DNA from: a virus
Lineage: Duplodnaviria; Caudoviricetes
Reading direction: 5' to 3' (one strand)
Length of the DNA: 55,497 nucleotides
Virus record (IMG/VR): IMGVR_UViG_3300023174_000207
Coordinates: 1 to 55,497 of that record
Shown here: piece by piece, positions 1 to 55,497 of the stretch
How positions within the stretch are numbered: position 1 is the stretch's first letter
Layout: each line of letters begins with the position of its first letter
Program-made: the position numbers and the translations under genes
Notes under the pieces: model-generated
Told to the model about the DNA's origin: nothing
Databases searched by the model: none
The model's input: the letters and a program-made list of their open reading frames with translations, nothing else

Positions 1-687
1 CTAGGTGCTTTTCACCAAGACGGCTATACAACCCTAACTAATGCTATACCAAACGCAAGCTCAACAGCGACTATCGTAGTTGGTTCTACTACTGGATTTG
101 CGTCTGCTGGCACTATTCTGATTGGAACCGAACTAATTAACTATACAGGTAAAACCGCCACAACTTTTACTGGCATTACTCGATCTGTATACGGTTCTAG
201 TGGTTCTTCGCATGCTGCGGGTGTTTATGTAGCAGAAGCTCAGGCAGTGCCATCTGCTACCACGGCTTTAGTCATTCCATTTGATACAACAGATACTAGC
301 AATCAAGTATCCCTAGACCCTCTTGATAACACTAAAGTTGTTTTTGCTATTGCTGGTTATTACAACATTCAATTCAGTATTCAGCTTATAAACTGCACAA
401 GCTCAGTAGATAACGTAACCCTTTGGTTTAGGAAGGATACAGTTGACATACCAAATACGGCGGGTGTTGTGTCAGTTCCAGCAAAACATGCTGGCGGTGT
501 AGGTGCCGCAATTATCTCTTGGAACTTGATTGTAGACGTAAATGCGGGTCAAAATATTCAATTAATGATGCACTCAAACTCTGGAAATACGGTAGCTGGT
601 ACTTACCCTCCAGGAACAGCTCCTATCCATCCTGCGTCGCCGTCTGTAATTTTGACCGCAACCTTTGTTTCTGCGATATATCCATGA
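1..687 (+). CDS. Tail/virion structural protein, 5'-truncated by the window edge
   Basis: Frame is open from base 1 (LGAFHQDGYTTLTNAIPNASSTATIVVGSTTGFASAGTILIGTELINYTG...) and continues into the listed 247..687 ORF. Beta-rich C-terminus (GYYNIQFSIQL) typical of tail-associated domains. Confidence 0.65.
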   Translation, partial: LGAFHQDGYTTLTNAIPNASSTATIVVGSTTGFASAGTILIGTELINYTGKTATTFTGITRSVYGSSGSSHAAGVYVAEAQAVPSATTALVIPFDTTDTSNQVSLDPLDNTKVVFAIAGYYNIQFSIQLINCTSSVDNVTLWFRKDTVDIPNTAGVVSVPAKHAGGVGAAIISWNLIVDVNAGQNIQLMMHSNSGNTVAGTYPPGTAPIHPASPSVILTATFVSAIYP

Positions 688-721
688 TAAACTTCAACTA
701 AATCAACCCCGTGAGGCATAT

Positions 722-2413
722 ATGGGTTTACACCACACAGCACACTATTTAAGAAGCAAAGGTCGTGGCAACGATACCATGCTTGTCCACATGACTCCTA
801 GTGAAGTCAAAGGCCTTCAAGCTATAGCATTGCGTCACGGTGGTTCTCTAACAATTAACCCAGATACGGGTTTACCCGAAGCAGGCTTTCTAGAGCAAAT
901 TCTCCCAGTTGTAGCTGCTGCTGGTCTGACATATTTAACAGCTGGTGCCGCTGCGCCAACTCTAACTGCGGCTTTGGGTGGGTCTTCTTTGGCTGGTGGT
1001 ATTGCCGCCGGAGCCTTATCTGGTGCGGCTATTAGTGGTTTAACTGCTGCTGCTACTGGAAAAGATGCTGGGCAAGCTGCACTTATGGGCGGTCTTGGTG
1101 GTGGTATTGCTGGCGGTCTAGGCGCTTATGCCGAGGCTCCTAATTTGTTTGCCGAGATGTCTCAAAAATCAGCAGAAACTGCAGGTACTCAAGCAGGAAC
1201 AGAATTTACAAAACAAGCAACAGAAGCTTCTACAAAAGCGGCGTTTAACCCAGCTACAGGCACGGTTACACCTCCATCATTTCCCACCGTAAACCAAGCT
1301 GGTTATGGATTATCTATTCCAAATCCAAGCGTACCTGGCGGCTTTATTAGTAGCGAGACTGGTCAAGCTTTGGCTAGTGCTCCATCAGGTAGTGGGCTGA
1401 CTGCGGGTGAAATGATGGCAGGTAGCGTAAGACCAGGTCCTGTACCACCTGTAAGCGCAGCGGATGCGGCTCAGGCAGCTAAAACAGTTGGTAGTTCGGG
1501 TAGCGTTACAGGTTCAGCGCCTACTACGCTTTATCAAGATTTAGGAACTTACGGAAGATTAGGGGTTCAATCGTTGCCAGCTCTTGGTTTATTAGAAGAC
1601 AATCGGCAGGGAGCAGGTCCTACTGATACCTACGTAAGCCCACTACGTCGTATTTCGCCTAACTTCCGAGCTTACGAACCTTTAAGCCCAGATCCATATT
1701 ACAGAGCAAAATACGCTGCCGAAGGCGGCATTATGCAGTCTTATCAAACTGGCGGCCCAGTAGAGCGCATGTCTGCTATGAATACGGCAATGAACCCACA
1801 GGGCGGGTTATACCCCCAAGGCATGATTGATAAGACCCAGTATGCCACCCCTATTCAGCGCCCAGTAAGCTCTGAGATGGTTTCGGAAGTCCCAGCATAT
1901 GACCGCTCTAACCCACTATTGATGAACACTGGTGGAATATCTAGATTACCCAAAGGTGATGCTGGTGTTTATAAAGATACTGACCCAACCACTGCAAAGC
2001 AAGATGCGTTTACAGCGGCTTTAACTCGCTTGGGTGGCATACAAAAGAAAGCTAATATTAAGGGTTTACCCGCATTACAAGCTGTAGCTAAGCCATTAGG
2101 TAATATTGAAGAAGCCGCTAAAGGCGGAATTATGTCTAGCCTAGGAGGGTACTCAGATGGGGGCAGAATGCTTAAAGGTCCTGGTGATGGTATGTCTGAT
2201 TCTATTCCTGCTACTATCGGTGGCAAACAACCCGCCCGTCTTGCTGATGGGGAATTTGTAGTCCCAGCCGATGTGGTTAGTCACTTAGGTAACGGATCTA
2301 CTGATGCTGGCGCCAAGCGTTTATACACCATGATGGATAAGATTCGCAAAGCCAGAACCGGTAAAAAGAAACAAGCACCTGCAGTTAAAGCCGACAGATA
2401 TATGCCTGCATGA
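722..2413 (+). CDS. Putative internal virion/ejection protein
   Basis: ATG at 722 after GAGG. Motifs GRGNDTMLVHM and TINPDTGLPEA, Gly/Ala-rich hydrophobic stretches, C-terminal GPGDGMSDSIPA...LADGEFVVPADVVS. Lies after the tail genes. Confidence 0.6.
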   Translation: MGLHHTAHYLRSKGRGNDTMLVHMTPSEVKGLQAIALRHGGSLTINPDTGLPEAGFLEQILPVVAAAGLTYLTAGAAAPTLTAALGGSSLAGGIAAGALSGAAISGLTAAATGKDAGQAALMGGLGGGIAGGLGAYAEAPNLFAEMSQKSAETAGTQAGTEFTKQATEASTKAAFNPATGTVTPPSFPTVNQAGYGLSIPNPSVPGGFISSETGQALASAPSGSGLTAGEMMAGSVRPGPVPPVSAADAAQAAKTVGSSGSVTGSAPTTLYQDLGTYGRLGVQSLPALGLLEDNRQGAGPTDTYVSPLRRISPNFRAYEPLSPDPYYRAKYAAEGGIMQSYQTGGPVERMSAMNTAMNPQGGLYPQGMIDKTQYATPIQRPVSSEMVSEVPAYDRSNPLLMNTGGISRLPKGDAGVYKDTDPTTAKQDAFTAALTRLGGIQKKANIKGLPALQAVAKPLGNIEEAAKGGIMSSLGGYSDGGRMLKGPGDGMSDSIPATIGGKQPARLADGEFVVPADVVSHLGNGSTDAGAKRLYTMMDKIRKARTGKKKQAPAVKADRYMPA

Positions 2414-2823
2414 ACTTAACTGTAAAGCCAGTCAACGTAACCCATTTTCACCAGACTTGGTCGTTGGTTGAAGGGTTCTTGGCAGAAGCGTTGAAATGGG
2501 GCGAAGATGACTATACCGTTGAGCAGGCTAAAGGTTATTTGGCTAGAGGCGATTGGTTATTAGTAGTTGCAGTAGACGAAGAAAATAAGATTCACGGAGC
2601 ATCAGCAATAAATTTTTACAACATGCCAAATGATAGAGTGGCATTTGTTATAGCAATGGGTGGTAAATTAATAAGTAATCCAGATACATATAAGCAGTTT
2701 TCTGATTTACTTAAAGTTTATGGGGCTACTAAAATACAAGGTGCCGCTAGAGAAGCAATTGCAAGATTGTGGTCACGGTACGGGTTTAAAGAACGCTACA
2801 GAATTGTAGAGGCAAGGTTATGA
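2410..2823 (+). CDS. GNAT-like protein in ejection cluster (T7 gp13-like position)
   Basis: 137 aa with ATGA overlaps on both sides. Alpha/beta pattern ending GAAREAIARLWSRYGF resembles the acetyltransferase fold (inference). Confidence 0.45.
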   Translation: MNLTVKPVNVTHFHQTWSLVEGFLAEALKWGEDDYTVEQAKGYLARGDWLLVVAVDEENKIHGASAINFYNMPNDRVAFVIAMGGKLISNPDTYKQFSDLLKVYGATKIQGAAREAIARLWSRYGFKERYRIVEARL

Positions 2824-5339
2824 CATATTATTCTAGACGGCAGCTTGAAGCTCTTGGCGAGCCTTTAGGCAATTCAATTACCCGCAAAGAAGGCGGTCGA
2901 ACCATTTATGGTGGCGGTGGCTCAGGTGGTGGAGGCCCATCTCAAACTACTACTTACTCTACAAATATTCCTGAGTATGCACGTCCGTTTGTAGAGAACA
3001 TGTTGGAGTCTACCCAGAAGCAAATTTACAACGAAGATATGACTGGGTTTAGGCCTTATAAACCTTACAGTTCAAACGTAGAAAATTATTTTGCTGGGTT
3101 TAGCCCTCTTCAACAACAAGCGCAACAGGCTACTGGACAGCTACAAGTTCCCGGGCAAATTGGGGCTGGAAGTAATTTAGTAGGAACAGCTGGTCAAGGC
3201 GCTTTAGGTGCACATGGTTATGGGCAACAACTAGGGCAACAAGCTTTGGGTTATGGTGGTGCGGCTGCTGGCATGTCTGGTATGGGCTTTGGCGCTGGAC
3301 AACGTTTTGAACAGATGGCTACAAGCCCTGGCGCACAAGCGGCTTATATGTCTCCCTACATGCAAAATGTTGTTGACTATCAAAAAAGTCAAGCTATTCG
3401 TGATTACGACATTGCTTCTCAAGGTAGAAACGCTGCTGCTGTTCGTGCTGGAGCATTTGGTGGTAGCCGTCAAGCTGTTGCAGAAGGTGAAGCTAACCGT
3501 GCCTTGATGAGTCAATTGGGTGGGATTCAAGCTACTGGCACTCAGAAAGCGTTTGAAGATGCACAACGCCAAATGCAATTTGGTTCACAACTTGGATTAC
3601 AAGGTTTACAAGCAGGATACCAAGGTCTTGGTATGGGTTTACAAGGTGTTGGTCAAGCTACTCAAGCAGGGCAATATGGTCTGCAAGGATTACAGCAAGC
3701 TGCTCAAGCAGGTCTAGGTTTAGGGCAATTAGGTAGTCAACAACTAGCTGCGCAAAAAGACATCATTGGATTACAAAGCCAAATGGGCGCCCAGCAACAA
3801 TCGGCTGAGCAACAGAAGATTAATCAGGCAATTCAAGATTACGCTATTAAGCAACAGTATCCAATGATGCAGCTTGGCATGATGAACGCCATGTTGCGTG
3901 GGCTACCCTTACAAACTCAAACTACTCAACTTTATCAAGCACAGCCGACTACGTTACAACAAGGTATTGGTTTGATTGGTGCTGGATCAACATTGTTTGG
4001 TGGGCGTGCAGCCGGCGGAGTTATTAAAGAATATCGTGAAGGCGGTATTACTGAAGGTTATAAATATGGCGGCGCTATTTCAGACCCAGAACTTGAAGCT
4101 ATGGCTGAAAAACTTAGCGTTGCTCAATTACAAGAGCGCCTCCGTGATCCAGCCCTAACTCCTGGTGAACGTCAAATATTTGCTGAAGCACTGCAAGAAA
4201 AACAGCAAGAAAAAGCCCGTATGTCTGGCATTGCTATGGCAGGTGGTCCAGCATTTGAATCCCAAGGTCTAGCTGGCGGTGGCATTATTGCTTTTGATAA
4301 CGGTGGTTTAAGTATGGCTAACCCTGAGTTTGGTGGCGGGGACTCAACCATGGATCAGCTACGCATGGAAGAATTACAACTGCAAAAAGATCTTCAACAG
4401 TATGAGTTTTTAAAAGAAGCTTCGCCAGTTGCTGCACAACGTATGCTTGAGCAAAATGCAATGCTTAGAGCTAAAGTAGCCCCACCAGCTGCTCCAACTG
4501 CAGCACCGGCACCAGCAGCACCAAAACCACCAGCAGCTGCACCAGAAGGTGGTGCACCAGTAGACCGTGGTATTGCTGCATTGACTGGTGTTAAGAGCCT
4601 AGAACAACAAATGGCGGAACAAGAACGTTTAATGGGTCCAAATACAGCAAATGAAGGACTTAGTGCCAAGATTGCTGAGCGTCTAGCCGGCATGAGCAAA
4701 CGTGAGAAACAAGACGAACTTGCTGCTATTCGTAATGCCTTTATTAAATTTGGAACAGAAGCATCGCCTGGAGGTATAGGAGTAGCCGCCCTTAAAGGTA
4801 TTGGTACATACGGCGAAGCCAGTGATGCAGCTAGAAAAGCTAGAGAAGGTGTGGACCTTGAGCTTACTAAAATGCAAGCCGACATTAAGAAGGCCGAGCG
4901 TGCTGAAAAACGTGGTAACTTGGATGCTGCCGCTAAAGCATACGAAAGCGCTGAGAACCGTCAACTTAGAATTGCTGAAATGCAAAATCAACTTAAAGTT
5001 GCTGGCATCTCGGCTTCTAGACCTGGCGAGTTTGAGAAAATGTTTGCTCTGTTTGAAAAAGACCCTGCAGCGTTTGAGCAATTTATGGCAGCTAGAGATG
5101 TTAACCGTGGTAACCTAGCTACCGCAACCAAGAGTATTCTTGAGGCCAAGTACCCTAATTACAAACTAATTGCTATGACTCCTCCAGAAAAACGCACTAA
5201 AGAGCAAAACCAATTCTTGCAAGATGCGTATAAAGACGCTGAAGCTACGGCAAGAGACATGATGCGCAAAGGAACGTCTACCCCAACAGCTCCAACAACA
5301 ATAAAATTTGATAAAGACGGTAATCCAGTCAAAGGGTAA
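2820..5339 (+). CDS. Putative DNA ejection/internal virion protein
   Basis: 839 aa, Gln/Gly/Ala-rich, motifs YMSPYMQNVV and AGAFGGSRQAV, coiled-coil C-terminal half. Confidence 0.6.
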   Translation: MTYYSRRQLEALGEPLGNSITRKEGGRTIYGGGGSGGGGPSQTTTYSTNIPEYARPFVENMLESTQKQIYNEDMTGFRPYKPYSSNVENYFAGFSPLQQQAQQATGQLQVPGQIGAGSNLVGTAGQGALGAHGYGQQLGQQALGYGGAAAGMSGMGFGAGQRFEQMATSPGAQAAYMSPYMQNVVDYQKSQAIRDYDIASQGRNAAAVRAGAFGGSRQAVAEGEANRALMSQLGGIQATGTQKAFEDAQRQMQFGSQLGLQGLQAGYQGLGMGLQGVGQATQAGQYGLQGLQQAAQAGLGLGQLGSQQLAAQKDIIGLQSQMGAQQQSAEQQKINQAIQDYAIKQQYPMMQLGMMNAMLRGLPLQTQTTQLYQAQPTTLQQGIGLIGAGSTLFGGRAAGGVIKEYREGGITEGYKYGGAISDPELEAMAEKLSVAQLQERLRDPALTPGERQIFAEALQEKQQEKARMSGIAMAGGPAFESQGLAGGGIIAFDNGGLSMANPEFGGGDSTMDQLRMEELQLQKDLQQYEFLKEASPVAAQRMLEQNAMLRAKVAPPAAPTAAPAPAAPKPPAAAPEGGAPVDRGIAALTGVKSLEQQMAEQERLMGPNTANEGLSAKIAERLAGMSKREKQDELAAIRNAFIKFGTEASPGGIGVAALKGIGTYGEASDAARKAREGVDLELTKMQADIKKAERAEKRGNLDAAAKAYESAENRQLRIAEMQNQLKVAGISASRPGEFEKMFALFEKDPAAFEQFMAARDVNRGNLATATKSILEAKYPNYKLIAMTPPEKRTKEQNQFLQDAYKDAEATARDMMRKGTSTPTAPTTIKFDKDGNPVKG

Positions 5340-5341
5340 AT

Positions 5342-8300
5342 ATGGCTATTAAAGCTGAGTTATTTGATGGGACTATATTAGAGTTTCCTGACGGAACTGA
5401 CCCATCTGTAATTCAAAATACAGCTAAACGTTTAACGCAAGAACGCCAAGCTGCCGCAGAACCTGAACCAACCAAAGACACCGGCATATTTAGTATGGCT
5501 GGTCGAGCTCTTGCTCGTGGTGCTAAACAAACAGGTTCTTTAATTGGTGATGTATTACCAGCCATGGCAGCAAGTGCTGTTGGCGCCGACGAGTATGCCG
5601 CTAGGCAAATGGCAGAAGCTGCACAAACCCAGAAAGAAATTGAGCAAAAGTATGGTGCTCGTTATAAATCCCTAGAAGACGTTAAAGGTCCAGGCGACTA
5701 CATACCGTTTGCGTTAGAGACTGCATTAGAACAAGTACCCGGCATGGCTACTGCGTTGATACCTGGTGCTGGTTTTGGTGTTGCTGGTGGGCGTATGGCT
5801 GCCGCTGCCGCCGCTAAGAAAGCTGCTGAACGTGGTGCTGCCGAAGCCGCCGCTGCAAAATATGGGGCCCAAGCCGCTGCTACTGGTGCTATGCGTGGTC
5901 AGATTGGCGGAGCCTTCCTTGGTTCTTATGCGCTTAACGCTCCTGAAGTTTTTCAGAATATCTTCGAGGAAACTGGTGGGCAAATGGAACCAGCCGCCGC
6001 TGCGTTAGCAGGATCGGTTTCTGCTGCGCTAGATTCAATATTGCCAGTAGCTATTCTCAAACAGATGGGACCCAACGTCAAAGCCGGCGTTGTTGAAAAC
6101 TTACTTGAGAAGTCTGGTATGCCATCGCCGTTGGCAAGAAAAGTGGTCGGTGCTGCTGTAACAGGCGCAGGTACTGAAGGTTTAACTGAGGGTGCGCAAG
6201 AAGCAATTAGTATTGCGGCTGAGAAATTTGTACAAGAAAACCCAGAAATCTGGGGGAGCAAAGAATTTAATCGTCTTATTGAGTCGTCCGTACGTGGTGC
6301 AGTAGGTGGTGGTGCGTTTGGTGCGGCTGGCGCTGGTGCTGGAGCATATTTAGAAGGCCGACGTGGCAGATTAGAAGAAAGACAACTTGAAGCCGACCGT
6401 AGAGAAATTGTAGCGGGGGACCTAGCAACTCAACTTGGTAGAGATCCTACTGAAGAAGAAGTTGATAACTTCATGGCTGCTATGAAAAAAGCACGTGAAA
6501 CAAAGGAGGTGCAAGATGAGGGCGGAACAACTGACACCGGAACAGGTAAGCCTAGCGTTTCGGTACCTAGCGAAGAAGGACTCGGAAAAGGTCCAACTGA
6601 CACCGGAACTGCAGAACTTACCGAAGCAGACCTGGACAGAATTAATCGACTTGCTGCAGATGCTGGAGTACGAGAAGAAGATGTCTACGATCAACTAAAG
6701 AAAGACGTTGAGCAAAGAGTAGCAGAGGTTGTGTTAACTCCTGACGCTGAAGCATTGTTAAAAAGCGTAGAAGCTGGTGGCACACCAGCCATGATGACTA
6801 ACAATCTTAAACGGATTGCCAAAGAGAACGGTGTTAAGGTAACTTCAAAAGACACACCAAACTCAGTAATAGATAAATTAAAAGCGTTAAAAACCGCACC
6901 CGAAGAAGTTGTCGAGCCAGAAATAACTGAAGAAGTAACCGAGGAAGCTAAACCTCAATACACCCCAGAACAATTAGCTGAAATTGCACGCCGACAAAAA
7001 CACGCAAAAGATACGTTAAAGCTACTTGAAGAAGAAGCAGCCCCAAGAATTAATGCTGTAGATTATGTTCAAAAAGTAGACTCAGGTGAAATAAAACCAA
7101 ACGCAATTAAACTCAAAGGTTTTGTAAACGCATTTGGTCTTGATGTGCCTGCAGGTAAAAATTACACTGAGCGAGCATTTGCTGAACTAAAAGATAAATT
7201 AACTGCAATAGAAACAATTGATCCTTTGTCTCGTGTACTAGAAGTCATAGAAATCACCAAAGATCAAGCCGGAGTAAAAACCACTGCACCTACCCAAAAA
7301 ATCCCTAGCGTATCTAAGTTACGTTTAAGTAAAGAAGCTGAAGCTGAAGCAAGAAAACGAGCACAGGCTGAAGAAGACCAGATGTTTGCCCAATTAAAAG
7401 ATATTGAACCTGAGTATCAAACAATTACGGCAGCTCCAGGAGTAGATGTTGAGCGTATGTCAGATATGTTTGGTCAGCAGTTGTACGGCGATATGTCAAA
7501 AATGCCTGCAGTAGCAGTAAAAGAAATGCTGCAAAATTCTTTTGACAATATTAAACCGTTACTAGAACAAAATTTAGAGACCGAAGGCAATATTGATATC
7601 AACATAGACAAAAACACTAGAGTTATTACAGTAAAAGATGACGCCACTGGTATGACTCCAGATGTTTTAGCTAATACTTTTTTTACTATTGCAGGAACAA
7701 ATAAAGAAACTGCGTTTGGTTCTGGTGGTTTTGGTGTTGCAAAAATGCAATTTTTGTATGGAAGTGAAGCTATTGAAGTTACTACCATGCGTGATGGGCA
7801 AATTAGCCGTACAAAAACAACCGGAAAAGATTTAAAGTTAGCTTTAAAAAAAGACCCCTCTAGAGCACCAAAAATAGAAGTTAATACGGCTGAAGAAGTG
7901 CCAGATATAGCCGCACAATTTCCAAAAGGTCATGGAAGCATTGTAAAAATAACTATACCAAAAGAATACAAAGATCCACAAACTGGCGAAATAAAACAAA
8001 TTGAGTTAAGTGATAGCGAGTTTAGTTATCCAGTGCTTGAATATAGCCCGTTATTTGCTAACATCACTGTTAATTTTGATGGTTGGCCTCTTAGAAATAT
8101 GGGGTCCAGGTTTGACGCAGAAAAATACACTACGTTTGTTGATGCGCAATTTGATTGGGGCACTGCTCGAATATACGTATCTAATGATGAAAGAGACAAA
8201 TACGGTGTTAACACCCACGTTCTTTCAAACGGTTTGTGGCAATTTAGTGAATCTTTAAAAGCAAATCCATTAGAACTTTTTAGCGATAACATCCCACATC

Positions 8301-11300
8301 GTTTTTATTTAGACATCGTATCTAAAGTCAAACCAACAGAACAAGGGTATCCATTCCAATTTAACCGTCAAGGTTTTACTGAACAAGCTAAAAAAGATCT
8401 TGATTTAATTAAAAACTATGTAGCAATTTATTACCGGCAGAAAGACTTCCAAACTACCGTTAAAAATTTTGGTACTGTTCAATACCTTGATAGAACTAAG
8501 ACCGGAGTTAAAGTATCTGAAAAAACTGATTTAGTTCCAGACATTCCAGAAGTAGAAGTTAAACAAGGTATTGGCCAAGGGTCTAAAGTAGAAGTTAAAG
8601 ACGGAAGATTAATTGTCGACGGTAAAGTTGTACCGGTGCTTACGCCAGAAGACCTTAAAAAAGCTTCAATTGAAATTGATAAGTTAAAAATTTCGCAAGA
8701 CAAAATTAACCCAAACAAAGTCATGATTCATGACAATTTGGAAGTTAAAGTCGGTGAAGACCAATTTACCCCTATTACTGCTTTAGCTACAGCTAAGTTT
8801 GGGGACCGCTTTAACAAATTTATGTTTGATATTGGCGATGCGTTCATAACTTTGCGTAATGCAGTAGTTAGTCATATGCCACCAAACAAAAAAGGCCAAG
8901 GCTACAATGAGCTTGCACAAGAAGCTATTGGGGTTTCGTTTGACAAAGAATACCGTGGCGTAAGTATTGTTCTTCCATTTAAAGGGTTGTTTATTAACCC
9001 AGCTTTCCCTGAGTACATGGATACTCCGGAAGAAGCGGCTTTGGGTATGTTTGGAACCATGATTCATGAGCTAGCACATCACAAAGTGCGTAGCCATAAT
9101 GCTGACTTCCCTGCAGAGATGCAGCGTATTTTAATTAAATTAGAAGCGTCAAAATCTTTTGACATCCGGCAGTTTAAAGACGATTTTATATTGACTGTCA
9201 GAGAAAACAAAGACATCATTGACTTTTTAAATAAAGAGGGATCAAATGAATATAACCGGGCTATTGGACAGCGTTTCAAAGATAGCGGGCAACAAGCAAG
9301 AGGCGAAGGTGTTGCTCAAGACGTTTCTGAGCGAGGGGGACAGGGACGGGGAAGATTTGAGTTACCTAGCGAGTTTGGACCAGAGTATCAAACTATTGGA
9401 CCAGAGCAGAGACCTAGCGGAGTTCCGTCACAAGTTAAAGCAGAACCACAACTTGTAAGCCCACCATTTGCTCCGTTAACCGAAGAAGCGTCTAAGTTCT
9501 TTGCAAAATCAAAAGTAGTAGATGCAAATGGTCGTTTAATACCATTACTTCATGGTACAAACGCAACAGGCCCAAAAGGTGAAGGGCTAACCCAAATTAA
9601 GTTAAGCAAAGAAGGTTCTTTGGGTGCAGGTATTTACCTAACCCCTATTCCGCTTATTGCAAATAATTACACTGGCATACCTACTCCTGAAGCAATAGAC
9701 GCTTTGGAAGCTGAAGGTAGAACGCCTAAAGAAATTGTAGACAAACTAAGAGCAATATACAAAACGGGAGAACTAGCCCCAGGACAAGTTGGTGGGAACG
9801 TTATACCTGTGTTTGCAGACATAGAAAATCCGTTAATTATTAATACTAAAGACAACCGATTTGATCCAGCGGTAGATTTATTGGTAGCGCTTGATGTGCC
9901 TAGGGATAAAGCAGAAGCTATAGTTGAAAAGGCTAATGAAGATAAAGGCGGTATTACTAAAGAAGTAATAACCAGAGCTCGAGCAAAAGGTTACGACGGC
10001 ATATTTCAATATAGAGACGACGAGCTTGCAGAAGTAGTTGCATTTAGCCCAAGCCAGGTTAAATCAGTATTTAATAAAGACCCATCACGACTACCTGAGT
10101 TGTTAAATGCGTTTAATCGAGATGAAAATACTAGTCCCAAAGCGGATCAAGTACCTTTAAACGACCCATTATTTAGTACCGCCCATCCAACCGTTACTAC
10201 GGCAATTGCAAATAATGATGTGCAGGGTGCGTTAAAAGCCCTCAAAAATACTGCTGGTAAGTTCCTGTCTGGTCTAGCCGACCGGTTGATGCAATTAAAT
10301 TTAGACACCGTCGTCGGTTTTGATGATCTGCATTACGACATGTCCATCAAAAGTTTAGACCGTGTAAAAGGCCAAAAGACCCGAATTCTTAACTGGCTAC
10401 AACAAGTTAAACCCAATATTTACGCTTCTCGTTTTGACGAGTCTAAGATGAAAATGCCAGTCACAGAGACCTTAAAAGCCTTTGAAGACTTTAGAGACGG
10501 CAAGTTAGGCATCGATCCCAAGATGTTTAAAGAAGACTTAGAAGACGTTATTAAGGTTTACAGCAATGCAGTAACTTCCTTAAATGCGCCCGGTACGTAC
10601 TTCATGGACGATAACGCCATTGGGCTTAGCTTAACTAGGGGTGGTAACTCTAACTACGCTATAGCGCACGAACTTACCCATGCTGCGACACACTGGGCAA
10701 TTGACCATCCAGAGGAATTAAACCCCAAGCAACGCCAAGCATTAGCTAATTTACACAGATTATTTAGGTACGCTAAAAAGCATACTAAAAACCCAGACGC
10801 CTATGGCTACAACAACTTACACGAGTTTGTAGCTGAAGCATTTAGCCGACCATCGTTCCAAAACGAACTGCGCCAGATGCAAAAGGTCATGGATACCAGC
10901 ATGTCCGCTTGGTCTAAGTTTATTCAGTTGGTTGCTCAGTTGTTTGGAGTAGACAATGTGTTGTTCCACACGCTAGCGAACGCTGATGTATTGTTCTCGG
11001 CTAATAGCGGCAGTGCTACCAACAAAGGTCCTGGATTGTTATGGGCCCCAAGTAGATACAGCGTGCGTAACGGTACGTTTAAGCTCAATCCTGGCGAACG
11101 CATGGGCTTTATTGATAAGGCTGTTCAACTGCGTGAAAGCTGGAAGAACACGGATAAGAGCAATCTTAAGAAGTTTTTTGGCAGCTTAAATAACCAATAT
11201 CGCCGGTATTTACTGGGTGCATTTACAGTTGACCAGCTAGCCGATATGTACGGCACCGACATGCCTCAGCTCAAAGCATACGCAAAAGAAGTTGATGCCA

Positions 11301-14155
11301 TGATTGCAACCCGTAACGCAATCTTAAAAGAAGGTGCACCGATTATTGGGCGCTGGAGTAATTTGCTGCAAGATAACCCAGAAAAAGCAGAGCAGTTAGG
11401 CAAAGTAATGATTGAGTCCACGCTTGAAAAAATGGACCCATCTATTTTGGATCCTCAGTTAAAGCAATTACTTACTAAAAAAGGCATGCCTGATTTGCTG
11501 GCACGGTACGATAACTCTACTTTAAAAGACGCATGGCGTGAAATGAGCAGTGGTAAGGACGGCGACGTTGCTGTTGAAATATACAAGCAAGTACGTAACT
11601 TCTACGAACGCCGCATGAACGAGTACATTCAGGTTCAAGAAGCTAGGATCAGAGAAGCTGGTTTGGCTAAAAACCTGCCACCAGACGAGATTGATGCCAA
11701 GGTACGTGCCTTCAAGCAAGACATTGAAGAAAGCATTATCAGACCTTACTTCCCAATCAAGCGTTTTGGCGATTACTTCTTGATGGTAGGCAGGGGCAAA
11801 AATAAAATATTTATGCAGTTTGAGGACGCTTTTGCCCGTGATGCCGAACTAGAAAAGCAAAGAGCACGATTACTCAAAACGCAGATAAAAGATAAAAATA
11901 CTGGAGAAACAAGGACTTACACCGAGGAAGAGGCTGCTGCAGAACTGTGGCCTGGTCAAGGATTTAATGAGGTTCTTAATCAAAAGCTAAACGAAGTAAC
12001 CCAGCTTAACAAAATTAAAGCTTTAGTTGACGAGACAACTGAAGATATTCTGAAGAGTACCGACCCGCAAATTATGCAGGATAGAGTTGCTGCAATGCAA
12101 GATCAATTAAAAGATGCTTTTGGTCAGTACTACCTAGAGTTGCTGCCTTCTGAAAGTATTAAGAAGATGTTCCTGCATCGTCAGAACGTAGCTGGTCCTA
12201 GCCAAGATATGCTCCGTGCCTTTAGTTTGTCTTACGAACGTATTGCGTATCAACGTGCTCGTTTCCAGCACATGCCAAAACTGTTTAATATTGTTGAAGC
12301 AGCTAAGATGCGCTCGGCAAATATGCCGACAACCGAGGAAAAAGCAACCTACGGCGATGTGGCAAACGAACTTGCAAAGCAGTTTAAGAGCGGTGTTCTT
12401 GAGCCACCCAAGCATTCCAAACTGACAACGTTCTTAACGCACTTTGGATTCTTAAACTTCCTAACGTCTCCAGCTTCAGCAGTGGTTAACATGATGGCGA
12501 TACCTGGTTTGTATATACCAGTAGCTGGCGCACGGTACGGCGGCTCTAAACGTGTTGGCACTGTAATATCTAAGTATGTTCGCATGCTAGGCGGCACTGG
12601 CTATATAAACGAAGAGACTAACCGCTACGAGTTTTTATCGTTAGCACGTGCTAACTTACAGTCTTTAAACGACGTAAATACTAAGGACGGTACCAGCAAA
12701 ATTAACTTGCCAAAAGGTAAGACGCTAGCTGATGTATATACCGCCGGGGTTAACCGAAACGTTATTGATACCACTTTGGTTCACGATTCTGTAAGCATTG
12801 GTGAAAGACCTGCTGAAGAATACACCGGTAGATGGCAGAAATTTATGTACTACGCTAGCTTGCCGTTCCACGCAGCTGAGAAGTTTAATCGTGAAATTGC
12901 GTACATGACTTCTTTTGAGTTGGCTTACGAGAACAATATAACCAACAAGAAGATGACTCCGGAAGCGGCTTTTGATGCAGCTTTGGATCAAGCACGGGAT
13001 CTTACCCAAGAGACCATGTTTAACTACAACACGACAAATAAACCACGTTATTTCCGTGGCAACATTGCTAACGTGTTACTGCAGTTCAAAATGTACCCAC
13101 AGCATATGTGCGTGCTTATGTTCCGTACGTTCCAAAAAGGTTGGGCTGATGGTGAAAAAGCGGAACTAGATAAGATTAGGAAGCAGTTAGAAAAGGCTCC
13201 GGAAGATGTGCTTAATAAAGCTTTAGCTGATAAGCGGGCTGAAATGGCAGAAGTTAAGAAAGAAGCACGGGATGCTTTCTACGGCATGATGGGTATGTCT
13301 TTCCTAACCGCCGGTATGACCGGCATGCCTTTGTGGTTTATTTTCTCAGGTGTGGCGTCAGCTTTCCATGCTGTGTTTGGTGACGATGACGAGCCGTTTG
13401 ACCCAGACAATTGGTTCAAGAACTGGGCTAACAGAACGTTTGGCGGCTTTGCAGGGGATACTATTTCTAGGGGCCTTTTATCCCAAGTTACTGGCATGAA
13501 CTTTGCCGACCGTATGAACCTTAACTTGCCGGATATGTGGTTCCCAGATGTGCGTAAGAGCCAGAGCGAGGTAGATTACGTCCAGAACATGTTTATTAAC
13601 ACTTTGGGCCCTTCCTTAGGTGCACTGCTAGTCAGCTATCCCGAAGCCCTAAAACGCTTTAATGACGGTCATACAGAACGTGCCGTTGAGGCTTTGATGC
13701 CAGCCGGTATTAAAAACGTTATGGTCGGCACTAGATACATGGTTGAGGGACAGGCATTAACCCTTAAGGGTAATACTTTAGTAGAGGATATTAGCGCTCG
13801 TGAGGCTTTATCCCAAATGCTAGGCTTCTCACCAGAAAGAGTTGCGCAAAAACAACAGGCTGCCTTTGCAACAAAGAACGCCAATGAAACCATAATGAAT
13901 AGAAGAACCGACTTACTTAATGCCTTCTTCATTGCAATCGATACTGGTGATGCAGACATGATGGCTAAAGTAATTGAGAAAATGGTGGTGTTTAGTCAAA
14001 CCAATCCAGGGGTTGCAATAGACCCAGATAAGCTGGTTGATTCAGTGCAAAAACGGTACCAAGATCGGGCTTTGGCTAATATTACCGGCGGCATGGGGAT
14101 AAACAAGAACCTTATCCCACAGTTAATGCCAATGCTTGAATACGGCGAACGGTAA
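5342..14155 (+). CDS. Giant polyvalent virion protein (GHKL ATPase + 2 zincin metallopeptidase motifs + ADP-ribosyltransferase-like + PLxRFG-type region)
   Basis: GHKL motifs KEMLQNSFD, DDATGM and GGFGVAK. HELAHH. ART-like LLHGT...GAGIYLT...GYDGIF...EVVAF. HELTHAA...HEFVAEAF. YFPIKRFGDY. Confidence 0.75.
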   Translation: MAIKAELFDGTILEFPDGTDPSVIQNTAKRLTQERQAAAEPEPTKDTGIFSMAGRALARGAKQTGSLIGDVLPAMAASAVGADEYAARQMAEAAQTQKEIEQKYGARYKSLEDVKGPGDYIPFALETALEQVPGMATALIPGAGFGVAGGRMAAAAAAKKAAERGAAEAAAAKYGAQAAATGAMRGQIGGAFLGSYALNAPEVFQNIFEETGGQMEPAAAALAGSVSAALDSILPVAILKQMGPNVKAGVVENLLEKSGMPSPLARKVVGAAVTGAGTEGLTEGAQEAISIAAEKFVQENPEIWGSKEFNRLIESSVRGAVGGGAFGAAGAGAGAYLEGRRGRLEERQLEADRREIVAGDLATQLGRDPTEEEVDNFMAAMKKARETKEVQDEGGTTDTGTGKPSVSVPSEEGLGKGPTDTGTAELTEADLDRINRLAADAGVREEDVYDQLKKDVEQRVAEVVLTPDAEALLKSVEAGGTPAMMTNNLKRIAKENGVKVTSKDTPNSVIDKLKALKTAPEEVVEPEITEEVTEEAKPQYTPEQLAEIARRQKHAKDTLKLLEEEAAPRINAVDYVQKVDSGEIKPNAIKLKGFVNAFGLDVPAGKNYTERAFAELKDKLTAIETIDPLSRVLEVIEITKDQAGVKTTAPTQKIPSVSKLRLSKEAEAEARKRAQAEEDQMFAQLKDIEPEYQTITAAPGVDVERMSDMFGQQLYGDMSKMPAVAVKEMLQNSFDNIKPLLEQNLETEGNIDINIDKNTRVITVKDDATGMTPDVLANTFFTIAGTNKETAFGSGGFGVAKMQFLYGSEAIEVTTMRDGQISRTKTTGKDLKLALKKDPSRAPKIEVNTAEEVPDIAAQFPKGHGSIVKITIPKEYKDPQTGEIKQIELSDSEFSYPVLEYSPLFANITVNFDGWPLRNMGSRFDAEKYTTFVDAQFDWGTARIYVSNDERDKYGVNTHVLSNGLWQFSESLKANPLELFSDNIPHRFYLDIVSKVKPTEQGYPFQFNRQGFTEQAKKDLDLIKNYVAIYYRQKDFQTTVKNFGTVQYLDRTKTGVKVSEKTDLVPDIPEVEVKQGIGQGSKVEVKDGRLIVDGKVVPVLTPEDLKKASIEIDKLKISQDKINPNKVMIHDNLEVKVGEDQFTPITALATAKFGDRFNKFMFDIGDAFITLRNAVVSHMPPNKKGQGYNELAQEAIGVSFDKEYRGVSIVLPFKGLFINPAFPEYMDTPEEAALGMFGTMIHELAHHKVRSHNADFPAEMQRILIKLEASKSFDIRQFKDDFILTVRENKDIIDFLNKEGSNEYNRAIGQRFKDSGQQARGEGVAQDVSERGGQGRGRFELPSEFGPEYQTIGPEQRPSGVPSQVKAEPQLVSPPFAPLTEEASKFFAKSKVVDANGRLIPLLHGTNATGPKGEGLTQIKLSKEGSLGAGIYLTPIPLIANNYTGIPTPEAIDALEAEGRTPKEIVDKLRAIYKTGELAPGQVGGNVIPVFADIENPLIINTKDNRFDPAVDLLVALDVPRDKAEAIVEKANEDKGGITKEVITRARAKGYDGIFQYRDDELAEVVAFSPSQVKSVFNKDPSRLPELLNAFNRDENTSPKADQVPLNDPLFSTAHPTVTTAIANNDVQGALKALKNTAGKFLSGLADRLMQLNLDTVVGFDDLHYDMSIKSLDRVKGQKTRILNWLQQVKPNIYASRFDESKMKMPVTETLKAFEDFRDGKLGIDPKMFKEDLEDVIKVYSNAVTSLNAPGTYFMDDNAIGLSLTRGGNSNYAIAHELTHAATHWAIDHPEELNPKQRQALANLHRLFRYAKKHTKNPDAYGYNNLHEFVAEAFSRPSFQNELRQMQKVMDTSMSAWSKFIQLVAQLFGVDNVLFHTLANADVLFSANSGSATNKGPGLLWAPSRYSVRNGTFKLNPGERMGFIDKAVQLRESWKNTDKSNLKKFFGSLNNQYRRYLLGAFTVDQLADMYGTDMPQLKAYAKEVDAMIATRNAILKEGAPIIGRWSNLLQDNPEKAEQLGKVMIESTLEKMDPSILDPQLKQLLTKKGMPDLLARYDNSTLKDAWREMSSGKDGDVAVEIYKQVRNFYERRMNEYIQVQEARIREAGLAKNLPPDEIDAKVRAFKQDIEESIIRPYFPIKRFGDYFLMVGRGKNKIFMQFEDAFARDAELEKQRARLLKTQIKDKNTGETRTYTEEEAAAELWPGQGFNEVLNQKLNEVTQLNKIKALVDETTEDILKSTDPQIMQDRVAAMQDQLKDAFGQYYLELLPSESIKKMFLHRQNVAGPSQDMLRAFSLSYERIAYQRARFQHMPKLFNIVEAAKMRSANMPTTEEKATYGDVANELAKQFKSGVLEPPKHSKLTTFLTHFGFLNFLTSPASAVVNMMAIPGLYIPVAGARYGGSKRVGTVISKYVRMLGGTGYINEETNRYEFLSLARANLQSLNDVNTKDGTSKINLPKGKTLADVYTAGVNRNVIDTTLVHDSVSIGERPAEEYTGRWQKFMYYASLPFHAAEKFNREIAYMTSFELAYENNITNKKMTPEAAFDAALDQARDLTQETMFNYNTTNKPRYFRGNIANVLLQFKMYPQHMCVLMFRTFQKGWADGEKAELDKIRKQLEKAPEDVLNKALADKRAEMAEVKKEARDAFYGMMGMSFLTAGMTGMPLWFIFSGVASAFHAVFGDDDEPFDPDNWFKNWANRTFGGFAGDTISRGLLSQVTGMNFADRMNLNLPDMWFPDVRKSQSEVDYVQNMFINTLGPSLGALLVSYPEALKRFNDGHTERAVEALMPAGIKNVMVGTRYMVEGQALTLKGNTLVEDISAREALSQMLGFSPERVAQKQQAAFATKNANETIMNRRTDLLNAFFIAIDTGDADMMAKVIEKMVVFSQTNPGVAIDPDKLVDSVQKRYQDRALANITGGMGINKNLIPQLMPMLEYGER

Positions 14156-14181
14156 AAAAACCCCGCCGAGGGGGCGGGGTG
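14155..14181. terminator. Intrinsic terminator between the convergent late and replication modules
   Basis: ACCCCGCC-gagg-GGCGGGGT hairpin with an A-run on its left, which is a U-tract on the minus strand. Confidence 0.75.
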
Positions 14182-14236
14182 CTAAATAAAACCTAAAGGA
14201 AATGTAGTCAAAACCCTTAACTACGACTGCATGATA

Positions 14237-14434
14237 CTACTTAATACGCCATACTCGCAACCCAGTAATACCTTTCTCCACGACAATCTGGGTCTTTACC
14301 TTAAATTTAAGGCGTTTGACGGTCCTTTTAATTTGTTCCAAAGCATGGCTGTGGTCTAAGCACGGTATAAAAAACGACGAGCCGACCACAAAATTACGCC
14401 AATTAACTCTGAAGCTCAGCCCGTGGATCAACAT
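14237..14434 (-). CDS. Small hypothetical protein (possible DNA-binding)
   Basis: WRNFVVGSSFFIPC...GLRVWR. Overlaps the 3' end of the primase-helicase gene. Confidence 0.55.
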   Translation of the reverse strand: MLIHGLSFRVNWRNFVVGSSFFIPCLDHSHALEQIKRTVKRLKFKVKTQIVVEKGITGLRVWRIK

Positions 14435-17237
14435 CAGGTACGCTCTTAGCAGCCTGTATATAAGACTCGGCATCCTCAAAATGGTGGCTGGTCAGGTCAA
14501 AAATGTGCACGTCTACAGGACCTGATGCGACCTTAGTCCCTTTAGATAAGCGCTTCTTGGTATGTCCTAGGTAGGCTTTGTCGGCTTCAAGACCCTTCAA
14601 GATTTCCTTTAAGGTGATCTGTTGCTCGCTGCAATAAGCACGTAGTTGCTTAGCATTGATAAACATCTTCTTGGTGTCAGGCTCAATCCTAATAAACAAG
14701 TCATTAAACTTAGGCTCGACGATGGGTAATTGTTCCATGCCAGACCTAGAATCTACTTCGTTGTTTATAACCAACACTGAAGCACGGTGCTCGTTAATGA
14801 ACTCATTGATGACGCTGCTTTGTGAAGCCGACGGAGCCTTAACTTCATTACGCATGATAGCTACTTCTTTAACAATCCAGTCATAGACCCGCTTAACGTC
14901 AAAGTCAATAATCTTGAGGTCCTTGGCAATCAAAGCCCCAGCAATGTTACAAGCAATTACAGCCGACCAAAACCGCTCCCTGCTGGTCAAACCTACTGCT
15001 TTATCAAGGCGTTGCTGCACCTGCATGACTAGATCAACGGCTTCCTCTAGATCGCTAACAAGGTATTTGGCGTACTCAACACCCGCATGTCCGTAGTTAC
15101 CATACAGTTTGCTAAAGATTGCGTCGGCTTCTTCCTTGGTTAAGTTGCTCGTTAGATCAATTTTGTACTCCAACAGACGCATGAACTCACCATCAGGAGT
15201 CGACTTTAACGAAGATAGTTTGTCGTAGAACGAAGCGTTTGAACTGCACAATGCTATGGTTGCCCACTTAGTATGGTTCACACGCTCAGCGTTATCGTGC
15301 TGTTTCATACGATTCTTGCCCCGTCCCTGTGACAAGCTGTAAGCTAGATCAGAGAACGTATCTCCACTAAGCTTGGTGATCTCGTCTATCGTAGCCGGTA
15401 GGTTATTGAGCACGCCCATGCGATGGATGATGGAGTTGATTGTGTCTTTCCATTGCATCATTAGTTCTTCGGGGTGCCCCCAAACGCTATTGCAAGCCTT
15501 AAGAATCGTAGATTTACCGGTGCCTGAAGTGTTGTTGATGAGATTGATAATTGCACCCTTGAGGTTCAGATGCTTTAAAAGCGGCGATCCAAATGCAGTA
15601 AAAAAGGCAAAAGCATGCGGCTCAAACCCTGGCTGGTTATATATTTGTATAACCTTTTGCCACTCGGCGTAGCTACCTGTTGGTGTTAAAAATTCAGATA
15701 TTGTGCCTGTTGATGCAGACGGTGGGCTGTAGCTAACTTTAGTTGCTGAAATTTCTTGATCCCCAAGAATAAACTTGGAGTTGTCATCGGTCCAACCAAA
15801 CTGATTTCTCATAATTTCTACCTCGGATCTATGTTGAAGTTCTTTTGTAAACGTAATAATGTACGCCATTACTTTTTTCATTTGCTCTGAATTACCTACG
15901 ACGCCGTGCCAACCAAGGCGCTCCCTAAGTTTTTCAGTAGCCATTACATCGACGACTGGCATGGCAAACTCACGCAAACCGTCTTTGGGCAAATGCAATC
16001 TTAACCAAATGCACTCGCCACGTGATGGATCATGTAGCCGCTTAACAATATATAAATCGTGCTCATATATGTTGGCAGCATCTACGTTGCCTTCTTCGTC
16101 TTTGAATTCTATGTAAACGCCACCGTTTTTACCCCTGAAGTATGGGAAAGGGTACGTTGGTATATCAAAGATCTCCTTTTGCCCAGTCTCCGTAACCTCA
16201 GCAATAACATTGGTTTCTGCAGCCGCAATTTCAGATCCGAGTTGAATTGGAGACGATATATTACCCTTATGCTTACAGCCCTCACAACCTTGAGGATTGA
16301 GTTTTTCAAACGTTTGACACGTATACGGCCCCTTCGTTTGATTGGCCTTACGTTCCGTGCTTTCGGGCGAGTACTCAGGGTGTCCCTGTGAAATTTTATG
16401 AATTGCTTCATCTTTGTCTACGCAAGCTGCCGCTACCGACAGCCCTGCTCTCCATAACGGCTCTTCAATTGTGTCTTGATTTACTGCAATATTTTCAAGC
16501 TGAGCACAGCCTTGCCCATTCATGGTCTTAATCATGATGGTTTTGAACCGGCTTTGCTTATTACCTAGTAACGCTTGTGTCATCTCATTGAGTTGACGAG
16601 GCATCCAATCAGGTGCAATTAACACACCAATGTTTTGTTTAATAGCCTCAAACGGCAACTCTTTGGATACAGCAAGTAGTTCTACTGGGAGCGGTGGCTC
16701 CTGTTTAAAATTAAATGTTTCAGGTATCCGCAGTATTGAGGCATTATCTGCGGTGCGTGACGGGTCAGCTTCAAAGCCATGATCTTCACATAGTGCTTTT
16801 AACCGTTCGGCTACAGGCTTCCAATCTTTACGATTAACTACTTCCTGTAATCTCCAATAAGCATGGATACCACGTCCTGAGTTAACAATAGTTGGTAGGG
16901 GTACGTTGATCTTGCCACAAAAGTCTTTAAGAGCAGTAAGCCCTGCAGCTTGATCCTCATACGGTTTACCTACTCCACAATCAACATCAAGCCAAAAAGC
17001 TTTAATAAGATTGCCATTTGGTTGAATGCGTCCCTGCTTGGGGTCTTCATATTTAGCACATGCAAAATAAGCATCATACTTTTCAGCTACCAGCGTGTTC
17101 ACTTCAGCTTCGACATCTGCCAAAGTCTGAAAGAAGTTTTGTCTTGGTCTAGCTGTGTCCTGCCGCAAGCCGACTGTACAATACCAGCCTTCTCCCTCGG
17201 GCGGCAAAACCGCTACCAATAGGTCTCTGATTGCCAT
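14403..17237 (-). CDS. Primase-helicase (AEP/RepB-type primase + DUF927-like + P-loop helicase)
   Basis: N-terminal WLDVD, SGRGIHAYW and ILRIP primase motifs. Cys cluster. Walker A SGTGKST and Walker B TIDE. Confidence 0.85.
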   Translation of the reverse strand: MAIRDLLVAVLPPEGEGWYCTVGLRQDTARPRQNFFQTLADVEAEVNTLVAEKYDAYFACAKYEDPKQGRIQPNGNLIKAFWLDVDCGVGKPYEDQAAGLTALKDFCGKINVPLPTIVNSGRGIHAYWRLQEVVNRKDWKPVAERLKALCEDHGFEADPSRTADNASILRIPETFNFKQEPPLPVELLAVSKELPFEAIKQNIGVLIAPDWMPRQLNEMTQALLGNKQSRFKTIMIKTMNGQGCAQLENIAVNQDTIEEPLWRAGLSVAAACVDKDEAIHKISQGHPEYSPESTERKANQTKGPYTCQTFEKLNPQGCEGCKHKGNISSPIQLGSEIAAAETNVIAEVTETGQKEIFDIPTYPFPYFRGKNGGVYIEFKDEEGNVDAANIYEHDLYIVKRLHDPSRGECIWLRLHLPKDGLREFAMPVVDVMATEKLRERLGWHGVVGNSEQMKKVMAYIITFTKELQHRSEVEIMRNQFGWTDDNSKFILGDQEISATKVSYSPPSASTGTISEFLTPTGSYAEWQKVIQIYNQPGFEPHAFAFFTAFGSPLLKHLNLKGAIINLINNTSGTGKSTILKACNSVWGHPEELMMQWKDTINSIIHRMGVLNNLPATIDEITKLSGDTFSDLAYSLSQGRGKNRMKQHDNAERVNHTKWATIALCSSNASFYDKLSSLKSTPDGEFMRLLEYKIDLTSNLTKEEADAIFSKLYGNYGHAGVEYAKYLVSDLEEAVDLVMQVQQRLDKAVGLTSRERFWSAVIACNIAGALIAKDLKIIDFDVKRVYDWIVKEVAIMRNEVKAPSASQSSVINEFINEHRASVLVINNEVDSRSGMEQLPIVEPKFNDLFIRIEPDTKKMFINAKQLRAYCSEQQITLKEILKGLEADKAYLGHTKKRLSKGTKVASGPVDVHIFDLTSHHFEDAESYIQAAKSVPDVDPRAELQS

Positions 17238-17479
17238 TAGTTATATTTAGTAAGTAGTTTTTCTATTTTCCTAACTTTGTCTTTGTTGGGCATACCAACT
17301 CCGGTAAACCAGTTGTATATAGTCATGCGGGTTACGCCTAACTTTGCAGCAATGGTTGATACCGGAATATCGTTGGTAATACAATACCGCCCAAGCCTGA
17401 CCCCGATGTTTTCAGGATCGGCAGCTTGAGCAGCTTGATTTGCTTTTACAAGACGAAAGCTATACCCTCTAAGACTCAT
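17237..17479 (-). CDS. XRE-type helix-turn-helix protein
   Basis: IAAKLGVTRMTIYNWFTG HTH signature. Confidence 0.75.
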   Translation of the reverse strand: MSLRGYSFRLVKANQAAQAADPENIGVRLGRYCITNDIPVSTIAAKLGVTRMTIYNWFTGVGMPNKDKVRKIEKLLTKYN

Positions 17480-18366
17480 GCTGCGTCGTCATTAGACCAG
17501 TCACCCATTACGGCTTTAAGGTCACGTTTAGGGGTTGGCTCAGCAGCTTTTTTATCAGCACGCTTGGTTGGCTCAGGAATAGTAGCAGCTTCAACTTCTA
17601 CAGTTTCAGCTTTTGCCGCAGGGGCTTCTAGCTTTTTAATACCATCGGCTTGGGCTACAGTCATTGTGATTGCAGCTTTAGCGGTCTTGGTCTCGCCTTG
17701 CTTCTTGGCTACTTCCCACTCGTGCTTCTCAAGGAATCGCACTGGACGGAAGAATAATTTGCCAACGGTTGAATCTTCGTCAAAGCGCATTTCGGTTACT
17801 AACGTATTCAAGTTGTAGCCTTGTGAGCCAACATAGCGTACGTATTGATCGAACGGCATATGATCTAGATCGCCTGGTTTTTTAGAGTCATAAAAGATTG
17901 ACTTGGATTGCAACGTCATTTGATAGACATCGCCGTTTAAATCTGAAGCAAGTGCCACAGCAATACGACGATTCTTGCGGCAGGCTTTGGTATTGCCCTG
18001 ACCTGAACCAGCTATATCTTGTGGGCAGTTTATGCACATGTTGCTTTGTGGTTCTTTGATAGAAGCATCAGGACGCTCACCGTCATTAGACCAGCAGTCA
18101 GGTGCAGCCGACTCTTTTGGATCCCATGCTTTAGCGTAGAATGTGCGGGAGATATTGGGTGAGGCATTAACAATAACAATCTCCATTTTGTCACTGTTGC
18201 TTTTGGAAATCTCGGCACCGTTTACTTTTAAAATAAACTTATTGTTGCCAAGGGCGATACGTTTTACACCTGTACCACCACCCGTTAAGGCACGGGTTAC
18301 ATCATCAATCTCTACCTCTTTGAGGTAGTCAGGTAACTGCTGGTTAAATAAGGCGACGTTACTCAT
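17476..18366 (-). CDS. Putative ssDNA-binding/recombination protein
   Basis: In the replication module. Cys cluster (CWS...CINC...C), beta-rich core, low-complexity linker and acidic tail (DWSNDDAA). Confidence 0.5.
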   Translation of the reverse strand: MSNVALFNQQLPDYLKEVEIDDVTRALTGGGTGVKRIALGNNKFILKVNGAEISKSNSDKMEIVIVNASPNISRTFYAKAWDPKESAAPDCWSNDGERPDASIKEPQSNMCINCPQDIAGSGQGNTKACRKNRRIAVALASDLNGDVYQMTLQSKSIFYDSKKPGDLDHMPFDQYVRYVGSQGYNLNTLVTEMRFDEDSTVGKLFFRPVRFLEKHEWEVAKKQGETKTAKAAITMTVAQADGIKKLEAPAAKAETVEVEAATIPEPTKRADKKAAEPTPKRDLKAVMGDWSNDDAA

Positions 18367-18773
18367 TTGCTTCTCCTAACTGTAATTGCGTATGTGCGAT
18401 CCACATTTAAACCGGCGGGATGCAAGTCCGGATTCTCCTCCAAAAACTGCTTCATATTGGTTTGTTGAATTCTTCTTTCAAGCAACTCAGGCGCATTGTG
18501 CTCCACAATAAACTTGTGAAAACGCTCCCAGTCGTTGGTTGTATATCGTTCTTTGATGCTGCGTCTAGCAGAACCGTGTGTGGTCTTTATACTAGTAGCA
18601 TCAAGATCTTTAAGTATATCGAGCAGTTCTAATTGAATGACATTTAGTTGCTCTTCTAGATCGGCTTTCTTAGCCATATAACTTTTGTAGTTATCTTCTA
18701 GGGCATCACGTATCTTTATGTAAACTTCTACAAGTTTTTCAGCGGACACTGTGCCTTGGACTTCTAGTTCCAT
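18363..18773 (-). CDS. Hypothetical coiled-coil replication-module protein
   Basis: 136 aa with RBS AAAGGA and an N-terminal coiled coil. Confidence 0.6.
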   Translation of the reverse strand: MELEVQGTVSAEKLVEVYIKIRDALEDNYKSYMAKKADLEEQLNVIQLELLDILKDLDATSIKTTHGSARRSIKERYTTNDWERFHKFIVEHNAPELLERRIQQTNMKQFLEENPDLHPAGLNVDRTYAITVRRSK

Positions 18774-18818
18774 ATAAATTCCTTTAGGTTAAAAACGCTG
18801 GTCTGTGCCAGTTAAATC

Positions 18819-18847
18819 ATCTTATAACTATAATTTGACTTTGTCAA
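18819..18847 (-). promoter_or_regulatory. Sigma70-like promoter
   Basis: Minus strand TTGACA-17 bp-TAAGAT upstream of 18773. Confidence 0.65.
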
Positions 18848-20400
18848 CTATTATTAACTTCTTGTTTGTACAAGTCAATTATTTTTTCATGCACTTCTAA
18901 TTTATTTTGCAGCATTTGATAAAGCCGTGTCTCTACGGGACTACCCTTAATATGCACCACAGTCATTGGGTTCTTCTGCCCTTGACGGTGTATACGTGCA
19001 TTGGCTTGCAGGTAAGTCTCTATAGATGTTACTGGGGCATACCATACGATTACATTAGCAGCGGTGAGAGTTATCCCATGTGCGGCAGCTTGTGGCTGGA
19101 TTATTAACACTCTTGGGTTTGGTTGTTCTTGAAAAGCTTTGAACAATGCGGTGCGTTTGTGCACAGGGACCTGACCATTAATAACTTCGCATGTAATACC
19201 CGCCCCTCTCAAATGTGTCTTGAGTAGGTCTATTGTATGGGTAAAAGGCACAAACACAAGAACTTTATGGCTTGCTTCGTCAATTACTTCTTCAATAACA
19301 CGTAACCGATTACTGACATCAAACTCAACAACAGCGCCAGTATCAGAATAAACGGCACCCCCTGATATTTGTAAGAGCTTATTGAGCTTAACCGCTGCGT
19401 TAACTGCGCTAACTTCTTCGCCGTCCGCTGCCATAAGCCATTCGTCTTTGAGCGTTTTGTAGTATTTCTCCTGTTGCGGAGTAAGGGGGGCGTCCCTAGA
19501 AACATAGGTAATCTCCGGTAGGTCTAGGCAATCTTCTTTCTTAAATCTGATTGCGGGTTGAAGGGCATTGAATACAGTTTGATCTGCATCAGGCTTTGGT
19601 AACCATTTAAATTTACTAATATTTATCATGGTCTGATCCCTAAACGCACCAAAGAACCTAGGTACATTTTGAGGAACTATTAGTTTACTCAAACCAAAAG
19701 CATCCGTTGGGTTTTGTGCTGCTGGCGTGCCAGTCATCATCCATATCCATGTCCGTGGCGTAATGATACGGTTCATGGTTTTCCAACGGTTGGTTGTCAC
19801 TGTCTTGTACGCATTAGCTTCGTCAATAATTATTAAATCAAAGTTTTGCTTTGCAATATCGTCGGCTATGATTTCTACACCGTCATAATTAATAATGACA
19901 AAATCAGCGTCACTTTCAACGATTGCCTTACGTTTATGTCTATCGCCGTAGGCTACACCTACCTTGCGGTGCATTGCAAATTTAAATAGATCGGCTTGCC
20001 ATGCTGATTGCATAATAGACAAAGGGCATACGATGAGCACACGGTACACACGCTTTTGTTCCATTAAATAATCTGCAGCCCATATTGCTGCTGCCGTTTT
20101 GCCCGTGCCTTGCTCATTAAAACAAAATGCTCTTTGATTAAGCGTAAGAAAATTAGCAGTATCCTTTTGATGCTCCATGGGTTTATGTAACCCAGGCCAC
20201 TTGTAGTCACGCAGGATAGGAGACGGTACTTTTTTAATCTTAAGTTTGTTTAAAGCTTGCGCTTCATCTAAACCCCAATGCACGGCAACTTTGTGTAAGT
20301 CGCCGTTGGTCTCAACAATTTGGCTTTTTCTTATGCACTCAGTTACCAGCTGTGGGCGCCTAGTAGTGATAAGTATTGCTTTGTTATCTAGTATTTCCAT
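18844..20400 (-). CDS. SNF2-family helicase
   Basis: QGTGKT, IIDEAN, MTGTP, HGITLT and QANARIHRQGQ motifs. Confidence 0.9.
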   Translation of the reverse strand: MEILDNKAILITTRRPQLVTECIRKSQIVETNGDLHKVAVHWGLDEAQALNKLKIKKVPSPILRDYKWPGLHKPMEHQKDTANFLTLNQRAFCFNEQGTGKTAAAIWAADYLMEQKRVYRVLIVCPLSIMQSAWQADLFKFAMHRKVGVAYGDRHKRKAIVESDADFVIINYDGVEIIADDIAKQNFDLIIIDEANAYKTVTTNRWKTMNRIITPRTWIWMMTGTPAAQNPTDAFGLSKLIVPQNVPRFFGAFRDQTMINISKFKWLPKPDADQTVFNALQPAIRFKKEDCLDLPEITYVSRDAPLTPQQEKYYKTLKDEWLMAADGEEVSAVNAAVKLNKLLQISGGAVYSDTGAVVEFDVSNRLRVIEEVIDEASHKVLVFVPFTHTIDLLKTHLRGAGITCEVINGQVPVHKRTALFKAFQEQPNPRVLIIQPQAAAHGITLTAANVIVWYAPVTSIETYLQANARIHRQGQKNPMTVVHIKGSPVETRLYQMLQNKLEVHEKIIDLYKQEVNNS

Positions 20401-20710
20401 GTTTTCGTTTAGGCTTGGCTTTATTTACTTTTACTGTATGGTCTGAGTTTCGGCTAAATGATCTGTTTTGACTTGGTGTTTCTATACGGATGTTTTTGCG
20501 ACTGTTGGTGCCGCCTTTAGATAAAGGCTTAATATGCTCAATATCTTTGCCTTCACGCACATCAGCTTTACCATTACCATTTTTATCAACTCCAGTTTTA
20601 TCAACGGCATACCTAGCACGATCACGTGCATTCCTTGTTTCCTGCTCCCCTCGGGCTAGCTGCTGCTGGTATTCCTTCTTGTAGGGGCGGGGTTTGTTCA
20701 CATATGGCAT
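20384..20710 (-). CDS. HNH endonuclease-like protein
   Basis: DIEHIKPLSKGGTNSRKNIRIETPSQNRS. Probable ATG at 20710. Confidence 0.75.
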   Translation of the reverse strand: MPYVNKPRPYKKEYQQQLARGEQETRNARDRARYAVDKTGVDKNGNGKADVREGKDIEHIKPLSKGGTNSRKNIRIETPSQNRSFSRNSDHTVKVNKAKPKRKHGNTR

Positions 20711-20885
20711 AGCGATCTCCTTCTTTACGGAAAAAATAGACTGAACCATCAGCCAATACTACGTATTTTATGTCGCTTTGGGGGTCGTCGCCAAGCATAT
20801 CTTTTAGCATCTGTTCTATCTCTTCTTTAGACATTTGGGTGTCCTCAATGTCGACATTACCTACAAATGGGATTGGTTCAATCAT
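20622..20885 (-). CDS. Hypothetical protein
   Basis: ATG at 20885 after GGGAGAG. Overlaps the HNH gene start. Confidence 0.45.
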   Translation of the reverse strand: MIEPIPFVGNVDIEDTQMSKEEIEQMLKDMLGDDPQSDIKYVVLADGSVYFFRKEGDRYAICEQTPPLQEGIPAAASPRGAGNKECT

Positions 20886-21055
20886 TTTTGTATTCTCTCC
20901 CAAATCTTTGAAATTGGCATCGCTTTAATCTCTTGCCACCCAATATAGGTACAAGCAATCATAATGAACACAAAGAAGGCAAACACCAGCATAAAGATCA
21001 ATATGGCAAACGTAGCCACAAACAAAATCAGTAAGTTAACTATGGTCGTAATCAT
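20882..21055 (-). CDS. Small membrane protein (57 aa, not in ORF track)
   Basis: Manual translation: MITTIVNLLILFVATFAILIFMLVFAFFVFIMIACTYIGWQEIKAMPISKIWERIQK. Coupled to both neighbours. Confidence 0.6.
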   Translation of the reverse strand: MITTIVNLLILFVATFAILIFMLVFAFFVFIMIACTYIGWQEIKAMPISKIWERIQK

Positions 21056-21264
21056 TATATTTTTTCCTGTCCTTCTATTCTTAGTTCAGTCGTTTTAGTT
21101 AAAAAAGATACGCCCGTTACGTTTTCTGCACTGTTGTAAAACACCTCATCAAAAAGTGCGTATAGCTCTTCCCTTGACGCTACAAAAGCATCGGGGGTAT
21201 AAGTGGCAAGTTTTACTGTGTATGTCAACGTTAGTTCTTTGATTTTGTTGTTCATTATCTTCAA
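21055..21264 (-). CDS. Hypothetical protein
   Basis: 69-aa ORF with GGAGG upstream, coupled to neighbours. Confidence 0.55.
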   Translation of the reverse strand: MKIMNNKIKELTLTYTVKLATYTPDAFVASREELYALFDEVFYNSAENVTGVSFLTKTTELRIEGQEKI

Positions 21265-21422
21265 AATGGTGCCTCCTCTAACATAGACAAGTCAATCGGT
21301 TTCTTCTCGCAGCGTAATAGTTTGTACGTCCACCCAACTCTCCCATCGACGATTTGCTTTGCTTCTTCTCGCCTTGAGACCTTTCGCATCAACTCTTGGT
21401 TCTCGTCGTAGACTAGGTACAT
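21261..21422 (-). CDS. Hypothetical protein
   Basis: MYLVYDENQELMRKV...EEAPF with GAGGA upstream. A competing ORF (21292..21531) overlaps it. Confidence 0.45.
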   Translation of the reverse strand: MYLVYDENQELMRKVSRREEAKQIVDGRVGWTYKLLRCEKKPIDLSMLEEAPF

Positions 21423-21503
21423 GTTCAAAATAGTGATCCTCAAACTTAGGTATGTAATATTGGGGCTTTGGTAATAGACGCAGAACTTCGTCAAGCACCT
21501 CAA

Positions 21504-21668
21504 TTACATGCAATTTACGATGCTTCCGCATATTGTGCAGTTAGTTATCTTGCCATCTTTAACAATAGTTACGATCTCACACGGACCGACTTGCGCACAG
21601 ATGTCTTTTGATACAATCATGCTGACGACTACTACCATACCAAGTAACATACCGACTACATATCTCAT
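21504..21668 (-). CDS. Small Cys-rich exported/membrane peptide (54 aa, not in ORF track)
   Basis: Manual translation: MRYVVGMLLGMVVVVSMIVSKDICAQVGPCEIVTIVKDGKITNCTICGSIVNCM. AGGAG RBS and ATGA overlap. Confidence 0.6.
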   Translation of the reverse strand: MRYVVGMLLGMVVVVSMIVSKDICAQVGPCEIVTIVKDGKITNCTICGSIVNCM

Positions 21669-21853
21669 TTTCTTCTCCTTGTTTTGACTGCAACAATCCC
21701 AACTTCAGGCTCTTGTCTATCTTTTGCTTCTAGCATTCCGTCGGCTATTTCCCAAGCTTCTTTAAAATCCCAAACGCTGCCCCTAGAAATTAAACCAAGC
21801 ATTGCAAACCCCGCAAATAAAATGCGCATGTGTTCTTTGTCTTGGTCGTTCAT
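21665..21853 (-). CDS. Hypothetical protein
   Basis: FAGFAMLGL...AWEIADGMLEA, a pattern common in small phage proteins. Confidence 0.6.
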   Translation of the reverse strand: MNDQDKEHMRILFAGFAMLGLISRGSVWDFKEAWEIADGMLEAKDRQEPEVGIVAVKTRRRK

Positions 21854-22524
21854 TTGTAGTGTCCTTTTCCATTGTGCTCACAGTCTTTTACTGGGCAAAA
21901 GCTTCTGCATGTAAAGTTAGGTTTTGCGTTCCACACACCGTTATCATGAGCCGCAGCTAACTTATCTGTTTGTTGAATCCACTGTAACCATTTGTCAGGA
22001 GCATCGTGCTTTATGTAATGTGCTTTAACAAACTCTTCGCATACTAAAAATGCAAGCCCTGCTTTGACCCGCTCAACCAATGGGAAGTGTTTAAATACTG
22101 CAAGTGCCATTAGTTCTAACTGTTTTACGTCGGCATACTGTGCAGACTTACCTGTTTTGTAATCAACAATGTGTGCCAAATCATCTTGAACAATAAGCAA
22201 ATCAGCTACACCTCTGAACCATACGTTCTTGTCAAAGAACCCGCATGGCTCTAGTTCTTCAGTCAAACCCATTTTGTGCTCACAATACTTTCGGCCGGGT
22301 ATAGCCTTAAGAACATCCAATACTGGAGCAATAAATGAGAACTTTTCTGGTACCGGTTCATCGTCTCTGATGTATTTTTCGGCGGCTTCGTGCACCATCT
22401 TGCCGTAAGTTAAATGCTCAGTCTCAGGCTCGACCACATCTTTAGCAACCCGCAAGTGGTAGTACTTTTTAGGGCACTGGTCAAACAGACCGATGGACGA
22501 GTAAGACCAAGTAAAATTAGGCAC
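21850..22524 (-). CDS. PD-(D/E)XK Cas4-like exonuclease
   Basis: WSYSS...QCPKKY, GVADL, VDYKTGKS, QLELMA and a C-terminal CxxC-x-C. Confidence 0.85.
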   Translation of the reverse strand: MPNFTWSYSSIGLFDQCPKKYYHLRVAKDVVEPETEHLTYGKMVHEAAEKYIRDDEPVPEKFSFIAPVLDVLKAIPGRKYCEHKMGLTEELEPCGFFDKNVWFRGVADLLIVQDDLAHIVDYKTGKSAQYADVKQLELMALAVFKHFPLVERVKAGLAFLVCEEFVKAHYIKHDAPDKWLQWIQQTDKLAAAHDNGVWNAKPNFTCRSFCPVKDCEHNGKGHYK

Positions 22525-22717
22525 GTTTCTTTCCCACAGAGTCAATTAAATATTTAGCTAATTTGACACGAATCTCGTCAGTGCTCCCCCAAAGATAGCT
22601 TGTGGTGGTGTAGTGCACAGGTTCAACTTTTAGCGTATCAAGAATAAATTTACTTGTTAATGCAAGTCCTATTTCTTTACTAACTTCGCCAGTAGTTAAA
22701 CAAATTGACTTGTTCAT
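22517..22717 (-). CDS. Hypothetical protein
   Basis: GGAGGA RBS before ATG at 22717. Confidence 0.5.
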   Translation of the reverse strand: MNKSICLTTGEVSKEIGLALTSKFILDTLKVEPVHYTTTSYLWGSTDEIRVKLAKYLIDSVGKKRA

Positions 22718-22896
22718 TATTCCTCCACAGGTATCCACGTTTTTACTGCACCGCCCATTAACTTAATCTCGGCTTGAGCATTCATACAATGGTCGTATGC
22801 TTTTTGAAACTCGTTTGCCACTAAAGCGTTGTGCGCTGCTTTAATCTCTTTAACTGCATGCAAATAAAAATCTGAATATTCCACCTTTTTCTCCAT
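22717..22896 (-). CDS. Hypothetical protein
   Basis: Coupled (TAATG) to the DNA polymerase stop codon. Confidence 0.55.
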   Translation of the reverse strand: MEKKVEYSDFYLHAVKEIKAAHNALVANEFQKAYDHCMNAQAEIKLMGGAVKTWIPVEE

Positions 22897-24725
22897 TAAA
22901 TGTCCCACTTCTCAATAACTTTTTTCTTACCGCAATCGTCGTAACTAACGCCCATACCTAGTTCACAAGCAAGAGGCAAAGTGGTAGCCCAAGAAGGTCG
23001 CCAACGCATACATTCGTTTACGTATAGCAATGCTTCTTTTGCTTCTGCTTCAGGCACTACGCACATTACAGCGTCATGCACCGTTAATACTACCCTATAC
23101 TTCTTTGCAATCCGTAGCATCTGCTCGCCAATAATACAACGAGCAAGTGCTTGGCACAGGTTTTCTACTACTTTACCACCATAAATCTTAATTCGTCCAC
23201 GTCGGCTTGCATACGAGTATTGATCGTCCTGATCTTTTTGTAAGTCAGGGTAGTTTAAATACAACCCGCTTGGGAGTAAAAATCCATTTTCCGTAAGGGC
23301 AAGTGCTTGCGGTTGGCACCCAACTTGCGCAGTTTTTTTAGTTCTGAGCGCATCAAGGGAATTATTAGCTTCCTTCCAAAGTCTAGGGATGTAGGGGTAT
23401 GTATCACGATAGACTTGTATAATCCGAGCCGCTTCCGCATCATCAATTTCCACGCCAAAAGTTTTGAGTTGTACCCCAAACTTGGTAGAACCCATGCCAT
23501 ACCCCGCACCGAGGATTGTCGTCTTACCCACGAACCGCTCGCCATCCGAGATTTCGCTCTGCGTCTTTCCGTAAATAGAAGATGCCATGATTTTGTATAC
23601 ATCTTGTTTGTCCTCAAATGCTTTAACTAAATTGTTTTGCCCTGATAGCCATGCAACTGTGCGTGCTTCAATCTGTGATGAGTCAGCATCAATTAAAACA
23701 AACCCCTGTGGTGCCGTGATTGCATTTTTTAACAGTGATTTTCTTGGAAGGTTTTGAAGGTTAAGCTTATCGTCACCACCCCAACGCCCTGTATGGGCGG
23801 CATAATATCTAAGCGGTACTGGCATTCTCCCTCTTTTAGAGATCGCAATAAAACGTTCCGTTCGGGTTTCTTCAAGGGTAGACTTCGTGCCCAAGCGAGC
23901 AGCAACAATCGCCTGAACTCGTTCATCAGGGTGTTCTGCAAGTTCTTTAAAGCCTTCGTCATTCTTAGCAAAAGCGTAGGTTTGTTTACCATTGGCAGGG
24001 CTTTCTTTCATGGGTGGCTCGACCCCAAGGCTAATTAATAATTCAGCTAACTTGGGGTTACTCATTAGCGTATCTTTATCTGCTATGCAAGCATCAAGTA
24101 ACTTCTCCTTACGAGCTTTTACTTGCATTAAATGTTGCTCAAGCAAAGGAGTGTCTAAAGACAATACTGGTTCCGAGAACATTTTAATTGTCAAGCTTAT
24201 TAACTTTAATTCTTTTGTATTGAAGCGTTCTACCAACACTTTAAATAGTTCGTAAGTTAATTTAACGTCGTTCTTGCAATACTCACCATACTGAAGCAAC
24301 TCGATAGGTAAAAAGTCCACACGTTTTTTACCCTTGGCTTCTACAACTTCAGTGCCTTTTGTGCCAAGGTTGTACCTTTGGGCTAGCTTTCCAAGCGCAT
24401 TACCAGCATCCAAGCCATCTGATGCACGAGCCATAGATAAAGTGTCTAGCCACGCAGTCGGCTTTATGTCAAATACCCAAGACAGTATTGCCGAGTCAAA
24501 CATAGCATTGTGGGCTAGAGCAAAGCAGTTCCAATCAAATTGCAAAAGCCATTCTTTTATCTCTGCATGCGTTCCACTCTTCCATACTGGCTCGTCGTCA
24601 TTAACTTGGACGGCGACTCCAATTACCTCGAACCTGTCGTCACGCACATACTCTTCCGTCGTCAACTTTGTAAGGCTAAAGTCTACGGAGTAATATGTTT
24701 CAAAGTCTAGGGTAAGTATGTTCAC
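22896..24725 (-). CDS. Family A DNA polymerase with 3'-5' exonuclease
   Basis: ExoI DFETY, HNAMFD, motif A DSSQIEAR, motif B RFVGKTTILGAGYG, motif C VHDA. Confidence 0.93.
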   Translation of the reverse strand: MNILTLDFETYYSVDFSLTKLTTEEYVRDDRFEVIGVAVQVNDDEPVWKSGTHAEIKEWLLQFDWNCFALAHNAMFDSAILSWVFDIKPTAWLDTLSMARASDGLDAGNALGKLAQRYNLGTKGTEVVEAKGKKRVDFLPIELLQYGEYCKNDVKLTYELFKVLVERFNTKELKLISLTIKMFSEPVLSLDTPLLEQHLMQVKARKEKLLDACIADKDTLMSNPKLAELLISLGVEPPMKESPANGKQTYAFAKNDEGFKELAEHPDERVQAIVAARLGTKSTLEETRTERFIAISKRGRMPVPLRYYAAHTGRWGGDDKLNLQNLPRKSLLKNAITAPQGFVLIDADSSQIEARTVAWLSGQNNLVKAFEDKQDVYKIMASSIYGKTQSEISDGERFVGKTTILGAGYGMGSTKFGVQLKTFGVEIDDAEAARIIQVYRDTYPYIPRLWKEANNSLDALRTKKTAQVGCQPQALALTENGFLLPSGLYLNYPDLQKDQDDQYSYASRRGRIKIYGGKVVENLCQALARCIIGEQMLRIAKKYRVVLTVHDAVMCVVPEAEAKEALLYVNECMRWRPSWATTLPLACELGMGVSYDDCGKKKVIEKWDI

Positions 24726-25057
24726 TTGATTTCCCCGATAAACGGCATTGTCTTATGACCTTCGTCAACCATGGTTTCAAGTATTTGTCCGTAAGCAAAA
24801 GGTCTTGCTATTTCAATAACATAGCGTCTAAATTTAAAGTATATGGCTAATTTTTCTACTACCGTAAAGTGTCTATACATTGCAAGGTCTCTATGCACAG
24901 TGTCTTTTAACGATGGTGGTAAAAAGTAATCCCATTTTCTAGTGTAGATAAACTCATGAGGGTTGCTGTCCATGCGTTCAAGCAAAAGTTTTACTTGGTC
25001 ATGACATAAAAATTTTAGAAGGTGGCTTGGGTGTAGAAAATGGAGAACTGGTGGCAT
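24722..25057 (-). CDS. Hypothetical protein
   Basis: 111-aa ORF filling the gap between the VRR-NUC and polymerase genes. Confidence 0.55.
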   Translation of the reverse strand: MPPVLHFLHPSHLLKFLCHDQVKLLLERMDSNPHEFIYTRKWDYFLPPSLKDTVHRDLAMYRHFTVVEKLAIYFKFRRYVIEIARPFAYGQILETMVDEGHKTMPFIGEIK

Positions 25058-25059
25058 AG

Positions 25060-25365
25060 TTAGCCTCGCCCATCGCTGTCAAAGGACGCAAAATATAATT
25101 TCAAATCGTCAATCAGTTCTTCGTTAACAACAAAGGATTGACCGCCCGCCCGCCGTATGCGTAGCAGTTCTCGCTCTTGCAATGCGGTTAGTTTGCCCTT
25201 GACGGTCTTGCACTCAATAGCAATGAACGCACCCATGTAGCAACAGATAATATCGGGAACACCACTACGACCATAGCCGTGCGTGGCAGGGAAAAAGTAG
25301 TAGACTCCGTAGTCTTTGAGTATTTTGACGACGGCATCCTTTACCTTTGATTCAGGTGTGGGCAT
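25060..25365 (-). CDS. VRR-NUC nuclease / Holliday junction resolvase-like
   Basis: PESKVK...GVPDII...IECK...TALQ motif. Confidence 0.85.
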   Translation of the reverse strand: MPTPESKVKDAVVKILKDYGVYYFFPATHGYGRSGVPDIICCYMGAFIAIECKTVKGKLTALQERELLRIRRAGGQSFVVNEELIDDLKLYFASFDSDGRG

Positions 25366-25399
25366 GGGTCTTGACTTCCTATTGTGTAATTATTGACAC

Positions 25400-25428
25400 A
25401 GTATAATCCTTAATTACATTTTTGCAAA
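25400..25428 (-). promoter_or_regulatory. Possible sigma70-like promoter for the replication operon
   Basis: Minus strand TTGCAA...TATACT, 16-17 bp spacing, AT-rich upstream. Confidence 0.45.
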
Positions 25429-25456
25429 CTATTTTTATTAGGACAAACCCGAAGTA

Positions 25457-25485
25457 GGACATAGTGTCATTGTGACACTTTGTCC
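25457..25485. repeat. 29-bp palindrome, copy 1
   Basis: GGACATAGTGTCA-TTG-TGACACTTTGTCC. Confidence 0.95.
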
Positions 25486-25487
25486 CA

Positions 25488-25514
25488 TAAAAAAAGCCAC
25501 CCGAAGGTGGCTTG
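25488..25514 (-). terminator. Intrinsic terminator ending the early operon
   Basis: AAGCCACC-cgaa-GGTGGCTT (UUCG loop on the minus strand) followed by a U-tract. Confidence 0.8.
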
Positions 25515-25635
25515 GTGTAGGCTAAAGTAGATTCCGCATCCTACTTGCGGTGTCGGGAGATTGTTGGCTTACGCCTTGACTTGCATCACATCTACTAGGC
25601 TAGCAAGAACAACCATCGGAAATACAATGCTTATT

Positions 25636-26541
25636 CTATTCTTTAAGGTAGAAGTAGGTGTTAGGATACTTCTCCGCCATATACTGCTCAGGCTTGAACA
25701 TAACCCCAAACTGACACATCTCGGCAGATTGAAGAAGTTTGAACACACCTAACTTTGTTTGAAAGTCTGTCGGCATATCGGTAAAACTTTTATACCTAGC
25801 AAGGGTTTTGGTAGCATAACTGTAAATAATGTATGCTCCATCAGGACGCAATAACACACCATAACCTTTGTCATTTTTAATACCATTAACTATTTGTTCG
25901 CTCTCGTAGTAATTAGAACAAGCAGTTAAGTATTTCTTTTGGTCTTTGACTGTGGCTGGTATTACAGGTAATGATATTGTGCTTTCACCTTTAAGCCTAG
26001 CAAGATACCCAAGCAGAGCATAGTTCATGCCTTCACCATCATCGTCAAACGACCAACTAACTTCATGGCGATATTCTCCGTGCAAACTATCAGTCCTATC
26101 ACGGATTGTTTTTGCTATCTCGCCAATTAGTTCTTGGTCTGCTCTACCAATAAATAACTTTTTAATCTTGCGTAGAGCAACTTTAATGTTGCTAGTTACG
26201 GTGGTGTTTTCGTCGCCACGCATTTTACTAATACGAAAGCTACTTACTTCGAATACATCTACCCTGCCACCATTCATGCAACGCTTTCCAACAAACAAAG
26301 AACCAAGTTCCTCACCATTTTCAAAGACTTTGACACCCCTGAATATTGTCTTTTGCTCGTATTTGTCGTCGACTGGTGTATGAATTGTTTCTGTGTAACT
26401 GTGATGGGCATGAGCCACAAAGTTAACTAACGGTTTTGCTAGTTGCACCTGTGCTAGGAAGTCCATCAACTTAGGATTTACTTCCACTTCGTTGTATTTA
26501 GTCGGCAGTTTAGACCTGTCGATTTTAATTATGCTTGTCAT
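25636..26541 (-). CDS. Hypothetical early protein
   Basis: 301-aa ORF with AAGGA RBS. Confidence 0.75.
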   Translation of the reverse strand: MTSIIKIDRSKLPTKYNEVEVNPKLMDFLAQVQLAKPLVNFVAHAHHSYTETIHTPVDDKYEQKTIFRGVKVFENGEELGSLFVGKRCMNGGRVDVFEVSSFRISKMRGDENTTVTSNIKVALRKIKKLFIGRADQELIGEIAKTIRDRTDSLHGEYRHEVSWSFDDDGEGMNYALLGYLARLKGESTISLPVIPATVKDQKKYLTACSNYYESEQIVNGIKNDKGYGVLLRPDGAYIIYSYATKTLARYKSFTDMPTDFQTKLGVFKLLQSAEMCQFGVMFKPEQYMAEKYPNTYFYLKE

Positions 26542-26549
26542 ACATTTCC

Positions 26550-27446
26550 TTAAAAGTTAAATTTAGCTAGGATTGAGTCAACCTTTTGCTTAACTGCTTC
26601 ACGAGCAGTGAACGACTCCCGCAAGTCCGATACATCGTAGCCTTTAATACTTGCTTCAAGCTCGGCACGAGCCAACTCTAGTTTGGGGTCTTGCGTGATG
26701 TTCAAGTGTTTCAACATATTAATAAGCTCGGTAGCGTTATCCATTAGTGAGTCACGGAATATGCGTGGCTTCAGCACAGTCCCATTAGTAAGAGGGTCAT
26801 CGCTTGCAACCTCGTCATACTGAAGTCTGTCACTCATGCGGGTAAGGCAGTCATGCAGTCTAGCCCAAGCGTCACGCATTGCGTTGTTGAGACGCTCTTG
26901 GTATGCTGTGTCACAGTTTGCTAGTATTTCCGCCTTAGCGTCTTCATTTATGTCGATACGGAAATCACCCGCCGTCGGCACAGGGAAGAAGTTATACGAG
27001 AATTTGAATCTGTTCTTCAGCGTATGGACTTCGGGATACTCTGTTCTGTCGAACAAATCACCCAACTGAAAAGCCGCAGCAATAACTAGGTTCGGGTAGG
27101 AGTCAATGAATCTGTCGACTAAAGCCATGTAGTTGGTTTCTAGCACACCCAACTGTTCCTTGTATGCCATGAAGTTAGACATAGGCAGTAAGCGTGAGCC
27201 GTTGTCCGACCAAGGTAGAGTCTGTGCCAAGTGCCATGTTCTAGCACCCGATGCGTATTTGAGGATTGACTCCAACACACCTGTGCCTGCCATAAGGTTC
27301 TTGTTCACATTGACTGTGGATACCTTGGTGTTCTTCGCACTATCTACCTCGGCGGATACCTTCTTGTCCAACTTGCGTGCAGTCCAACTGCTGATACTTA
27401 GTTCGACTAGCACGGCTGATGATGCAATACTTATTGAGTTATTCAT
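26550..27446 (-). CDS. DUF3150-like helical protein linked to the MoxR/vWA module
   Basis: LVELSISSWTARKLD, TLPWSDNG and EYPEV...F motifs. Family assignment is from recollection and needs an HMM check. Confidence 0.55.
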   Translation of the reverse strand: MNNSISIASSAVLVELSISSWTARKLDKKVSAEVDSAKNTKVSTVNVNKNLMAGTGVLESILKYASGARTWHLAQTLPWSDNGSRLLPMSNFMAYKEQLGVLETNYMALVDRFIDSYPNLVIAAAFQLGDLFDRTEYPEVHTLKNRFKFSYNFFPVPTAGDFRIDINEDAKAEILANCDTAYQERLNNAMRDAWARLHDCLTRMSDRLQYDEVASDDPLTNGTVLKPRIFRDSLMDNATELINMLKHLNITQDPKLELARAELEASIKGYDVSDLRESFTAREAVKQKVDSILAKFNF

Positions 27447-27466
27447 TTGTATTCCTTTAGGTTATA

Positions 27467-27495
27467 GGACTTAGTGTCACTCTGACACTTTGTCC
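27467..27495. repeat. 29-bp palindrome, copy 2
   Basis: GGACTTAGTGTCA-CTC-TGACACTTTGTCC. Contains the stop codon of 27477..27686. Confidence 0.95.
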
Positions 27496-27686
27496 CTTTG
27501 TTTATAAAAATCACTGCTTTGGTAAAACTTAACAAGGTGCTGTATTGCTTGAGAATAGGATAAGTTGAACCCTAGGGTTTTACCCATCTCATCTTTTACT
27601 TCTGCGAGCATTGTCACAGTCTCAGGATTAAGACTGATGTTTACTTTGCCATCGCTGGCACGACCTTTCGGTATTTTTGTAGTCAT
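27477..27686 (-). CDS. Ribbon-helix-helix-like DNA-binding protein
   Basis: VNISLNPETVTMLAEVK...SYSQAIQHLV strand-helix-helix pattern. AAGGAG RBS. Confidence 0.55.
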   Translation of the reverse strand: MTTKIPKGRASDGKVNISLNPETVTMLAEVKDEMGKTLGFNLSYSQAIQHLVKFYQSSDFYKQRDKVSE

Positions 27687-27695
27687 GATTTCTCC

Positions 27696-28898
27696 TTATT
27701 CAACATGAACGACTTTACCTACTACTGATTCATTAAAATGATTGTTGCCTTTGATGCACCACAATACAGGTGCTTCGATAGACCAATCGCTTGGGTTTTG
27801 TGATGGAATGTAGCCGTCGGTCAAAATGATTAAGCACTCAGGTTTGATGTCATGCTTTTTCATAAACTTGGGCAAACACGCAGGTTCAGTCCCACCGCCA
27901 CCCGCAGGCTTAGTGGTTTCAACTAGACCCGCAAGTTCATTGTCACGATAGGTTTCCCTTGACGCAACATGGGTGTCCCAATACAGCAGGTCAATCTGTT
28001 CAGGATTTACCTCGTCGCAGATAGACTTCACCTCTGACAAGAACTGACTAAGTTCTTCCCCACCGATAGAGCCTGATGTGTCCACACCGATAGCGATACC
28101 GCCTACCTTTTCAGAATAAGACGATGGCATGATTAAGTCGGCGGCGATATACCGCTTGTGCAATCGTTTCCATGTAGTCTTGTCTTTGCCGTGCATGGCA
28201 GTCTTGACAAAATCACGCAATGCTTCTCGCCAATTTACTTTAGGCACAAGCAAGTCACCCATCTCACGAGATACATTACCGCCCATCTTGCCCACTAGCA
28301 TAGAGCCTTGTCGTAGTGCTGACTCGATTTCCTTGGCAACTTCTTCCTTGTCCTGCTCAGACATATCTTGGGCTTCGTCCCAATCGTGTCCGTCAAGGGA
28401 TTCTTTACCACCACCGCCACCACCACGACCACCTTGTTGTTCTTCCTCAAGGATTTTGAATACTTGCCCTGAGTCCATACCACGAAAGCGTTCATCAATA
28501 AGACCTAGCACATTGCCTTGTGCGTCGGTTGGGAAATCAGTCATATCATTCTCAGGGTCATAGTCCCTGATTTGCAGATTGATAACATAGTCGCAAGCCA
28601 TGTTAGCCAAACGACTGTTCTTCTTATTCAACGGTTGCCACACTACGAGGTGACGATAAGCCTTGTGCATATTCTCATGCAAGATAAGGAAGGCTAGTTG
28701 CTTGTCGTTCAAACTGTCGACAAACTTTCGGTCATACACCACATCAACACCATTGGTTTGAGCCGTGCCACTAGAAGTCTTGTCTCGGACTTCGACCTTG
28801 CCAATCATGAACAAACCTGCAAACAAACAAAAGTTTGGGTGTTTCATAAGTTGCACATGGATTCGTTCAATCCGTTGCTCTGCGGTTAGTTGAGCCAT
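27696..28898 (-). CDS. DUF2201-type metallopeptidase fused to vWA domain
   Basis: HENMH zincin motif, NMACDYVIN, MIDAS VDTSGS, GGGGT and ILTDG. Confidence 0.88.
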   Translation of the reverse strand: MAQLTAEQRIERIHVQLMKHPNFCLFAGLFMIGKVEVRDKTSSGTAQTNGVDVVYDRKFVDSLNDKQLAFLILHENMHKAYRHLVVWQPLNKKNSRLANMACDYVINLQIRDYDPENDMTDFPTDAQGNVLGLIDERFRGMDSGQVFKILEEEQQGGRGGGGGGKESLDGHDWDEAQDMSEQDKEEVAKEIESALRQGSMLVGKMGGNVSREMGDLLVPKVNWREALRDFVKTAMHGKDKTTWKRLHKRYIAADLIMPSSYSEKVGGIAIGVDTSGSIGGEELSQFLSEVKSICDEVNPEQIDLLYWDTHVASRETYRDNELAGLVETTKPAGGGGTEPACLPKFMKKHDIKPECLIILTDGYIPSQNPSDWSIEAPVLWCIKGNNHFNESVVGKVVHVE

Positions 28899-29161
28899 TG
28901 CATTTTCTCCTCGTTAGGTTTAACTTCTACATCTACTTCTTCGCCTTCTCTATCTACATAGTCGCTTACTGCGTTAGCAAATAGTCGAATAGCCTCATGC
29001 GGTGGCACATTGGCATGCCCTAGCATGGTGTTAATAAGCATGGTAAATAACACAGACATGACCATACCTAATTCCATTTCTTCTTTCTCAAAGTAAGAGC
29101 CAAGTGTTTCGGCTATGCTTTCCAACTGCTCTTGCCTTGCTACTACTTCTTCGTCGTTCAT
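28886..29161 (-). CDS. Acidic hypothetical protein
   Basis: 91 aa, Glu-rich, AAAGGA RBS. Sits between the AAA+ and vWA genes. Confidence 0.6.
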   Translation of the reverse strand: MNDEEVVARQEQLESIAETLGSYFEKEEMELGMVMSVLFTMLINTMLGHANVPPHEAIRLFANAVSDYVDREGEEVDVEVKPNEEKMQWLN

Positions 29162-29182
29162 AGTTTTCCTTTAGTTAGGTTG

Positions 29183-29211
29183 GGACAAAGTGTCACGATG
29201 ACACTCTGTCT
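29183..29211. repeat. 29-bp palindrome, copy 3
   Basis: GGACAAAGTGTCA-CGA-TGACACTCTGTCT. Confidence 0.95.
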
Positions 29212-29212
29212 T

Positions 29213-30307
29213 TTAGAACAAGTATTGATTCTCACGCATCCAATCGCAGAACGACTGGCTTGTTAAGAACATCTTCTTCTTGTCGTCGTTCTTCATACCT
29301 GTCAAGCAGAACACAGACTGCAACTCTTTCGGAGTCCGCTTGAGATACTCAAAGAACTTATTGATTGTTTCTCTATCGACACGCTGAACTGCCGAGAACG
29401 CTAGTAAACAAAGGGCGGCGGGACTTGTGGGAACTTGAGCCGTTTTGGGGTTCTTGATAATCTCTTCCCATGATGGCAACGAATCCGCAACATCAACAAA
29501 AGACATCAACTCACGAGCAGAATACGCACCGATAGTGCCTTCCAATGCACAAGTAATTGCATTAGTGGTTGAAGAGCCACGAACCTTAAGAATATTTGAT
29601 GCTCTCTCAAGGGAACGAGGGCTAACGAAAGCCTTCTGTGCTTCTTTTGGTTGAAAGATATGCTTGTTGCCTGCCTGTGATGGGTCTAGGTATGACGCTA
29701 GAACTTGAGGATTGTTCTTAACCCATGCTAGAACTTCAGCAACAATATCGTTCTTGACTGCCCACTCACCCCATGAGTTCGGTTCGATAGAGCCATCGGG
29801 GTTAAAGCCTGCTGATGGTTTCTTGATATGAACGACACTCACACGATTGCGTGTATGGGAACGCATTACATCATTGACACCGTCGGTGCTGTAATTACCA
29901 GCAGTAACGACTATCGTTTGCTTGTGCAATGGGATACCCATAACTTGCCGTGGTTCGTTAAGCATAGGGTGCAACATATTCTGCACACCCAATGGTGCTT
30001 TGGTTATCTCGTCAATGAACACGACGAGTGGTTCGTCCAAATGAAAACCCCACATCTCGTTAGGATAAATGCGAGTAGTCTTGGTGCTATGGTCGGGGAT
30101 TGGCACACCCAACTCGCCCAACTCAATGTTCGGTCCGTCGATATAAACACCACGATACCCTGTGCGTGCAACAATGTTCTTGAACATCGAGGTCTTGCCC
30201 ACACCCATCTCACCCATCAGGTGAATAGTTCCGTTCCCACCCAACGCAACAATCATATCTTCTGCTTCTTTGAGCGTTGCGGATTTACTTAGTAATACTT
30301 CAGCCAT
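29213..30307 (-). CDS. MoxR-like AAA+ ATPase
   Basis: Walker A GEMGVGKT, Walker B VVFIDE, TAGN, SPRS sensor motif. Adjacent to a vWA gene. Confidence 0.88.
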   Translation of the reverse strand: MAEVLLSKSATLKEAEDMIVALGGNGTIHLMGEMGVGKTSMFKNIVARTGYRGVYIDGPNIELGELGVPIPDHSTKTTRIYPNEMWGFHLDEPLVVFIDEITKAPLGVQNMLHPMLNEPRQVMGIPLHKQTIVVTAGNYSTDGVNDVMRSHTRNRVSVVHIKKPSAGFNPDGSIEPNSWGEWAVKNDIVAEVLAWVKNNPQVLASYLDPSQAGNKHIFQPKEAQKAFVSPRSLERASNILKVRGSSTTNAITCALEGTIGAYSARELMSFVDVADSLPSWEEIIKNPKTAQVPTSPAALCLLAFSAVQRVDRETINKFFEYLKRTPKELQSVFCLTGMKNDDKKKMFLTSQSFCDWMRENQYLF

Positions 30308-30338
30308 TTTTGATTTCCTTAAGGTTATATTTAATTAA

Positions 30339-30367
30339 AGACATTGTGTCATCGTGACACTTTGTCC
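30339..30367. repeat. 29-bp palindrome, copy 4
   Basis: AGACATTGTGTCA-TCG-TGACACTTTGTCC. Confidence 0.93.
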
Positions 30368-31329
30368 TACTTTGCATACATATACTTGTCATTTCCGTCA
30401 TGAAACGGAGTGCCAATTACTACTTCTTCTTCTTTGAATAGCGTGTCCCTGAAGTGATACTTCAAGATTTCTTCAAAGTATTTCTTAAACGCTTGTGGCG
30501 AACAAGAAACAAAATTGTCCCGATACGAATACTTACCCGCATTGTGAGCAATTAGATACATCAGGTTGTAAGCCAACTCCAAATCCCCAGATTCGTTAAA
30601 CTTATCCAATGCTTGAATAACAACTGCTCGATTGGACCTGTCGTTAGGTTTTCTGTTCCAATGGTAAGCAGGTAGCAAATCATCATCTTGGAGTTTGAAA
30701 TACTCCTTGACTTTGGTTATCTCCCTTTTCTCACCATCGTATACATTTGAATCTAGCCTACTGTCCATGCTCAAAGCGGTGCAAGCGTAGTCGATAAACT
30801 TCTTGTATCGCTTACGCAAGGCATTCATCTCTTTACGATTAAGCCTATACACAGTCTCAGGTGTTACATCTTTGGGCATGAAGTCCCCATCGACAGAACG
30901 AAAAACTGTTTTGCCCATGTCGCTAAGAACAAAACTTTGGTTCTGTTTGTTGATGAGATACCACTTGCCACGCATTGACCCAATCTTAGCGACACCGAAC
31001 AAAGCATAGGTAAGCATATTCATTACTGAAACACCACGATACCTTCGACAATCAAACACTACATCGCCATTTGGGTAGAAGGTAAGGTAGTCGTAGTCAT
31101 ACATCTGACAAACATAAACATCAACGAACTCACCCAATGGGTTATCAGGTGTTTCAATGCTTGCCCGCTTATGCACAATCTCCATCCACTTGTGCCGTCG
31201 GTTATCGCCAAGTGGTCGTAGGTTGTCGCTACCCCTGATTGGGGTAGTCTTTTCGTAGCGTTCCTTTGCTTGAGCATAGTTTGCTATCGGCTTAATACGG
31301 GCGGAGTTATACCCCGAATGAATACGCAT
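30367..31329 (-). CDS. Hypothetical early protein
   Basis: 320-aa ORF with TAATG coupling. Confidence 0.75.
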   Translation of the reverse strand: MRIHSGYNSARIKPIANYAQAKERYEKTTPIRGSDNLRPLGDNRRHKWMEIVHKRASIETPDNPLGEFVDVYVCQMYDYDYLTFYPNGDVVFDCRRYRGVSVMNMLTYALFGVAKIGSMRGKWYLINKQNQSFVLSDMGKTVFRSVDGDFMPKDVTPETVYRLNRKEMNALRKRYKKFIDYACTALSMDSRLDSNVYDGEKREITKVKEYFKLQDDDLLPAYHWNRKPNDRSNRAVVIQALDKFNESGDLELAYNLMYLIAHNAGKYSYRDNFVSCSPQAFKKYFEEILKYHFRDTLFKEEEVVIGTPFHDGNDKYMYAK

Positions 31330-32159
31330 TACTTACCTGCCTTTCCCTCGTAGTATTCAACGATGATGGTCAAGCGTTTGATTTCCTTACGCAAAGACTC
31401 AATCTGTGCCAAGGATTCGTCATACGCAACATTACGCACCTCTCGTCTTGTCTTTGCGTCTACCTCACGCTGAAGTCTGCGAGCCTCAGTCTGCCACTCA
31501 GTCACCCGATTTTCCAAGAACAAAATGTAATTCTCTCTGTCTTGGTCAATAGGCATTGGCTTTAACTGCTCTGCAATTTCCAATGACCTTGGCATAGCAA
31601 ACGATGTTACTTTTTCTGTCGGCTTGAACTCGAATGGGTTCTTCTTGACTTTTGGTTTTTGCAAGCAACCTTTAGCCAAGGCTTCGTCGTATGGGTAATA
31701 CTTCATATACCCTGTGCTGACTGACTTTTTCTTGCCAATCAAACCACGAGATACAAGACTGCCCAACTTCATGTTGAGAACTTTGAGTGCAACATCTTTA
31801 CCGACATAGGTGTGGATAGTTGTAGCGGTTCTGCAACCTGTCTTCAAAGCACTAAGCACCCGCTCTTCCAAACTTTTTACATGCTTGGGGTATGCTCTAG
31901 CACCGCTTGATACATTGCTACCTTTGCGGATTTTCCACATGGCTGTGTGAATCGTGTTCAACCTTTTGCCTGTCGTTTGGGAAATGTCCAAGGCTTTGTT
32001 AATGCCGTTGTCCATGCACCACTTCGTTGCTTCCATGACTGACAGAGTGCTGAAGTCGGGTAGCCGTGGGGCATTTACATCTACTTCAGGCTTTTGGTTA
32101 TCCATGCTAGCCATCTGTGCTTTTACTTCTGCTAATACTGCGTTTACTTCAGGGTTCAT
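31329..32159 (-). CDS. Hypothetical early protein (possible HTH/wHTH + coiled coil)
   Basis: 276 aa, AAGGAG RBS, basic centre, C-terminal heptad repeats. Confidence 0.65.
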   Translation of the reverse strand: MNPEVNAVLAEVKAQMASMDNQKPEVDVNAPRLPDFSTLSVMEATKWCMDNGINKALDISQTTGKRLNTIHTAMWKIRKGSNVSSGARAYPKHVKSLEERVLSALKTGCRTATTIHTYVGKDVALKVLNMKLGSLVSRGLIGKKKSVSTGYMKYYPYDEALAKGCLQKPKVKKNPFEFKPTEKVTSFAMPRSLEIAEQLKPMPIDQDRENYILFLENRVTEWQTEARRLQREVDAKTRREVRNVAYDESLAQIESLRKEIKRLTIIVEYYEGKAGK

Positions 32160-32180
32160 AACATACTCCTTTTAGTTAAG

Positions 32181-32209
32181 GGACTTAGTGTCACAATGAC
32201 ACTTTGTCT
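32181..32209. repeat. 29-bp palindrome, copy 5
   Basis: GGACTTAGTGTCA-CAA-TGACACTTTGTCT. Confidence 0.95.
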
Positions 32210-32475
32210 TACTTCGTTAGCCATATAAAAAGAAAAATAGGCAGGGCTATGGCACACCCACCCATGAAAAGGGTCATAAAAAACTCAGAGAAGAACTCAA
32301 GCGTATGGCGTAGGTCTGACTTGTGTCTTTCTATTGCACACGCATAGGTTGCATCTTTGAACGCTTCAGATACGCTACGGCTAGTCCTGCCTGCCACATG
32401 ATGTGGGTCGGCAGTTCCCCGATAGGTTCGCATATCTACACCTTCAACAAACATCTTTGCTTTCTTTGGTTTCAT
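32209..32475 (-). CDS. Small protein with C-terminal transmembrane segment
   Basis: AAGGAG RBS and a hydrophobic C-terminus. Confidence 0.6.
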   Translation of the reverse strand: MKPKKAKMFVEGVDMRTYRGTADPHHVAGRTSRSVSEAFKDATYACAIERHKSDLRHTLEFFSEFFMTLFMGGCAIALPIFLFIWLTK

Positions 32476-32644
32476 TCTTTAACTCCTTCAAGTCGTTAGT
32501 CATAACATCAAGCCTGTGTATTACATTGAAAATAATCAAATTGGCATGGTTTCTAGTAACACCACGCATACGAGTCATAGCCAATGCCTTAACCATTGCT
32601 TTAGCATTGGATATCATTTCGTCCAGTTTCTCCTCGTCGGTCAT
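32444..32644 (-). CDS. Hypothetical protein
   Basis: GGGAG RBS and ATGA overlap. Confidence 0.55.
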   Translation of the reverse strand: MTDEEKLDEMISNAKAMVKALAMTRMRGVTRNHANLIIFNVIHRLDVMTNDLKELKNETKESKDVC

Positions 32645-32829
32645 TTTTCTCCCTGTAATGAGGTTAGTTTGGCTTTCATAATTGCGAGTTCGGCTTCTCC
32701 TTGCACATATTGAGCAAGGTCTTCGGCAGTCCTGATACTGTCTTTGTTTAACTCAAGAACAACTTGGAACTCCCTGATTTGGCTCAACAACTCGCTAATG
32801 CGTTGCCCTTTGTAGTATTCCGTCATCAT
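32641..32829 (-). CDS. Hypothetical protein
   Basis: ATG at 32829 overlaps the previous stop codon. Confidence 0.55.
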   Translation of the reverse strand: MMTEYYKGQRISELLSQIREFQVVLELNKDSIRTAEDLAQYVQGEAELAIMKAKLTSLQGEK

Positions 32830-33095
32830 GCCCTCACATAAAAGGAACACGCAATACTGTTGGGTATCGACTCGAATACCTCTTTACTTACTTCGATTTG
32901 CTCACCCGCAGTAACGGCAACTTCGCCACCGAAAAAGTAATAGGTGTCATAGTCTATCTTATCGGGTTTACCCCACCAATCTTTAACTATGTGGTTATGC
33001 ACCTCACTTGGGTCTTGGTCGGTAGCAAAGCGGATAGAGGTGGTTGCCTCGTATTCCCCGATGGTCATGTTTACTGTTGCTAAGTAGTATTTCAT
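32826..33095 (-). CDS. Hypothetical protein
   Basis: GGAGG RBS and ATGA overlap. Confidence 0.6.
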   Translation of the reverse strand: MKYYLATVNMTIGEYEATTSIRFATDQDPSEVHNHIVKDWWGKPDKIDYDTYYFFGGEVAVTAGEQIEVSKEVFESIPNSIACSFYVRA

Positions 33096-33226
33096 TCGCC
33101 CTCCAACATTGCTTTAGCCTCGGCTAGATACCCAAACCCTTCTTCGACAAGTAGCAAATCTTCTTCCTCTATGCCCTTGTGGATTAGCGTGTAGGCTACA
33201 TGTAGTTTGGCAATTATTTCGTGCAT
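33092..33226 (-). CDS. Small acidic hypothetical protein
   Basis: AAGGAG RBS before ATG at 33226 (MHEIIAKL...). Confidence 0.55.
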   Translation of the reverse strand: MHEIIAKLHVAYTLIHKGIEEEDLLLVEEGFGYLAEAKAMLEGE

Positions 33227-33244
33227 TTCTTTCTCCTTAGGTTG

Positions 33245-33273
33245 GGACTTAGTGTCACTCTGACACTTTGTCG
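33245..33273. repeat. 29-bp palindrome, copy 6
   Basis: GGACTTAGTGTCA-CTC-TGACACTTTGTCG. Contains the stop codon of 33255..33506. Confidence 0.95.
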
Positions 33274-33506
33274 TTGGTTGTAAAGCGGTGGGAAAAGCCC
33301 TCAAGAAATCCTGCTTGAAAGGCTTCTTTAATTTCTGAGTAAATTACTCGGCTATGCGGTGCTACCTTATTTGCATACCCATGTCCCTTCTCGATAGCGA
33401 TATCTTCAATAGTGAATTCAGTCCTGAATTCTTCGGTAGCCCACTCAGGTGGGTCGGTATCACAATCAAAGTCATCTTCAAATCTTGGTTCTCTTGGTTC
33501 GCTCAT
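33255..33506 (-). CDS. Acidic hypothetical protein
   Basis: GAGGA RBS before ATG at 33506. Ends DKVSE inside the palindrome. Confidence 0.55.
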   Translation of the reverse strand: MSEPREPRFEDDFDCDTDPPEWATEEFRTEFTIEDIAIEKGHGYANKVAPHSRVIYSEIKEAFQAGFLEGFSHRFTTNDKVSE

Positions 33507-33742
33507 ATCGTCCTCTTGGGGTTTAGTTGCTTGAGCATCGCTAGGTCTGTGATACAAACATAGTTTGATTTGTTCAAAGGTGCAATAGTGAAATGCCGTT
33601 GCTTGGCAATCTCTTCCCCGCAGTCATGGCAAGTCATACGCAAACCATGCGTCTTGAGGTGCTCGGCTCGGTCTTCATCTACCTGTTTGCCGTAGCAGTT
33701 GGTGCATAGATAGCGGTGTGATTGGTGCGTCGCTTTGGTCAT
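33503..33742 (-). CDS. Small zinc-finger protein
   Basis: CTNC...CHDC and a GGGAG RBS. Confidence 0.65.
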   Translation of the reverse strand: MTKATHQSHRYLCTNCYGKQVDEDRAEHLKTHGLRMTCHDCGEEIAKQRHFTIAPLNKSNYVCITDLAMLKQLNPKRTI

Positions 33743-33760
33743 CGTATCTCCCTGTTTGTG

Positions 33761-33789
33761 GGACATAGTGTCAATGTGCCACTTTGTCC
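33761..33789. repeat. 29-bp palindrome, copy 7
   Basis: GGACATAGTGTCA-ATG-TGCCACTTTGTCC. Confidence 0.93.
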
Positions 33790-33834
33790 TGTTAGTAAAA
33801 AATAAGCAAAAAATGGGCGAATTCCCACTCTATT

Positions 33835-33875
33835 AGTATACCACACCTAGTGGGAAAAGTCAAGGATATGTCCTA
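33835..33875 (-). promoter_or_regulatory. Strong sigma70-like early promoter A
   Basis: TTGACT-17 bp-TATACT with extended -10 TG. Shares 26 bp with 34757-34782. Confidence 0.8.
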
Positions 33876-34018
33876 CTTTGAAGTCCGCCGTTTGCACACG
33901 GCGAGCAGGTATGTTGAGTGGCGGTCTTGCTAAATTTTATTGCGTCGCTTAGTCTTTTTTAGGGGGTTGGTGTGTCGCTAGGGGGGAACTGGTGGTTTTT
34001 GCAAAGCAAAAACAAAAT

Positions 34019-34047
34019 GGACAAAGTGTCAATTTGACACTTTGTCC
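34019..34047. repeat. 29-bp palindrome, copy 8 (perfect arms)
   Basis: GGACAAAGTGTCA-ATT-TGACACTTTGTCC. Confidence 0.95.
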
Positions 34048-34057
34048 CAAGGCACTA

Positions 34058-34645
34058 CTAAGCGATATTATGCTCAAGCACCATGTAGTTCAATACTTCC
34101 ATGTCCAAGGTATCAACCCAATCTTTGACCCGCTTACGCAATGCGACCAATTCGGACTTTGCGTCCTTGCCTAGTTCCTTTTGGCGGTGGGCAAGTTCCT
34201 TGCTGATTTTCTTAGCGGACTCTAACTTAGCAAGAGTGGGTTGAGCCAATAGACTTGCCATCTCCGCTTGTAATTGGTCATCGGACTTCTCAGCAAAAAC
34301 CGCCCTTGCCTTTGCCCTTTGTTCTGCTTTACGCTTTGCCTCAGGGTCATCAGATTCAGGGATAGTGATAGCGGACTCATGGCAAACCCGTTTCCACTTG
34401 GACTTGATAGCGTCCTCGGTCTTACCCGCATTTTGCAAGGTTTCCCAAAACAAAACACGACCCATTGAATACCTAGCCCATGAAGGCTTTGTGCCTAACA
34501 CCTCTGCGATTGTTGCAATAGCCTCGGCGATAGCGTCCTCGCCTTCGTCAAGAGCAAGGGTTGCGGATACTAACTGAGCATTTTCATGCTCGTCAAATTG
34601 CGATAACATCTCGGCGGTTTTTACTACTGTGGTTGAGTTTTTCAT
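34058..34645 (-). CDS. Early helical protein, paralog of 35564..36226
   Basis: GGAG RBS before ATG at 34645. Motifs IKSKWKR, KAEQRAKA and LQAEMASL. Confidence 0.75.
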   Translation of the reverse strand: MKNSTTVVKTAEMLSQFDEHENAQLVSATLALDEGEDAIAEAIATIAEVLGTKPSWARYSMGRVLFWETLQNAGKTEDAIKSKWKRVCHESAITIPESDDPEAKRKAEQRAKARAVFAEKSDDQLQAEMASLLAQPTLAKLESAKKISKELAHRQKELGKDAKSELVALRKRVKDWVDTLDMEVLNYMVLEHNIA

Positions 34646-34675
34646 AACAATCTCCATGGAGTGGGTTTAGGTATG

Positions 34676-34704
34676 GGACATAGTGTCACTCCGCCACTTT
34701 GTCC
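34676..34704. repeat. 29-bp palindrome, copy 9
   Basis: GGACATAGTGTCA-CTC-CGCCACTTTGTCC. Confidence 0.9.
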
Positions 34705-34741
34705 CGCATGGGGTGGAAACCATTTCCGACCTCACAAATAC

Positions 34742-34782
34742 AGTTTAACACAGGTGGTGGGAAAAGTCAAGGATATGTCCTA
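34742..34782 (-). promoter_or_regulatory. Strong sigma70-like early promoter B
   Basis: TTGACT-17 bp-TAAACT with extended -10 TG and an AT-rich upstream region. Confidence 0.75.
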
Positions 34783-34789
34783 TTTATTT

Positions 34790-35095
34790 TTGTAATGTTC
34801 TGAAAATAGGGGGTAATGTTCTACAATGTTCTGTTGGGTTGGAACAATAGAAAACCTTATGGGTATTGGGTTTGCGGTTAGTTTAGATATAATGTTCTAT
34901 TGTTCTATATAGATTAATATAAGAACGGCGGGGGTTTTTAGCACTATGCGTAGGGGGTCTTCGTCCCCTGCCAAAATAATTTTCCAAGGTTATTTTTTTT
35001 GGAACATTTGGAACATTTGGAACATTGCGTGTAAGTCCTTGATTACAAAGCGTTTCTATTGTTCCATGCAACGGAACATTACAAGAACAATATCA
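34790..35095. repeat. Cluster of ~12 AWTGTTC/GAACAWT heptamers; candidate replication origin
   Basis: AATGTTC at 34794, 34815, 34825 and 34891. ATTGTTC at 34899 and 35058. GGAACATT x3 at 35001-35026 and again at 35073. GAACAAT at 34842 and 35085. Non-coding with an AT-rich core. Confidence 0.6.
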
Positions 35096-35164
35096 GGGTT
35101 TCCCCTAGTTTACAAAGTGGGCAAAATCAATTATGCTCTGGTTCAGAGCATAACAAAAACAAGG

Positions 35165-35193
35165 GGACAAAGTGTCACGCTGACACAATGTCC
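35165..35193. repeat. 29-bp palindrome, copy 10
   Basis: GGACAAAGTGTCA-CGC-TGACACAATGTCC. Confidence 0.93.
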
Positions 35194-35239
35194 TGCGTGG
35201 CTTGTGCGTCGCTTACAACCAGTTCCCTAATTTTTTGCG

Positions 35240-35263
35240 AAAAAAACCCAGCCGAAGCTGGGT
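35240..35263 (-). terminator. Intrinsic terminator
   Basis: ACCCAGC-cgaa-GCTGGGT (UUCG loop on the minus strand) plus a U-tract. Confidence 0.8.
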
Positions 35264-35285
35264 CAAATTACTGCCATTGGACTAA

Positions 35286-35525
35286 CTAAATATATTTTGC
35301 AACATCAATAAAAATGCAACGGGTTTTTTTGGAATACCGGATCTCAAGATTAGTAAACCCAGCTTGAGCTAATTCTTTAAACTGGCTACGGTTTACATAT
35401 CTTCCGTCCAGCCCGTGAAAATAATCCACAATCCTAAAATCTTTATTGGCTTTCAGATCATCATACAATGCCGATTGTGATTTGTAATCCCTGCCGTATG
35501 CTGGGATAAGTATTAGTGATTTCAT
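35286..35525 (-). CDS. Hypothetical early protein
   Basis: 79 aa with a PAYGRDYKS motif. Confidence 0.65.
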   Translation of the reverse strand: MKSLILIPAYGRDYKSQSALYDDLKANKDFRIVDYFHGLDGRYVNRSQFKELAQAGFTNLEIRYSKKTRCIFIDVAKYI

Positions 35526-35563
35526 TTTTAATCGAGCTGGGTTTCCCCAGCCCGTCCTGTTAG

Positions 35564-36226
35564 TTAGATTTCAGAATCTTCCGGCTGGTATTGCTCGAGG
35601 ATAGCTAAAGAATCCTGAAGCATATCTTCATCAAAGCAATTTTTAGCTGCCTTGATTACCTCAGCCTGAAGATCTTTAATCCCAGCCATGCGTTCTTTTA
35701 AAGCGTCCTGATTTTTAGCTTTAATTGCTTTAGCTAATTTTCCGGCTTTAGCTAAATTTTCCGGAGTAGCTTTAGCCGTGAGCATAGCTATCTCAGCTTG
35801 TAAATCAGCGATTGGCTTAGCCTTTAATTCGTCCATAGCCAACTGGGCTTTCGTCCGCTGCTCAGCCTTTTTTTGGCTTCCGATCTCAGGACTAGCTGGT
35901 TTAGTTAAAGCATAATTCTCTTCCAGCCGACGGGTAAACCGCTTCCACATAGACTTGATACTGTCCAGCTCGAATAGCTCAGCATGGCTATTAGCCGTTA
36001 AGCCTTTTTTCTTGGCATAAGCTAATTTCATTACTTCAGACCCAGCTACCCATAAATGGTAATCAGCTTGTTTAATAATTTTGCCGTCCACTTCGATTGC
36101 AATTTCAACTGCACGGGCAAAATCTTCCACAGCCTGATCTGCATCTACTTCACTAACAGCAAACAAATCACCAACATCACTAAACAACTGCACTTGCGTA
36201 TCACTTAATTGGAATTGAATATCCAT
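35564..36226 (-). CDS. Early helical protein, paralog of 34058..34645
   Basis: Motifs IKSMWKR, KAEQRTKA and LQAEIAML. First gene of the leftward arm. Confidence 0.75.
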   Translation of the reverse strand: MDIQFQLSDTQVQLFSDVGDLFAVSEVDADQAVEDFARAVEIAIEVDGKIIKQADYHLWVAGSEVMKLAYAKKKGLTANSHAELFELDSIKSMWKRFTRRLEENYALTKPASPEIGSQKKAEQRTKAQLAMDELKAKPIADLQAEIAMLTAKATPENLAKAGKLAKAIKAKNQDALKERMAGIKDLQAEVIKAAKNCFDEDMLQDSLAILEQYQPEDSEI

Positions 36227-36282
36227 TTTCCGTTATCCCTTTTTAGGTTAAACACCGGTGAACCATTCACCAGCTAAGATAT

Positions 36283-36325
36283 ATCTTAACACAAAAATAA
36301 AATAAATACAGTAAATATTTTATAA
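36283..36325 (-). promoter_or_regulatory. Possible extended -10 promoter
   Basis: Minus strand TGTGT-TAAGAT with very AT-rich upstream sequence. The -35 is weak. Confidence 0.45.
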
Positions 36326-36343
36326 AATCCCACCAGCTTGTCC

Positions 36344-36382
36344 GGCTAGTGCGCCGCCTTACTTGGCTAGTGCGCCGCCTTA
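36344..36382. repeat. Tandem 18-bp direct repeat (period 21)
   Basis: GGCTAGTGCGCCGCCTTA at 36344 and 36365. Confidence 0.85.
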
Positions 36383-37007
36383 ATTACGGGTTTTTTATGT
36401 CCGGTTATTGCCCTGGCAGTTTCGGCAGCCGACTCCCAGGGAGCTGGGCCCAAGCAAAAAACCTCAGGCCGGACCGGTTATTTTTAGCTGGGATCGCGGC
36501 CCCACCCTACCCCAACCCCCCAAATAGCAAAAAATGGAACCAGCCAACCCATATACACAATGATCTGCACAGTACATACCTCGTTTTTAAAAATTCACCA
36601 CTTATGACGCAATATCATCCTATAGCAGCGCAATAGATAATATCGCTAGCCGGCTAGCGAAAATGGCTTAAGCGCACAAAGTTACCTCATCCACGAAGCT
36701 CAAGGACCATTCGATCATCCTATGCTTGCTCAATACATAAGATTAAGCGTATACAGACGTATTTTTAATTAAAATGTCAGGCCCCGGGGGGTATACTTTT
36801 TCCTAGGGAAAAGTCAGGCTGCGTTATAGCAAAAGGACCCCCCACCATTTTTCCCGGGACTCCTACCCCAGGGGGGTATATAATTTTTATGTCCTTCACG
36901 TGGACACGGGGGGCAGTGGATTTTTATAACCAATACTTGTTCTATTGTTGCCATTGCCTCCCACCTTTGTTACACTTCGCACATATAAACCTCACAAACA
37001 AGGTTGT

Positions 37008-37598
37008 ATGCAAATACCTGTTGAGCCAAACCTCGACAAACCCGTACCAATACAAGCCCAGCCCCAAACAGGCCGGACGTACGAAGATCGGCTAAAAGTT
37101 GCCGGCAATACTGCTATGCTCCTTAATGAACTTGGAGCAGAGGATGACTTGTCCCCAGAAGAAAAAGAACAAGCTAGGCAAATGATTGAGAAGTTAAAGC
37201 CTGCGGATGCTAAACCAAGCCTACCTAGCAAGGAAGAAACGGACAGTACAAAGAACTACAACGTTGCTTTGGTTATCGGCACGTACCTAAATGAGTACGA
37301 GAAACAGATTGTTGCAGACAAAGTCCAGGTTAGAACAGTAGTTGTCAACCGTTTGATGGAAATAAGTAAGAACGAAGACGACAAAATCGCCCTAAAAGCT
37401 CTGGAATTGCTAGGAAAAGCCTCAGATTTGTTCACAGAACGCTCAGAAATCACCATTACCCACCAAACTAGCGATGAATTAAAGGCTGCAATCAAAGAAC
37501 GCATCAAATTATTGATGCAAACCCAGCAAATTGACAACAAAACCAAGGCCCAGAAGCAGTTAGCGGTCATTGATGCAGAGGCAAAAGAGGTCAAATGA
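37008..37598 (+). CDS. Probable terminase small subunit
   Basis: Directly upstream of TerL with ATGA overlap. Helical motif ALKALELLGK...LFTER. Confidence 0.65.
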   Translation: MQIPVEPNLDKPVPIQAQPQTGRTYEDRLKVAGNTAMLLNELGAEDDLSPEEKEQARQMIEKLKPADAKPSLPSKEETDSTKNYNVALVIGTYLNEYEKQIVADKVQVRTVVVNRLMEISKNEDDKIALKALELLGKASDLFTERSEITITHQTSDELKAAIKERIKLLMQTQQIDNKTKAQKQLAVIDAEAKEVK

Positions 37599-39157
37599 GC
37601 GTTTTATCGGCCCAAAACAGCGAAAAACAGAAGCTAGGACCGGAAGATCTGCAGTTTTTGCTAGATAACATCGATACTTTGTCAGATTCTCAGCTCAGAG
37701 TCCTTAAAGAAGAGCTAGATAACACCGTAGACGCAGTACATAAAGAGAACTGCCAAGAAAACTTCATGGATTTTGTTCATAAAGTGTGGCCTAACTTCAT
37801 TGATGGTGGGCATCATGAAGAAATGGCTGCCGCATTTGAAAGGGTGGCTCGTGGTGAATGCAAAAGACTTATTATTAATATGCCACCTAGGCATACAAAA
37901 TCTGAATTTGCTAGTTACCTCCTACCTGCTTGGTTTCTGGGTAAATTTCCTGAGAAAAAAGTTATACAAACCTCGCATACCGCTGAGCTTGCTGTGGGCT
38001 TCGGACGAAAAGTCCGTAATTTGGTCGACTCCGAAGTGTACAAGTCGATATTTCCGGGAGTTGGACTCCAAGCTGACTCAAAGGCAGCGGGCCGTTGGGC
38101 AACTAACAAGGGCGGAGACTACTTTGCGATTGGTGTTGGGGGAGCGGTTACTGGTAAAGGCGCAGATATCCTCATTATTGACGACCCACACTCAGAACAA
38201 GAGGCAACCCTAGCCGAGAATAACCCCGAGGTGTACGACAAAACGTACGAGTGGTACACATCCGGTCCAAGACAGCGTCTGCAGCCAGGGGGATCCATCA
38301 TTATTGTTATGACCCGGTGGTCAAAGCGGGACTTGACTGCCCAAGTGGTCAAAGCTGCGCAGCAACGCTCAGGAGAACAGTGGGAAGTTATTGAATTTCC
38401 TGCAATTTTGGACGATGGACAACCACTTTGGCCTGCGTTCTGGAAACTACAAGAACTTCAAGCGTTAAAGCAGGAATTGCCCAATGGCAAGTGGATGGCG
38501 CAGTATATGCAGTCGCCAACAAGCGACGTTAGCGCTATTGTGAAGCGTGAATGGTGGCAGATCTGGGAACATGAGAGCCCGCCTATGTGTGAATTCACAA
38601 TCCAGTCTTGGGATACGGCGTTCCTTAAGACGCAGCGGTCAGACTACTGCGCTTGTACAACCTGGGGGGTGTTCTATCAGCCTAATTCCAGGGGAGTGGA
38701 TGTCGCAAACATCATATTGCTCAATTCGTTCAAAGAACGCATGGAGTTTCCGGAGCTTAAACAGAAGGCAATGGAGCATTACAAAGAATGGGAGCCAGAT
38801 GCTCTGATTGTCGAAGCAAAAGCGTCCGGGGCACCGCTAGTGTTCGAGTTACGTGCGATGGGTATCCCTGTTCAGGAATATGTTCCGAGTAAAGGTAGCG
38901 ATAAAATTGCCCGTTTGAACGCAGTTGCTGATATATTTGCATCTGGAAGGGTTTGGGTTCCAAATACGCATTGGGCAGATGAGCTAGTTGAAGAAGTTGC
39001 AAGCTTCCCCAGTGGCGACCATGATGACTTGGTGGACTCAATGACTCAGGCAATGCTTAGATTTAGAAGGGGTGGCTTTGTATCGTTGGATTCAGATTAT
39101 GAAGACGAACCAACACCGTTCAAGTCTAGACGGAATAAGGGGTACTACAATGTTTAA
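37595..39157 (+). CDS. terL: Terminase large subunit
   Basis: MPPRHTKS Walker A, IIDDP Walker B, MTRW, SWDTA and HDDLVDS nuclease motifs. Confidence 0.95.
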   Translation: MSVLSAQNSEKQKLGPEDLQFLLDNIDTLSDSQLRVLKEELDNTVDAVHKENCQENFMDFVHKVWPNFIDGGHHEEMAAAFERVARGECKRLIINMPPRHTKSEFASYLLPAWFLGKFPEKKVIQTSHTAELAVGFGRKVRNLVDSEVYKSIFPGVGLQADSKAAGRWATNKGGDYFAIGVGGAVTGKGADILIIDDPHSEQEATLAENNPEVYDKTYEWYTSGPRQRLQPGGSIIIVMTRWSKRDLTAQVVKAAQQRSGEQWEVIEFPAILDDGQPLWPAFWKLQELQALKQELPNGKWMAQYMQSPTSDVSAIVKREWWQIWEHESPPMCEFTIQSWDTAFLKTQRSDYCACTTWGVFYQPNSRGVDVANIILLNSFKERMEFPELKQKAMEHYKEWEPDALIVEAKASGAPLVFELRAMGIPVQEYVPSKGSDKIARLNAVADIFASGRVWVPNTHWADELVEEVASFPSGDHDDLVDSMTQAMLRFRRGGFVSLDSDYEDEPTPFKSRRNKGYYNV

Positions 39158-39299
39158 CTACATAAAACTTTGGTGGAAGATACGTAAGTTGAAAAAAGCA
39201 TTGTGGCATCAGGTAAATGTAGAAGCACTAGACAAACGTAAATATGTAGCCAGGCGTCCAAGTCATTGGCTAAAGAATGGGGATTTAACATGGCAATAG
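39150..39299 (+). CDS. Small basic hypothetical protein
   Basis: MFNYIKLWWKIRKLKK... fills the gap between terL and portal. Confidence 0.4.
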   Translation: MFNYIKLWWKIRKLKKALWHQVNVEALDKRKYVARRPSHWLKNGDLTWQ

Positions 39300-41794
39300 A
39301 TAAAGCAATATCACAAGCCCCGATGGGATTAGGCGCCATCGCTATGATGGAAGAGGGTCCAGAGATTGAGATCGAGATTGAGGATCCTGAGTCAGTAGAG
39401 ATTGGCGTTGATGGTATGCCCATACTAAGTCTTGAGGAAGAAGAACCAAGCGATCAAGACTTTGATGCTAACCTAGCCGAGTACATGAGTGAGGATGCGC
39501 TGCAGTCTTTAGCAAGCGATCTGATCGGTGATTTTGATGACGACATTAGCAGCCGCAAAGATTGGATGCAGACTTATGTAGATGGCATTCAACTATTAGG
39601 TATGACCATTGAAGAGCGAGCAGAACCTTGGGAAGGTGCATGTGGTGTGTATCATCCACTTCTCTCGGAGACCCTAGTGCGGTTCCAAGCTGAGACCATC
39701 ATGGAGACTTTTCCAGCAGCGGGTCCAGTAAAAACAACTATTGTTGGTAAAGAGACGCAAGAAAAGAAAGATGCTGCAGAACGTGTTGCTGATGATATGA
39801 ACTATCAGTTAACAGATGTGATGCACGAATTCCGACCTGAGCATGAGCGCATGCTTTGGGGTTTGGGTTTGTCAGGTAATGCGTTTAAGAAGGTGTACTA
39901 CGACCCAAGTATTGGTCGTCAGGTATCTATATTTGTACCCGCAGAAGATTTAGTTGTTCCTTATGGCGCATCTGATTTAGCTAGCGCTTCACGGGTTACA
40001 CACGTCATGCGTAAGACTCCTAATGAGTTACGCAAGTTACAAGTTGCAGGTTTTTGGCGTGATGTAGATTTGCCAGAGCCTGTTGACTCATTTGATGAAG
40101 TTGAGAAGAAGATCGCTGAGAAGATGGGCTTTAGGGCCACTACAGATGATCGTTATAAAATTCTTGAAATGCAAGTTGATCTTGACTTGCCTGGCTATGA
40201 AGACGAAGAAGATGGTAAACCTACTGGCATAGCACTGCCGTACATTGTTACCATGGACAAAGCAAACAGCACTATTCTTGCTATTCGTCGTAACTGGAGA
40301 CCAGAAGATGAACATAAGAAGAAGCGTTCGCATTTTGTGCATTACGGTTATATTCCCGGTTTTGGTTTCTATTGCTTTGGTCTTATTCACCTCATCGGGG
40401 CTTTTGCTAAATCAGGTACTAGTATCCTCCGCCAACTCGTTGATGCCGGATCATTGGCGAACTTGCCTGGCGGCTTTAAGACCCGTGGATTGCGAATCAA
40501 AGGTGACGACACACCGATAGCACCTGGTGAATTCCGTGACGTAGACGTGCCAAGCGGCACAATGCGTGACAACGTGATGCCGTTGCCGTACAAAGAGCCA
40601 AGCATGGTGTTGGCTCAGTTGATGGAAAAAATTATTGAAGAGGGACGTCGCTTTGCATCTGCAGCTGACTTGCAGATTAGTGACATGAGTGCGCAGGCTC
40701 CTGTAGGCACAACCTTAGCTATTCTGGAGCGTACGCTCAAGGTAATGTCCGCTGTACAAGCCCGCATCCACTACTCATTTAAAGAGGAGCTTCGGTTACT
40801 CCGTGACATCATTAGGGACTACACTCCAGATACCTACAACTACGAGCCAGTTGAAGGCACACCACGGGCGAAGAAATCTGACTACGACAATGTCGATGTC
40901 ATCCCAGTGTCTGATCCAAACGCTGCAACCATGGCTCAGAAAATTACGCAGTACCAAGCTGTGCTACAACTAGCGCAAGGCGCACCCCAGATTTACAACT
41001 TGCCTAAACTGCACCGTCAAATGTTAGATGTGTTGGGTATTAAGAATGCTCAACAGCTTGTCAAACTGCCCGAGGACCAAAAGCCCGAGGACCCAATCAC
41101 TGAGAATACAAACATTCTCATGATGAAGCCAGTCAAGGCGTTCTATTATCAGGACCATCAAGCGCATATCACAACCCATATGGCTGCCATGCAAGATCCA
41201 AAAATCATGCAGTTGGTAGGACAGAACCCGCAGGCGCAGGCAATGCAAGCTGCGATGATGGCCCATGTTAATGAGCACATTGCGTATGAGTACCGCAAGC
41301 AGATGGAAATGGAAATGGGTATTGAGTTACCGTTCCATCCAGATGAAGATGACTCTAATGAGAAGGCTATGCCAGAAGCACTTGAAGTACGTATTTCTCA
41401 AATGGCGGCTCAAGCATCACAAGCGTTGCTCCAACGTGACACTAATGAGATACGTGCACAGCAGGCTCAAGCAGCTCAGAACGATCCGATTGTTCAAATG
41501 CAACAGCAAGAGTTGGCAATTAAGCAGGGTGAGCTGCAGATTAAAGAGAAGAAGCTTATGACAGATGCTGCTTCTAAAGCCGACCAATTACAGATTGAAC
41601 GTGATCGCATTAACTCGCAAGAGAAGATTGCGGCTATGAACGCAACAATCAAAGTTAACGAAGACGCTAAGAACCGACAGTCAAAAGAGTCGGAGATGGG
41701 CGCTAAATTAGGCATTGACCTGGCCAAATCCAGAGCTCAAATGCAAATGCAGCAAACCCGCAGTAAAGACGTTACTAAGGAGAAAACCAAGTAA
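39290..41794 (+). CDS. Portal protein
   Basis: Follows terL. Motifs GNAFKKVYYD, GFYCFGLIHLIG and LRQLVDAG, plus a long Gln-rich C-terminal barrel helix. Confidence 0.88.
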   Translation: MAIDKAISQAPMGLGAIAMMEEGPEIEIEIEDPESVEIGVDGMPILSLEEEEPSDQDFDANLAEYMSEDALQSLASDLIGDFDDDISSRKDWMQTYVDGIQLLGMTIEERAEPWEGACGVYHPLLSETLVRFQAETIMETFPAAGPVKTTIVGKETQEKKDAAERVADDMNYQLTDVMHEFRPEHERMLWGLGLSGNAFKKVYYDPSIGRQVSIFVPAEDLVVPYGASDLASASRVTHVMRKTPNELRKLQVAGFWRDVDLPEPVDSFDEVEKKIAEKMGFRATTDDRYKILEMQVDLDLPGYEDEEDGKPTGIALPYIVTMDKANSTILAIRRNWRPEDEHKKKRSHFVHYGYIPGFGFYCFGLIHLIGAFAKSGTSILRQLVDAGSLANLPGGFKTRGLRIKGDDTPIAPGEFRDVDVPSGTMRDNVMPLPYKEPSMVLAQLMEKIIEEGRRFASAADLQISDMSAQAPVGTTLAILERTLKVMSAVQARIHYSFKEELRLLRDIIRDYTPDTYNYEPVEGTPRAKKSDYDNVDVIPVSDPNAATMAQKITQYQAVLQLAQGAPQIYNLPKLHRQMLDVLGIKNAQQLVKLPEDQKPEDPITENTNILMMKPVKAFYYQDHQAHITTHMAAMQDPKIMQLVGQNPQAQAMQAAMMAHVNEHIAYEYRKQMEMEMGIELPFHPDEDDSNEKAMPEALEVRISQMAAQASQALLQRDTNEIRAQQAQAAQNDPIVQMQQQELAIKQGELQIKEKKLMTDAASKADQLQIERDRINSQEKIAAMNATIKVNEDAKNRQSKESEMGAKLGIDLAKSRAQMQMQQTRSKDVTKEKTK

Positions 41795-41985
41795 TGGATA
41801 AAACTTTTGATGTTCTATTACTAGAACTCGATAAAGATATCGCCCAAAAGCGAGACTGGGTAGCTTCTGGCCAAGCCAAAGACTTTGCCGACTACCAAAG
41901 AATGTGTGGTGAGATTCATGGTCTGCTCATTGCACGGCAAGAAATAACAGACCTTAAACAAAAAATGGAGCATTCTGATGAGTGA
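41794..41985 (+). CDS. Hypothetical head-region protein
   Basis: DFADYQRMCGEIHGL. TAATG coupling. Confidence 0.7.
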   Translation: MDKTFDVLLLELDKDIAQKRDWVASGQAKDFADYQRMCGEIHGLLIARQEITDLKQKMEHSDE

Positions 41986-42403
41986 AATCCTTATCGGCAC
42001 AAACCCCGATAAACCACAAATAGTAGGATCAGTAGATTTTGCCAAGGCTATAGAAGAAAAAGCTCGCCAGCTTCCAATTCCGTCTGGCTATCGCATCCTG
42101 TGTGCAATCCCAGAAGTAGAGCAAAAGTTTGAAGGCTCTGATTTAGTTAAACCGGACGATCTAGTCAAAAAGGACGAGATCCTAACCACAGTGTTATTTG
42201 TGGTGGCTCTTGGACCTGATTGTTATAAAGACGAGTCTAGGTTCCCAAGTGGACCCTGGTGTAGAGAAGGCGACTTTGTCTTAGTTAGACCGAATGCTGG
42301 CACCCGCCTGGTAATACATGGTCGGGAGTTTAGGATCATTAATGACGACTCAGTTGAAGCTGTTGTTCAGGATCCCCGTGGCATAACCCGTAAATTTATT
42401 TAA
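41978..42403 (+). CDS. groES: GroES-like co-chaperonin
   Basis: PSGYRIL, VVALGP, EGDFVL and EFRIINDDSVEAVV match the Cpn10 pattern. Confidence 0.8.
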   Translation: MSEILIGTNPDKPQIVGSVDFAKAIEEKARQLPIPSGYRILCAIPEVEQKFEGSDLVKPDDLVKKDEILTTVLFVVALGPDCYKDESRFPSGPWCREGDFVLVRPNAGTRLVIHGREFRIINDDSVEAVVQDPRGITRKFI

Positions 42404-42414
42404 GGAGCTAAATC

Positions 42415-43401
42415 ATGGCTGAGTTTGAAAAAGAACAGTTTAAGTTCCCCGACGAAGAAGATACTAAGGGTAAACCCTTAGAAGCGGCTGATGAAGTCGA
42501 ATATATCGTCGAGGATGACACCCCTCCAGAGGACAAAGGTCAAAAACCAATGCCCGAAGAGGTCGTTAAAAAGTTAGAAGTTGCTGATGAAGACAACGAA
42601 GACCTAGACCCCAAGGCTCAAAAAGAGCGTATTAAACAATATAAGAAGGTCTGGAACGATGAACGCCGTGCTAAAGAAGCTGCTTTGCGTGAGCAACAAG
42701 AAGCAATTGACTTGGCAAAACGAGTCCTAGAAGAGAACAAAAAACTTAAAGCACAATATAGTGCAGGCGAGAAGACCTATATTGAAACAGTGCAAAGTGC
42801 TGCCGATACTACCTTGGCTATGGCTAAGCGAGAGTACAAAGAAGCACTTGAGTCTGGCGATTCAGATCGTATTGTTGAAGCACAGACCGCTCTTTCAGAA
42901 GCAACATATAAAGCACAACAGGCAAAAGATTTCAAACCTAGTGCTTTACAAGAGCAAGAAAATGATGTACAAATACCCCAATTGCAGCAACAACCCAAGG
43001 TTGATCCTAAAACTCAAGCTTGGTTGGATGAAAATCCTTGGTATGGTTCCAAAAAAGCCATGTCCAATTTTGCTGTAGGGATACATGAAGAATTGATCGA
43101 CGAGTATGGCCCAAAAGTCGTAGGTACCGATCAGTACTTCAAGCACATTGACAAAACAATGCGCAAAAAATTTCCAGAGTATTTTGAGACTGTGGAAGAA
43201 AGTAGTCAGGCTGAGCCAGACCCGGAGCCACAAACAGCGCCGAAAGCAAAGCCTAGTACGGTTGTAGCTCCGGCGACTCGATCAACGTCCTCCAAACAGG
43301 TACGATTGAAAACGTCACAGATGGCCCTGATTAAAAAATTAGGACTAACTCCCGAAGTATATGCCCGTGAACAACAAAAATTGGAGGCTTCAAATGGCTG
43401 A
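42415..43401 (+). CDS. Probable scaffolding protein
   Basis: Acidic coiled coil between portal and capsid genes, with a C-terminal KLGLTPEVYA helix. Confidence 0.65.
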   Translation: MAEFEKEQFKFPDEEDTKGKPLEAADEVEYIVEDDTPPEDKGQKPMPEEVVKKLEVADEDNEDLDPKAQKERIKQYKKVWNDERRAKEAALREQQEAIDLAKRVLEENKKLKAQYSAGEKTYIETVQSAADTTLAMAKREYKEALESGDSDRIVEAQTALSEATYKAQQAKDFKPSALQEQENDVQIPQLQQQPKVDPKTQAWLDENPWYGSKKAMSNFAVGIHEELIDEYGPKVVGTDQYFKHIDKTMRKKFPEYFETVEESSQAEPDPEPQTAPKAKPSTVVAPATRSTSSKQVRLKTSQMALIKKLGLTPEVYAREQQKLEASNG

Positions 43402-43843
43402 AAACAGACTGACTCGTGAATTAGATAAACGCACCGCAGTGGAGCGCCCCACGCATTGGGCTCCTCCAGAGCTATTACCAGAACCCGACAAACAGGCTGG
43501 TTATGCTTACCGGTGGATCCGTGTTGCATCTTTAAACCAAGCTGACCCACGCAATCTCTCTGCCAAACTCAGAGAAGGATGGGAACCAGTAAGGATTGAA
43601 GAACAACCAAGATTTCAAATGCTAGTTGATCCCAATAGTCGATACAAAGACAACATTGAGATTGGCGGTTTGTTACTTTGCAAAACACCTGTAGAGTTTG
43701 TAGAACAGCGTAATAAATATTACTCTAATCAAGCAGACGCACAGATGGATGCGGTAGAAAACACTCTTATGCGCCAAAGCGATCCTCGCATGCCTTTGTT
43801 TAACGAAGGCAAAACGACAAGTTCCTTTGGTAAAGGTAGTTAA
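43394..43843 (+). CDS. Conserved hypothetical head-region protein
   Basis: GGAGG RBS. Motifs YRWIR...LREGWEPV...GGLLLC. Confidence 0.7.
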   Translation: MAENRLTRELDKRTAVERPTHWAPPELLPEPDKQAGYAYRWIRVASLNQADPRNLSAKLREGWEPVRIEEQPRFQMLVDPNSRYKDNIEIGGLLLCKTPVEFVEQRNKYYSNQADAQMDAVENTLMRQSDPRMPLFNEGKTTSSFGKGS

Positions 43844-43865
43844 ATTTTTAATTTAGGAGATTTAA

Positions 43866-44456
43866 ATGGCTTATCCAACCGTTTCAGCTCCCTATGGCTT
43901 TAGACCTATTAACCGTGTAGATGGTATGCCTTATGCTGGCGCAATCCGTCAGTTGCCTGTAACTCAGGCAGGCGCTATGTACTACGGTGATTTGGTTGAA
44001 CTAGACATAGGTGGTATTGTAGGTACAGCAACTTCTTTAACGTCAGGTGCTAAGCTTGGTGTTTTTGTAGGTTGTCAGTACACAAATGCACAAGGCCAGA
44101 CCATTCAGGCTCAATACTATCCAGGCTCTAGCGTTACCAACGCTCTTGCTTTTGTAGTTGACGATCCTATGGCTGCGTTTAAAGTAGCTGTAACAAGCGA
44201 TGGTTCTACTATTGCTACTGTTACTCAAGCTGCTGTTGGTACAAACGTAACTGCTTTAGCAGGTACTCCATCCGCAACAACCGGTGACTCTGGTCAATCT
44301 ATTTTGAGCACAAGTCCCGCTGCCAATGCGGCCTTCCCATTGCGTGTTATTGCTGTTGTACCTGAGACAGCAACCGGTGCAAATGCCTTTACGGAAGTTA
44401 TCGTGAAGATCAACTTGCATCAGTATTTAACCGCAACCGGCAATGCCGTAGCTTAA
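43866..44456 (+). CDS. Probable capsid decoration/minor capsid protein
   Basis: APYGFRP N-terminus, Ala/Thr/Gly-rich, immediately before the capsid gene. Confidence 0.6.
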   Translation: MAYPTVSAPYGFRPINRVDGMPYAGAIRQLPVTQAGAMYYGDLVELDIGGIVGTATSLTSGAKLGVFVGCQYTNAQGQTIQAQYYPGSSVTNALAFVVDDPMAAFKVAVTSDGSTIATVTQAAVGTNVTALAGTPSATTGDSGQSILSTSPAANAAFPLRVIAVVPETATGANAFTEVIVKINLHQYLTATGNAVA

Positions 44457-44471
44457 TTAAGGAGCATATAA

Positions 44472-45380
44472 ATGGCTATTTCTCGTGCACAACTACTGAA
44501 AGAGTTGCTCCCAGGCTTGAACGCATTGTTTGGCTTAGAGTACGCTCGCTATGGTGAAGAACACAAAGAGATCTATGAAACTGAGACCTCTGAGCGTTCC
44601 TTCGAAGAAGAGACCAAGTTATCAGGCTTTAGTGCTGCCCCCGTCAAGAACGAAGGCGCTGCTATTGCTTATGACAACGGTCAAGAGGCTTGGACAGCTC
44701 GCTATACCCACGTAACGATCGCTCAAGGTTTCTCCCTAACGGAAGAGGCTATTGAGGACAACTTGTATGACAGCTTAAGTGCTCGTTATACCAAGGCGTT
44801 AGCTCGTTCCATGGCGTATACCAAGCAAGTTCGTGCTGCTTCTGTTTTAAACAATGGCTTTAGCGCTAGCTATCCAGGTGGTGACGGTGTTGCATTATTT
44901 GCAAATAACCACCCACTCGTTTCTGGTGGCACTAACAGCAACATCCCAACCACTCCTGCTGACCTTAACGAGACTTCCTTGGAAGCCGCCGTTATTCAAA
45001 TTAGCTTGTGGACAGATGAGCGCTCGCTTTTGATCGCTGCTAAGCCACGTAAGTTGATTGTTCCTCCTGCACTCCAGTTCGTTGCAACCCGTTTGCTCGA
45101 AACTGAATTGCGTGTTGGTACAAACGACAACGACATCAATGCAATCAAGAACAACGGTTCGATTCCAGAGGGTTATACCATTAACCACTTCTTGACCGAC
45201 TCCAATGCTTGGTACTTGACCACTGATGTACCCAACGGTATGAAGCACTTTGTCCGTGTGCCGCTCCAAAACTCTATGGACGGCGATTTCGATACTGGTA
45301 ACGTTCGTTACAAGTCTCGTGAGCGTTATTCATTCGGCTGGTCCGATCCGCTCGGTATGTTTGGCTCTCAAGGAGCCTAA
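44472..45380 (+). CDS. Major capsid protein (Mu gpT-like HK97 fold)
   Basis: MAISRAQLLKELLPGLNALFG, KLIVPPAL and RERYSFGWSD. Strong RBS and downstream terminator. Confidence 0.88.
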   Translation: MAISRAQLLKELLPGLNALFGLEYARYGEEHKEIYETETSERSFEEETKLSGFSAAPVKNEGAAIAYDNGQEAWTARYTHVTIAQGFSLTEEAIEDNLYDSLSARYTKALARSMAYTKQVRAASVLNNGFSASYPGGDGVALFANNHPLVSGGTNSNIPTTPADLNETSLEAAVIQISLWTDERSLLIAAKPRKLIVPPALQFVATRLLETELRVGTNDNDINAIKNNGSIPEGYTINHFLTDSNAWYLTTDVPNGMKHFVRVPLQNSMDGDFDTGNVRYKSRERYSFGWSDPLGMFGSQGA

Positions 45381-45389
45381 TGTTGTAAA

Positions 45390-45420
45390 GAAAGGGGGCC
45401 TAAAAACCCCCTTTTTGTTT
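45390..45420 (+). terminator. Intrinsic terminator after the capsid gene
   Basis: AAAGGGGG...CCCCCTTT followed by a T-rich tract. Confidence 0.8.
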
Positions 45421-45443
45421 TATTTGTAGTAAGATATTTGAAA

Positions 45444-45515
45444 CTGGGTGAATAGCTTGTCAAACTGCCCCAGCAGATGCGTACACAATTGACGAGCGGA
45501 TCTTTGTACGAAGGA
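45444..45515 (+). ncRNA. Structured RNA with interlocked helices, possibly of the Mu-gpT downstream element type
   Basis: Pairings CTGGG(45444)/CCCAG(45469), GCTTGTCAA(45455)/TTGACGAGC(45489) and CGTACA(45480)/TGTACG(45505). Ends at the SD of the next gene. Confidence 0.55.
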
Positions 45516-45524
45516 CAATTTATT

Positions 45525-46007
45525 ATGGCACTTTCAACTACCCAATCAATTTGGCGTTCTGGTGGTGGGGATCAAACCCGCACCGCTTATTGTGGCACTG
45601 GCGTTATGGCAGCTCAGTTTTATGTGGCTGACGTGGCTGTTGCTACCGCAACAAACGTTGTAGTTTCTTCCGCTACTGGCGCTCCCGCACTAATTCTGCC
45701 CGCTGGCGCTGTTATTACAGAAATTTTAATTACCACAGACAACGCTACTGGCGAGACTGACTTGGGATTTACTACCTACACTTCAGGTACATCAACCCCA
45801 ACAGGCCTTGCTAACGACGCTACTAATGCTCGTGGTGTAATTAATTTGAACTCGGCAACTGCTGGTGCTTCCTTGGGTTTAGTAATGTCAGCTACTGAGT
45901 TTGTATATATTACAGCTCGTGCAGGTGGTACAGCTGGTACAGGAAACATTGCAGGGACGCTTATTTATTATGTTCAAGACCCATTAGCTGGTCAGCAAAA
46001 CGTTTAA
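45525..46007 (+). CDS. Putative virion structural protein
   Basis: AAGGA RBS, Ala/Thr/Gly-rich, LPAGAVI motif. Confidence 0.65.
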   Translation: MALSTTQSIWRSGGGDQTRTAYCGTGVMAAQFYVADVAVATATNVVVSSATGAPALILPAGAVITEILITTDNATGETDLGFTTYTSGTSTPTGLANDATNARGVINLNSATAGASLGLVMSATEFVYITARAGGTAGTGNIAGTLIYYVQDPLAGQQNV

Positions 46008-46062
46008 TTAATCTAGTGGGTTAGGGAAAACCCTAGCCCCCTTTAACTTTTGGAGATTAATT

Positions 46063-46353
46063 ATGGGTATGCAATATGACGTCAAATCAACAGCAATAGC
46101 TGCTGGACAAACTGATGCTGCTGTGTTTGCGGGTGCTGCTCGTATTAAAGGTATGGTTATCGGTGTTCCAACCGCTGGTGGTACTTTGACTTTAAAAAAC
46201 GGGTCTGCGGGCACTACAGTACTTTCAATCGTTATCCCAGCAAATGCGGGTGGAGCATCTAACGTTATTATTCCTGGTGAAGGTATTCGTTGCGATAACG
46301 GTATTTATGCAACAACACCAGCAAATATGACCGTAACGGTGTTTTATGGCTAA
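46063..46353 (+). CDS. Putative virion structural protein
   Basis: IPGEGIRCDNGIYA beta-rich motif. GGAG RBS. Confidence 0.65.
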   Translation: MGMQYDVKSTAIAAGQTDAAVFAGAARIKGMVIGVPTAGGTLTLKNGSAGTTVLSIVIPANAGGASNVIIPGEGIRCDNGIYATTPANMTVTVFYG

Positions 46354-46666
46354 GACCCCTGCCTGGCAACGCAAGGAAGGTAAGAACCCTGAAGGCGGCT
46401 TAAACGCCAAGGGCAGGGCTTCCTATAACGCTGCTAACCCTGGCAAACCAGGTCTGAAAAGACCTCAGCCAGAGGGCGGCCCACGCCGGGATTCGTTCTG
46501 TGCCCGCATGAAGGGTATGAAAAAGAAACTTACTTCAGCTAAAACTGCTAACGACCCCAACAGCCGGATTAACAAGTCCTTACGGGCTTGGAACTGCAAA
46601 GAGGGTGGCTCGGTTCGTGGTGGTGGATGTGAAGTCCGTGGCAAGACCAAAGGGAAAATTATCTAA
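46346..46666 (+). CDS. Small basic protein
   Basis: GGLNAKGRASYN...SFCARMKG...SLRAWNC. Confidence 0.7.
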   Translation: MAKTPAWQRKEGKNPEGGLNAKGRASYNAANPGKPGLKRPQPEGGPRRDSFCARMKGMKKKLTSAKTANDPNSRINKSLRAWNCKEGGSVRGGGCEVRGKTKGKII

Positions 46667-46926
46667 TGGAACTGATGATTAGTGCAGCATTAGGCCTGTG
46701 GTCTTTGGGAATCAGTGTAGTACTGTCTATTATTGGCTATGCAGTGAGAGAAAAATTGGACAAAATTAAAGAATTAGATGAGAAGTTAAATGCAACCAGA
46801 GTGGAGGTAGCTCGTGATAACGTTACTCAAGCAGAAATTGACAAAATTATGGTCCATATTGACCAACGCTTTAACAAGCTTGAAGCAAAAATTGACCAAC
46901 TTATTCAGAAAGGATTAGCAGCATGA
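46666..46926 (+). CDS. Membrane-anchored coiled-coil protein (possible holin/antiholin)
   Basis: N-terminal TM helix plus heptad repeats. Confidence 0.55.
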   Translation: MELMISAALGLWSLGISVVLSIIGYAVREKLDKIKELDEKLNATRVEVARDNVTQAEIDKIMVHIDQRFNKLEAKIDQLIQKGLAA

Positions 46927-47120
46927 AACATTCAGATATTAAAAAAGATATGCCCATGATGAAAAAGGTTGCTGCGGCAGCCGTTAAGGGTCATGAGAAG
47001 CGTATGCACAAAATGGCAGGTGGTGGTTTAGCTGCTGGGCATAAGTCTGCTGATGGCTGCATAACTAAAGGGCACACCAAAGGTAAAATGATTAAGATGG
47101 CAGGTGGCGGGAGCTGCTAA
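46923..47120 (+). CDS. Small basic protein
   Basis: KMAGGG x2 and ADGCITKGHTKG. Confidence 0.65.
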   Translation: MKHSDIKKDMPMMKKVAAAAVKGHEKRMHKMAGGGLAAGHKSADGCITKGHTKGKMIKMAGGGSC

Positions 47121-47122
47121 CC

Positions 47123-47650
47123 ATGCGCCAGTATAGACAACCTACTGAAAAAGAAGCAAAAAAGCTTGAGGAAGCTCGCAAGAAAACAGTAGAAGGCATT
47201 GAAGGGGAGAAAGATCTCCTTTCCAAAATTTCTACGACTATGGCTAAATCAGCTCGTGATGACATAAGAGCTGGTAAAGCATTACGTGAGTCTGTTCCTG
47301 CGGCTGCCCGTGAAGGTGAAGCTTATAACCAGGCTGGGTTTAGAAAAGGCGGGAATGTTAAAGCCATGAACACAGGTGGTCTTGGTCGAGTTAACCCAAC
47401 ACCAAAAGTTCCAGCAACACCTGCTAAACAGAACCCAAACACAACGGATAAAGTAAGCAAAAAACCTGCCGATCCTGGGTTTAAAGAAGTATTAGACCGA
47501 GTTCGTGGTAGAACAAGTCAAGACATGCCTGATAACTATAGGGCTGGCGGTACAGCATCTAAACGTGCTGATGGCATAGCCCAACGAGGTAAAACTCGTG
47601 GCACTATGGTTATGTGTGGCGGCGGTTATATGAAAGGCAAGAAAAAATGA
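47123..47650 (+). CDS. Basic low-complexity protein
   Basis: Several xxGG motifs and ADGIAQRGKTRG. Confidence 0.65.
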   Translation: MRQYRQPTEKEAKKLEEARKKTVEGIEGEKDLLSKISTTMAKSARDDIRAGKALRESVPAAAREGEAYNQAGFRKGGNVKAMNTGGLGRVNPTPKVPATPAKQNPNTTDKVSKKPADPGFKEVLDRVRGRTSQDMPDNYRAGGTASKRADGIAQRGKTRGTMVMCGGGYMKGKKK

Positions 47651-47931
47651 GACCTAGCCGTGGTATGGGGGATATAAACCCATCCAAAATGCCTAAGAAA
47701 AAAATTATTACCCGTAAGGATAACCCCGATAAAGTTAATTATTATGCAGAAGGTGGCAAGGTATCGAAGGTTAATAAAGCTGGTAACTATACGAAGCCTG
47801 GTATGCGCAAAGCTTTATTTGAAAGTATTAAAGCATCGGCTACCCACGGTACGGCAGCTGGTCAATGGTCTGCTCGCAAGGCGCAGCTCCTAGCAAAACG
47901 TTACAAAGAGAAAGGTGGAGGGTACAAATAA
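47647..47931 (+). CDS. Small basic protein (DUF5872-like)
   Basis: NYTKPGMRK...GQWSARKAQLLAKRYKEKGGGYK. Confidence 0.65.
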   Translation: MRPSRGMGDINPSKMPKKKIITRKDNPDKVNYYAEGGKVSKVNKAGNYTKPGMRKALFESIKASATHGTAAGQWSARKAQLLAKRYKEKGGGYK

Positions 47932-48197
47932 TGGCTAAATCATTTCCTGATTTAAATAAAGATGGTGAAGTAACCAAGGCCGACATTCTCAAAGGGCGTG
48001 GTGTTGAGATGAAAAAAGGCGGCAAGGTTAACTGGATTCAATCCGCTATTAAGAAGCCTGGTGCGTTAAGAGCGTCTATGGGTGTTAAGAAAGGCGAGAA
48101 GATCCCAGCCAAGAAGCTTGCAGCGGCTGCTAAAAAGCCTGGCAAAATGGGTCAACGTGCGAGGTTAGCGCAGACTTTGTCTAAGCTAAAGAAGTAA
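47931..48197 (+). CDS. Small basic protein
   Basis: DLNKDGEVTKADIL (EF-hand-like loop) and WIQSAIKKPGALR. Confidence 0.65.
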   Translation: MAKSFPDLNKDGEVTKADILKGRGVEMKKGGKVNWIQSAIKKPGALRASMGVKKGEKIPAKKLAAAAKKPGKMGQRARLAQTLSKLKK

Positions 48198-48233
48198 TGC
48201 CATTCATCTGGGACTGGATCTGGGAGAAATTAA

Positions 48234-48482
48234 GTGGCGTTAGCAAAAAGTCAACGCAGCCTGAAAGCGTGGGGGGACCAGCAATGGACAACCAAGTCAG
48301 GCAAGAAGTCGTCCGAGACGGGCGAAAGATACCTGCCAAAAAAAGCAATCGAAGCCCTAAGCCCGCAGGAGTACGCAGCAACAACACGAGCAAAAAGAGC
48401 GGGCAAAGCAGCAGGAAAACAGTTCGTACCCCAACCAGCAAAAATAAAGCAAAAAGTAAAGCCGTACCGAAAGGTTAAATAA
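48234..48482 (+). CDS. Small basic protein
   Basis: GTG start after GGAG. QRSLKAW...WTTKSG...ERYLPKKA. Confidence 0.6.
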   Translation: MALAKSQRSLKAWGDQQWTTKSGKKSSETGERYLPKKAIEALSPQEYAATTRAKRAGKAAGKQFVPQPAKIKQKVKPYRKVK

Positions 48483-49417
48483 TGACCACTACAGGAATAA
48501 GCACTTTCAACCTAGACATGAATGACCTCGTGGAAGAGGCGTTTGAGCGTTGTGGTTTGGAGTTGCGTTCTGGTTATGATTTCCGTACTGCACGGAGATC
48601 TTTAAACCTACTTACTATTGAGTGGGCTAACCGAGGTATTAACCTATGGACGGTTGAACAGGGTCAGTTTATTATGAATACAAATCAGGCAATTTATCCG
48701 TTGCCTGTAGATACTATTGACCTTTTGGATTCAGTAATTCGTACTAATAATGGTGCTGGTAACAACCAAATTGACATTAATATCAATCGTATTAGCGAGT
48801 CTGACTACATTACGATTCCTAATAAAAATGCCAATGGGCGACCAATTCAGGTATTTATAAATCGTCAATCAGGTGGTGTTTCTGCTACCCCACAAACTAC
48901 ACTTGCAGAGGCTATTACCTCTGCGGACCAAACAACTATTACCTTAACAAGTGTGGCTAATTTGCCAACTCAGGGTTTTATTAACATTGGCTCCGAGACT
49001 ATTGGTTACCAAAACATCGTGGGTAATCAGATTGTTAATGCTTGGCGTGGTCAAAACGGCACAACTGCAGCAACCCATACAAATGGCACAGATGTATTTA
49101 ATAATCAGTTACCTTGTGTAAACGTTTGGCCTTGTCCAAACCCACCTGGAACTCAATACACATATGTGTATTACCGTATGCGCCGTATCCAAGACGCAGG
49201 CGGGGGCGTGCGTACGCAAGATATCCCGTTTCGTTTTATTCCCTGCATGGCTGCTGGGCTGGCTTATCATCTTAGTGTCAAAATGCCTGGTGTTGACCCT
49301 GGACGTATCCCACTACTTAAAGCCGACTACGAACAACAATGGGATCTAGCTTCTACAGAAGATCGGGAAAAAGCCGCAATTCGTTTTGTACCACGCAATA
49401 TGTTTTATTACCGTTGA
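48482..49417 (+). CDS. Head-tail adaptor/tail tubular-like protein with inserted beta domain
   Basis: EEAFERCG...ARRSLNLL...WANRG, IPNK..GRP, VWPCP and LAYHL. Confidence 0.6.
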   Translation: MTTTGISTFNLDMNDLVEEAFERCGLELRSGYDFRTARRSLNLLTIEWANRGINLWTVEQGQFIMNTNQAIYPLPVDTIDLLDSVIRTNNGAGNNQIDININRISESDYITIPNKNANGRPIQVFINRQSGGVSATPQTTLAEAITSADQTTITLTSVANLPTQGFINIGSETIGYQNIVGNQIVNAWRGQNGTTAATHTNGTDVFNNQLPCVNVWPCPNPPGTQYTYVYYRMRRIQDAGGGVRTQDIPFRFIPCMAAGLAYHLSVKMPGVDPGRIPLLKADYEQQWDLASTEDREKAAIRFVPRNMFYYR

Positions 49418-49423
49418 CATGCT

Positions 49424-49849
49424 ATGCCAAATAAGTTTGCTTCTGGAAAATATGCAATTGCTGAATGTGACCGGTGTGCACAGCGGTACAAACTAAAAGA
49501 GTTGCGGATACAGACATTAAAAACTAAACCATACAAGGTCAAAGTATGTAAGACATGTTGGGATCCGGATCATCCACAATTGCAGTTAGGTATGTATCCA
49601 GTAAACGACCCACAGGCTGTACGGGAACCAAGACCTGATGTAAGCTATGAAGTATCTGGTCAAAGTGGTTTACAAATTAATACAACTGGAGTAGGACCTG
49701 ATGGGTTTGGTAGTCCAGAAGCAGGTAGCAGGATATTTCAGTGGGGTTGGGCTCCAGTAGGTGGAGCAAGACTTAATGATGACGGGCTAACACCAAACAA
49801 TTTGTTGTTAGGTGTGCAAATAGGAACAGTAACGGTAGCAATAACTTAG
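49424..49849 (+). CDS. Zinc-binding hypothetical protein
   Basis: CDRC...CKTCWD..HPQ. Confidence 0.7.
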   Translation: MPNKFASGKYAIAECDRCAQRYKLKELRIQTLKTKPYKVKVCKTCWDPDHPQLQLGMYPVNDPQAVREPRPDVSYEVSGQSGLQINTTGVGPDGFGSPEAGSRIFQWGWAPVGGARLNDDGLTPNNLLLGVQIGTVTVAIT

Positions 49850-49858
49850 GAGTGAAAA

Positions 49859-50041
49859 ATGGGATTCAAAAAAGGCGCAGACGGTATAACCAAACAGGGT
49901 AAAACAAATCCAAAGATTTACCCTAATGATGGCCCACATATTGTGGATAAAGGCCCAAAGCCAAATAAAAGTTCTCTAAATAAGAACATGAAAGCTATGG
50001 GGCGTAATATGGCTCGTATTGCTAACCAGAGAGGTCGATAA
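49859..50041 (+). CDS. Small basic protein
   Basis: AGGAG RBS and ADGITKQGKT. Confidence 0.6.
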   Translation: MGFKKGADGITKQGKTNPKIYPNDGPHIVDKGPKPNKSSLNKNMKAMGRNMARIANQRGR

Positions 50042-50307
50042 TGGCTAAATTTTCTAAAAAGGTAATGGGCAAAGAAGTCGGCTCTGCCGAAGTTTATGCT
50101 GCACCGCACACAATGGCTGCTGGCGCTACCAACGTTAATACTTATAGTGGGTATACACCTGGCGCCAAAGTAATGGACAAAATGAATATGTCTGTTGGTG
50201 GGGTAAGCAAAGGCAACTATACTCCTGAGAACCCATATGGTGTAGGCGTTATGCGTGGCTACGGCGCTGCTACCAAAGGACGTAAGATTAGCGGGAAGAT
50301 GGGTTAA
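50041..50307 (+). CDS. Small basic protein
   Basis: TAATG coupling and MRGYGAATKG. Confidence 0.6.
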   Translation: MAKFSKKVMGKEVGSAEVYAAPHTMAAGATNVNTYSGYTPGAKVMDKMNMSVGGVSKGNYTPENPYGVGVMRGYGAATKGRKISGKMG

Positions 50308-51251
50308 TGAATTACTACCAGCTTGTAACTGCGATTCAGGATTACTCGGAAAATAATTTTCCTGTAACCTACCTTGCCAATGGTGTTGAGATTTCCTCAG
50401 CACAGCAAATCAATCGGTTCATTGAGCAGGCTGAACTTCGCATTTACAACACGGTACAGATCCCAGCTTTACGCAAAAACGTTACTGGAACATCTACCCC
50501 AAACTCCGCATATCTAGCTTGCCCAGACGACTATTTGTCGTCTTTTTCCTTAGCGGTAATTGATCCTACTACTGGGGAGTACGAGTACCTACTTAACAAA
50601 GATGTTAACTACATCCGTCAGGCATATCCTAGTCCAACAGATACGGGTAAACCCCGACATTACGCTCTGTTTGGGCCACGCTTTAACGCAACCAATGAGC
50701 TAAGTTTTATCCTTGGGCCAACACCCAATACTAACTATGCCATGGAGTTGCACTATTACTACTACCCAGTATCTATTATCCAGAACCAAATTGGTTCTTT
50801 AGGAGCTATTACTAATCCAGGGGCTGGGTACACCAATGGGGTTTATACCAACTTACCTGCTACTGGTGGGTCTGGTGAAGGGGCGCTACTAAACGTCACA
50901 GTGGCAAATAACATCGTAACTGCTGCTACTTTGTCTTATGGCGGATCTGGTTATACGGCTGGTGACAGTTTGACTGCTACGATAGGCAGTATAGGCTCAG
51001 GATTTGCAGTAACAATATCTTCTGTAAATAACCCAACAGGAACCTCTTGGTTAGGTGATAATTTTGATACCGTCTTGCTTTACGGCACCCTTGTTGAGGC
51101 TTATACTTACATGAAAGGTGAAGCTGATATGTTGGCGCTGTATAACACCAAGTATGGTGAGGCATTACAGCAGTTGAATAGATTAGGAACCGGCTTAGAG
51201 CGTGGCGATGCTTATCGTGACGGTCAAGCAAAGATTAAGGTGAACCCATAA
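50307..51251 (+). CDS. Head-tail adaptor-like protein with inserted GSGY-repeat domain
   Basis: FIEQAELRIY, GPTP...ELHYYYYP and WLGDNFDTVLLYGTLVEA. Confidence 0.6.
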   Translation: MNYYQLVTAIQDYSENNFPVTYLANGVEISSAQQINRFIEQAELRIYNTVQIPALRKNVTGTSTPNSAYLACPDDYLSSFSLAVIDPTTGEYEYLLNKDVNYIRQAYPSPTDTGKPRHYALFGPRFNATNELSFILGPTPNTNYAMELHYYYYPVSIIQNQIGSLGAITNPGAGYTNGVYTNLPATGGSGEGALLNVTVANNIVTAATLSYGGSGYTAGDSLTATIGSIGSGFAVTISSVNNPTGTSWLGDNFDTVLLYGTLVEAYTYMKGEADMLALYNTKYGEALQQLNRLGTGLERGDAYRDGQAKIKVNP

Positions 51252-51694
51252 TGGCTTTTACAGGAAACTACGCATGTAATGTGTTTAAAACGGGTCTGGC
51301 TAACGGAACCTATAACTTTTCAAGCACTACATCTCAAGTATTTAAGATTGCTCTGTATACAAACAGTGCAACATTGAACGCATCCACAACGGCGTATACC
51401 ACTACTGGCGAAACTTCTGGTGCTGGTTACACTGCTGGTGGCAACACGCTAGTAATTAATGTTAACCCAACAACTGGGCCATCTGGCAATATTGCGTATT
51501 TTTCATTTGCTGACTCTGTATGGAGCAGCTCAACAATTACCGCTCGTGGCGCTTTGATTTATTTAGCCAACGGCGGAACTAATCCCGCTGTTTGTGTTTT
51601 GGACTTTGGTTCAGATAAAAGCACAACTGGCGGTACTTTCACGGTACAGTTCCCGTCTGCTACCAATACTTCTGCAATTATCCGAATTTCTTAA
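51251..51694 (+). CDS. Tail-associated structural protein
   Basis: FKIALYT...GYTAGG...ARGALIY...LDFG. Confidence 0.65.
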   Translation: MAFTGNYACNVFKTGLANGTYNFSSTTSQVFKIALYTNSATLNASTTAYTTTGETSGAGYTAGGNTLVINVNPTTGPSGNIAYFSFADSVWSSSTITARGALIYLANGGTNPAVCVLDFGSDKSTTGGTFTVQFPSATNTSAIIRIS

Positions 51695-51703
51695 GGAGCT
51701 AAT

Positions 51704-52261
51704 ATGTTTTCTGAAAATACTAAACCAATCGATGCGGCGTCTGCCTCATTGGTTGCAAACACAGGGGCGCAAGAAGGCGTTCAAACTCACGGTTTTTATA
51801 CCGTTGAGTGCTTAGATGCTAACGGTAACGTTAAGTGGTCTGAGACCATCAAAAACCTAGTTGTCACTGAAGGTAAAAACTACATGCTGACACAGACCTT
51901 TTCAGGCTCTGGCTATACAGCAGCTTGGTACTTAGGTCTTGTTGATGGCGCATCTAGCCCAACATACGCTGCTGGCAATACAATGGCTAGCCATGGTGGT
52001 TGGACTGAGTTTACTAGCTACAGCAACGCAACACGTCCTGCGCCTACATTTAACGCAGCATCGGCTGGTGCACGTAATACAACCCCAACATCGTTTAACA
52101 TCAACGGATCTGGCACTGTAGCTGGTGCATTCTTGACGACCGACAATACTGTTGGTGGTACGACCGGTACATTGTTCTCTGCTGGTAACTTTACTGGTGG
52201 TAGCCGTACGGTTGCTTCTGGCGATACATTAAACGTAACCTACACAATTACATTGACCTAA
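51704..52261 (+). CDS. Tail-associated structural protein
   Basis: NLVVTEG...WYLGL...GDTLNVTY. Confidence 0.65.
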   Translation: MFSENTKPIDAASASLVANTGAQEGVQTHGFYTVECLDANGNVKWSETIKNLVVTEGKNYMLTQTFSGSGYTAAWYLGLVDGASSPTYAAGNTMASHGGWTEFTSYSNATRPAPTFNAASAGARNTTPTSFNINGSGTVAGAFLTTDNTVGGTTGTLFSAGNFTGGSRTVASGDTLNVTYTITLT

Positions 52262-52273
52262 TAGGGGCACAGT

Positions 52274-53758
52274 ATGGCCTTAGTGTTAAAGGACAGAGTC
52301 CAGGAAACAACTACTAGTCCCGGTACTGGTGATGCGACCCTTAATGGGGCGGTTACTGGCTATCAGACTTTTAGTTCGGCGATTGGTAACGGAAATACTT
52401 GTTACTACGCTATTACAGATCAAGGCGGCCCTAACTGGGAAGTCGGTCTTGGCACATATGTGTCTTCTGGAAATGTCCTGCAACGAACTACAGTGCTTTC
52501 TTCAAGCGCTGGCGGTACAACTAAAGCTAACTTTAGTACAGGCACACAGGCTATATTTGTTACTTACCCTGCAGAGAAGTCGGTTAATTTAGACGGAACT
52601 GGAAATGTAAGTCCATTAGGAACAGTTAACTCTGGTACGTGGGCAGCTACAACGATTGCAGTCGCTTATGGTGGAACGGGAACAACCACCTCTACAGGCT
52701 CTGGCAATGTCGTATTAAGTAACTCCCCAGCGCTAACAACGCCAAATCTTGGTACGCCTTCGGCGATTACGTTAACCAATGCTACTGGACTTCCTTTAGG
52801 CACTGGTGTCAGTGGCACATTACCAACCGCTAATGGCGGTACAGGGCTTTCATCGTTTACTACTAATGGGGCTTTATATGCTACTAGTACATCCGCTCTT
52901 ACTACTGGGACTTTGCCTGTTGCCTCTGGTGGTACTGGCACTACTACATCTACCGGTTCCGGATCGGTTGTTTTAAGCAACACCCCAACGCTTACAACAC
53001 CTAATATTGGCGCTGCTACTGGTACATCGCTTGTAGCGTCAAATGGCGTAGTAACCACTGGCGCATATGGTGCAGCTCTTACAACTGGTGTGGCAATTGA
53101 CTATAGCTCCGGTCTTGCTCGTATCAGCGTAAATAATGGTGACGACATTGTATTTTATGCAGGTGGCCCAGGTAATACCCCCGTATTCAGAATCAACGAT
53201 ACTGGTGCAATTGGTGTTGGTTCTGGCACTTTAAGTTTTGGTACTTTAGGTCAAGCGCTCGTATCAAATGGCCCAAGCTCTGCCCCGTCTTGGACTTCGT
53301 TACCATCCGCAACTTATACTCGCACTTCGTTTACTGCAACATCGGGTCAGACAACATTTAGCGCTGTATATGTTCCAGGCTATGTAGAAGTATTCTTAAA
53401 CGGTGTTTTGCTAAATGATGCCGATTACACCGCATCAAATGGAACAACGGTTGTATTAGCAGTTGGTGCAGTGGCTGGTGACATTGTAGAACTCGTAGCT
53501 TACAACGCCACATTAATTACTACTGCAACAACCGCAGCAAATCTTGCTGGTGGTATTGCTAGCCAGATCCCATATCAAGTTGGCCCAAACTCTACGGCGT
53601 TTATTCCTAACGGAACAGCAGGCCAAGTTTTAACAAGCAATGGAACCTCCGCACCAAGTTGGCAGGCCGTGGCTTCTGGCGCACAAGCATTTGTAACTAT
53701 GTTTACCGGAGGCAATACCGCCCCAGCACAAAACAGTGATGGCTTTGGATTAATTTAA
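52274..53758 (+). CDS. Tail fiber protein
   Basis: LKDRVQETTT N-terminus. Repeated LPVA.GGTG and GSGxVVLSNxP fiber repeats. Confidence 0.75.
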   Translation: MALVLKDRVQETTTSPGTGDATLNGAVTGYQTFSSAIGNGNTCYYAITDQGGPNWEVGLGTYVSSGNVLQRTTVLSSSAGGTTKANFSTGTQAIFVTYPAEKSVNLDGTGNVSPLGTVNSGTWAATTIAVAYGGTGTTTSTGSGNVVLSNSPALTTPNLGTPSAITLTNATGLPLGTGVSGTLPTANGGTGLSSFTTNGALYATSTSALTTGTLPVASGGTGTTTSTGSGSVVLSNTPTLTTPNIGAATGTSLVASNGVVTTGAYGAALTTGVAIDYSSGLARISVNNGDDIVFYAGGPGNTPVFRINDTGAIGVGSGTLSFGTLGQALVSNGPSSAPSWTSLPSATYTRTSFTATSGQTTFSAVYVPGYVEVFLNGVLLNDADYTASNGTTVVLAVGAVAGDIVELVAYNATLITTATTAANLAGGIASQIPYQVGPNSTAFIPNGTAGQVLTSNGTSAPSWQAVASGAQAFVTMFTGGNTAPAQNSDGFGLI

Positions 53759-53768
53759 GGAGCAATAA

Positions 53769-54170
53769 ATGGCAACATCCGCACAATATGCAGCAACCCC
53801 TAAGATAGGTTCGGCACTTTTAACGACTGCTGATACTTCATTAACTGCACCGTCCACAGTTGGAACAGTGTTTACCGCTGGGTCAAGCGGCTCACGGATT
53901 GACTACATTGATATTCAAGGTGTAGCCACCACTGTAGCGGGTTTAGTTAACTTGTTTATATTTGACGGCACTAATTATTTCTTGTATGTGCAAGTTCCTG
54001 TAATTGCAATTACATCGTCTACAACAGCAGTGGCATTTAATGCTACTCTTTCTAGTAATGGCAACGCAAACATTTTGCCTATTAATTTACCAACTGGATA
54101 TTCTTTAAGAGCTACAACTTCTGTAGCTCAGACGGGTATTCGAGTAACTGCACAAGGCGGAGACTACTAA
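53769..54170 (+). CDS. Tail-associated protein
   Basis: AAGGAG RBS, beta-rich, ends LPTGYSLRA...GGDY. Confidence 0.65.
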   Translation: MATSAQYAATPKIGSALLTTADTSLTAPSTVGTVFTAGSSGSRIDYIDIQGVATTVAGLVNLFIFDGTNYFLYVQVPVIAITSSTTAVAFNATLSSNGNANILPINLPTGYSLRATTSVAQTGIRVTAQGGDY

Positions 54171-54171
54171 G

Positions 54172-55428
54172 ATGAATAAAGGAATGTATGGCATTGGATT
54201 GCCGCCCAATTACGCAACTCGTGTTGCTCCTCCAGCATGGACTAATGCTAGGCCTTATTTAAGAGCTGGCACATATAACGACTTTGTTGTTCCGCAAAAT
54301 GTCTATCAAATAATGGTTTGTGTTTGGGGTGGCGGTGGATCAGGCGCAGCTGGAAGTAATTATACTGGCGTTTATCCTAGAGGTGGAGATGGCGGTGGTT
54401 ATGCTCAGGGTATTATTGATGTTATACCTGGACAAATTTTACCAACCATTACAGTAGGCGCTGGCGGCGCTGCAACTACCTCTAGTAATGCAAACGGCAC
54501 TGCAGGTGGAACTTCCTCTTTTGGTTCTCTATTAACTGCTACGGGTGGTAATGGAGGCATACGAGACTCAGTAGCCGCTGGTGCAGGTGGAACTGGAACG
54601 GCGTCCTCAACTTTACGACAAACATTTACTGCCACTGGTGGTCTTGGCGGATATGTGTTATCAACTTTTAGCCAAAACAATGGCACTGGCGGTGGTGGCG
54701 CTGGATCTATTTATGGTAATGGCGGTAACGGCGGTATGGCGGGTCAAGTAGATCAACAACAACAAGGAACCGGAGGCGGCGGTTTTGGGGGGTCTGGTGG
54801 ATTTAGTCGTTCTGTTGCCGCTCAAGGTACAGGCGGTGGCGGTTTACAAGATGGTGGATTTGATTCTAGCGGAACTTATGGCGGCGGTGGGGGCGGTTCT
54901 GCTAGTGCTGGATCTGGTGCTACTGGCGGTGGCCCAAGCGGTGGTTCAGCAAATAATTTTTTGCAAGTTGGTAACACAGCTAACTTAATTGCTGTGGGAG
55001 GATCTTCTGCTCCTGGCTTAAGTGGTGGCAACCCCTATTTACTATACTGGGCGTTATGCGGCGGTGGCGGTGGCGGTGGCGCTGGCAGTATCACTTATAA
55101 CACCCGTTCATTTGGATTATCGGGCGCTAACGGTGGCGGTGGTGGTGGCGCTTTGATGTCAGGCGTTATTCTTACTTGCGGTGGTAGTGGCGGTTTTGGC
55201 GGTGGCGGCGGTGGTGCATGGGGTGGCGGTAGCACTTTTGGCGGTTCCGGCGGTTTTGGCGGTGGTGGTGGTGGTGTATACAACAACAGTAGTAGTCAAA
55301 CTAGCTTTGGAGGAAACGGCGGAAACGGCGGTGGTGGCGGTGCAGTTTCCCATTCTAATGCTTTTAGCAGTAGAAGCGGTAGAGGTGGTGATGGCGCAGT
55401 AATTTTGTACTGGACAGAAGGGTATTAA
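54172..55428 (+). CDS. Glycine-rich tail fiber/receptor-binding protein
   Basis: VWGGGGSG, many GGxGG repeats and a C-terminal GGDGAVILYW. Confidence 0.75.
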   Translation: MNKGMYGIGLPPNYATRVAPPAWTNARPYLRAGTYNDFVVPQNVYQIMVCVWGGGGSGAAGSNYTGVYPRGGDGGGYAQGIIDVIPGQILPTITVGAGGAATTSSNANGTAGGTSSFGSLLTATGGNGGIRDSVAAGAGGTGTASSTLRQTFTATGGLGGYVLSTFSQNNGTGGGGAGSIYGNGGNGGMAGQVDQQQQGTGGGGFGGSGGFSRSVAAQGTGGGGLQDGGFDSSGTYGGGGGGSASAGSGATGGGPSGGSANNFLQVGNTANLIAVGGSSAPGLSGGNPYLLYWALCGGGGGGGAGSITYNTRSFGLSGANGGGGGGALMSGVILTCGGSGGFGGGGGGAWGGGSTFGGSGGFGGGGGGVYNNSSSQTSFGGNGGNGGGGGAVSHSNAFSSRSGRGGDGAVILYWTEGY

Positions 55429-55429
55429 T

Positions 55430-55497
55430 ATGAAATACGCATGGATTCAAGACGAAAAAATTCGTGATATTTGCCAAGGTGAAGATCCTGAAAAACA
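55430..55497 (+). CDS. Tail fiber assembly-type protein, 3'-truncated
   Basis: ATG at 55430 (MKYAWIQDEKIRDICQGEDPE...). Open to the window end. Confidence 0.4.
   Translation, partial: MKYAWIQDEKIRDICQGEDPEK

Follow-up and report, generated by a model that had tools for sequence, protein, structure and literature searches.

Lineage-specific, putatively operator-like palindromes in the early region of an uncultivated freshwater phage

The early region and its palindromes

The early genes of an uncultivated freshwater phage (IMG/VR virus record IMGVR_UViG_3300023174_000207) are punctuated by ten copies of a 29-bp palindrome. The window analysed here is the whole record of 55,497 bp, estimated to be 88% complete. 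All ten copies lie within 25457-35193, between minus-strand early genes or in their leaders. The features of the region are as follows, the palindromes being given without strand and all coordinates being those of the window.

25457-25485: copy 1 (1 mismatch), 8 nt behind the strong terminator-like hairpin 25494-25513 and upstream of the replication-operon promoter
27467-27495: copy 2, whose 3' arm holds the stop codon of the 69-aa gene, ending 20 nt before the start of the 298-aa gene
29183-29211: copy 3, directly after the AAA ATPase gene and 21 nt before the next start codon
30339-30367: copy 4, directly upstream of the AAA ATPase gene, at a position that is syntenic in all relatives and holds there the class-specific spelling
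32181-32209: copy 5, 21 nt before the 276-aa gene
33245-33273: copy 6, which holds the stop codon of the 100-aa ORF
33761-33789: copy 7, in the leader of the long early operon, starting 46 nt after the -10 of promoter 33835-33863
34019-34047: copy 8, a perfect palindrome followed by a T-run, which probably doubles as the terminator of the 195-aa gene
34676-34704: copy 9, in the leader of the 195-aa gene, starting 38 nt after the -10 of promoter 34742-34770
35165-35193: copy 10, behind the terminator-like hairpin 35245-35264 and before the iteron-like cluster, with its asymmetry inverted relative to the other copies
34776-34780, minus strand: outer pentamer GGACA, 5 nt upstream of the -35 of the promoter of the 195-aa gene
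33869-33873, minus strand: outer pentamer GGACA, 5 nt upstream of the -35 of the long early operon promoter
34742-34770, minus strand: sigma-70-type promoter TTGACT-17-TAAACT
33835-33863, minus strand: sigma-70-type promoter TTGACT-17-TATACT
34058-34645, minus strand: 195-aa early protein, predicted all-helical, of no known family, its gene bracketed by copies 9 and 8; the candidate class-specific reader
35564-36226, minus strand: 220-aa paralog of the candidate reader and first early gene, with its own leader hairpin
25494-25513, minus strand: intrinsic terminator-like hairpin plus T-run that ends the long early operon
35245-35264, minus strand: intrinsic terminator-like hairpin plus T-run that ends the first early unit

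The palindromes were first noticed in a sequence-only reading, and that observation is confirmed. A search allowing 0-3 mismatches returned exactly 10 matches, whereas 100 dinucleotide-preserving shuffles gave a mean and a maximum of 0, and relaxing the search to 6 mismatches added no copy anywhere in the window. The 3-bp core varies, as had been claimed. Seven copies (27467, 29183, 30339, 32181, 33245, 33761, and 34676) end 18-31 nt before the next minus-strand start codon, and stop codons overlap or abut the copies at 27467, 33245, 30339, 32181, and 29183. The earlier reading held that most copies are not inside a -35/-10 promoter; in fact none of the ten lies inside such a pair, and only 2 of 10 follow a strong promoter. 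Additionally, the consensus read in the direction of transcription is not a perfect palindrome, since position 6 and its partner are A opposite A in 34 of 63 distinct 29-mers. Only this position is asymmetric, and the asymmetry is inverted in some copies.

Variation of the palindromes among related phages

The palindrome is conserved in relatives. Five related records hold 5-10 copies each, at syntenic gene junctions and, in the three near-complete records, within about 10 kb. In 70 copies (68 distinct) from the window and relatives, thirteen arm positions are invariant around the free 3-bp core, and the variable positions change on one side only, with a single exception. There was 1 cell with a change on both sides against 11.9 +/- 2.5 in shuffles, 500 of 500 shuffles being higher. 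For instance, pair 11-19 is T-A 44 times, broken 24 times, and never G-C. The claim that arm mismatches are not compensatory, which favours a site on double-stranded DNA over an RNA stem, is therefore upheld. Moreover, the fold energies of the two strands are equal (-12.6 and -12.6 kcal/mol).

Other relatives carry differently spelled palindromes at the same places, much like interchangeable lock-and-key sets. Of 21 loci found with the ATPase (71-79% identity), thirteen have no copy of this palindrome and carry instead seven other spellings at the same syntenic places, giving eight classes. The classes are discordant with the backbone, as class I needs 3-4 changes on the trees of the ATPase, the 298-aa protein, and the 400-aa protein. 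The class I locus L007 is sister to the class V locus L061 with starred support on two trees; their ATPase is 92% and their 298-aa protein 90% identical, and nucleotide homology stops and restarts at three of the shared junctions. In 24 of 26 strong early promoters, the pentamer 5 nt upstream of the -35 is exactly an outer arm pentamer of that genome's own class, with a mean identity of 4.65 of 5 to the own class against 2.70 of 5 to the others. This element is not palindromic and lies upstream of the transcription start of its promoter. The change of the promoter pentamer with the palindrome spelling implies a phage-encoded, sequence-specific reader. Furthermore, the copies at 25457 and 35165 lie behind strong terminator-like hairpins, yet they are among the best matches (1 and 2 mismatches). 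The copy behind the last terminator exists in 7 of 8 classes, while the class IV locus ends before that place.

A host regulon was also looked for. A scan of one genome for each of 185,579 species gave 13 single hits in unrelated genomes and no multi-copy genome.

Among the early proteins, the 195-aa protein is the best candidate for the reader. Its homologues were found in every class with enough upstream DNA. Identity is 39-79% within class I, about 30% between classes I and VIII, which share the outer module, and 37% between IV and V, whose half-sites agree in 10 of 12 positions, whereas all other class pairs are 14-25%; the identity of the protein tracks the palindrome class. However, this is a correlation only, and it could partly reflect linkage because the protein lies beside three of the copies. 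In a wider set anchored on the terminase, only 12 of 32 loci with at least 3 kb of upstream DNA gave any phmmer hit to this family, which is therefore either hypervariable or not universal. No DNA-binding domain could be recognised in the protein, as Pfam, PHROGs, PDB sequence, and fold searches were all uninformative. The paralog pair, to which it belongs, was one of the binders proposed by the sequence-only reading. The others do not fit. The HTH protein at 17237-17479 has the same recognition helix in five palindrome classes; the RHH-like protein at 27477-27686 is missing from its slot in four of eight classes, and its strand residues are invariant across four classes; the protein at 31329-32159 does not co-vary with the class.

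A proposed early regulator and the alternatives

The best explanation, held with moderate confidence, is that the ten palindromes are binding sites on double-stranded DNA for a phage-encoded, lineage-specific early regulator. In this view, each 13-bp arm has an outer module (GGACA) and an inner module (GTGTCA), separated by an A/T-rich triplet that varies among copies and is probably not contacted, and a dimer would occupy the two arms. Host RNA polymerase would start the early units. The reader, most likely the 195-aa protein, whose own gene has a copy in its leader and probably another as its terminator, would accumulate and occupy the leader copies together with the promoter-proximal module, shutting off early transcription. 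The copies at six further gene junctions would stop polymerases already under way, and the two copies beside terminators would insulate the neighbouring units. The overall logic would be that of an operator plus stoperator-like roadblocks. The analysis itself demonstrates the sites, their non-compensatory variation, their replacement by other spellings at the same places in relatives, and the co-varying promoter pentamer and protein; that this protein binds, that it does so as a dimer, and that the effect is repression are inferences from sequence. A DNA site of a phage-encoded reader is considered likely, the identification with the 195-aa family is tentative at somewhat below even, and repression or roadblock is an even call. 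The two early promoters are near consensus, and no result here decides between repression and activation. Thus, the interpretation offered by the sequence-only reading is partly supported: a protein-binding site on DNA, operator-like but mostly outside promoters, is favoured, whereas two of its other proposals, most of its candidate binders and the shuffleable cassette array, are not supported.

An RNA-level element is an unlikely but possible alternative. The copies would act as stem-loops in the early polycistronic mRNAs, read by a class-specific RNA-binding protein or nuclease to process, stabilise or translationally control the downstream gene, as with the RNase III sites between T7 early genes or a coat-protein or RegA-type operator. 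Some features fit this role. The seven copies near start codons end just upstream of the ribosome-binding site, and hairpins of -8 to -19 kcal/mol would form. Copies followed by a T-run are more stable (-16.3 against -12.1, n = 8 and 62), and the copy at 34019 looks like a terminator. Mismatches that would be G.U in the mRNA outnumber those that would be G.U in the antisense strand by 62 to 35, although the copies are not independent. In class II, the distance between the two arms is 6 or 7 nt within one genome, which is easier for a hairpin loop than for a rigid dimer. However, the near absence of two-sided changes, the equal fold energies, the free loop beside a fixed stem sequence, the well-conserved copies behind strong terminator-like hairpins, and the recurrence of the outer pentamer without a partner arm upstream of the -35 all speak against it. 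Moreover, no Rfam family matches, and a true RNA-type hairpin in the same genomes, the leader of the 220-aa gene, does show compensatory changes and a conserved loop.

An equally unlikely alternative keeps the same sites and reader but reverses the effect. The reader would load onto RNA polymerase at the promoter-proximal module, or activate the promoters, and the downstream palindromes would keep or reload it, in a Q-like or RfaH-like processivity logic allowing read-through of the terminators into the replication operon. The outer module does sit next to the -35, at -45 to -41 counted from a start assumed 7 nt after the -10, where activators often sit, and copies lie immediately behind two terminators. 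However, both promoters are near consensus with a 17-bp spacer and should not need activation, the loading sites of this kind so far described are single per operon, and no homologue of a known antiterminator was found among the 40 proteins scanned.

Sites for a host regulator or nucleoid protein, or loading and anchoring sites for DNA entry, are considered very unlikely, although the evidence against them bears on a host factor and not on the entry idea. The copies are confined to the region next to the packaging genes, which by inference may enter first, but closely related backbones carry eight different spellings, which a shared host factor would not explain, and the species scan found no genome with more than one copy. 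Recombination sites for a shuffleable cassette array are the least likely: although the slot between the 400-aa and 298-aa genes, next to one copy, is empty, holds the RHH-like gene, or holds other ORFs in different relatives, and some homology breakpoints lie within 45 nt of a copy, gene order is identical in all relatives compared, most breakpoints with the nearest relatives are away from copies (with the two nearest, roughly half of the internal homology ends lie more than 180 nt from any copy), the one contig joint between two copies was a mis-placed divergent allele with only 22-30 nt on one side, no recombinase was found among the 40 proteins scanned, and shuffling does not explain the promoter pentamer.

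A more far-reaching possibility, regarded as doubtful, is that a lytic, abundant freshwater phage lineage carries an immunity-like system. A fast-evolving regulator with a DNA-binding fold not yet described would read about ten dispersed palindromes plus promoter modules, and at least eight mutually exclusive protein-site specificities would sit on otherwise freely recombining backbones. The sites would persist as islands of divergence because mixed sets are mis-regulated, and cross-repression between co-infecting relatives would drive the diversification.

Relation to known systems

Multi-copy regulator sites outside promoters are known in detail almost only from mycobacteriophages. Here the same logic, as inferred, appears in an uncultivated freshwater phage group that is large, with at least 599 terminase-related stretches in IMG/VR. 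The sites are palindromic, a promoter module co-varies with them, and the candidate reader has no known fold. The eight or more spellings on near-identical backbones form a natural set of possibly orthogonal protein-DNA pairs, which would be useful as genetic parts. The pattern also poses the question of how about ten dispersed sites, two promoter modules, and one protein change together while the genes between them stay 80-90% identical.

In parS/ParB or KorB-type systems, a ParB-family protein is encoded together with multi-copy 13-16-bp palindromes; no ParB family appeared among the 10 early proteins scanned with Pfam and the 30 proteins scanned with PHROGs, which do not cover all ORFs. The RNase III sites of T7 are likewise stem-loops between the genes of host-transcribed early operons, but here the stem is not maintained by compensatory changes, the sequence rather than the structure is conserved, and copies also lie outside transcribed units. 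The PeSL motifs of T4-like phages are repeated stem-loop-containing motifs that punctuate early gene arrays (PMC4122927; PMC2839356). However, they are composites of promoter and terminator that bound indels, whereas here 8 of 10 copies have no promoter, gene order is conserved, and indels are not bounded by two copies.

The Cro/CI-type operators of lambdoid phages are palindromic sites read by a dimer, with an autoregulated regulator gene and repressor-operator pairs that are interchangeable between otherwise similar genomes. The present sites share the two half-sites with a free centre. However, those operators overlap the promoters and number about six, whereas here none of the ten overlaps a -35/-10, only a lone outer pentamer lies next to the -35, and most copies lie between genes. 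The 22-bp intergenic repeat of the T1-like phages T1 and Stevie is also multi-copy, occurs in a lytic phage, and was compared by its authors with stoperators, its role being unknown (PMC4319613). That repeat is asymmetric and spread over the genome, and no co-varying promoter element or reader is mentioned in the description consulted.

The stoperators of cluster A mycobacteriophages (L5-type repressor sites) are among the closest known systems. As in the present case, many dispersed copies of one site lie in short intergenic spaces of transcribed regions beyond the promoter operator, and site motif and repressor, here the palindrome class and the candidate reader, differ between phage lineages and correlate with each other (PMC6550527). 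The mycobacteriophage repressor stops elongation (PMC9283540), whereas binding and roadblock are only inferred here. Stoperators are 13-bp asymmetric sites lying in one orientation relative to transcription and read by a monomer with an HTH and a second domain, in temperate phages, with 20-35 copies over the whole genome. The present phage has no lysogeny gene among the 40 proteins scanned, its candidate reader has no HTH recognisable by sequence or fold search, and its sites are 29-bp near-palindromes, about 10 in number and found only in the early region.

The palindromes and their setting in the early region

The sequence-only reading had listed ten copies of the palindrome, and this observation held, as a pattern search of the window (a complete IMG/VR virus record, estimated to be 88% complete) found exactly these ten with 0-3 mismatches. 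No match appeared in 100 shuffles, and allowing up to six mismatches added no further copy in the 55,497 bp. Moreover, no second multi-copy palindrome was found in the window, although an orphan 10-nt half arm (CACTTTGTCC), for which about 0.1 is expected by chance, lies without a partner arm at 45246-45255 inside the major head gene. All genes from 14403 to 36226 are on the minus strand. Based on PHROGs and Pfam, the minus strand encodes a primase/helicase, a helicase, an exonuclease and a DNA polymerase, the early region an AAA ATPase and a DUF2201 protein, and the plus strand the terminase, the portal and the head genes, whereas no integrase or recombinase was found among the 40 proteins scanned. 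A megablast search of the phage collection found no near relative, and the nearest isolates by DNA polymerase are Rhizobium and Pseudomonas (KPP25-like) phages at 34% identity. The main features of the early region are as follows.

34770-34742, minus strand: near-consensus sigma-70 promoter TTGACT-17-TAAACT, followed by a palindrome in its leader
33863-33835, minus strand: near-consensus sigma-70 promoter TTGACT-17-TATACT, followed by a palindrome in its leader
34019: perfect palindrome copy followed by a T-run, at which the 195-aa gene ends
25513-25494, minus strand: strong terminator that ends the long operon
25457: palindrome copy directly following that terminator
35264-35245, minus strand: another strong terminator
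35165: palindrome copy behind that terminator

The first promoter drives the single 195-aa gene (34058-34645), whereas the second drives a long operon in which copies separate blocks of overlapping or abutting genes. Seven copies end 18-31 nt before a start codon, and five touch the preceding stop codon. The operon encodes, at 26550-30307, the AAA ATPase (364 aa), a DUF2201 metallopeptidase/VWA-like protein (400 aa) and a weak DUF3150-like protein (298 aa), which are the best conserved early genes of the family. Outside the early region, a 2937-aa protein at 5342-14155 sits in the structural module, and its C-terminal 1000 residues match DarB-like and helicase families, so that it may be an injected anti-restriction or enzyme protein.

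The palindromes are accompanied by other repeated elements. About 14 copies of GAACA[AT]T on both strands cluster at 34794-35091, between the first early terminator and the promoter of the 195-aa gene. The same heptamer is among the most repeated words in relatives of several palindrome classes, and it looks like iterons of an origin or sites of a second, conserved binder. A 9-mer, AGCGACGCA, occurs three times (33726, 33941 and 35205 on the minus strand) against about 0.4 expected, and an inverted pair GGGAACTGG / CCAGTTCCC (33984 and 35219) flanks the unit of the 195-aa gene; both recur near early promoters in relatives. Furthermore, two direct 17-nt repeats lie at 36344-36381 upstream of the first early gene. 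As close relatives have two repeats at the same place but with different sequence, this may be a second specificity-variable element. By contrast, an element of the form TAGGG-N5-7-CCCTATAAA (in the window, cgggtttgtcctaataaaaa) lies at 25429-25456, directly after the last palindrome and upstream of the replication-operon promoter 25400-25428, and is conserved across all palindrome classes.

Palindrome classes and the promoter pentamer

An exact-pattern scan of IMG/VR found 17 loci from 11 contigs. Five of these records hold 5-10 copies each at up to three mismatches, within about 10 kb in the three near-complete ones, and the copies lie at the same gene junctions, for instance on both sides of the 364-aa ATPase gene. 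From 13 sources, 75 copies were collected, of which 70 are distinct with their flanks and 63 are distinct as 29-mers. Thirteen arm positions never vary, and the 3-bp core is free. For the 13-pair stem, one cell with a change on both sides was counted against 11.9 +/- 2.5 in shuffles, and all 500 shuffles score at least as high on every measure. Pair 11-19 is broken in 24 of 68 distinct rows and is never compensated, while the two strands fold equally well, with a mean of -12.6 kcal/mol each. Pairing as such is therefore not what is conserved.

A search with the ATPase returned 21 loci at 71-96% identity. Thirteen of them have no copy of this palindrome, even at six mismatches, but carry a different palindrome of the same format at the same places. 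Eight classes, I to VIII, are distinguished, with 5-20 copies listed per class in the loci examined. All have the same layout, namely an outer module of 4-5 bp, an A/T-rich and poorly symmetric triplet, an inner module of 5-6 bp, and a free centre. Two more spellings with a 1-nt centre occur in more distant terminase relatives, AAATACTGTC-n-GACAGTATTT with four copies and GATTTTCATAC-n-GTATGAAAATC with two copies (loci L124, 656-3917, and L157, 4069-5623), and the phenomenon therefore extends beyond the eight classes. The related contigs number 599 or more.

Class does not follow the backbone. On the trees of the ATPase, the 298-aa protein and the 400-aa protein, class I needs 3-4 changes. For example, locus L007 (class I) is sister to locus L061 (class V) with starred support on two trees, and between these two the ATPase is 92% and the 298-aa protein 90% identical. 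Nucleotide homology of 79-87% stops and restarts at the edges of the palindromes at three of the shared junctions. Two histories could produce this pattern: either the sites may have been replaced in place, or the genes between them may flow between classes by homologous recombination while the sites stay behind as islands of divergence.

In the relatives and the window, strong early promoters of the form TTGAC[AT]-17-TAnAnT carry a pentamer 5 nt upstream of the -35. In 24 of 26 promoters this pentamer is exactly an outer arm pentamer of that genome's own class, for example GGACA in classes I, III and VIII, CCACC in II, TCACA in V, TAACA in VI and TTACT in VII. Mean identity is 4.65 of 5 to the own class against 2.70 of 5 to classes with another consensus; the two misses are position 3892 of locus L057 and position 4710 of locus L058. 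In several classes the match runs on for 6-8 nt, and in the window the only two minus-strand promoters of this form both carry it. The element has no partner arm, so it cannot be a hairpin, and it lies upstream of the transcription start of its promoter. Additionally, the copies behind terminators are well conserved in 7 of 8 classes, the class IV locus ending before that place. The reader is thus taken to be a DNA-binding factor.

Candidate readers and alternative readings

Several proteins were considered as the reader. The 80-aa HTH protein (17237-17479) is 57-65% identical in classes II, III, VII and VIII, as in class I, and its recognition helix is the same in all of them, so it is rejected. 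The 69-aa RHH-like protein (27477-27686) exists only in classes I, IV, V and VI, and its strand residues N16 and S18 are invariant across these four classes. Its junction between the 400-aa and 298-aa genes (27477-27700) is an insertion hot spot, which in different relatives is empty, holds the RHH-like gene, or holds one to three unrelated small ORFs; in classes II, III, VII and VIII the gene is absent from this slot. Although it does differ between L007 and L061, it is rejected as the general reader. Neither the protein at 31329-32159 nor the zinc-ribbon protein at 33503-33766 tracks the class.

A genome-wide table against eight records shows two proteins that are well kept within class I and poorly kept or absent elsewhere, the 195-aa protein and the 69-aa protein, whereas the 220-aa paralog, a 63-aa ORF and a 79-aa ORF show this pattern more weakly. 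An iterative search finds the 195-aa family in every class with enough upstream DNA. Its identity matrix follows the similarity of the sites: identity is 39-79% within class I, about 30% between I and VIII, which share the outer module, 37% between IV and V, whose half-sites agree in 10 of 12 positions, and 14-25% in all other pairs. L007 and L061 share no detectable similarity in this protein, whereas L007 and L023 (both class I) are 66% identical. Moreover, its gene is bracketed by two copies, one of them in its own leader. However, in an incomplete co-variation test anchored on the terminase, only 12 of 32 loci with at least 3 kb of upstream DNA gave a phmmer hit to the family, and only 4 had one in the second position.

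The AlphaFold model of the 195-aa protein is confident (pLDDT 87.6) and all-helical, with a 42-residue C-terminal helix, but no fold or family search gave a meaningful match. Foldseek against the PDB gave nothing at E <= 0.001, and a wide structural search (VIA) gave a best Z of 7.0 on long helices, which is within the noise for helical models. A profile search of the PDB gave a best E of 0.077, and Pfam on 22 members gave nothing above cut-off. A protein atlas returned only hypothetical viral clusters, of which the nearest named one is DUF3102 at 0.87, a lead only. The assignment rests on co-variation alone.

Some features speak for an RNA role. The copies lie next to ribosome-binding sites and would fold in the mRNA, and those with T-runs are the most stable. 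Mismatches that would be G.U in the mRNA outnumber those that would be G.U in the antisense strand by 62 to 35, although this is a naive count because the copies are related. In class II, the distance between the two arms is 6 or 7 nt within one genome, conserved by position. A by-function of some copies as terminator or mRNA hairpin is likely, but as the main function it does not explain the promoter pentamer, the copies behind terminators, or the lack of compensation. Furthermore, no Rfam family matched at the copies. A useful contrast is the 8+3+8 hairpin at 36255-36273 in the leader of the 220-aa gene, which keeps its UGG loop while its stem changes with compensation among relatives; this is the opposite pattern to the ten palindromes, and it is probably a true RNA element. 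Contigs of public runs, in which RNA ends cannot be seen, include RNA-library contigs that cover parts of the early genes, which does not prove transcription. Their habitat labels (lake and freshwater) rest on 13 runs that hold at least half of the sampled words.

A host factor is argued against both by the class switching and by a scan of one genome for each of 185,579 prokaryote species, which found only 13 single hits, in unrelated genomes. The cassette idea is not supported, as gene order is conserved in all relatives, several homology breaks with the two nearest relatives lie hundreds of bases from any copy, and the only contig joint between two copies (32208 to 35199, with only 22-30 nt on one side) is not a deletion but an alignment artefact of a divergent allele of copy 35165 that resembles copy 32181 more closely, though the insertion hot spot next to one copy means that an occasional recombinational role cannot be excluded.

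The finding is real and far from chance, and it is best read as the operator set of a lineage-specific early regulator, with a co-varying promoter module. While the sites, their classes, the promoter pentamer and the co-variation of the 195-aa protein were observed, the binding of any protein, the identity and fold of the reader, the sign of regulation and the way in which the whole set changes specificity together are matters of inference. The interpretation in the sequence-only reading was therefore partly supported, since its preference for a protein-binding site on double-stranded DNA agrees with these results, whereas its HTH and RHH-like candidates and its cassette alternative do not.

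Comparison with known systems

Repeated intergenic elements of several kinds are already known in phages. T1-like phages have an unexplained multi-copy asymmetric repeat (PMC4319613), and PeSLs (PMC4122927; PMC2839356) differ from the present sites in composition and in their link to indels. A lytic-phage repressor with repeat sites is known in D29 (PMC12266134). The L5 stoperators as originally described, the phiC31 inverted repeats, the P1 C1 operators, the T7 RNase III sites, lambda N/nut and KorB belong to the same background. A full-text search for either 13-base arm found no paper. The closest in logic are the stoperators of cluster A mycobacteriophages. The present sites fail the defining asymmetry of stoperators, and their reader is only inferred. 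Stoperators are many intergenic sites read by the immunity repressor, which also stops elongation, with motif and repressor diverging together (PMC9283540; PMC6550527).

Follow-up and report, generated by a model that had tools for sequence, protein, structure and literature searches.

Why would one block of a phage genome be free of short restriction palindromes when its other parts have many of them? The window studied here, the 55,497 nucleotides of IMG/VR record IMGVR_UViG_3300023174_000207, is one linear phage genome, ~88% complete, whose first base lies inside an ORF. A first-pass annotation had noted that eight 4-bp palindromes are lacking between ~26,730 and ~35,250, and a direct count gave 0 copies each of ACGT, AGCT, CCGG, CGCG, GATC, GCGC, GGCC, and GTAC in 26,730–35,250, where CATG (51 copies), TGCA (41), TCGA (23), CTAG (29), and AATT (27) are kept, as had also been reported. 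The totals for the whole window are 140 ACGT, 268 AGCT, 83 CCGG, 129 GATC, 108 GCGC, 59 GGCC, 146 GTAC, and 1 CGCG. The site-free gap was delimited for each motif, and the longer absence described for GATC was correct:

24,321 to 36,757: gap free of ACGT
26,725 to 35,256: gap free of AGCT, with just 4 AGCT in 24,385–26,725
22,353 to 35,337: gap free of CCGG
23,841 to 35,340: gap free of GATC
24,395 to 36,351: gap free of GCGC
22,293 to 36,447: gap free of GGCC
24,372 to 36,572: gap free of GTAC
36,495: the single CGCG site in the record

These gaps place the actual zone at ~24,400–35,250 (10.85 kb), so that the purge is genuine but its left extent is ~2.3 kb greater than first stated. The right border is abrupt, as described, while the leftward fade is a step, four different motifs returning within 24,321–24,395, followed by a shoulder at roughly half density that reaches back to ~20 kb. 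The left end of the zone lies ~330 bp inside the 5′ end of polA.

24,400–35,250: core purge zone, without ACGT, CCGG, GATC, GCGC, GGCC, GTAC, or CGCG, with 4 AGCT and with CCAG/CTGG depleted ~6-fold
20,000–24,399: left shoulder, the same motifs thinned to 8–16 sites/kb vs ~20–30 in the late genes

Coding sequence of the zone, 9,150 nt in all, was put through 500 synonymous-codon shuffles and 500 redraws based on how the remaining genes use codons. Means of 11–46 per motif were obtained, the lowest minimum being 2 (CCGG), and none of the 1,000 shuffles and redraws matched the observed 0 (4 for AGCT), showing that codon usage, raised as an alternative in the first-pass annotation, does not account for the purge. 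A scan of all 4-mers in the zone (300 shuffles) picked out the eight palindromes and also the non-palindromic CCAG/CTGG (7 observed vs 44.7 expected), with z values of −4.6 to −7.4 per motif; the original motif list was right for its eight palindromes but incomplete, as this ninth motif is purged as well. An artefact of composition, codon usage, or chance, to which we give practically no credence, is refuted by the codon-aware shuffles, by these z values, and by the recurrence of the pattern in independent assemblies.

The late genes (29.6 kb) carry ACGT, AGCT, GATC, GCGC, and GTAC at observed/expected ratios of 0.87–1.04, CCGG at 0.78, GGCC at 0.59, and TCGA at 0.50, and they have no CGCG vs 52 expected. 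In the replication genes at 14.4–20.7 kb, the ratios are 1.02–1.21 for ACGT, AGCT, and GATC, dip slightly for GTAC (0.75) and GCGC (0.64), and fall to 0.43 for CCGG, 0.35 for TCGA, 0.18 for GGCC, and 0 for CGCG. The claim that the purge is local thus holds for most motifs but not for CGCG, which is avoided across the genome.

Related loci (n = 66) conserve the order portal←terL←terS / early arm→polA. Forty syntenic loci with at least 9 kb upstream, a few of them duplicate records, were scored for a purge, which required one motif or more to occur at ≤0.2/kb in the core yet ≥1.2/kb upstream. The check in relatives proposed earlier found the homologous segment purged at the same place in 32 of the 40, with three or more motifs purged in 23; seven of the eight relatives without a purge have a GC of 0.50–0.53. 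The flanking terS/terL side is unpurged, and the purged motif sets vary among the 32: L001–L004 retain GATC and L005 retains AGCT, L010 and L014 have lost AGCT and kept GATC, L028 and L037 retain ACGT, L052 is without TCGA, and CCGC is lost in L028, L040, and L041. A meta-profile (18 and 13 loci) has a relative density of ~1 on the terS side and has dropped to ≤0.05 once 2 kb of the early arm are passed; it then stays at 0.03–0.13 as far as polA, beyond which it is 0.3–0.6. Nucleotide identity to L001–L004 is ~83–92% on either side of both borders with no step, so the sites stayed absent through ~10–15% divergence. Because the position is conserved, the motif sets differ, and the identity is continuous, host-specific restriction is favoured, with codon usage and foreign import excluded as explanations, and the sequences point to a depletion attributable to such restriction acting on this segment alone.

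The zone is the beginning of the leftward early gene arm, the two arms of the genome being divergent. Its features and those at or near its borders are, from right to left:

35,286–36,226, minus strand: two genes (220 aa and 79 aa) in one unpurged unit, which separates the zone from the terS-proximal gap
35,245–35,264, minus strand: terminator-like hairpin with T-run, which closes this unit and marks the abrupt right border
35,197–35,228, minus strand: 32-nt non-coding block at the zone start
25,447–35,192: 10 intergenic ~30-bp palindromes of the GGGACAAAGTGTCA-N3-TGACACTTTGTCC type
34,790–35,075: iteron-like repeats (TGTTCC / ATTGTTC units, read directly) within the zone's non-coding leader of 0.6 kb
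34,742–34,785, minus strand: 44-nt element, copy 1, sigma-70-like promoter TTGACT-17-TAAACT with TG (consensus match)
34,058–34,657, minus strand: first zone gene, 199 aa, without known family, paralogue of the unpurged 220-aa gene
33,835–33,878, minus strand: 44-nt element, copy 2, TTGACT-17-TATACT with TG (consensus match)
29,213–30,307, minus strand: MoxR-type AAA+ ATPase (phrog_1297)
27,696–28,898, minus strand: DUF2201 metallopeptidase-like and VWA-like protein
26,550–27,446, minus strand: conserved 298-aa protein with a weak DUF3150 match
25,494–25,513, minus strand: strong terminator-like hairpin, which closes the early block just ahead of the last palindrome
25,060–25,365, minus strand: VRR-NUC/Hjc-like nuclease, within the zone
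22,896–24,725, minus strand: Family A DNA polymerase (polA), which contains the left end of the purge
21,850–22,545: PD-(D/E)XK exonuclease

The unpurged two-gene unit carries 16 AGCT in 903 nt. All but one position of the 32-nt block are invariant across 5 close relatives, and 14 of the 66 related loci have the block with ≤6 mismatches, without exception at the zone start. Copy 1 of the 44-nt element sits upstream of the first zone gene and copy 2 precedes the second gene block, ~0.5 and ~1.4 kb inside the zone; a promoter scan gave 19 sites vs 24.1 in shuffles, that is, no enrichment, so the zone promoters are consensus matches only. The palindrome copies (at 25,447, 27,457, 29,173, 30,329, 32,171, 33,235, 33,751, 34,009, 34,666, and 35,155) form an array that does not simply overlap the zone, as had been noted, but is coextensive with it, and most copies have a ribosome-binding site 10–25 nt downstream. 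Relatives carry lineage-specific palindrome variants, and the purge tracks the array across them. In L041, which has its first palindrome at 2,997, upstream of the homologue of the 220-aa gene, the 500-bp site profile falls at ~3,000 (by the stricter last-site measure, the border is 4,314); L037 has its border at 2,678, ~0.4 kb ahead of the first palindrome (3,084).

The zone is probably the leading, early-expressed part of the genome, first to enter the cell and transcribed by the host, a reading that we hold with moderate confidence and with polarity, delayed entry, and protector presumed. The end adjoining ~35.25 kb would enter first, host RNA polymerase would start ~0.5 and ~1.4 kb inside, from the repeated sigma-70-like promoters, and transcription would run leftward through the palindrome-marked early genes. 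The other ~80% of the genome would be exposed later, by slow or transcription-coupled entry (T7) or by two-step entry (T5). The segment alone would be naked in the cytoplasm until an early-made or co-injected function neutralises the host nucleases, so that a Type II restriction site there would be lethal and lost by selection, and tolerated elsewhere. Each host's enzymes would decide which motifs go, which would explain why the motif sets differ between relatives, and enzymes beyond the reach of the protector would force genome-wide avoidance, here of CGCG and partly of GGCC and CCGG. The terminator at the border, the promoter-like repeats inside, and the terminator at 25,494–25,513 form a layout that fits a leading early block. 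TCGA, at expectation in the zone and depleted outside, is opposite in pattern and counts against this reading.

The first-transfer segment of T5, ~10 kb long and repeat-rich, resembles the zone. Exposure of one segment before protection acts, which the first-pass annotation had proposed, is the explanation given for T5 and the T7-like murciaviruses in passages of PMC12455610; for the present phage we infer the entry order, fixed genome ends, and the protection. An EcoRI site put into the first-transfer region renders T5 sensitive (passages of PMC12455610), and its resistance is ascribed to functions of the early-injected region that are called elusive (passages of PMC8594841). The likeness to T5 is that only the first-entering sites would matter, the rest being site-bearing yet protected by an early function (the same passages of PMC12455610 and PMC8594841). 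However, the T5 segment is a ~10-kb terminal repeat, whereas here contig depth is flat in and out of the zone (X1, 7.7–12.3 vs 9.0–9.5; X2, 6.6–7.4 vs 5.6–9.7), which makes a collapsed long terminal repeat of the T5 type unlikely, a weak argument with one depth figure per contig. Homology to T5 genes is lacking, and at least nine 4-bp motifs are purged here against one 6-bp site in T5.

T7 has promoter positions ~0.5 kb from its end, and the promoter-like sites of the zone are similarly ~0.5 kb from the presumed end. In the murciaviruses (T7-like Autographiviridae), passages of PMC12455610 state that Type I motifs matter in the first-injected region only, where the early anti-defence genes of these T7-like phages are located; the likeness is that motif position in this region decides sensitivity (PMC12455610, same passages). 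Unlike these phages, which have one Type I motif and one-directional transcription, ours has many Type II-like 4-mers and two divergent arms, and neither a phage RNA polymerase nor a family like Ocr, the product of T7 gene 0.3, was detected. N4 has hairpin promoters ahead of its early genes, and hairpin-type elements are placed likewise here. N4-like Schitoviridae also share the order ATPase→VWA/metallopeptidase→...→DNA polymerase, and the VWA protein has its closest homologues from cultured phages listed under hosts typical of N4-like phages, the one record checked being Schitoviridae. Unlike in N4-like phages, there is no virion RNA polymerase here, the giant protein being PLxRFG/DarB-like, and the terminase is closest to those of DSL-LC04 and HTVC023P-type phages. 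Genome-wide site avoidance, as treated in parts of Rusinov et al. (2018, PMC6286503), is matched by the record-wide avoidance of CGCG but not by the other eight motifs, which are avoided just locally. In conjugative plasmids, the first-entering leading region is depleted in restriction targets and enriched in anti-defence genes (passages of PMC12455610), but these are elements of another type, which are transferred single-stranded.

All the DNA might instead enter at once, the early operon alone having to stay uncut until transcribed and cuts elsewhere being repaired later or tolerated via phage recombination and end-protection functions, which we think rather unlikely. The zone is indeed the early transcription block, ending near the terminator and polA, the phage encodes the PD-(D/E)XK exonuclease and the VRR-NUC nuclease, and ligation is suggested to contribute to T5-type resistance in passages of the BASEL paper (PMC8594841). 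Yet ~900 sites of the seven motifs together lie outside the zone, and it is implausible that so many double-strand breaks would be mended. The proteins scanned (a subset of the ORFs) included no ligase, and the purge, which overshoots the terminator by ~1 kb to reach the unit that follows and fades only gradually, looks kinetic and not unit-bound.

A protective modification on all virion DNA but the zone, which would make avoidance necessary in the zone only, is decidedly unlikely. HTVC023P-type pelagiphages, relatives by their terminase, are described in passages of PMC9599517 as having thymidine-hypermodification gene pairs near PolA, and the all-G/C motifs CGCG, GGCC, and CCGG, which a T modification would not protect, are those depleted genome-wide. 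Against this, the absence of a methyltransferase, reported earlier, holds for the C5, N6/N4, D12, and N6_Mtase families (PF00145, PF01555, PF02086, PF02384), with no six-frame matches in the ~88%-complete record, and the same search gave none for thymidylate-synthase-like (PF00303) or TGT/DpdA-like (PF01702) enzymes; a modification gene could sit in the missing part. A search of 5 relatives, each 96–100% complete, gave no N6_N4 methylase. GCGC is at expectation in the late genes, and we know of no mechanism sparing one 11-kb block from modification, which also counts against this alternative. It is very improbable that a phage of another restriction history donated the zone and that the composition of this donor has been kept. 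The zone's codon usage is slightly different (C-ending codons are commoner), TCGA and CATG are relatively enriched, and some of its genes are highly variable, 31.3–31.9 kb having no nucleotide match in L001–L004. However, the whole lineage is syntenic, GC is equal in and out of the zone, identity to close relatives is unbroken at both borders, motif sets differ even among relatives with the same module, and the border shifts together with the palindrome array.

Family searches recognised no anti-restriction family among the zone proteins, which tells against the leading-region reading. The protection, called unexplained in the first-pass annotation, is not wholly so, as the late arm encodes a candidate protector:

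5,342–14,155, plus strand: polyvalent virion protein, 2,937 aa, with HATPase_c_3, ART-PolyVal (ADP-ribosyltransferase), and LPD39 domains

The C-terminal third of this protein is DarB-like/PLxRFG, it matches PLxRFG/DarB-like proteins of ~60-kb phages by tblastn, and no RNA polymerase family was found in it (PHROGs, Pfam); the protein is taken as a candidate for co-injected counter-defence. More speculatively, and with low confidence, entry may be two-stage, delimited and timed by the 30-bp palindromes and the 32-nt block, and the zone or the co-injected 2,937-aa protein might neutralise Type II restriction generally, across at least seven 4-bp specificities, on the following ~80% of the genome. 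If this were true, the purge map would let both the injection polarity of uncultured phages and the restriction repertoire of their hosts be read from sequence only.

The principle that restriction acts as a selection chiefly on the DNA injected first is known, and it appears here in an unusually extreme form and in a new lineage. It was demonstrated genetically for T5 and, more recently, for the T7-like murciaviruses, cultured phages in which a single long motif or a few such motifs are involved. Here sequence alone reveals the signature, in a freshwater lineage that is uncultured and comprises more than 60 contigs; the purge is complete, covers nine 4-bp motifs, and has sharp borders. The signature predicts which end enters first, fixed ends, the restriction enzymes of each host, and a broad anti-Type II function among a few unannotated early proteins or in the polyvalent virion protein. 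The protective function of T5 is still described as elusive (passages of PMC8594841). Functions of this sort might be easier to find with another, independent system in which the candidates are few.

As to the genome ends, one public run has a contig of 4,761 bp that bridges the right border, which is expected for concatemers or terminal repeats and lends the leading-end reading no support either. G002 is the sole related record with a terminal-repeat flag, and its 127-bp overlap looks like that of an assembly k-mer. Many sites occur at 35.25–36.9 kb, both here and in L001–L006; this stretch would be the very tip, and a misfit, if the end is the terS-proximal gap (36.2–36.9 kb) but not if it lies at ~35.25 kb.

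36,227–36,944: terS-proximal non-coding gap between the divergent early and late arms, containing G/C runs and the sole CGCG

This gap is a candidate packaging or end region, and a 21-bp tandem repeat lies within it at 36,344–36,385.

By site count, none of the eight motifs ACGT, AGCT, CCGG, CGCG, GATC, GCGC, GGCC, and GTAC occurs between 26,730 and 35,250, as the first-pass annotation had claimed; CATG (51 sites), TGCA (41), TCGA (23), CTAG (29), and AATT (27) are kept there. The extent given for this absence was too short. The site-free gaps of six motifs, among them GATC, for which a longer absence had been described, have left limits of 22,293 to 24,395 and right limits of 35,337 to 36,757, and just four AGCT sites, located at 26,238-26,725, are present in 24,385-35,256. 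We therefore set the purged zone at ~24,400-35,250. CGCG has a single site in the 55.5 kb, at 36,495. The borders have the proposed asymmetry, fading leftward and stopping abruptly on the right. On the left, ACGT, GTAC, AGCT, and GCGC return inside 75 bp (24,321-24,395), ~330 bp into the DNA polymerase A gene (polA), followed by about half the late-gene site density back to ~20 kb, and on the right the density jumps immediately to 23-31 sites per kb.

The coding part of the zone (9,150 bases) was submitted to 500 synonymous-codon shuffles and to 500 redraws in which codons were sampled at the frequencies used by the other genes. These yielded 11-46 sites per motif, and the observed counts (0, or 4 for AGCT) were reached in 0 of 1,000, so that codon usage does not explain the purge, which is real and highly significant. 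GC content is equal inside and outside the zone. When all strand-symmetric 4-mers were compared with 300 shuffles, the eight palindromes stood out (z −4.6 to −7.4), and the non-palindromic CCAG/CTGG was also depleted (7 vs 44.7 expected, z −7.0), with weaker dips for AATT and CCTCC.

In the late genes (29.6 kb), the observed/expected ratios (O/E) of ACGT, AGCT, GATC, GCGC, and GTAC are 0.87-1.04, CGCG has 0 sites vs 52 expected, and GGCC (0.59), TCGA (0.50), and CCGG (0.78) are reduced. The distal replication genes are also low in CGCG, GGCC (0.18), TCGA (0.35), and CCGG (0.43), with ACGT, AGCT, and GATC at 1.02-1.21 and weak dips for GCGC (0.64) and GTAC (0.75). The motifs thus fall into three tiers, with one purged throughout the record, two or three showing partial depletion throughout, and all others purged solely inside the zone. 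The purge is thus local, as proposed, for most motifs, but not for CGCG, purged record-wide, nor for GGCC and CCGG, partly depleted elsewhere. TCGA shows the reverse pattern (O/E 0.35-0.54 outside the zone, near expectation inside, 26 vs 23-33), for which a faster sequence turnover in the zone may be one explanation.

The record as a whole is a single linear 55,497-bp contig. IMG/VR lists it among virus records that lack end repeats, and its completeness is 88% by the CheckV estimate. Position 1-687 lies inside an ORF and the record end (55430-55497) just past a start codon; joining them breaks the reading frame, so the record lacks part of the tail-fibre region at this junction. The genes lie in two divergent arms, separated by a non-coding gap of ~0.7 kb (36.2-36.9 kb):

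36.9-55.5 kb, then 1-14.2 kb (+): large terminase, portal, ejection protein, 2,937-aa polyvalent protein
36.2 down to 14.4 kb (-): many small unannotated genes, MoxR-type ATPase, DUF2201 metallopeptidase/VWA protein, VRR-NUC nuclease, DNA polymerase A, PD-(D/E)XK exonuclease, SNF2 helicase, DUF927 primase-helicase

The gap (36227-36944) contains a tandem 21-bp repeat, GGCTAGTGCGCCGCCTTA..., at 36344-36385, plus G/C runs, and lies upstream of the presumed small terminase gene (terS, 36945-37598, no family match). When the zone and 37-47 kb were searched by megablast, no close relative emerged among deposited phages, and the sole match was 47 nt of a pelagiphage. The best terminase match was to DSL-LC04, whose early region is different.

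By scanning viral contigs with the VWA protein, we collected 66 related loci (32-89% identity), across which the gene order portal<-terL<-terS, early arm, ATPase, VWA protein, polA is kept. The purge was surveyed in the 40 loci whose upstream DNA, counted from the VWA gene, is ≥9 kb long (a few of them duplicates, e.g., L029/L064 and L032/L033); a 4-bp palindrome was scored as purged at ≤0.2 per kb in the core and ≥1.2 per kb over the initial 2.5 kb. This repeat in relatives, which the first-pass annotation had proposed, found at least one purged motif in 32 of the 40 loci and at least three in 23; the GC content is 0.50-0.53 in seven of the eight with none. The motif sets differ. The four closest relatives (L001-L004) lack ACGT, CCGG, GCGC, GGCC, GTAC, and CGCG but retain 1.1-2.0 GATC per kb; AGCT persists in L005; L010 and L014 lack AGCT but keep GATC, L028 and L037 keep ACGT, and L052 lacks TCGA. 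CCAG is depleted in many relatives; in one sublineage it is replaced by CCGC/GCGG, strongly depleted in the zones of L028 (4 vs 42 expected from the flanks), L040 (2 vs 20), and L041 (5 vs 34). In L008, L020, L023, and L052, CGCG sites are frequent upstream, and the purge of this motif is confined to the zone.

In a meta-profile, every locus was scored for its individual purged set outside the core by which that set was defined, with a reference lying partly beyond polA+3 kb. The terS side has a relative density of ~1. Along the early arm this falls to 0.30 at 0.5-1 kb and to ≤0.05 by the 2-kb point, stays at 0.03-0.13 as far as polA, and is 0.3-0.6 within polA and past it, a slow recovery.

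A foreign insert is ruled out as the origin of the zone, since nucleotide identity to L001-L004 is ~83-92% on each side of each border, without a step. This continuity means that the sites were kept out through ~10-15% sequence divergence. Two zone stretches are more divergent (25.9-26.5 kb, ~70%; 31.3-31.9 kb, no match in L001-L004), and the four remaining AGCT sites lie in or beside the most divergent gene.

The zone has the following landmarks:

35,245-35,264 (-): terminator-like hairpin, coinciding with the right border and ending an unpurged two-gene unit
35,197-35,228: 32-nt non-coding block, near-invariant across five close relatives, next leftward after the border hairpin
34,742-34,785 and 33,835-33,878: two copies of a 44-nt element with a sigma-70-like promoter, before the first and second gene blocks
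25,494-25,513: strong terminator-like hairpin, closing the early block

The unpurged unit (220 aa, 79 aa) carries 16 AGCT in 903 nt. Leftward of the 32-nt block follow the first palindrome of the array, a conserved hairpin, and iteron-like TGTTCC repeats. The sigma-70-like promoters are consensus matches, from a scan that as a whole gave fewer sites than shuffles. The purge extends ~1 kb beyond the closing hairpin. With ≤6 mismatches, the 32-nt block recurs in 14 of the 66 loci, every time at the zone start, and it is kept even where VWA protein identity is 66-71%; such conservation could mark a genome end or a site used in packaging or regulation.

The first gene of the zone, of 199 aa, and the unpurged 220-aa gene are paralogues (E 2e-9, with 37% identity across 87 residues) and form a natural inside/outside pair: the inner copy, 34058-34657 (-), has 0 sites of the eight motifs, and the outer one, 35564-36226 (-), has 16 AGCT, 5 GATC, and 4 CCGG. 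Some relatives, such as L041, have one copy, inside the zone. The 199-, 220-, 276-, 320-, 301-, 100-, 91-, and 89-aa proteins and most other small ORFs had no match in Pfam, PHROGs, NCBIfam, or the protein atlas; weak or partial matches were to DUF3150 (298 aa), a zinc ribbon (87 aa), and VRR-NUC (101 aa).

The overlap with a palindrome array also holds. Ten ~30-bp palindromes of one family occupy intergenic gaps from 35,192 to 25,447 and are absent from the rest of the record. They lie upstream of early genes, and their arms co-vary between sublineages: GTGTCA..TGACAC in the window phage, L001, L005, L006, and L020; GTTACA..TGTAAC in L032 and L041; GCGACA..TGTCGC in L028 and L037. The lineage-specific changes occur on both sides of the palindrome. 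Folding energies are −10.8 to −20.4 kcal/mol, and several copies share asymmetric AA/AA mismatches or have a half-site that is broken; this disfavours plain RNA hairpins and suggests that a co-evolving dimeric DNA-binding protein would fit better. In L041, the 220-aa homologue has the first palindrome (2,997) upstream of it, and site density in the 500-bp profile also falls at ~3,000 (4,314 by the stricter last-site measure); in L037, the border (2,678) is ~0.4 kb ahead of the first palindrome (3,084). The purge thus broadly tracks the array, not a particular gene.

Public sequence data comprised 24 listed runs at contig level, and the contigs of 4 runs were aligned to the window. These showed no pile-up of molecule starts or ends. 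One 4,761-bp contig covers 32,124-36,884, and contig depth is flat across the zone, with no doubling, which argues against a long collapsed terminal repeat of the T5 type. Among the 66 loci, 10 of 27 contig starts cluster loosely 4.5-5.9 kb upstream of the VWA gene. We read these as assembly breaks rather than genome ends because the region holds the repeated promoter element and the palindromes. Terminal repeats are flagged in a single relative, where they amount to a 127-bp overlap of the kind that assemblers typically leave. In phages whose terminase lies beside a fixed end, packaging usually starts from that end and ejection from the opposite one, as in lambda. Under this rule, the leading DNA would be just left of the terS-proximal gap, from which we infer the entry polarity of the zone. 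We predict an end at ~35.25 kb, beside the conserved block; otherwise, the unpurged 35.25-36.9 kb tip would not fit.

As for protection, six-frame searches of the 88%-complete window found no methylase of the C5, N6/N4, D12, or N6_Mtase families, in agreement with the first reading, and no thymidylate-synthase-like or TGT-like enzyme; an N6_N4 methylase was not found in five relatives (96-100% complete). Zone proteins had no match to known anti-restriction families. The 2,937-aa protein (5342-14155, +), which adjoins the ejection protein, contains HATPase_c_3 (723-827), ART-PolyVal (1481-1581), and LPD39 (1951-2106) domains, and ~1,400 of its residues are without annotation. Polyvalent proteins reportedly enter the cell along with the DNA. 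The C-terminal third matches "DarB-like antirestriction"/PLxRFG proteins of ~60-kb phages; given these matches and the lack of any RNA polymerase family in the protein, an N4-type virion RNA polymerase was rejected. A passage of PMC5512222 describes polyvalent proteins as multidomain and put to use by viruses and by plasmids during host conflicts. Together, this class and the DarB-like match make the 2,937-aa protein a candidate protector only. For the host, scans of genome contigs gave no relative, whether the query was the ATPase itself or an alignment of 10 ATPase sequences.

Restriction is well supported as the cause of the purge. In the mechanism that we consider best supported, and somewhat probable overall, the zone would be the leading region of the genome, entering first, and the remaining DNA would be exposed later, after a putative protector acts. 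The principle is already known. Passages of PMC12455610 report that an EcoRI site gained within T5's first-transfer region confers sensitivity, that Type I motifs restrict murciaviruses solely from the first-injected region, that plasmid leading regions are depleted in restriction-modification targets, and that headful phages are not expected to show a leading-region pattern; a passage of PMC8594841 terms the T5 protective function elusive. The window phage shares with T5 and the murciaviruses the logic of restriction acting on first-entering DNA but belongs to another lineage, and differs from them in scale (nine 4-bp words, a complete purge), in a palindrome array coextensive with the zone, and in having neither a long repeat nor a phage RNA polymerase. 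It is an extreme example and new for phages of this kind.

The ATPase-VWA-polymerase order is in common with an N4-like phage of the Schitoviridae, so the ATPase-VWA pair may serve replication rather than defence. In the N4-like Vibrio phage L070 (NC_055784.1), positions 4359-7101 and 9825-12446 encode an ATPase, then a VWA/metallopeptidase, and further on a DNA polymerase. The VWA/metallopeptidase gene of this phage is labelled "HNH endonuclease", as is phrog_1314, which looks like a propagated misnomer.

Follow-up and report, generated by a model that had tools for sequence, protein, structure and literature searches.

In the window analysed here (a whole viral record of 55,497 nt, from a lake-water phage), a sharp edge in the distribution of short palindromes separates two paralogous genes of an uncharacterised phage family, designated A and B. 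Gene A heads about 11 kb of early genes purged of seven 4-bp palindromes, and gene B lies just outside this block. The favoured explanation, whose chances are put at about even, is that A and B are ancient duplicates heading an early region that is purged of restriction sites in the manner of the first-step transfer (FST) region of phage T5. The coordinates of the features are collected in Table 1.

Table 1. Features around the edge between A and B, in window positions
Feature	Position	Strand	Description
Purged zone	24396..35255		early genes on the minus strand, about 10.9 kb in all, free of GTAC, ACGT, GATC, GCGC, CCGG and GGCC
Perfect 29-bp palindrome and T-run	34019..34047	-	just after A; terminator-like
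ORF A	34058..34657	-	199 aa; A-type paralog, first gene inside the purged zone
Palindrome copy, A leader	34676..34704		about 20-30 nt upstream of start codon; breakpoint of A-less variant
A promoter	34742..34770	-	sigma-70-type TTGACT-17-TAAACT with TG extension
Iteron array	34794..35080		non-coding; 8 of the window's 11 GAACATT copies, 4 per strand
First copy, 29-bp palindrome array	35165..35193		GGACAAAGTGTCA-N3-TGACACTTTGTCC type; just inside the zone
B-orf79 terminator-like hairpin and T-run	35245..35264	-	from terminator scan; stem contains last AGCT (35256)
orf79	35286..35525	-	79 aa; directly downstream of B, co-oriented; ordinary site content
ORF B	35564..36226	-	220 aa; B-type paralog outside the purged zone; from ORF list
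B leader hairpin	36254..36274	-	9-pair stem, 3-nt loop (CCA on plus strand); RNAalifold consensus of 9 sequences
B promoter-like element	36283..36292	-	extended -10 TGnTAAGAT; from alignment upstream of B, 9 sequences
Direct repeats upstream of B	36344..36382		two 18-nt copies, 21 nt start to start

The zone is delimited by the longest gaps between successive sites, which run from 26725 to 35256 for AGCT, 23841 to 35340 for GATC, 22353 to 35337 for CCGG, 24395 to 36351 for GCGC, 22293 to 36447 for GGCC, 24372 to 36572 for GTAC and 24321 to 36757 for ACGT. These motifs have the top seven ratios of gap to expectation among all strand-collapsed 4-mers. Outside the zone they occur at 1.3-6 per kb, and all genes of the zone fall below expectation, with z from -2.5 to -5.9. 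On the left, the zone has a staggered edge, which falls in the 5' portion of the gene for DNA polymerase A, and AGCT is absent only from 26726 up to the right edge. The sharp boundary that a sequence-only reading had placed between A and B is borne out by a right edge at about 35256, with about 11 kb free of the seven palindromes to its left; the final AGCT, CCGG and GATC in the window stand at 35256, 35337 and 35340, and in the complete relative the final CCGG, GGCC and GTAC lie at most 25 nt apart. CGCG is the only motif lost genome-wide, with 1 copy in 55,497 nt against about 134 expected. A search of the whole record for DNA methyltransferases of families PF00145, PF01555 and PF02086 finds none.

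Gene A contains none of the seven motifs against 10.3-12.3 expected (0/2000 shuffles under each of three synonymous nulls). Its codon usage fits the zone best and its GC3 is 0.50, compared with 0.47 for the zone, 0.36 for the late genes and 0.36 for B. The codon usage of B and orf79 is closer to that of the late and middle genes than to that of the zone (log-likelihood per codon -1.04 versus -1.155). B and orf79 nevertheless lack ACGT, GTAC, GCGC and GGCC in the window, where about 10 such sites are expected from densities outside the zone, and ACGT is absent from B in 9/9 close sequences.

The two proteins match in BLASTP with an E-value of 2e-9 (41.2 bits, 32/87 residues identical), and the three motif pairs from which their kinship was originally proposed all fall inside this match. 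Once orthologs are added, the alignment is colinear over the whole length at 25-28% identity, so the paralogy is significant and full-length, contrary to the reservation that the similarity might not be significant. Judged by their sequences, A and B are true paralogs. The probable start of A is the ATG at 34645, which yields 195 aa and has GGAG 8 nt upstream. The family is found only in phages and numbers 210 representative clusters. Its proteins measure about 200-250 aa and combine an alpha/beta domain at the N-terminus with long helices and a conserved basic stretch (K..QR..A). In the structural model, helix 115-136 bears the invariant K120, Q123, R124 and A127 and is followed by long helices; the AlphaFold model of ORF B has a pLDDT of 81.8. 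A and B have no Pfam, PHROG, PDB or BFVD match, a Pfam scan of 87 family members finds no family above cut-off, fold searches give no clear match, and the sole profile match to a bZIP chain is weak (E 0.27). The product of orf79, which is 84-92% identical in close relatives and has a model pLDDT of 84.2, finds no match in a fold search (best Z 3.3), and for A, B and orf79 alike neither Pfam nor PHROG yields a match above threshold. Gene 0.3 (Ocr) of phage T7 is a leading-end anti-restriction gene that comes first in the early region and is read from host-type promoters while the remainder of the genome is still unexposed. A first early-region gene with a host-type promoter is also found here, but the acidity of A and B is only mild (pI 5.7 and 5.0), and the two proteins show neither a family-model match nor the strongly acidic character of DNA-mimic anti-restriction proteins of the Ocr/ArdA type.

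Of the 22 related contigs that hold B, 18 share the arrangement terL<-terS|B->(orf79)->A, with iterons preceding A; two of the other four end before the place of A, one is rearranged and one is without A. Orthologs of B share 66-80% identity with it in close relatives; in distant relatives the figure is 35-54%. In the window and six close relatives, the density of the seven palindromes is 22.8-39.5 per kb in B and 0-3.6 in A; in three contigs of a distant clade it is 10-18 and 5-6, respectively, and nine further contigs have the same drop in sites from B to A in 500-nt bins. The expectation that relatives keep both paralogs with the same contrast thus holds in 18 other viral contigs. Both genes are maintained under purifying selection, with dN/dS of 0.04-0.12 for B and 0.06-0.17 for A. 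As dS is mostly above 1 at these ratios, the site contrast has been re-created by selection in each lineage. In a tree of 18 B and 14 A sequences, the A-type and B-type groups are separated with 99/96 support and in 100% of 200 bootstrap trees, and every sampled lineage has one member of each type. Five further records searched whole contain exactly two family members each, including a 66,656-nt record rated 100% complete. On this sequence evidence, the split between A and B is older than all sampled lineages.

The element TGTGTTAA is present at both A and B, in agreement with the TGTGT-TAA promoter-like element originally assigned to each gene, and is conserved in 7/7 aligned relatives at A and in its core in 9/9 sequences at B. 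The element at B has no recognisable -35 and was missed by a consensus promoter scan, which called a 9/12 match at 36344..36317 instead. The two 18-nt repeats upstream of B change in concert within each lineage in the relatives' alignment. Leader hairpins with a CCA loop had been proposed for both genes. That of B is well founded, with double compensatory changes at three pairs across nine sequences, and that of A, a GGAAA-CCA-TTTCC hairpin near 34715, is present in the sequence but has a clear equivalent, among the aligned relatives, only in the window and contig L015; the conserved leader structure of A is instead the 29-bp palindrome. The non-coding border region between orf79 and A, about 500 nt long, holds 8 of the 11 GAACATT copies together with the palindrome and hairpins. 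GAACATT occurs within this gap in 11 of the 12 relatives examined. In six of the relatives no 7-mer of the gap is commoner; in five others, GAACAA/AGAACA words are the commonest. At the terminator of the B unit, relatives have their last dense site at a matching offset, +820 to +967 from the start of B.

In the favoured explanation, A and B stand head-to-tail where the leftward early genes begin, in two separate units. The first comprises B and orf79 with their own extended -10 promoter, conserved leader hairpin and intrinsic terminator, and the second begins with A, preceded by the non-coding iteron array of about 500 nt and by a strong sigma-70 promoter. The selective regime changes very sharply at the terminator that closes the B unit, and the change is conserved: about 11 kb downstream of the edge, including A and the whole 29-bp palindrome array, is purged, and the DNA upstream is ordinary in site content. 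By analogy with first-step transfer in T5, the purged block may be the DNA that lies unprotected in the cell until the phage's anti-restriction measures take effect. These measures would be early proteins, perhaps together with the injected-type polyvalent protein of 2937 aa encoded in the record, and host type II restriction enzymes would eliminate lineages carrying a site in the block. Both A and B proteins are functional, and the ordinary dialect of B would reflect its position beyond the purged block, not complementary motif avoidance. So sharp an edge would be explained most simply, in physical terms, if the iteron region between orf79 and A were the site of the leading end of the virion DNA or of an equivalent entry landmark; this is the least secure step of the explanation.

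Weak hints of DNA ends are seen away from the zone edge. In run X2, two contigs break off in adapter-like letters, one at 36259 and one at 36781, and one relative's 25,960-nt contig begins at about window position 36786. A DNA end near 36259-36786 would mean that the tip carrying B enters first, which the exposure model leaves unexplained.

Published accounts of T5-like phages, in the parts that concern the FST region, describe resistance to type I and type II restriction-modification (R-M) unless this region holds sites, and a border marked by a repeat-rich non-coding region (PMC10644984; bioRxiv 10.1101/866236). As far as these accounts go, the block described here resembles the FST region in being an early-gene block without restriction sites in a genome that tolerates them elsewhere, in having a long repeat-rich non-coding region at its border and in encoding mostly unknown products, which in T5-like phages are host-takeover or anti-immunity proteins. 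It differs in belonging to an unrelated phage lineage, whose nearest cultured terL matches (45-58%) are lake and marine phages, and in the purge of seven 4-bp palindromes over about 11 kb, where T5 is without particular 6-bp sites. The FST genes of T5 are exactly duplicated in terminal repeats, whereas the flanking copies here are diverged paralogs of 25-37% identity. The T5 region lies at the leading terminus of the virion DNA, within the terminal repeat, and the two-step transfer of T5 DNA depends on pre-early proteins; a corresponding position and mode of entry would be putative here. Under-representation of palindromic R-M sites is described as a passive anti-restriction strategy of phages (Rusinov et al. 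2018, PMC6286503). The avoidance treated in the relevant parts of that work is genome-wide, and here it is regional with a sharp edge, CGCG excepted; a term search of PMC6286503 returns no mention of early genes, injected DNA or regional effects.

Among the alternatives, self-avoidance survives best, although it is unlikely. It has two variants, considered jointly: the zone would be present while an early phage nuclease destroys host DNA at short palindromes, or the purge would prevent stray action of a factor that reads the 29-bp palindromes. The first corresponds to the proposal of Davison for the A1 protein of T5, already published in the part of bioRxiv 10.1101/866236 that deals with it. 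The zone encodes a VRR-NUC/Hjc-like nuclease, and zone and palindrome array are co-extensive both in the window (array 25457..35193, zone 24.4-35.26 kb) and in the complete relative (array 52034..62013, zone about 51.75-63 kb). All 10 palindromes are intergenic, most of them between cistrons right before a ribosome-binding site. Loss of seven unrelated 4-mers together with the genome-wide loss of CGCG, however, better fits a varied host R-M repertoire, and both the strength of depletion and the motif set vary by lineage, AGCT being only reduced in the complete relative.

A still less probable alternative assigns a function to the tip itself (B, orf79 and the spacer between B and terS), whose palindromes would be selected to make it a sacrificial decoy or sensor; the purged A would then serve as fail-safe. 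The tip directly adjoins the site-free zone in all relatives and is rich in sites. The claim of roughly 20 AGCT, 9 CCGG and 6 GATC between 35250 and 36500 agrees with a recount of 22, 9 and 6. The AGCT count (mean 7.2) is the highest of 841 overlapping 1.25-kb windows outside the zone, CCGG is in the top 2.4% of windows and the sum of the seven motifs in the top 2%. At 21.1 per kb, AGCT is denser in B than in any other gene of the window, the next having 10.7. Most of this enrichment does follow from codon preference in an Ala-rich protein, an outcome that the sequence-only reading had named as counting against it, since GCT makes up 0.74 of Ala codons in B and 0.70-0.73 in some structural genes, and permuting the gene's own codons gives 9.7-9.8 AGCT. 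A residual excess stands, with 14 observed (P 0.03-0.045), and 5 of 11 B genes have more AGCT than permutation of their own codons gives; enrichment of all palindromes is significant in only 2 of the 11. The B gene of L015 has 10 GGCC against 3.1 expected, with palindromic Ala junctions at 20/29, AGCC at 0 and GGCT at 1, and at several homologous Ala junctions xxG-GCC replaces the xxA-GCT of the window (printed contexts compared by eye). The GGCC excess and palindromic junctions look like selection for sites, beyond a mere lack of purging, and the junction bias is seen in two lineages. Together with the AGCT excess, the L015 pattern counts against the favoured explanation, as does the observation that B-orf79, with four motifs missing, is not fully ordinary. 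Weighing against a functional tip are the avoidance of ACGT that persists there and the lack of a known mechanism by which about 40 sites would titrate or report on restriction enzymes. Slightly less probable again is the idea that one early function is deliberately encoded twice, so that when the tip is cut and B-orf79 lost, the purged programme led by A carries the infection, with the iterons as a checkpoint. The palindromes of the tip would then be positively maintained (AGCT in most lineages, GGCC and AGCT in another) as a sensor or decoy at the entering end.

The sequence-only reading itself proposed bet-hedging, in which two copies written in opposite dialects avoid different motif sets and one survives any host R-M repertoire. 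This is now very improbable. Complementary avoidance fails because the site contrast is one-sided: A alone is purged, B avoids nothing that A carries, and the four motifs missing from B are missing from A too. The described scarcity of ACA/TGT and CAC/GTG in B is real (13.6 and 15.1 per kb, compared with 31.9 and 24.5 for the genome), but as it is common to A (20.0 and 15.0) it yields no contrast between the genes. Any cut in the entering molecule would moreover endanger the whole genome and not one gene, and at 25-37% identity the proteins are too distant for interchangeability to be assumed. On the other side, both copies are retained under purifying selection in all lineages, and the motifs present in B vary by lineage (GATC 0-7, CCGG 0-4, GGCC 0 or 10). 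Some redundancy is also possible from a single natural variant, L007, which is 99.7% identical to L008 over 5080 nt, diverges within the palindrome upstream of A, is without A through orf70 and keeps B. A is thus at least sometimes dispensable; the variant fits redundancy or an accessory role and does not show bet-hedging. Its exact break in the palindrome, although a single case, recalls the PeSL cassettes of T4-type phages, described in the relevant parts of PMC2839356 and PMC4122927 as repeated promoter/stem-loop elements between early ORFs that act as breakpoints of gene gain and loss. Compared with PeSL as described there, only two palindromes out of 10 are directly preceded by a sigma-70-like promoter (33863..33835 and 34770..34742), there is no sequence relation and one shuffling event is seen.

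A recent import of the B segment, or a chimeric assembly at the junction, is scarcely credible, for although GC3 and codon usage set B apart from A and a short contig (L004) joins B-orf79 to inverted structural genes at window-equivalent 35223, the codon usage of B agrees with that of the phage's own late genes, an independent run from another study bridges 34936..36259 with 0 differences, and the order and contrast shared by 18 related contigs, with an A/B split and gene order that predate all sampled lineages, rule out both recent import and mis-assembly.

The A/B pair forms a natural control in which members of one family, under the same purifying selection and a few hundred bases apart, are encoded in purged and unpurged DNA. 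The pair gauges how far selection on DNA words overrides codon choice, with 0 sites against 10-12 expected and GC3 of 0.50 versus 0.36. In this uncultured group of freshwater phages, the edge, which is both sharp and conserved, marks a landmark of infection, physical or temporal, and A, B and orf79 are the uncharacterised proteins located at it. Should the landmark prove to be a first-transfer boundary, the T5 principle would apply in an unrelated lineage as well, and metagenomic phages would offer a route, by sequence alone, to the DNA that is exposed first and hence to candidate anti-defence genes.

The paralogous genes A and B stand on either side of the sharp right edge of a zone (about 24.4-35.26 kb) without seven 4-bp palindromes (AGCT, GTAC, ACGT, GATC, GCGC, CCGG and GGCC). 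A is the first gene inside the zone, and B lies outside it together with orf79, the ORF directly downstream of B. The motif-free zone reported in the sequence-only reading is confirmed, since the seven longest gaps relative to expectation among all 4-mers are those of the seven palindromes, with starts at 22293-26725 and ends at 35256-36757. The left edge is staggered by motif across 22.3-26.7 kb, inside the DNA polymerase gene, and at the right edge the last site is an AGCT in the stem of an intrinsic terminator after orf79 (35245..35264). Measured from the start of B, the offset of the last dense site is the same in relatives as in the window, and in the complete relative, a 66,656-nt record, the last CCGG, GGCC and GTAC are at most 25 nt apart at the 5' part of the orf79 homolog. 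CGCG is avoided genome-wide, whereas the seven motifs are avoided regionally; it occurs once in the 55,497-nt window (36495) against about 134 expected, and 0 times in the complete relative. TCGA follows the opposite trend, with 5-7 copies per 2.5 kb at about 25-35 kb, inside the zone, versus 1-4 in the left 25 kb, and this pattern is repeated in the complete relative. A literature search found no published regional restriction-site avoidance in early phage regions, and the titles and abstract openings of papers on palindrome avoidance in phage restriction describe none that is regional.

Coordinates of genes and sequence elements in the window
Feature	Position	Description
Polyvalent protein	5342..14155	2937 aa; ART-PolyVal (ADP-ribosyltransferase), LPD39 and HATPase (GHKL-ATPase) domains
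Replication genes	about 24.7 kb down to 14.4 kb	leftward; DNA polymerase A, PD-(D/E)XK nuclease, SNF2 helicase, DUF927 primase-helicase
Other leftward genes	24.7-36.2 kb	include MoxR-type AAA ATPase, DUF2201 VWA protein, DUF3150 protein, VRR-NUC/Hjc-like nuclease
29-bp palindromes	25457..35193	10 copies; GGACAAAGTGTCA-N3-TGACACTTTGTCC type
ORF A	34058..34657 (-)	first gene within the zone
orf79	35286..35525 (-)	directly downstream of B
ORF B	35564..36226 (-)	outside the zone
Two 18-nt direct repeats	36344..36382	21 nt apart; upstream of B
18-bp perfect palindrome	36643..36660	B-terS spacer; TCGCTAGCCGGCTAGCGA
C4-G6-TATA-like word	36780..36880	two copies; B-terS spacer
terS-like ORF	36945	start of rightward late genes
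terL	37595..39157	rightward late gene

The window record is of the linear class, with a CheckV completeness of 88%. Near-identical sequence is found in freshwater and other aquatic metagenome runs from 12 studies, and terL finds its closest cultured matches, at 45-58% identity, among phages of lakes and the sea. The closest of these, DSL-LC04, was dropped as a model because its gene order differs and the depleted zone is absent. Within the purged zone, genes for a MoxR-type AAA ATPase, a DUF2201 metallopeptidase/VWA protein and a weak DUF3150 match are grouped together at 26550..30307.

The proposed paralogy of A and B is well founded, with 32 of 87 residues identical (E 2e-9) and an alignment over the whole length once orthologs are added. 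A search of 1.84 billion cluster representatives yields a family of 210 representatives at E <= 0.001, nearly all of 170-270 aa, and the longest contigs bearing them are 55-84 kb. The source labels looked up are 'hypothetical' or automatic throughout; two automatic cluster labels were disregarded, the other cluster names being 'hypothetical'. Pfam and PHROGs scans of A, B and orf79 return nothing above threshold, and Pfam on 87 family members gives just three unrelated single matches. The best hit of a PDB profile search is to apolipoprotein E helices (E 0.0057), Foldseek finds no match at E <= 0.001 in PDB or BFVD, and a wide VIA-align search reaches Z 7.0 for B, on a coiled-coil segment, and 3.3 for orf79. 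The ESM Atlas returns unnamed viral clusters only, and a DUF3102 lead from it was set aside at a score of 0.81, under the trust level. B has no tblastn match among 50,697 phage records, and blastn of 33800..37600 likewise finds none. The structure model of B (pLDDT 81.8) has an alpha/beta domain at 1-105 and a helix at 115-136, bearing the invariant K120, Q123, R124 and A127, followed by long helices. With a basic helix preceding a coiled coil, in genes adjoining palindrome and repeat arrays, the proteins can reasonably be guessed to be dimeric nucleic-acid binders, though this is only a guess. Complex prediction of B with A scores 0.25 against a mark of 0.32 and gives no call either way. Contigs of the RNA run X20 cover A (34134..34614) and 37304..37500 and none lies on B; the library may include DNA and contigs cannot rank expression, so this pattern was not taken as evidence of expression.

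The two genes differ in site content. A has 0 of the seven motifs, whereas three synonymous null models predict 10.3-12.3 (0 of 2000 shuffles for each model), and all zone genes are purged likewise (z -2.5 to -5.9). The site counts claimed for 35250..36500 hold (AGCT 22, CCGG 9, GATC 6). B itself contains 20 seven-motif sites, versus 18.8 by permutation of its own codons and 14.5 by the usage of genes outside the zone, and only AGCT is exceptional, with 14 observed versus 9.7-9.8 (P 0.03-0.045) and 7.1 (P 0.006) under the same two models. At 21.1 per kb B has the highest AGCT density of any gene in the window, the runner-up having 10.7. About two thirds of this enrichment is amino-acid and codon composition, since B uses GCT for 25 of its 34 alanines, a bias common to a few structural genes. 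The codon dialect of B and orf79 is that of late and middle genes and the dialect of A is that of the zone (GC3 0.36 for B, 0.32 for orf79 and 0.50 for A; late pool 0.36, zone pool 0.47).

Paralogs across a sharp motif edge are thus confirmed as an observation. The sequence-only reading explained them as bet-hedging, with each copy avoiding a complementary motif set, and this fails as stated: the contrast is one-sided, with A purged and B mostly not. B-orf79 also has no ACGT, GTAC, GCGC or GGCC, and ACA/TGT and CAC/GTG are indeed sparse in B, as was claimed, but equally so in A, so there are no complementary sets.

The alternative offered with it, a site-dense tip (B, orf79 and the spacer between B and the terS-like ORF) that serves as a decoy or methylation sensor, retains a hint of support. 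No stretch of the genome is denser in palindromes than the B-terS spacer, and the seven-motif count peaks at 45 in the 1.25-kb window that starts at 35551. In 5 of 11 B genes AGCT is above the level given by own-codon permutation. In the related contig L015, the B ortholog (3301..3957) has 10 GGCC against 3.1 expected, and 20 of its 29 alanine junctions are palindromic (AGCT 8, GGCC 8, TGCA 4, AGCC 0, GGCT 1); its orf79 has 47.6 sites per kb. A comparison of sequence contexts shows that xxA-GCT in the window corresponds to xxG-GCC in L015 at several homologous junctions. A simple GC3 shift was rejected as the cause of this exchange, as the two genes do not differ in GC3 (0.36) and both motifs are interspersed along the gene. 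The tip looks as if it prefers palindromic junctions, and beyond this hint nothing speaks positively for a functional decoy or sensor.

The arrangement is conserved. Pattern scans of IMG/VR for B homologs gave 22 other contigs, 18 of which have the order terL<-terS | B -> (orf79) -> A -> orf87, with A cut by the contig end in four. Among the remaining four, two stop before the place of A, L004 has a different arrangement and L007 is without A. Mis-assembly or recent import is excluded by this shared order and by an independent run's contig that covers 34936..36259 with 0 differences. Each of five records searched whole has exactly two family members; one of them is the 66,656-nt record, rated complete with a 127-nt end overlap. 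A maximum-likelihood tree splits A-type from B-type proteins (support 99/96) and places other family representatives in either group, which puts the duplication before all of the lineages sampled. Relatives keep the contrast: across the window and six close relatives, seven-palindrome density per kb is 22.8-39.5 in B versus 0-3.6 in A. It is weaker in a distant clade (10-18 versus 5-6), and the density drop is repeated in nine further contigs in 500-nt bins. Among close relatives dS is mostly >1, and in 11 of 36 B pairs it is so saturated as to be undefined; B has a dN/dS of 0.04-0.12 and A one of 0.06-0.17. It follows that both genes are functional and that selection within each lineage, not inheritance, upholds the contrast.

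Several conserved elements surround the edge. The promoter-like element TGTGTTAA noted upstream of both genes is present, and that of A is strong and conserved; the claim of a leader hairpin at each gene holds for B's, which is conserved with compensatory changes. Just inside the zone the order is the first 29-bp palindrome, a non-coding GAACATT array, the A promoter, the second palindrome and A. The array holds 8 of the window's 11 GAACATT copies. GAACATT occurs in the gap before A in 11 of 12 relatives examined and ranks first among the 7-mers of the gap in 6; GAACAA/AGAACA words are the most frequent ones in 5 other relatives. Most of the 29-bp palindromes precede a ribosome-binding site by 15-25 nt; they are conserved in relatives and restricted to the zone (10 copies in the window and 10 at 52034..62013 in the complete relative). 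In the distant clade the two arms have altered in concert, giving a TGACA...TGTCA core. The 18-nt repeats vary in sequence among lineages and are identical within each pair, as would be expected if they bind a phage protein that co-evolves with them. L007 and L008 are 99.7% identical over 5080 nt, after which L007 is without A, orf87, orf100 and orf70. This natural deletion or replacement between two palindrome copies (L007 5040..5100, L008 6410..6470) has its breakpoint at the palindrome upstream of A, so A is at least sometimes dispensable. The palindromes may accordingly act as recombination joints, like the PeSL cassettes of T4-type phages. In L004 (4121 nt), B-orf79 is joined at position 1084, window-equivalent 35223, to the inverted portal/structural region (41692 onward); either the genome is rearranged or the assembly is chimeric.

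Every avoided word is a palindrome, and the avoidance covers both coding and non-coding sequence. This indicates recognition of double-stranded DNA by dimeric enzymes and points to type II restriction as the driver of the purge. No DNA methyltransferase of three major families is encoded, so the site-rich remainder of the genome is probably protected by proteins. The 2937-aa polyvalent protein is a candidate injected anti-defence protein. If a leading DNA end, or some comparable landmark of entry, lay at the iteron region (the GAACATT array) and protection then built up over time, a sharp proximal and a graded distal edge would result, and B-orf79 would lie outside the exposed block. The observed edges, sharp proximally and graded distally, favour this placement. 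Against it, two contigs of the DNA run X2 stop at 36259 and 36781 and continue in the same non-phage, adapter-like letters, which makes both positions possible physical DNA ends. The start of a 25,960-nt contig from a relative corresponds to about 36786, and ACGT avoidance extends to 36757. The X2 stops and this contig start suggest an end in the B-terS spacer, in which case the site-rich tip would enter first and another explanation would be needed. Ends of related contigs also cluster in or just after A (n=7); these were rejected as DNA ends and read as strain variation breaking assemblies.

In T5-like phages, sites matter only in the first-step-transfer region, which is bordered by a repeat-rich non-coding stretch (PMC10644984; bioRxiv 10.1101/866236). 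A and B are an ancient duplicate of a new phage family that straddles the conserved edge of a restriction-purged early block. By analogy this block may be regarded as a regional, multi-motif version of the T5 principle in a lineage that is uncultured and unrelated to T5.
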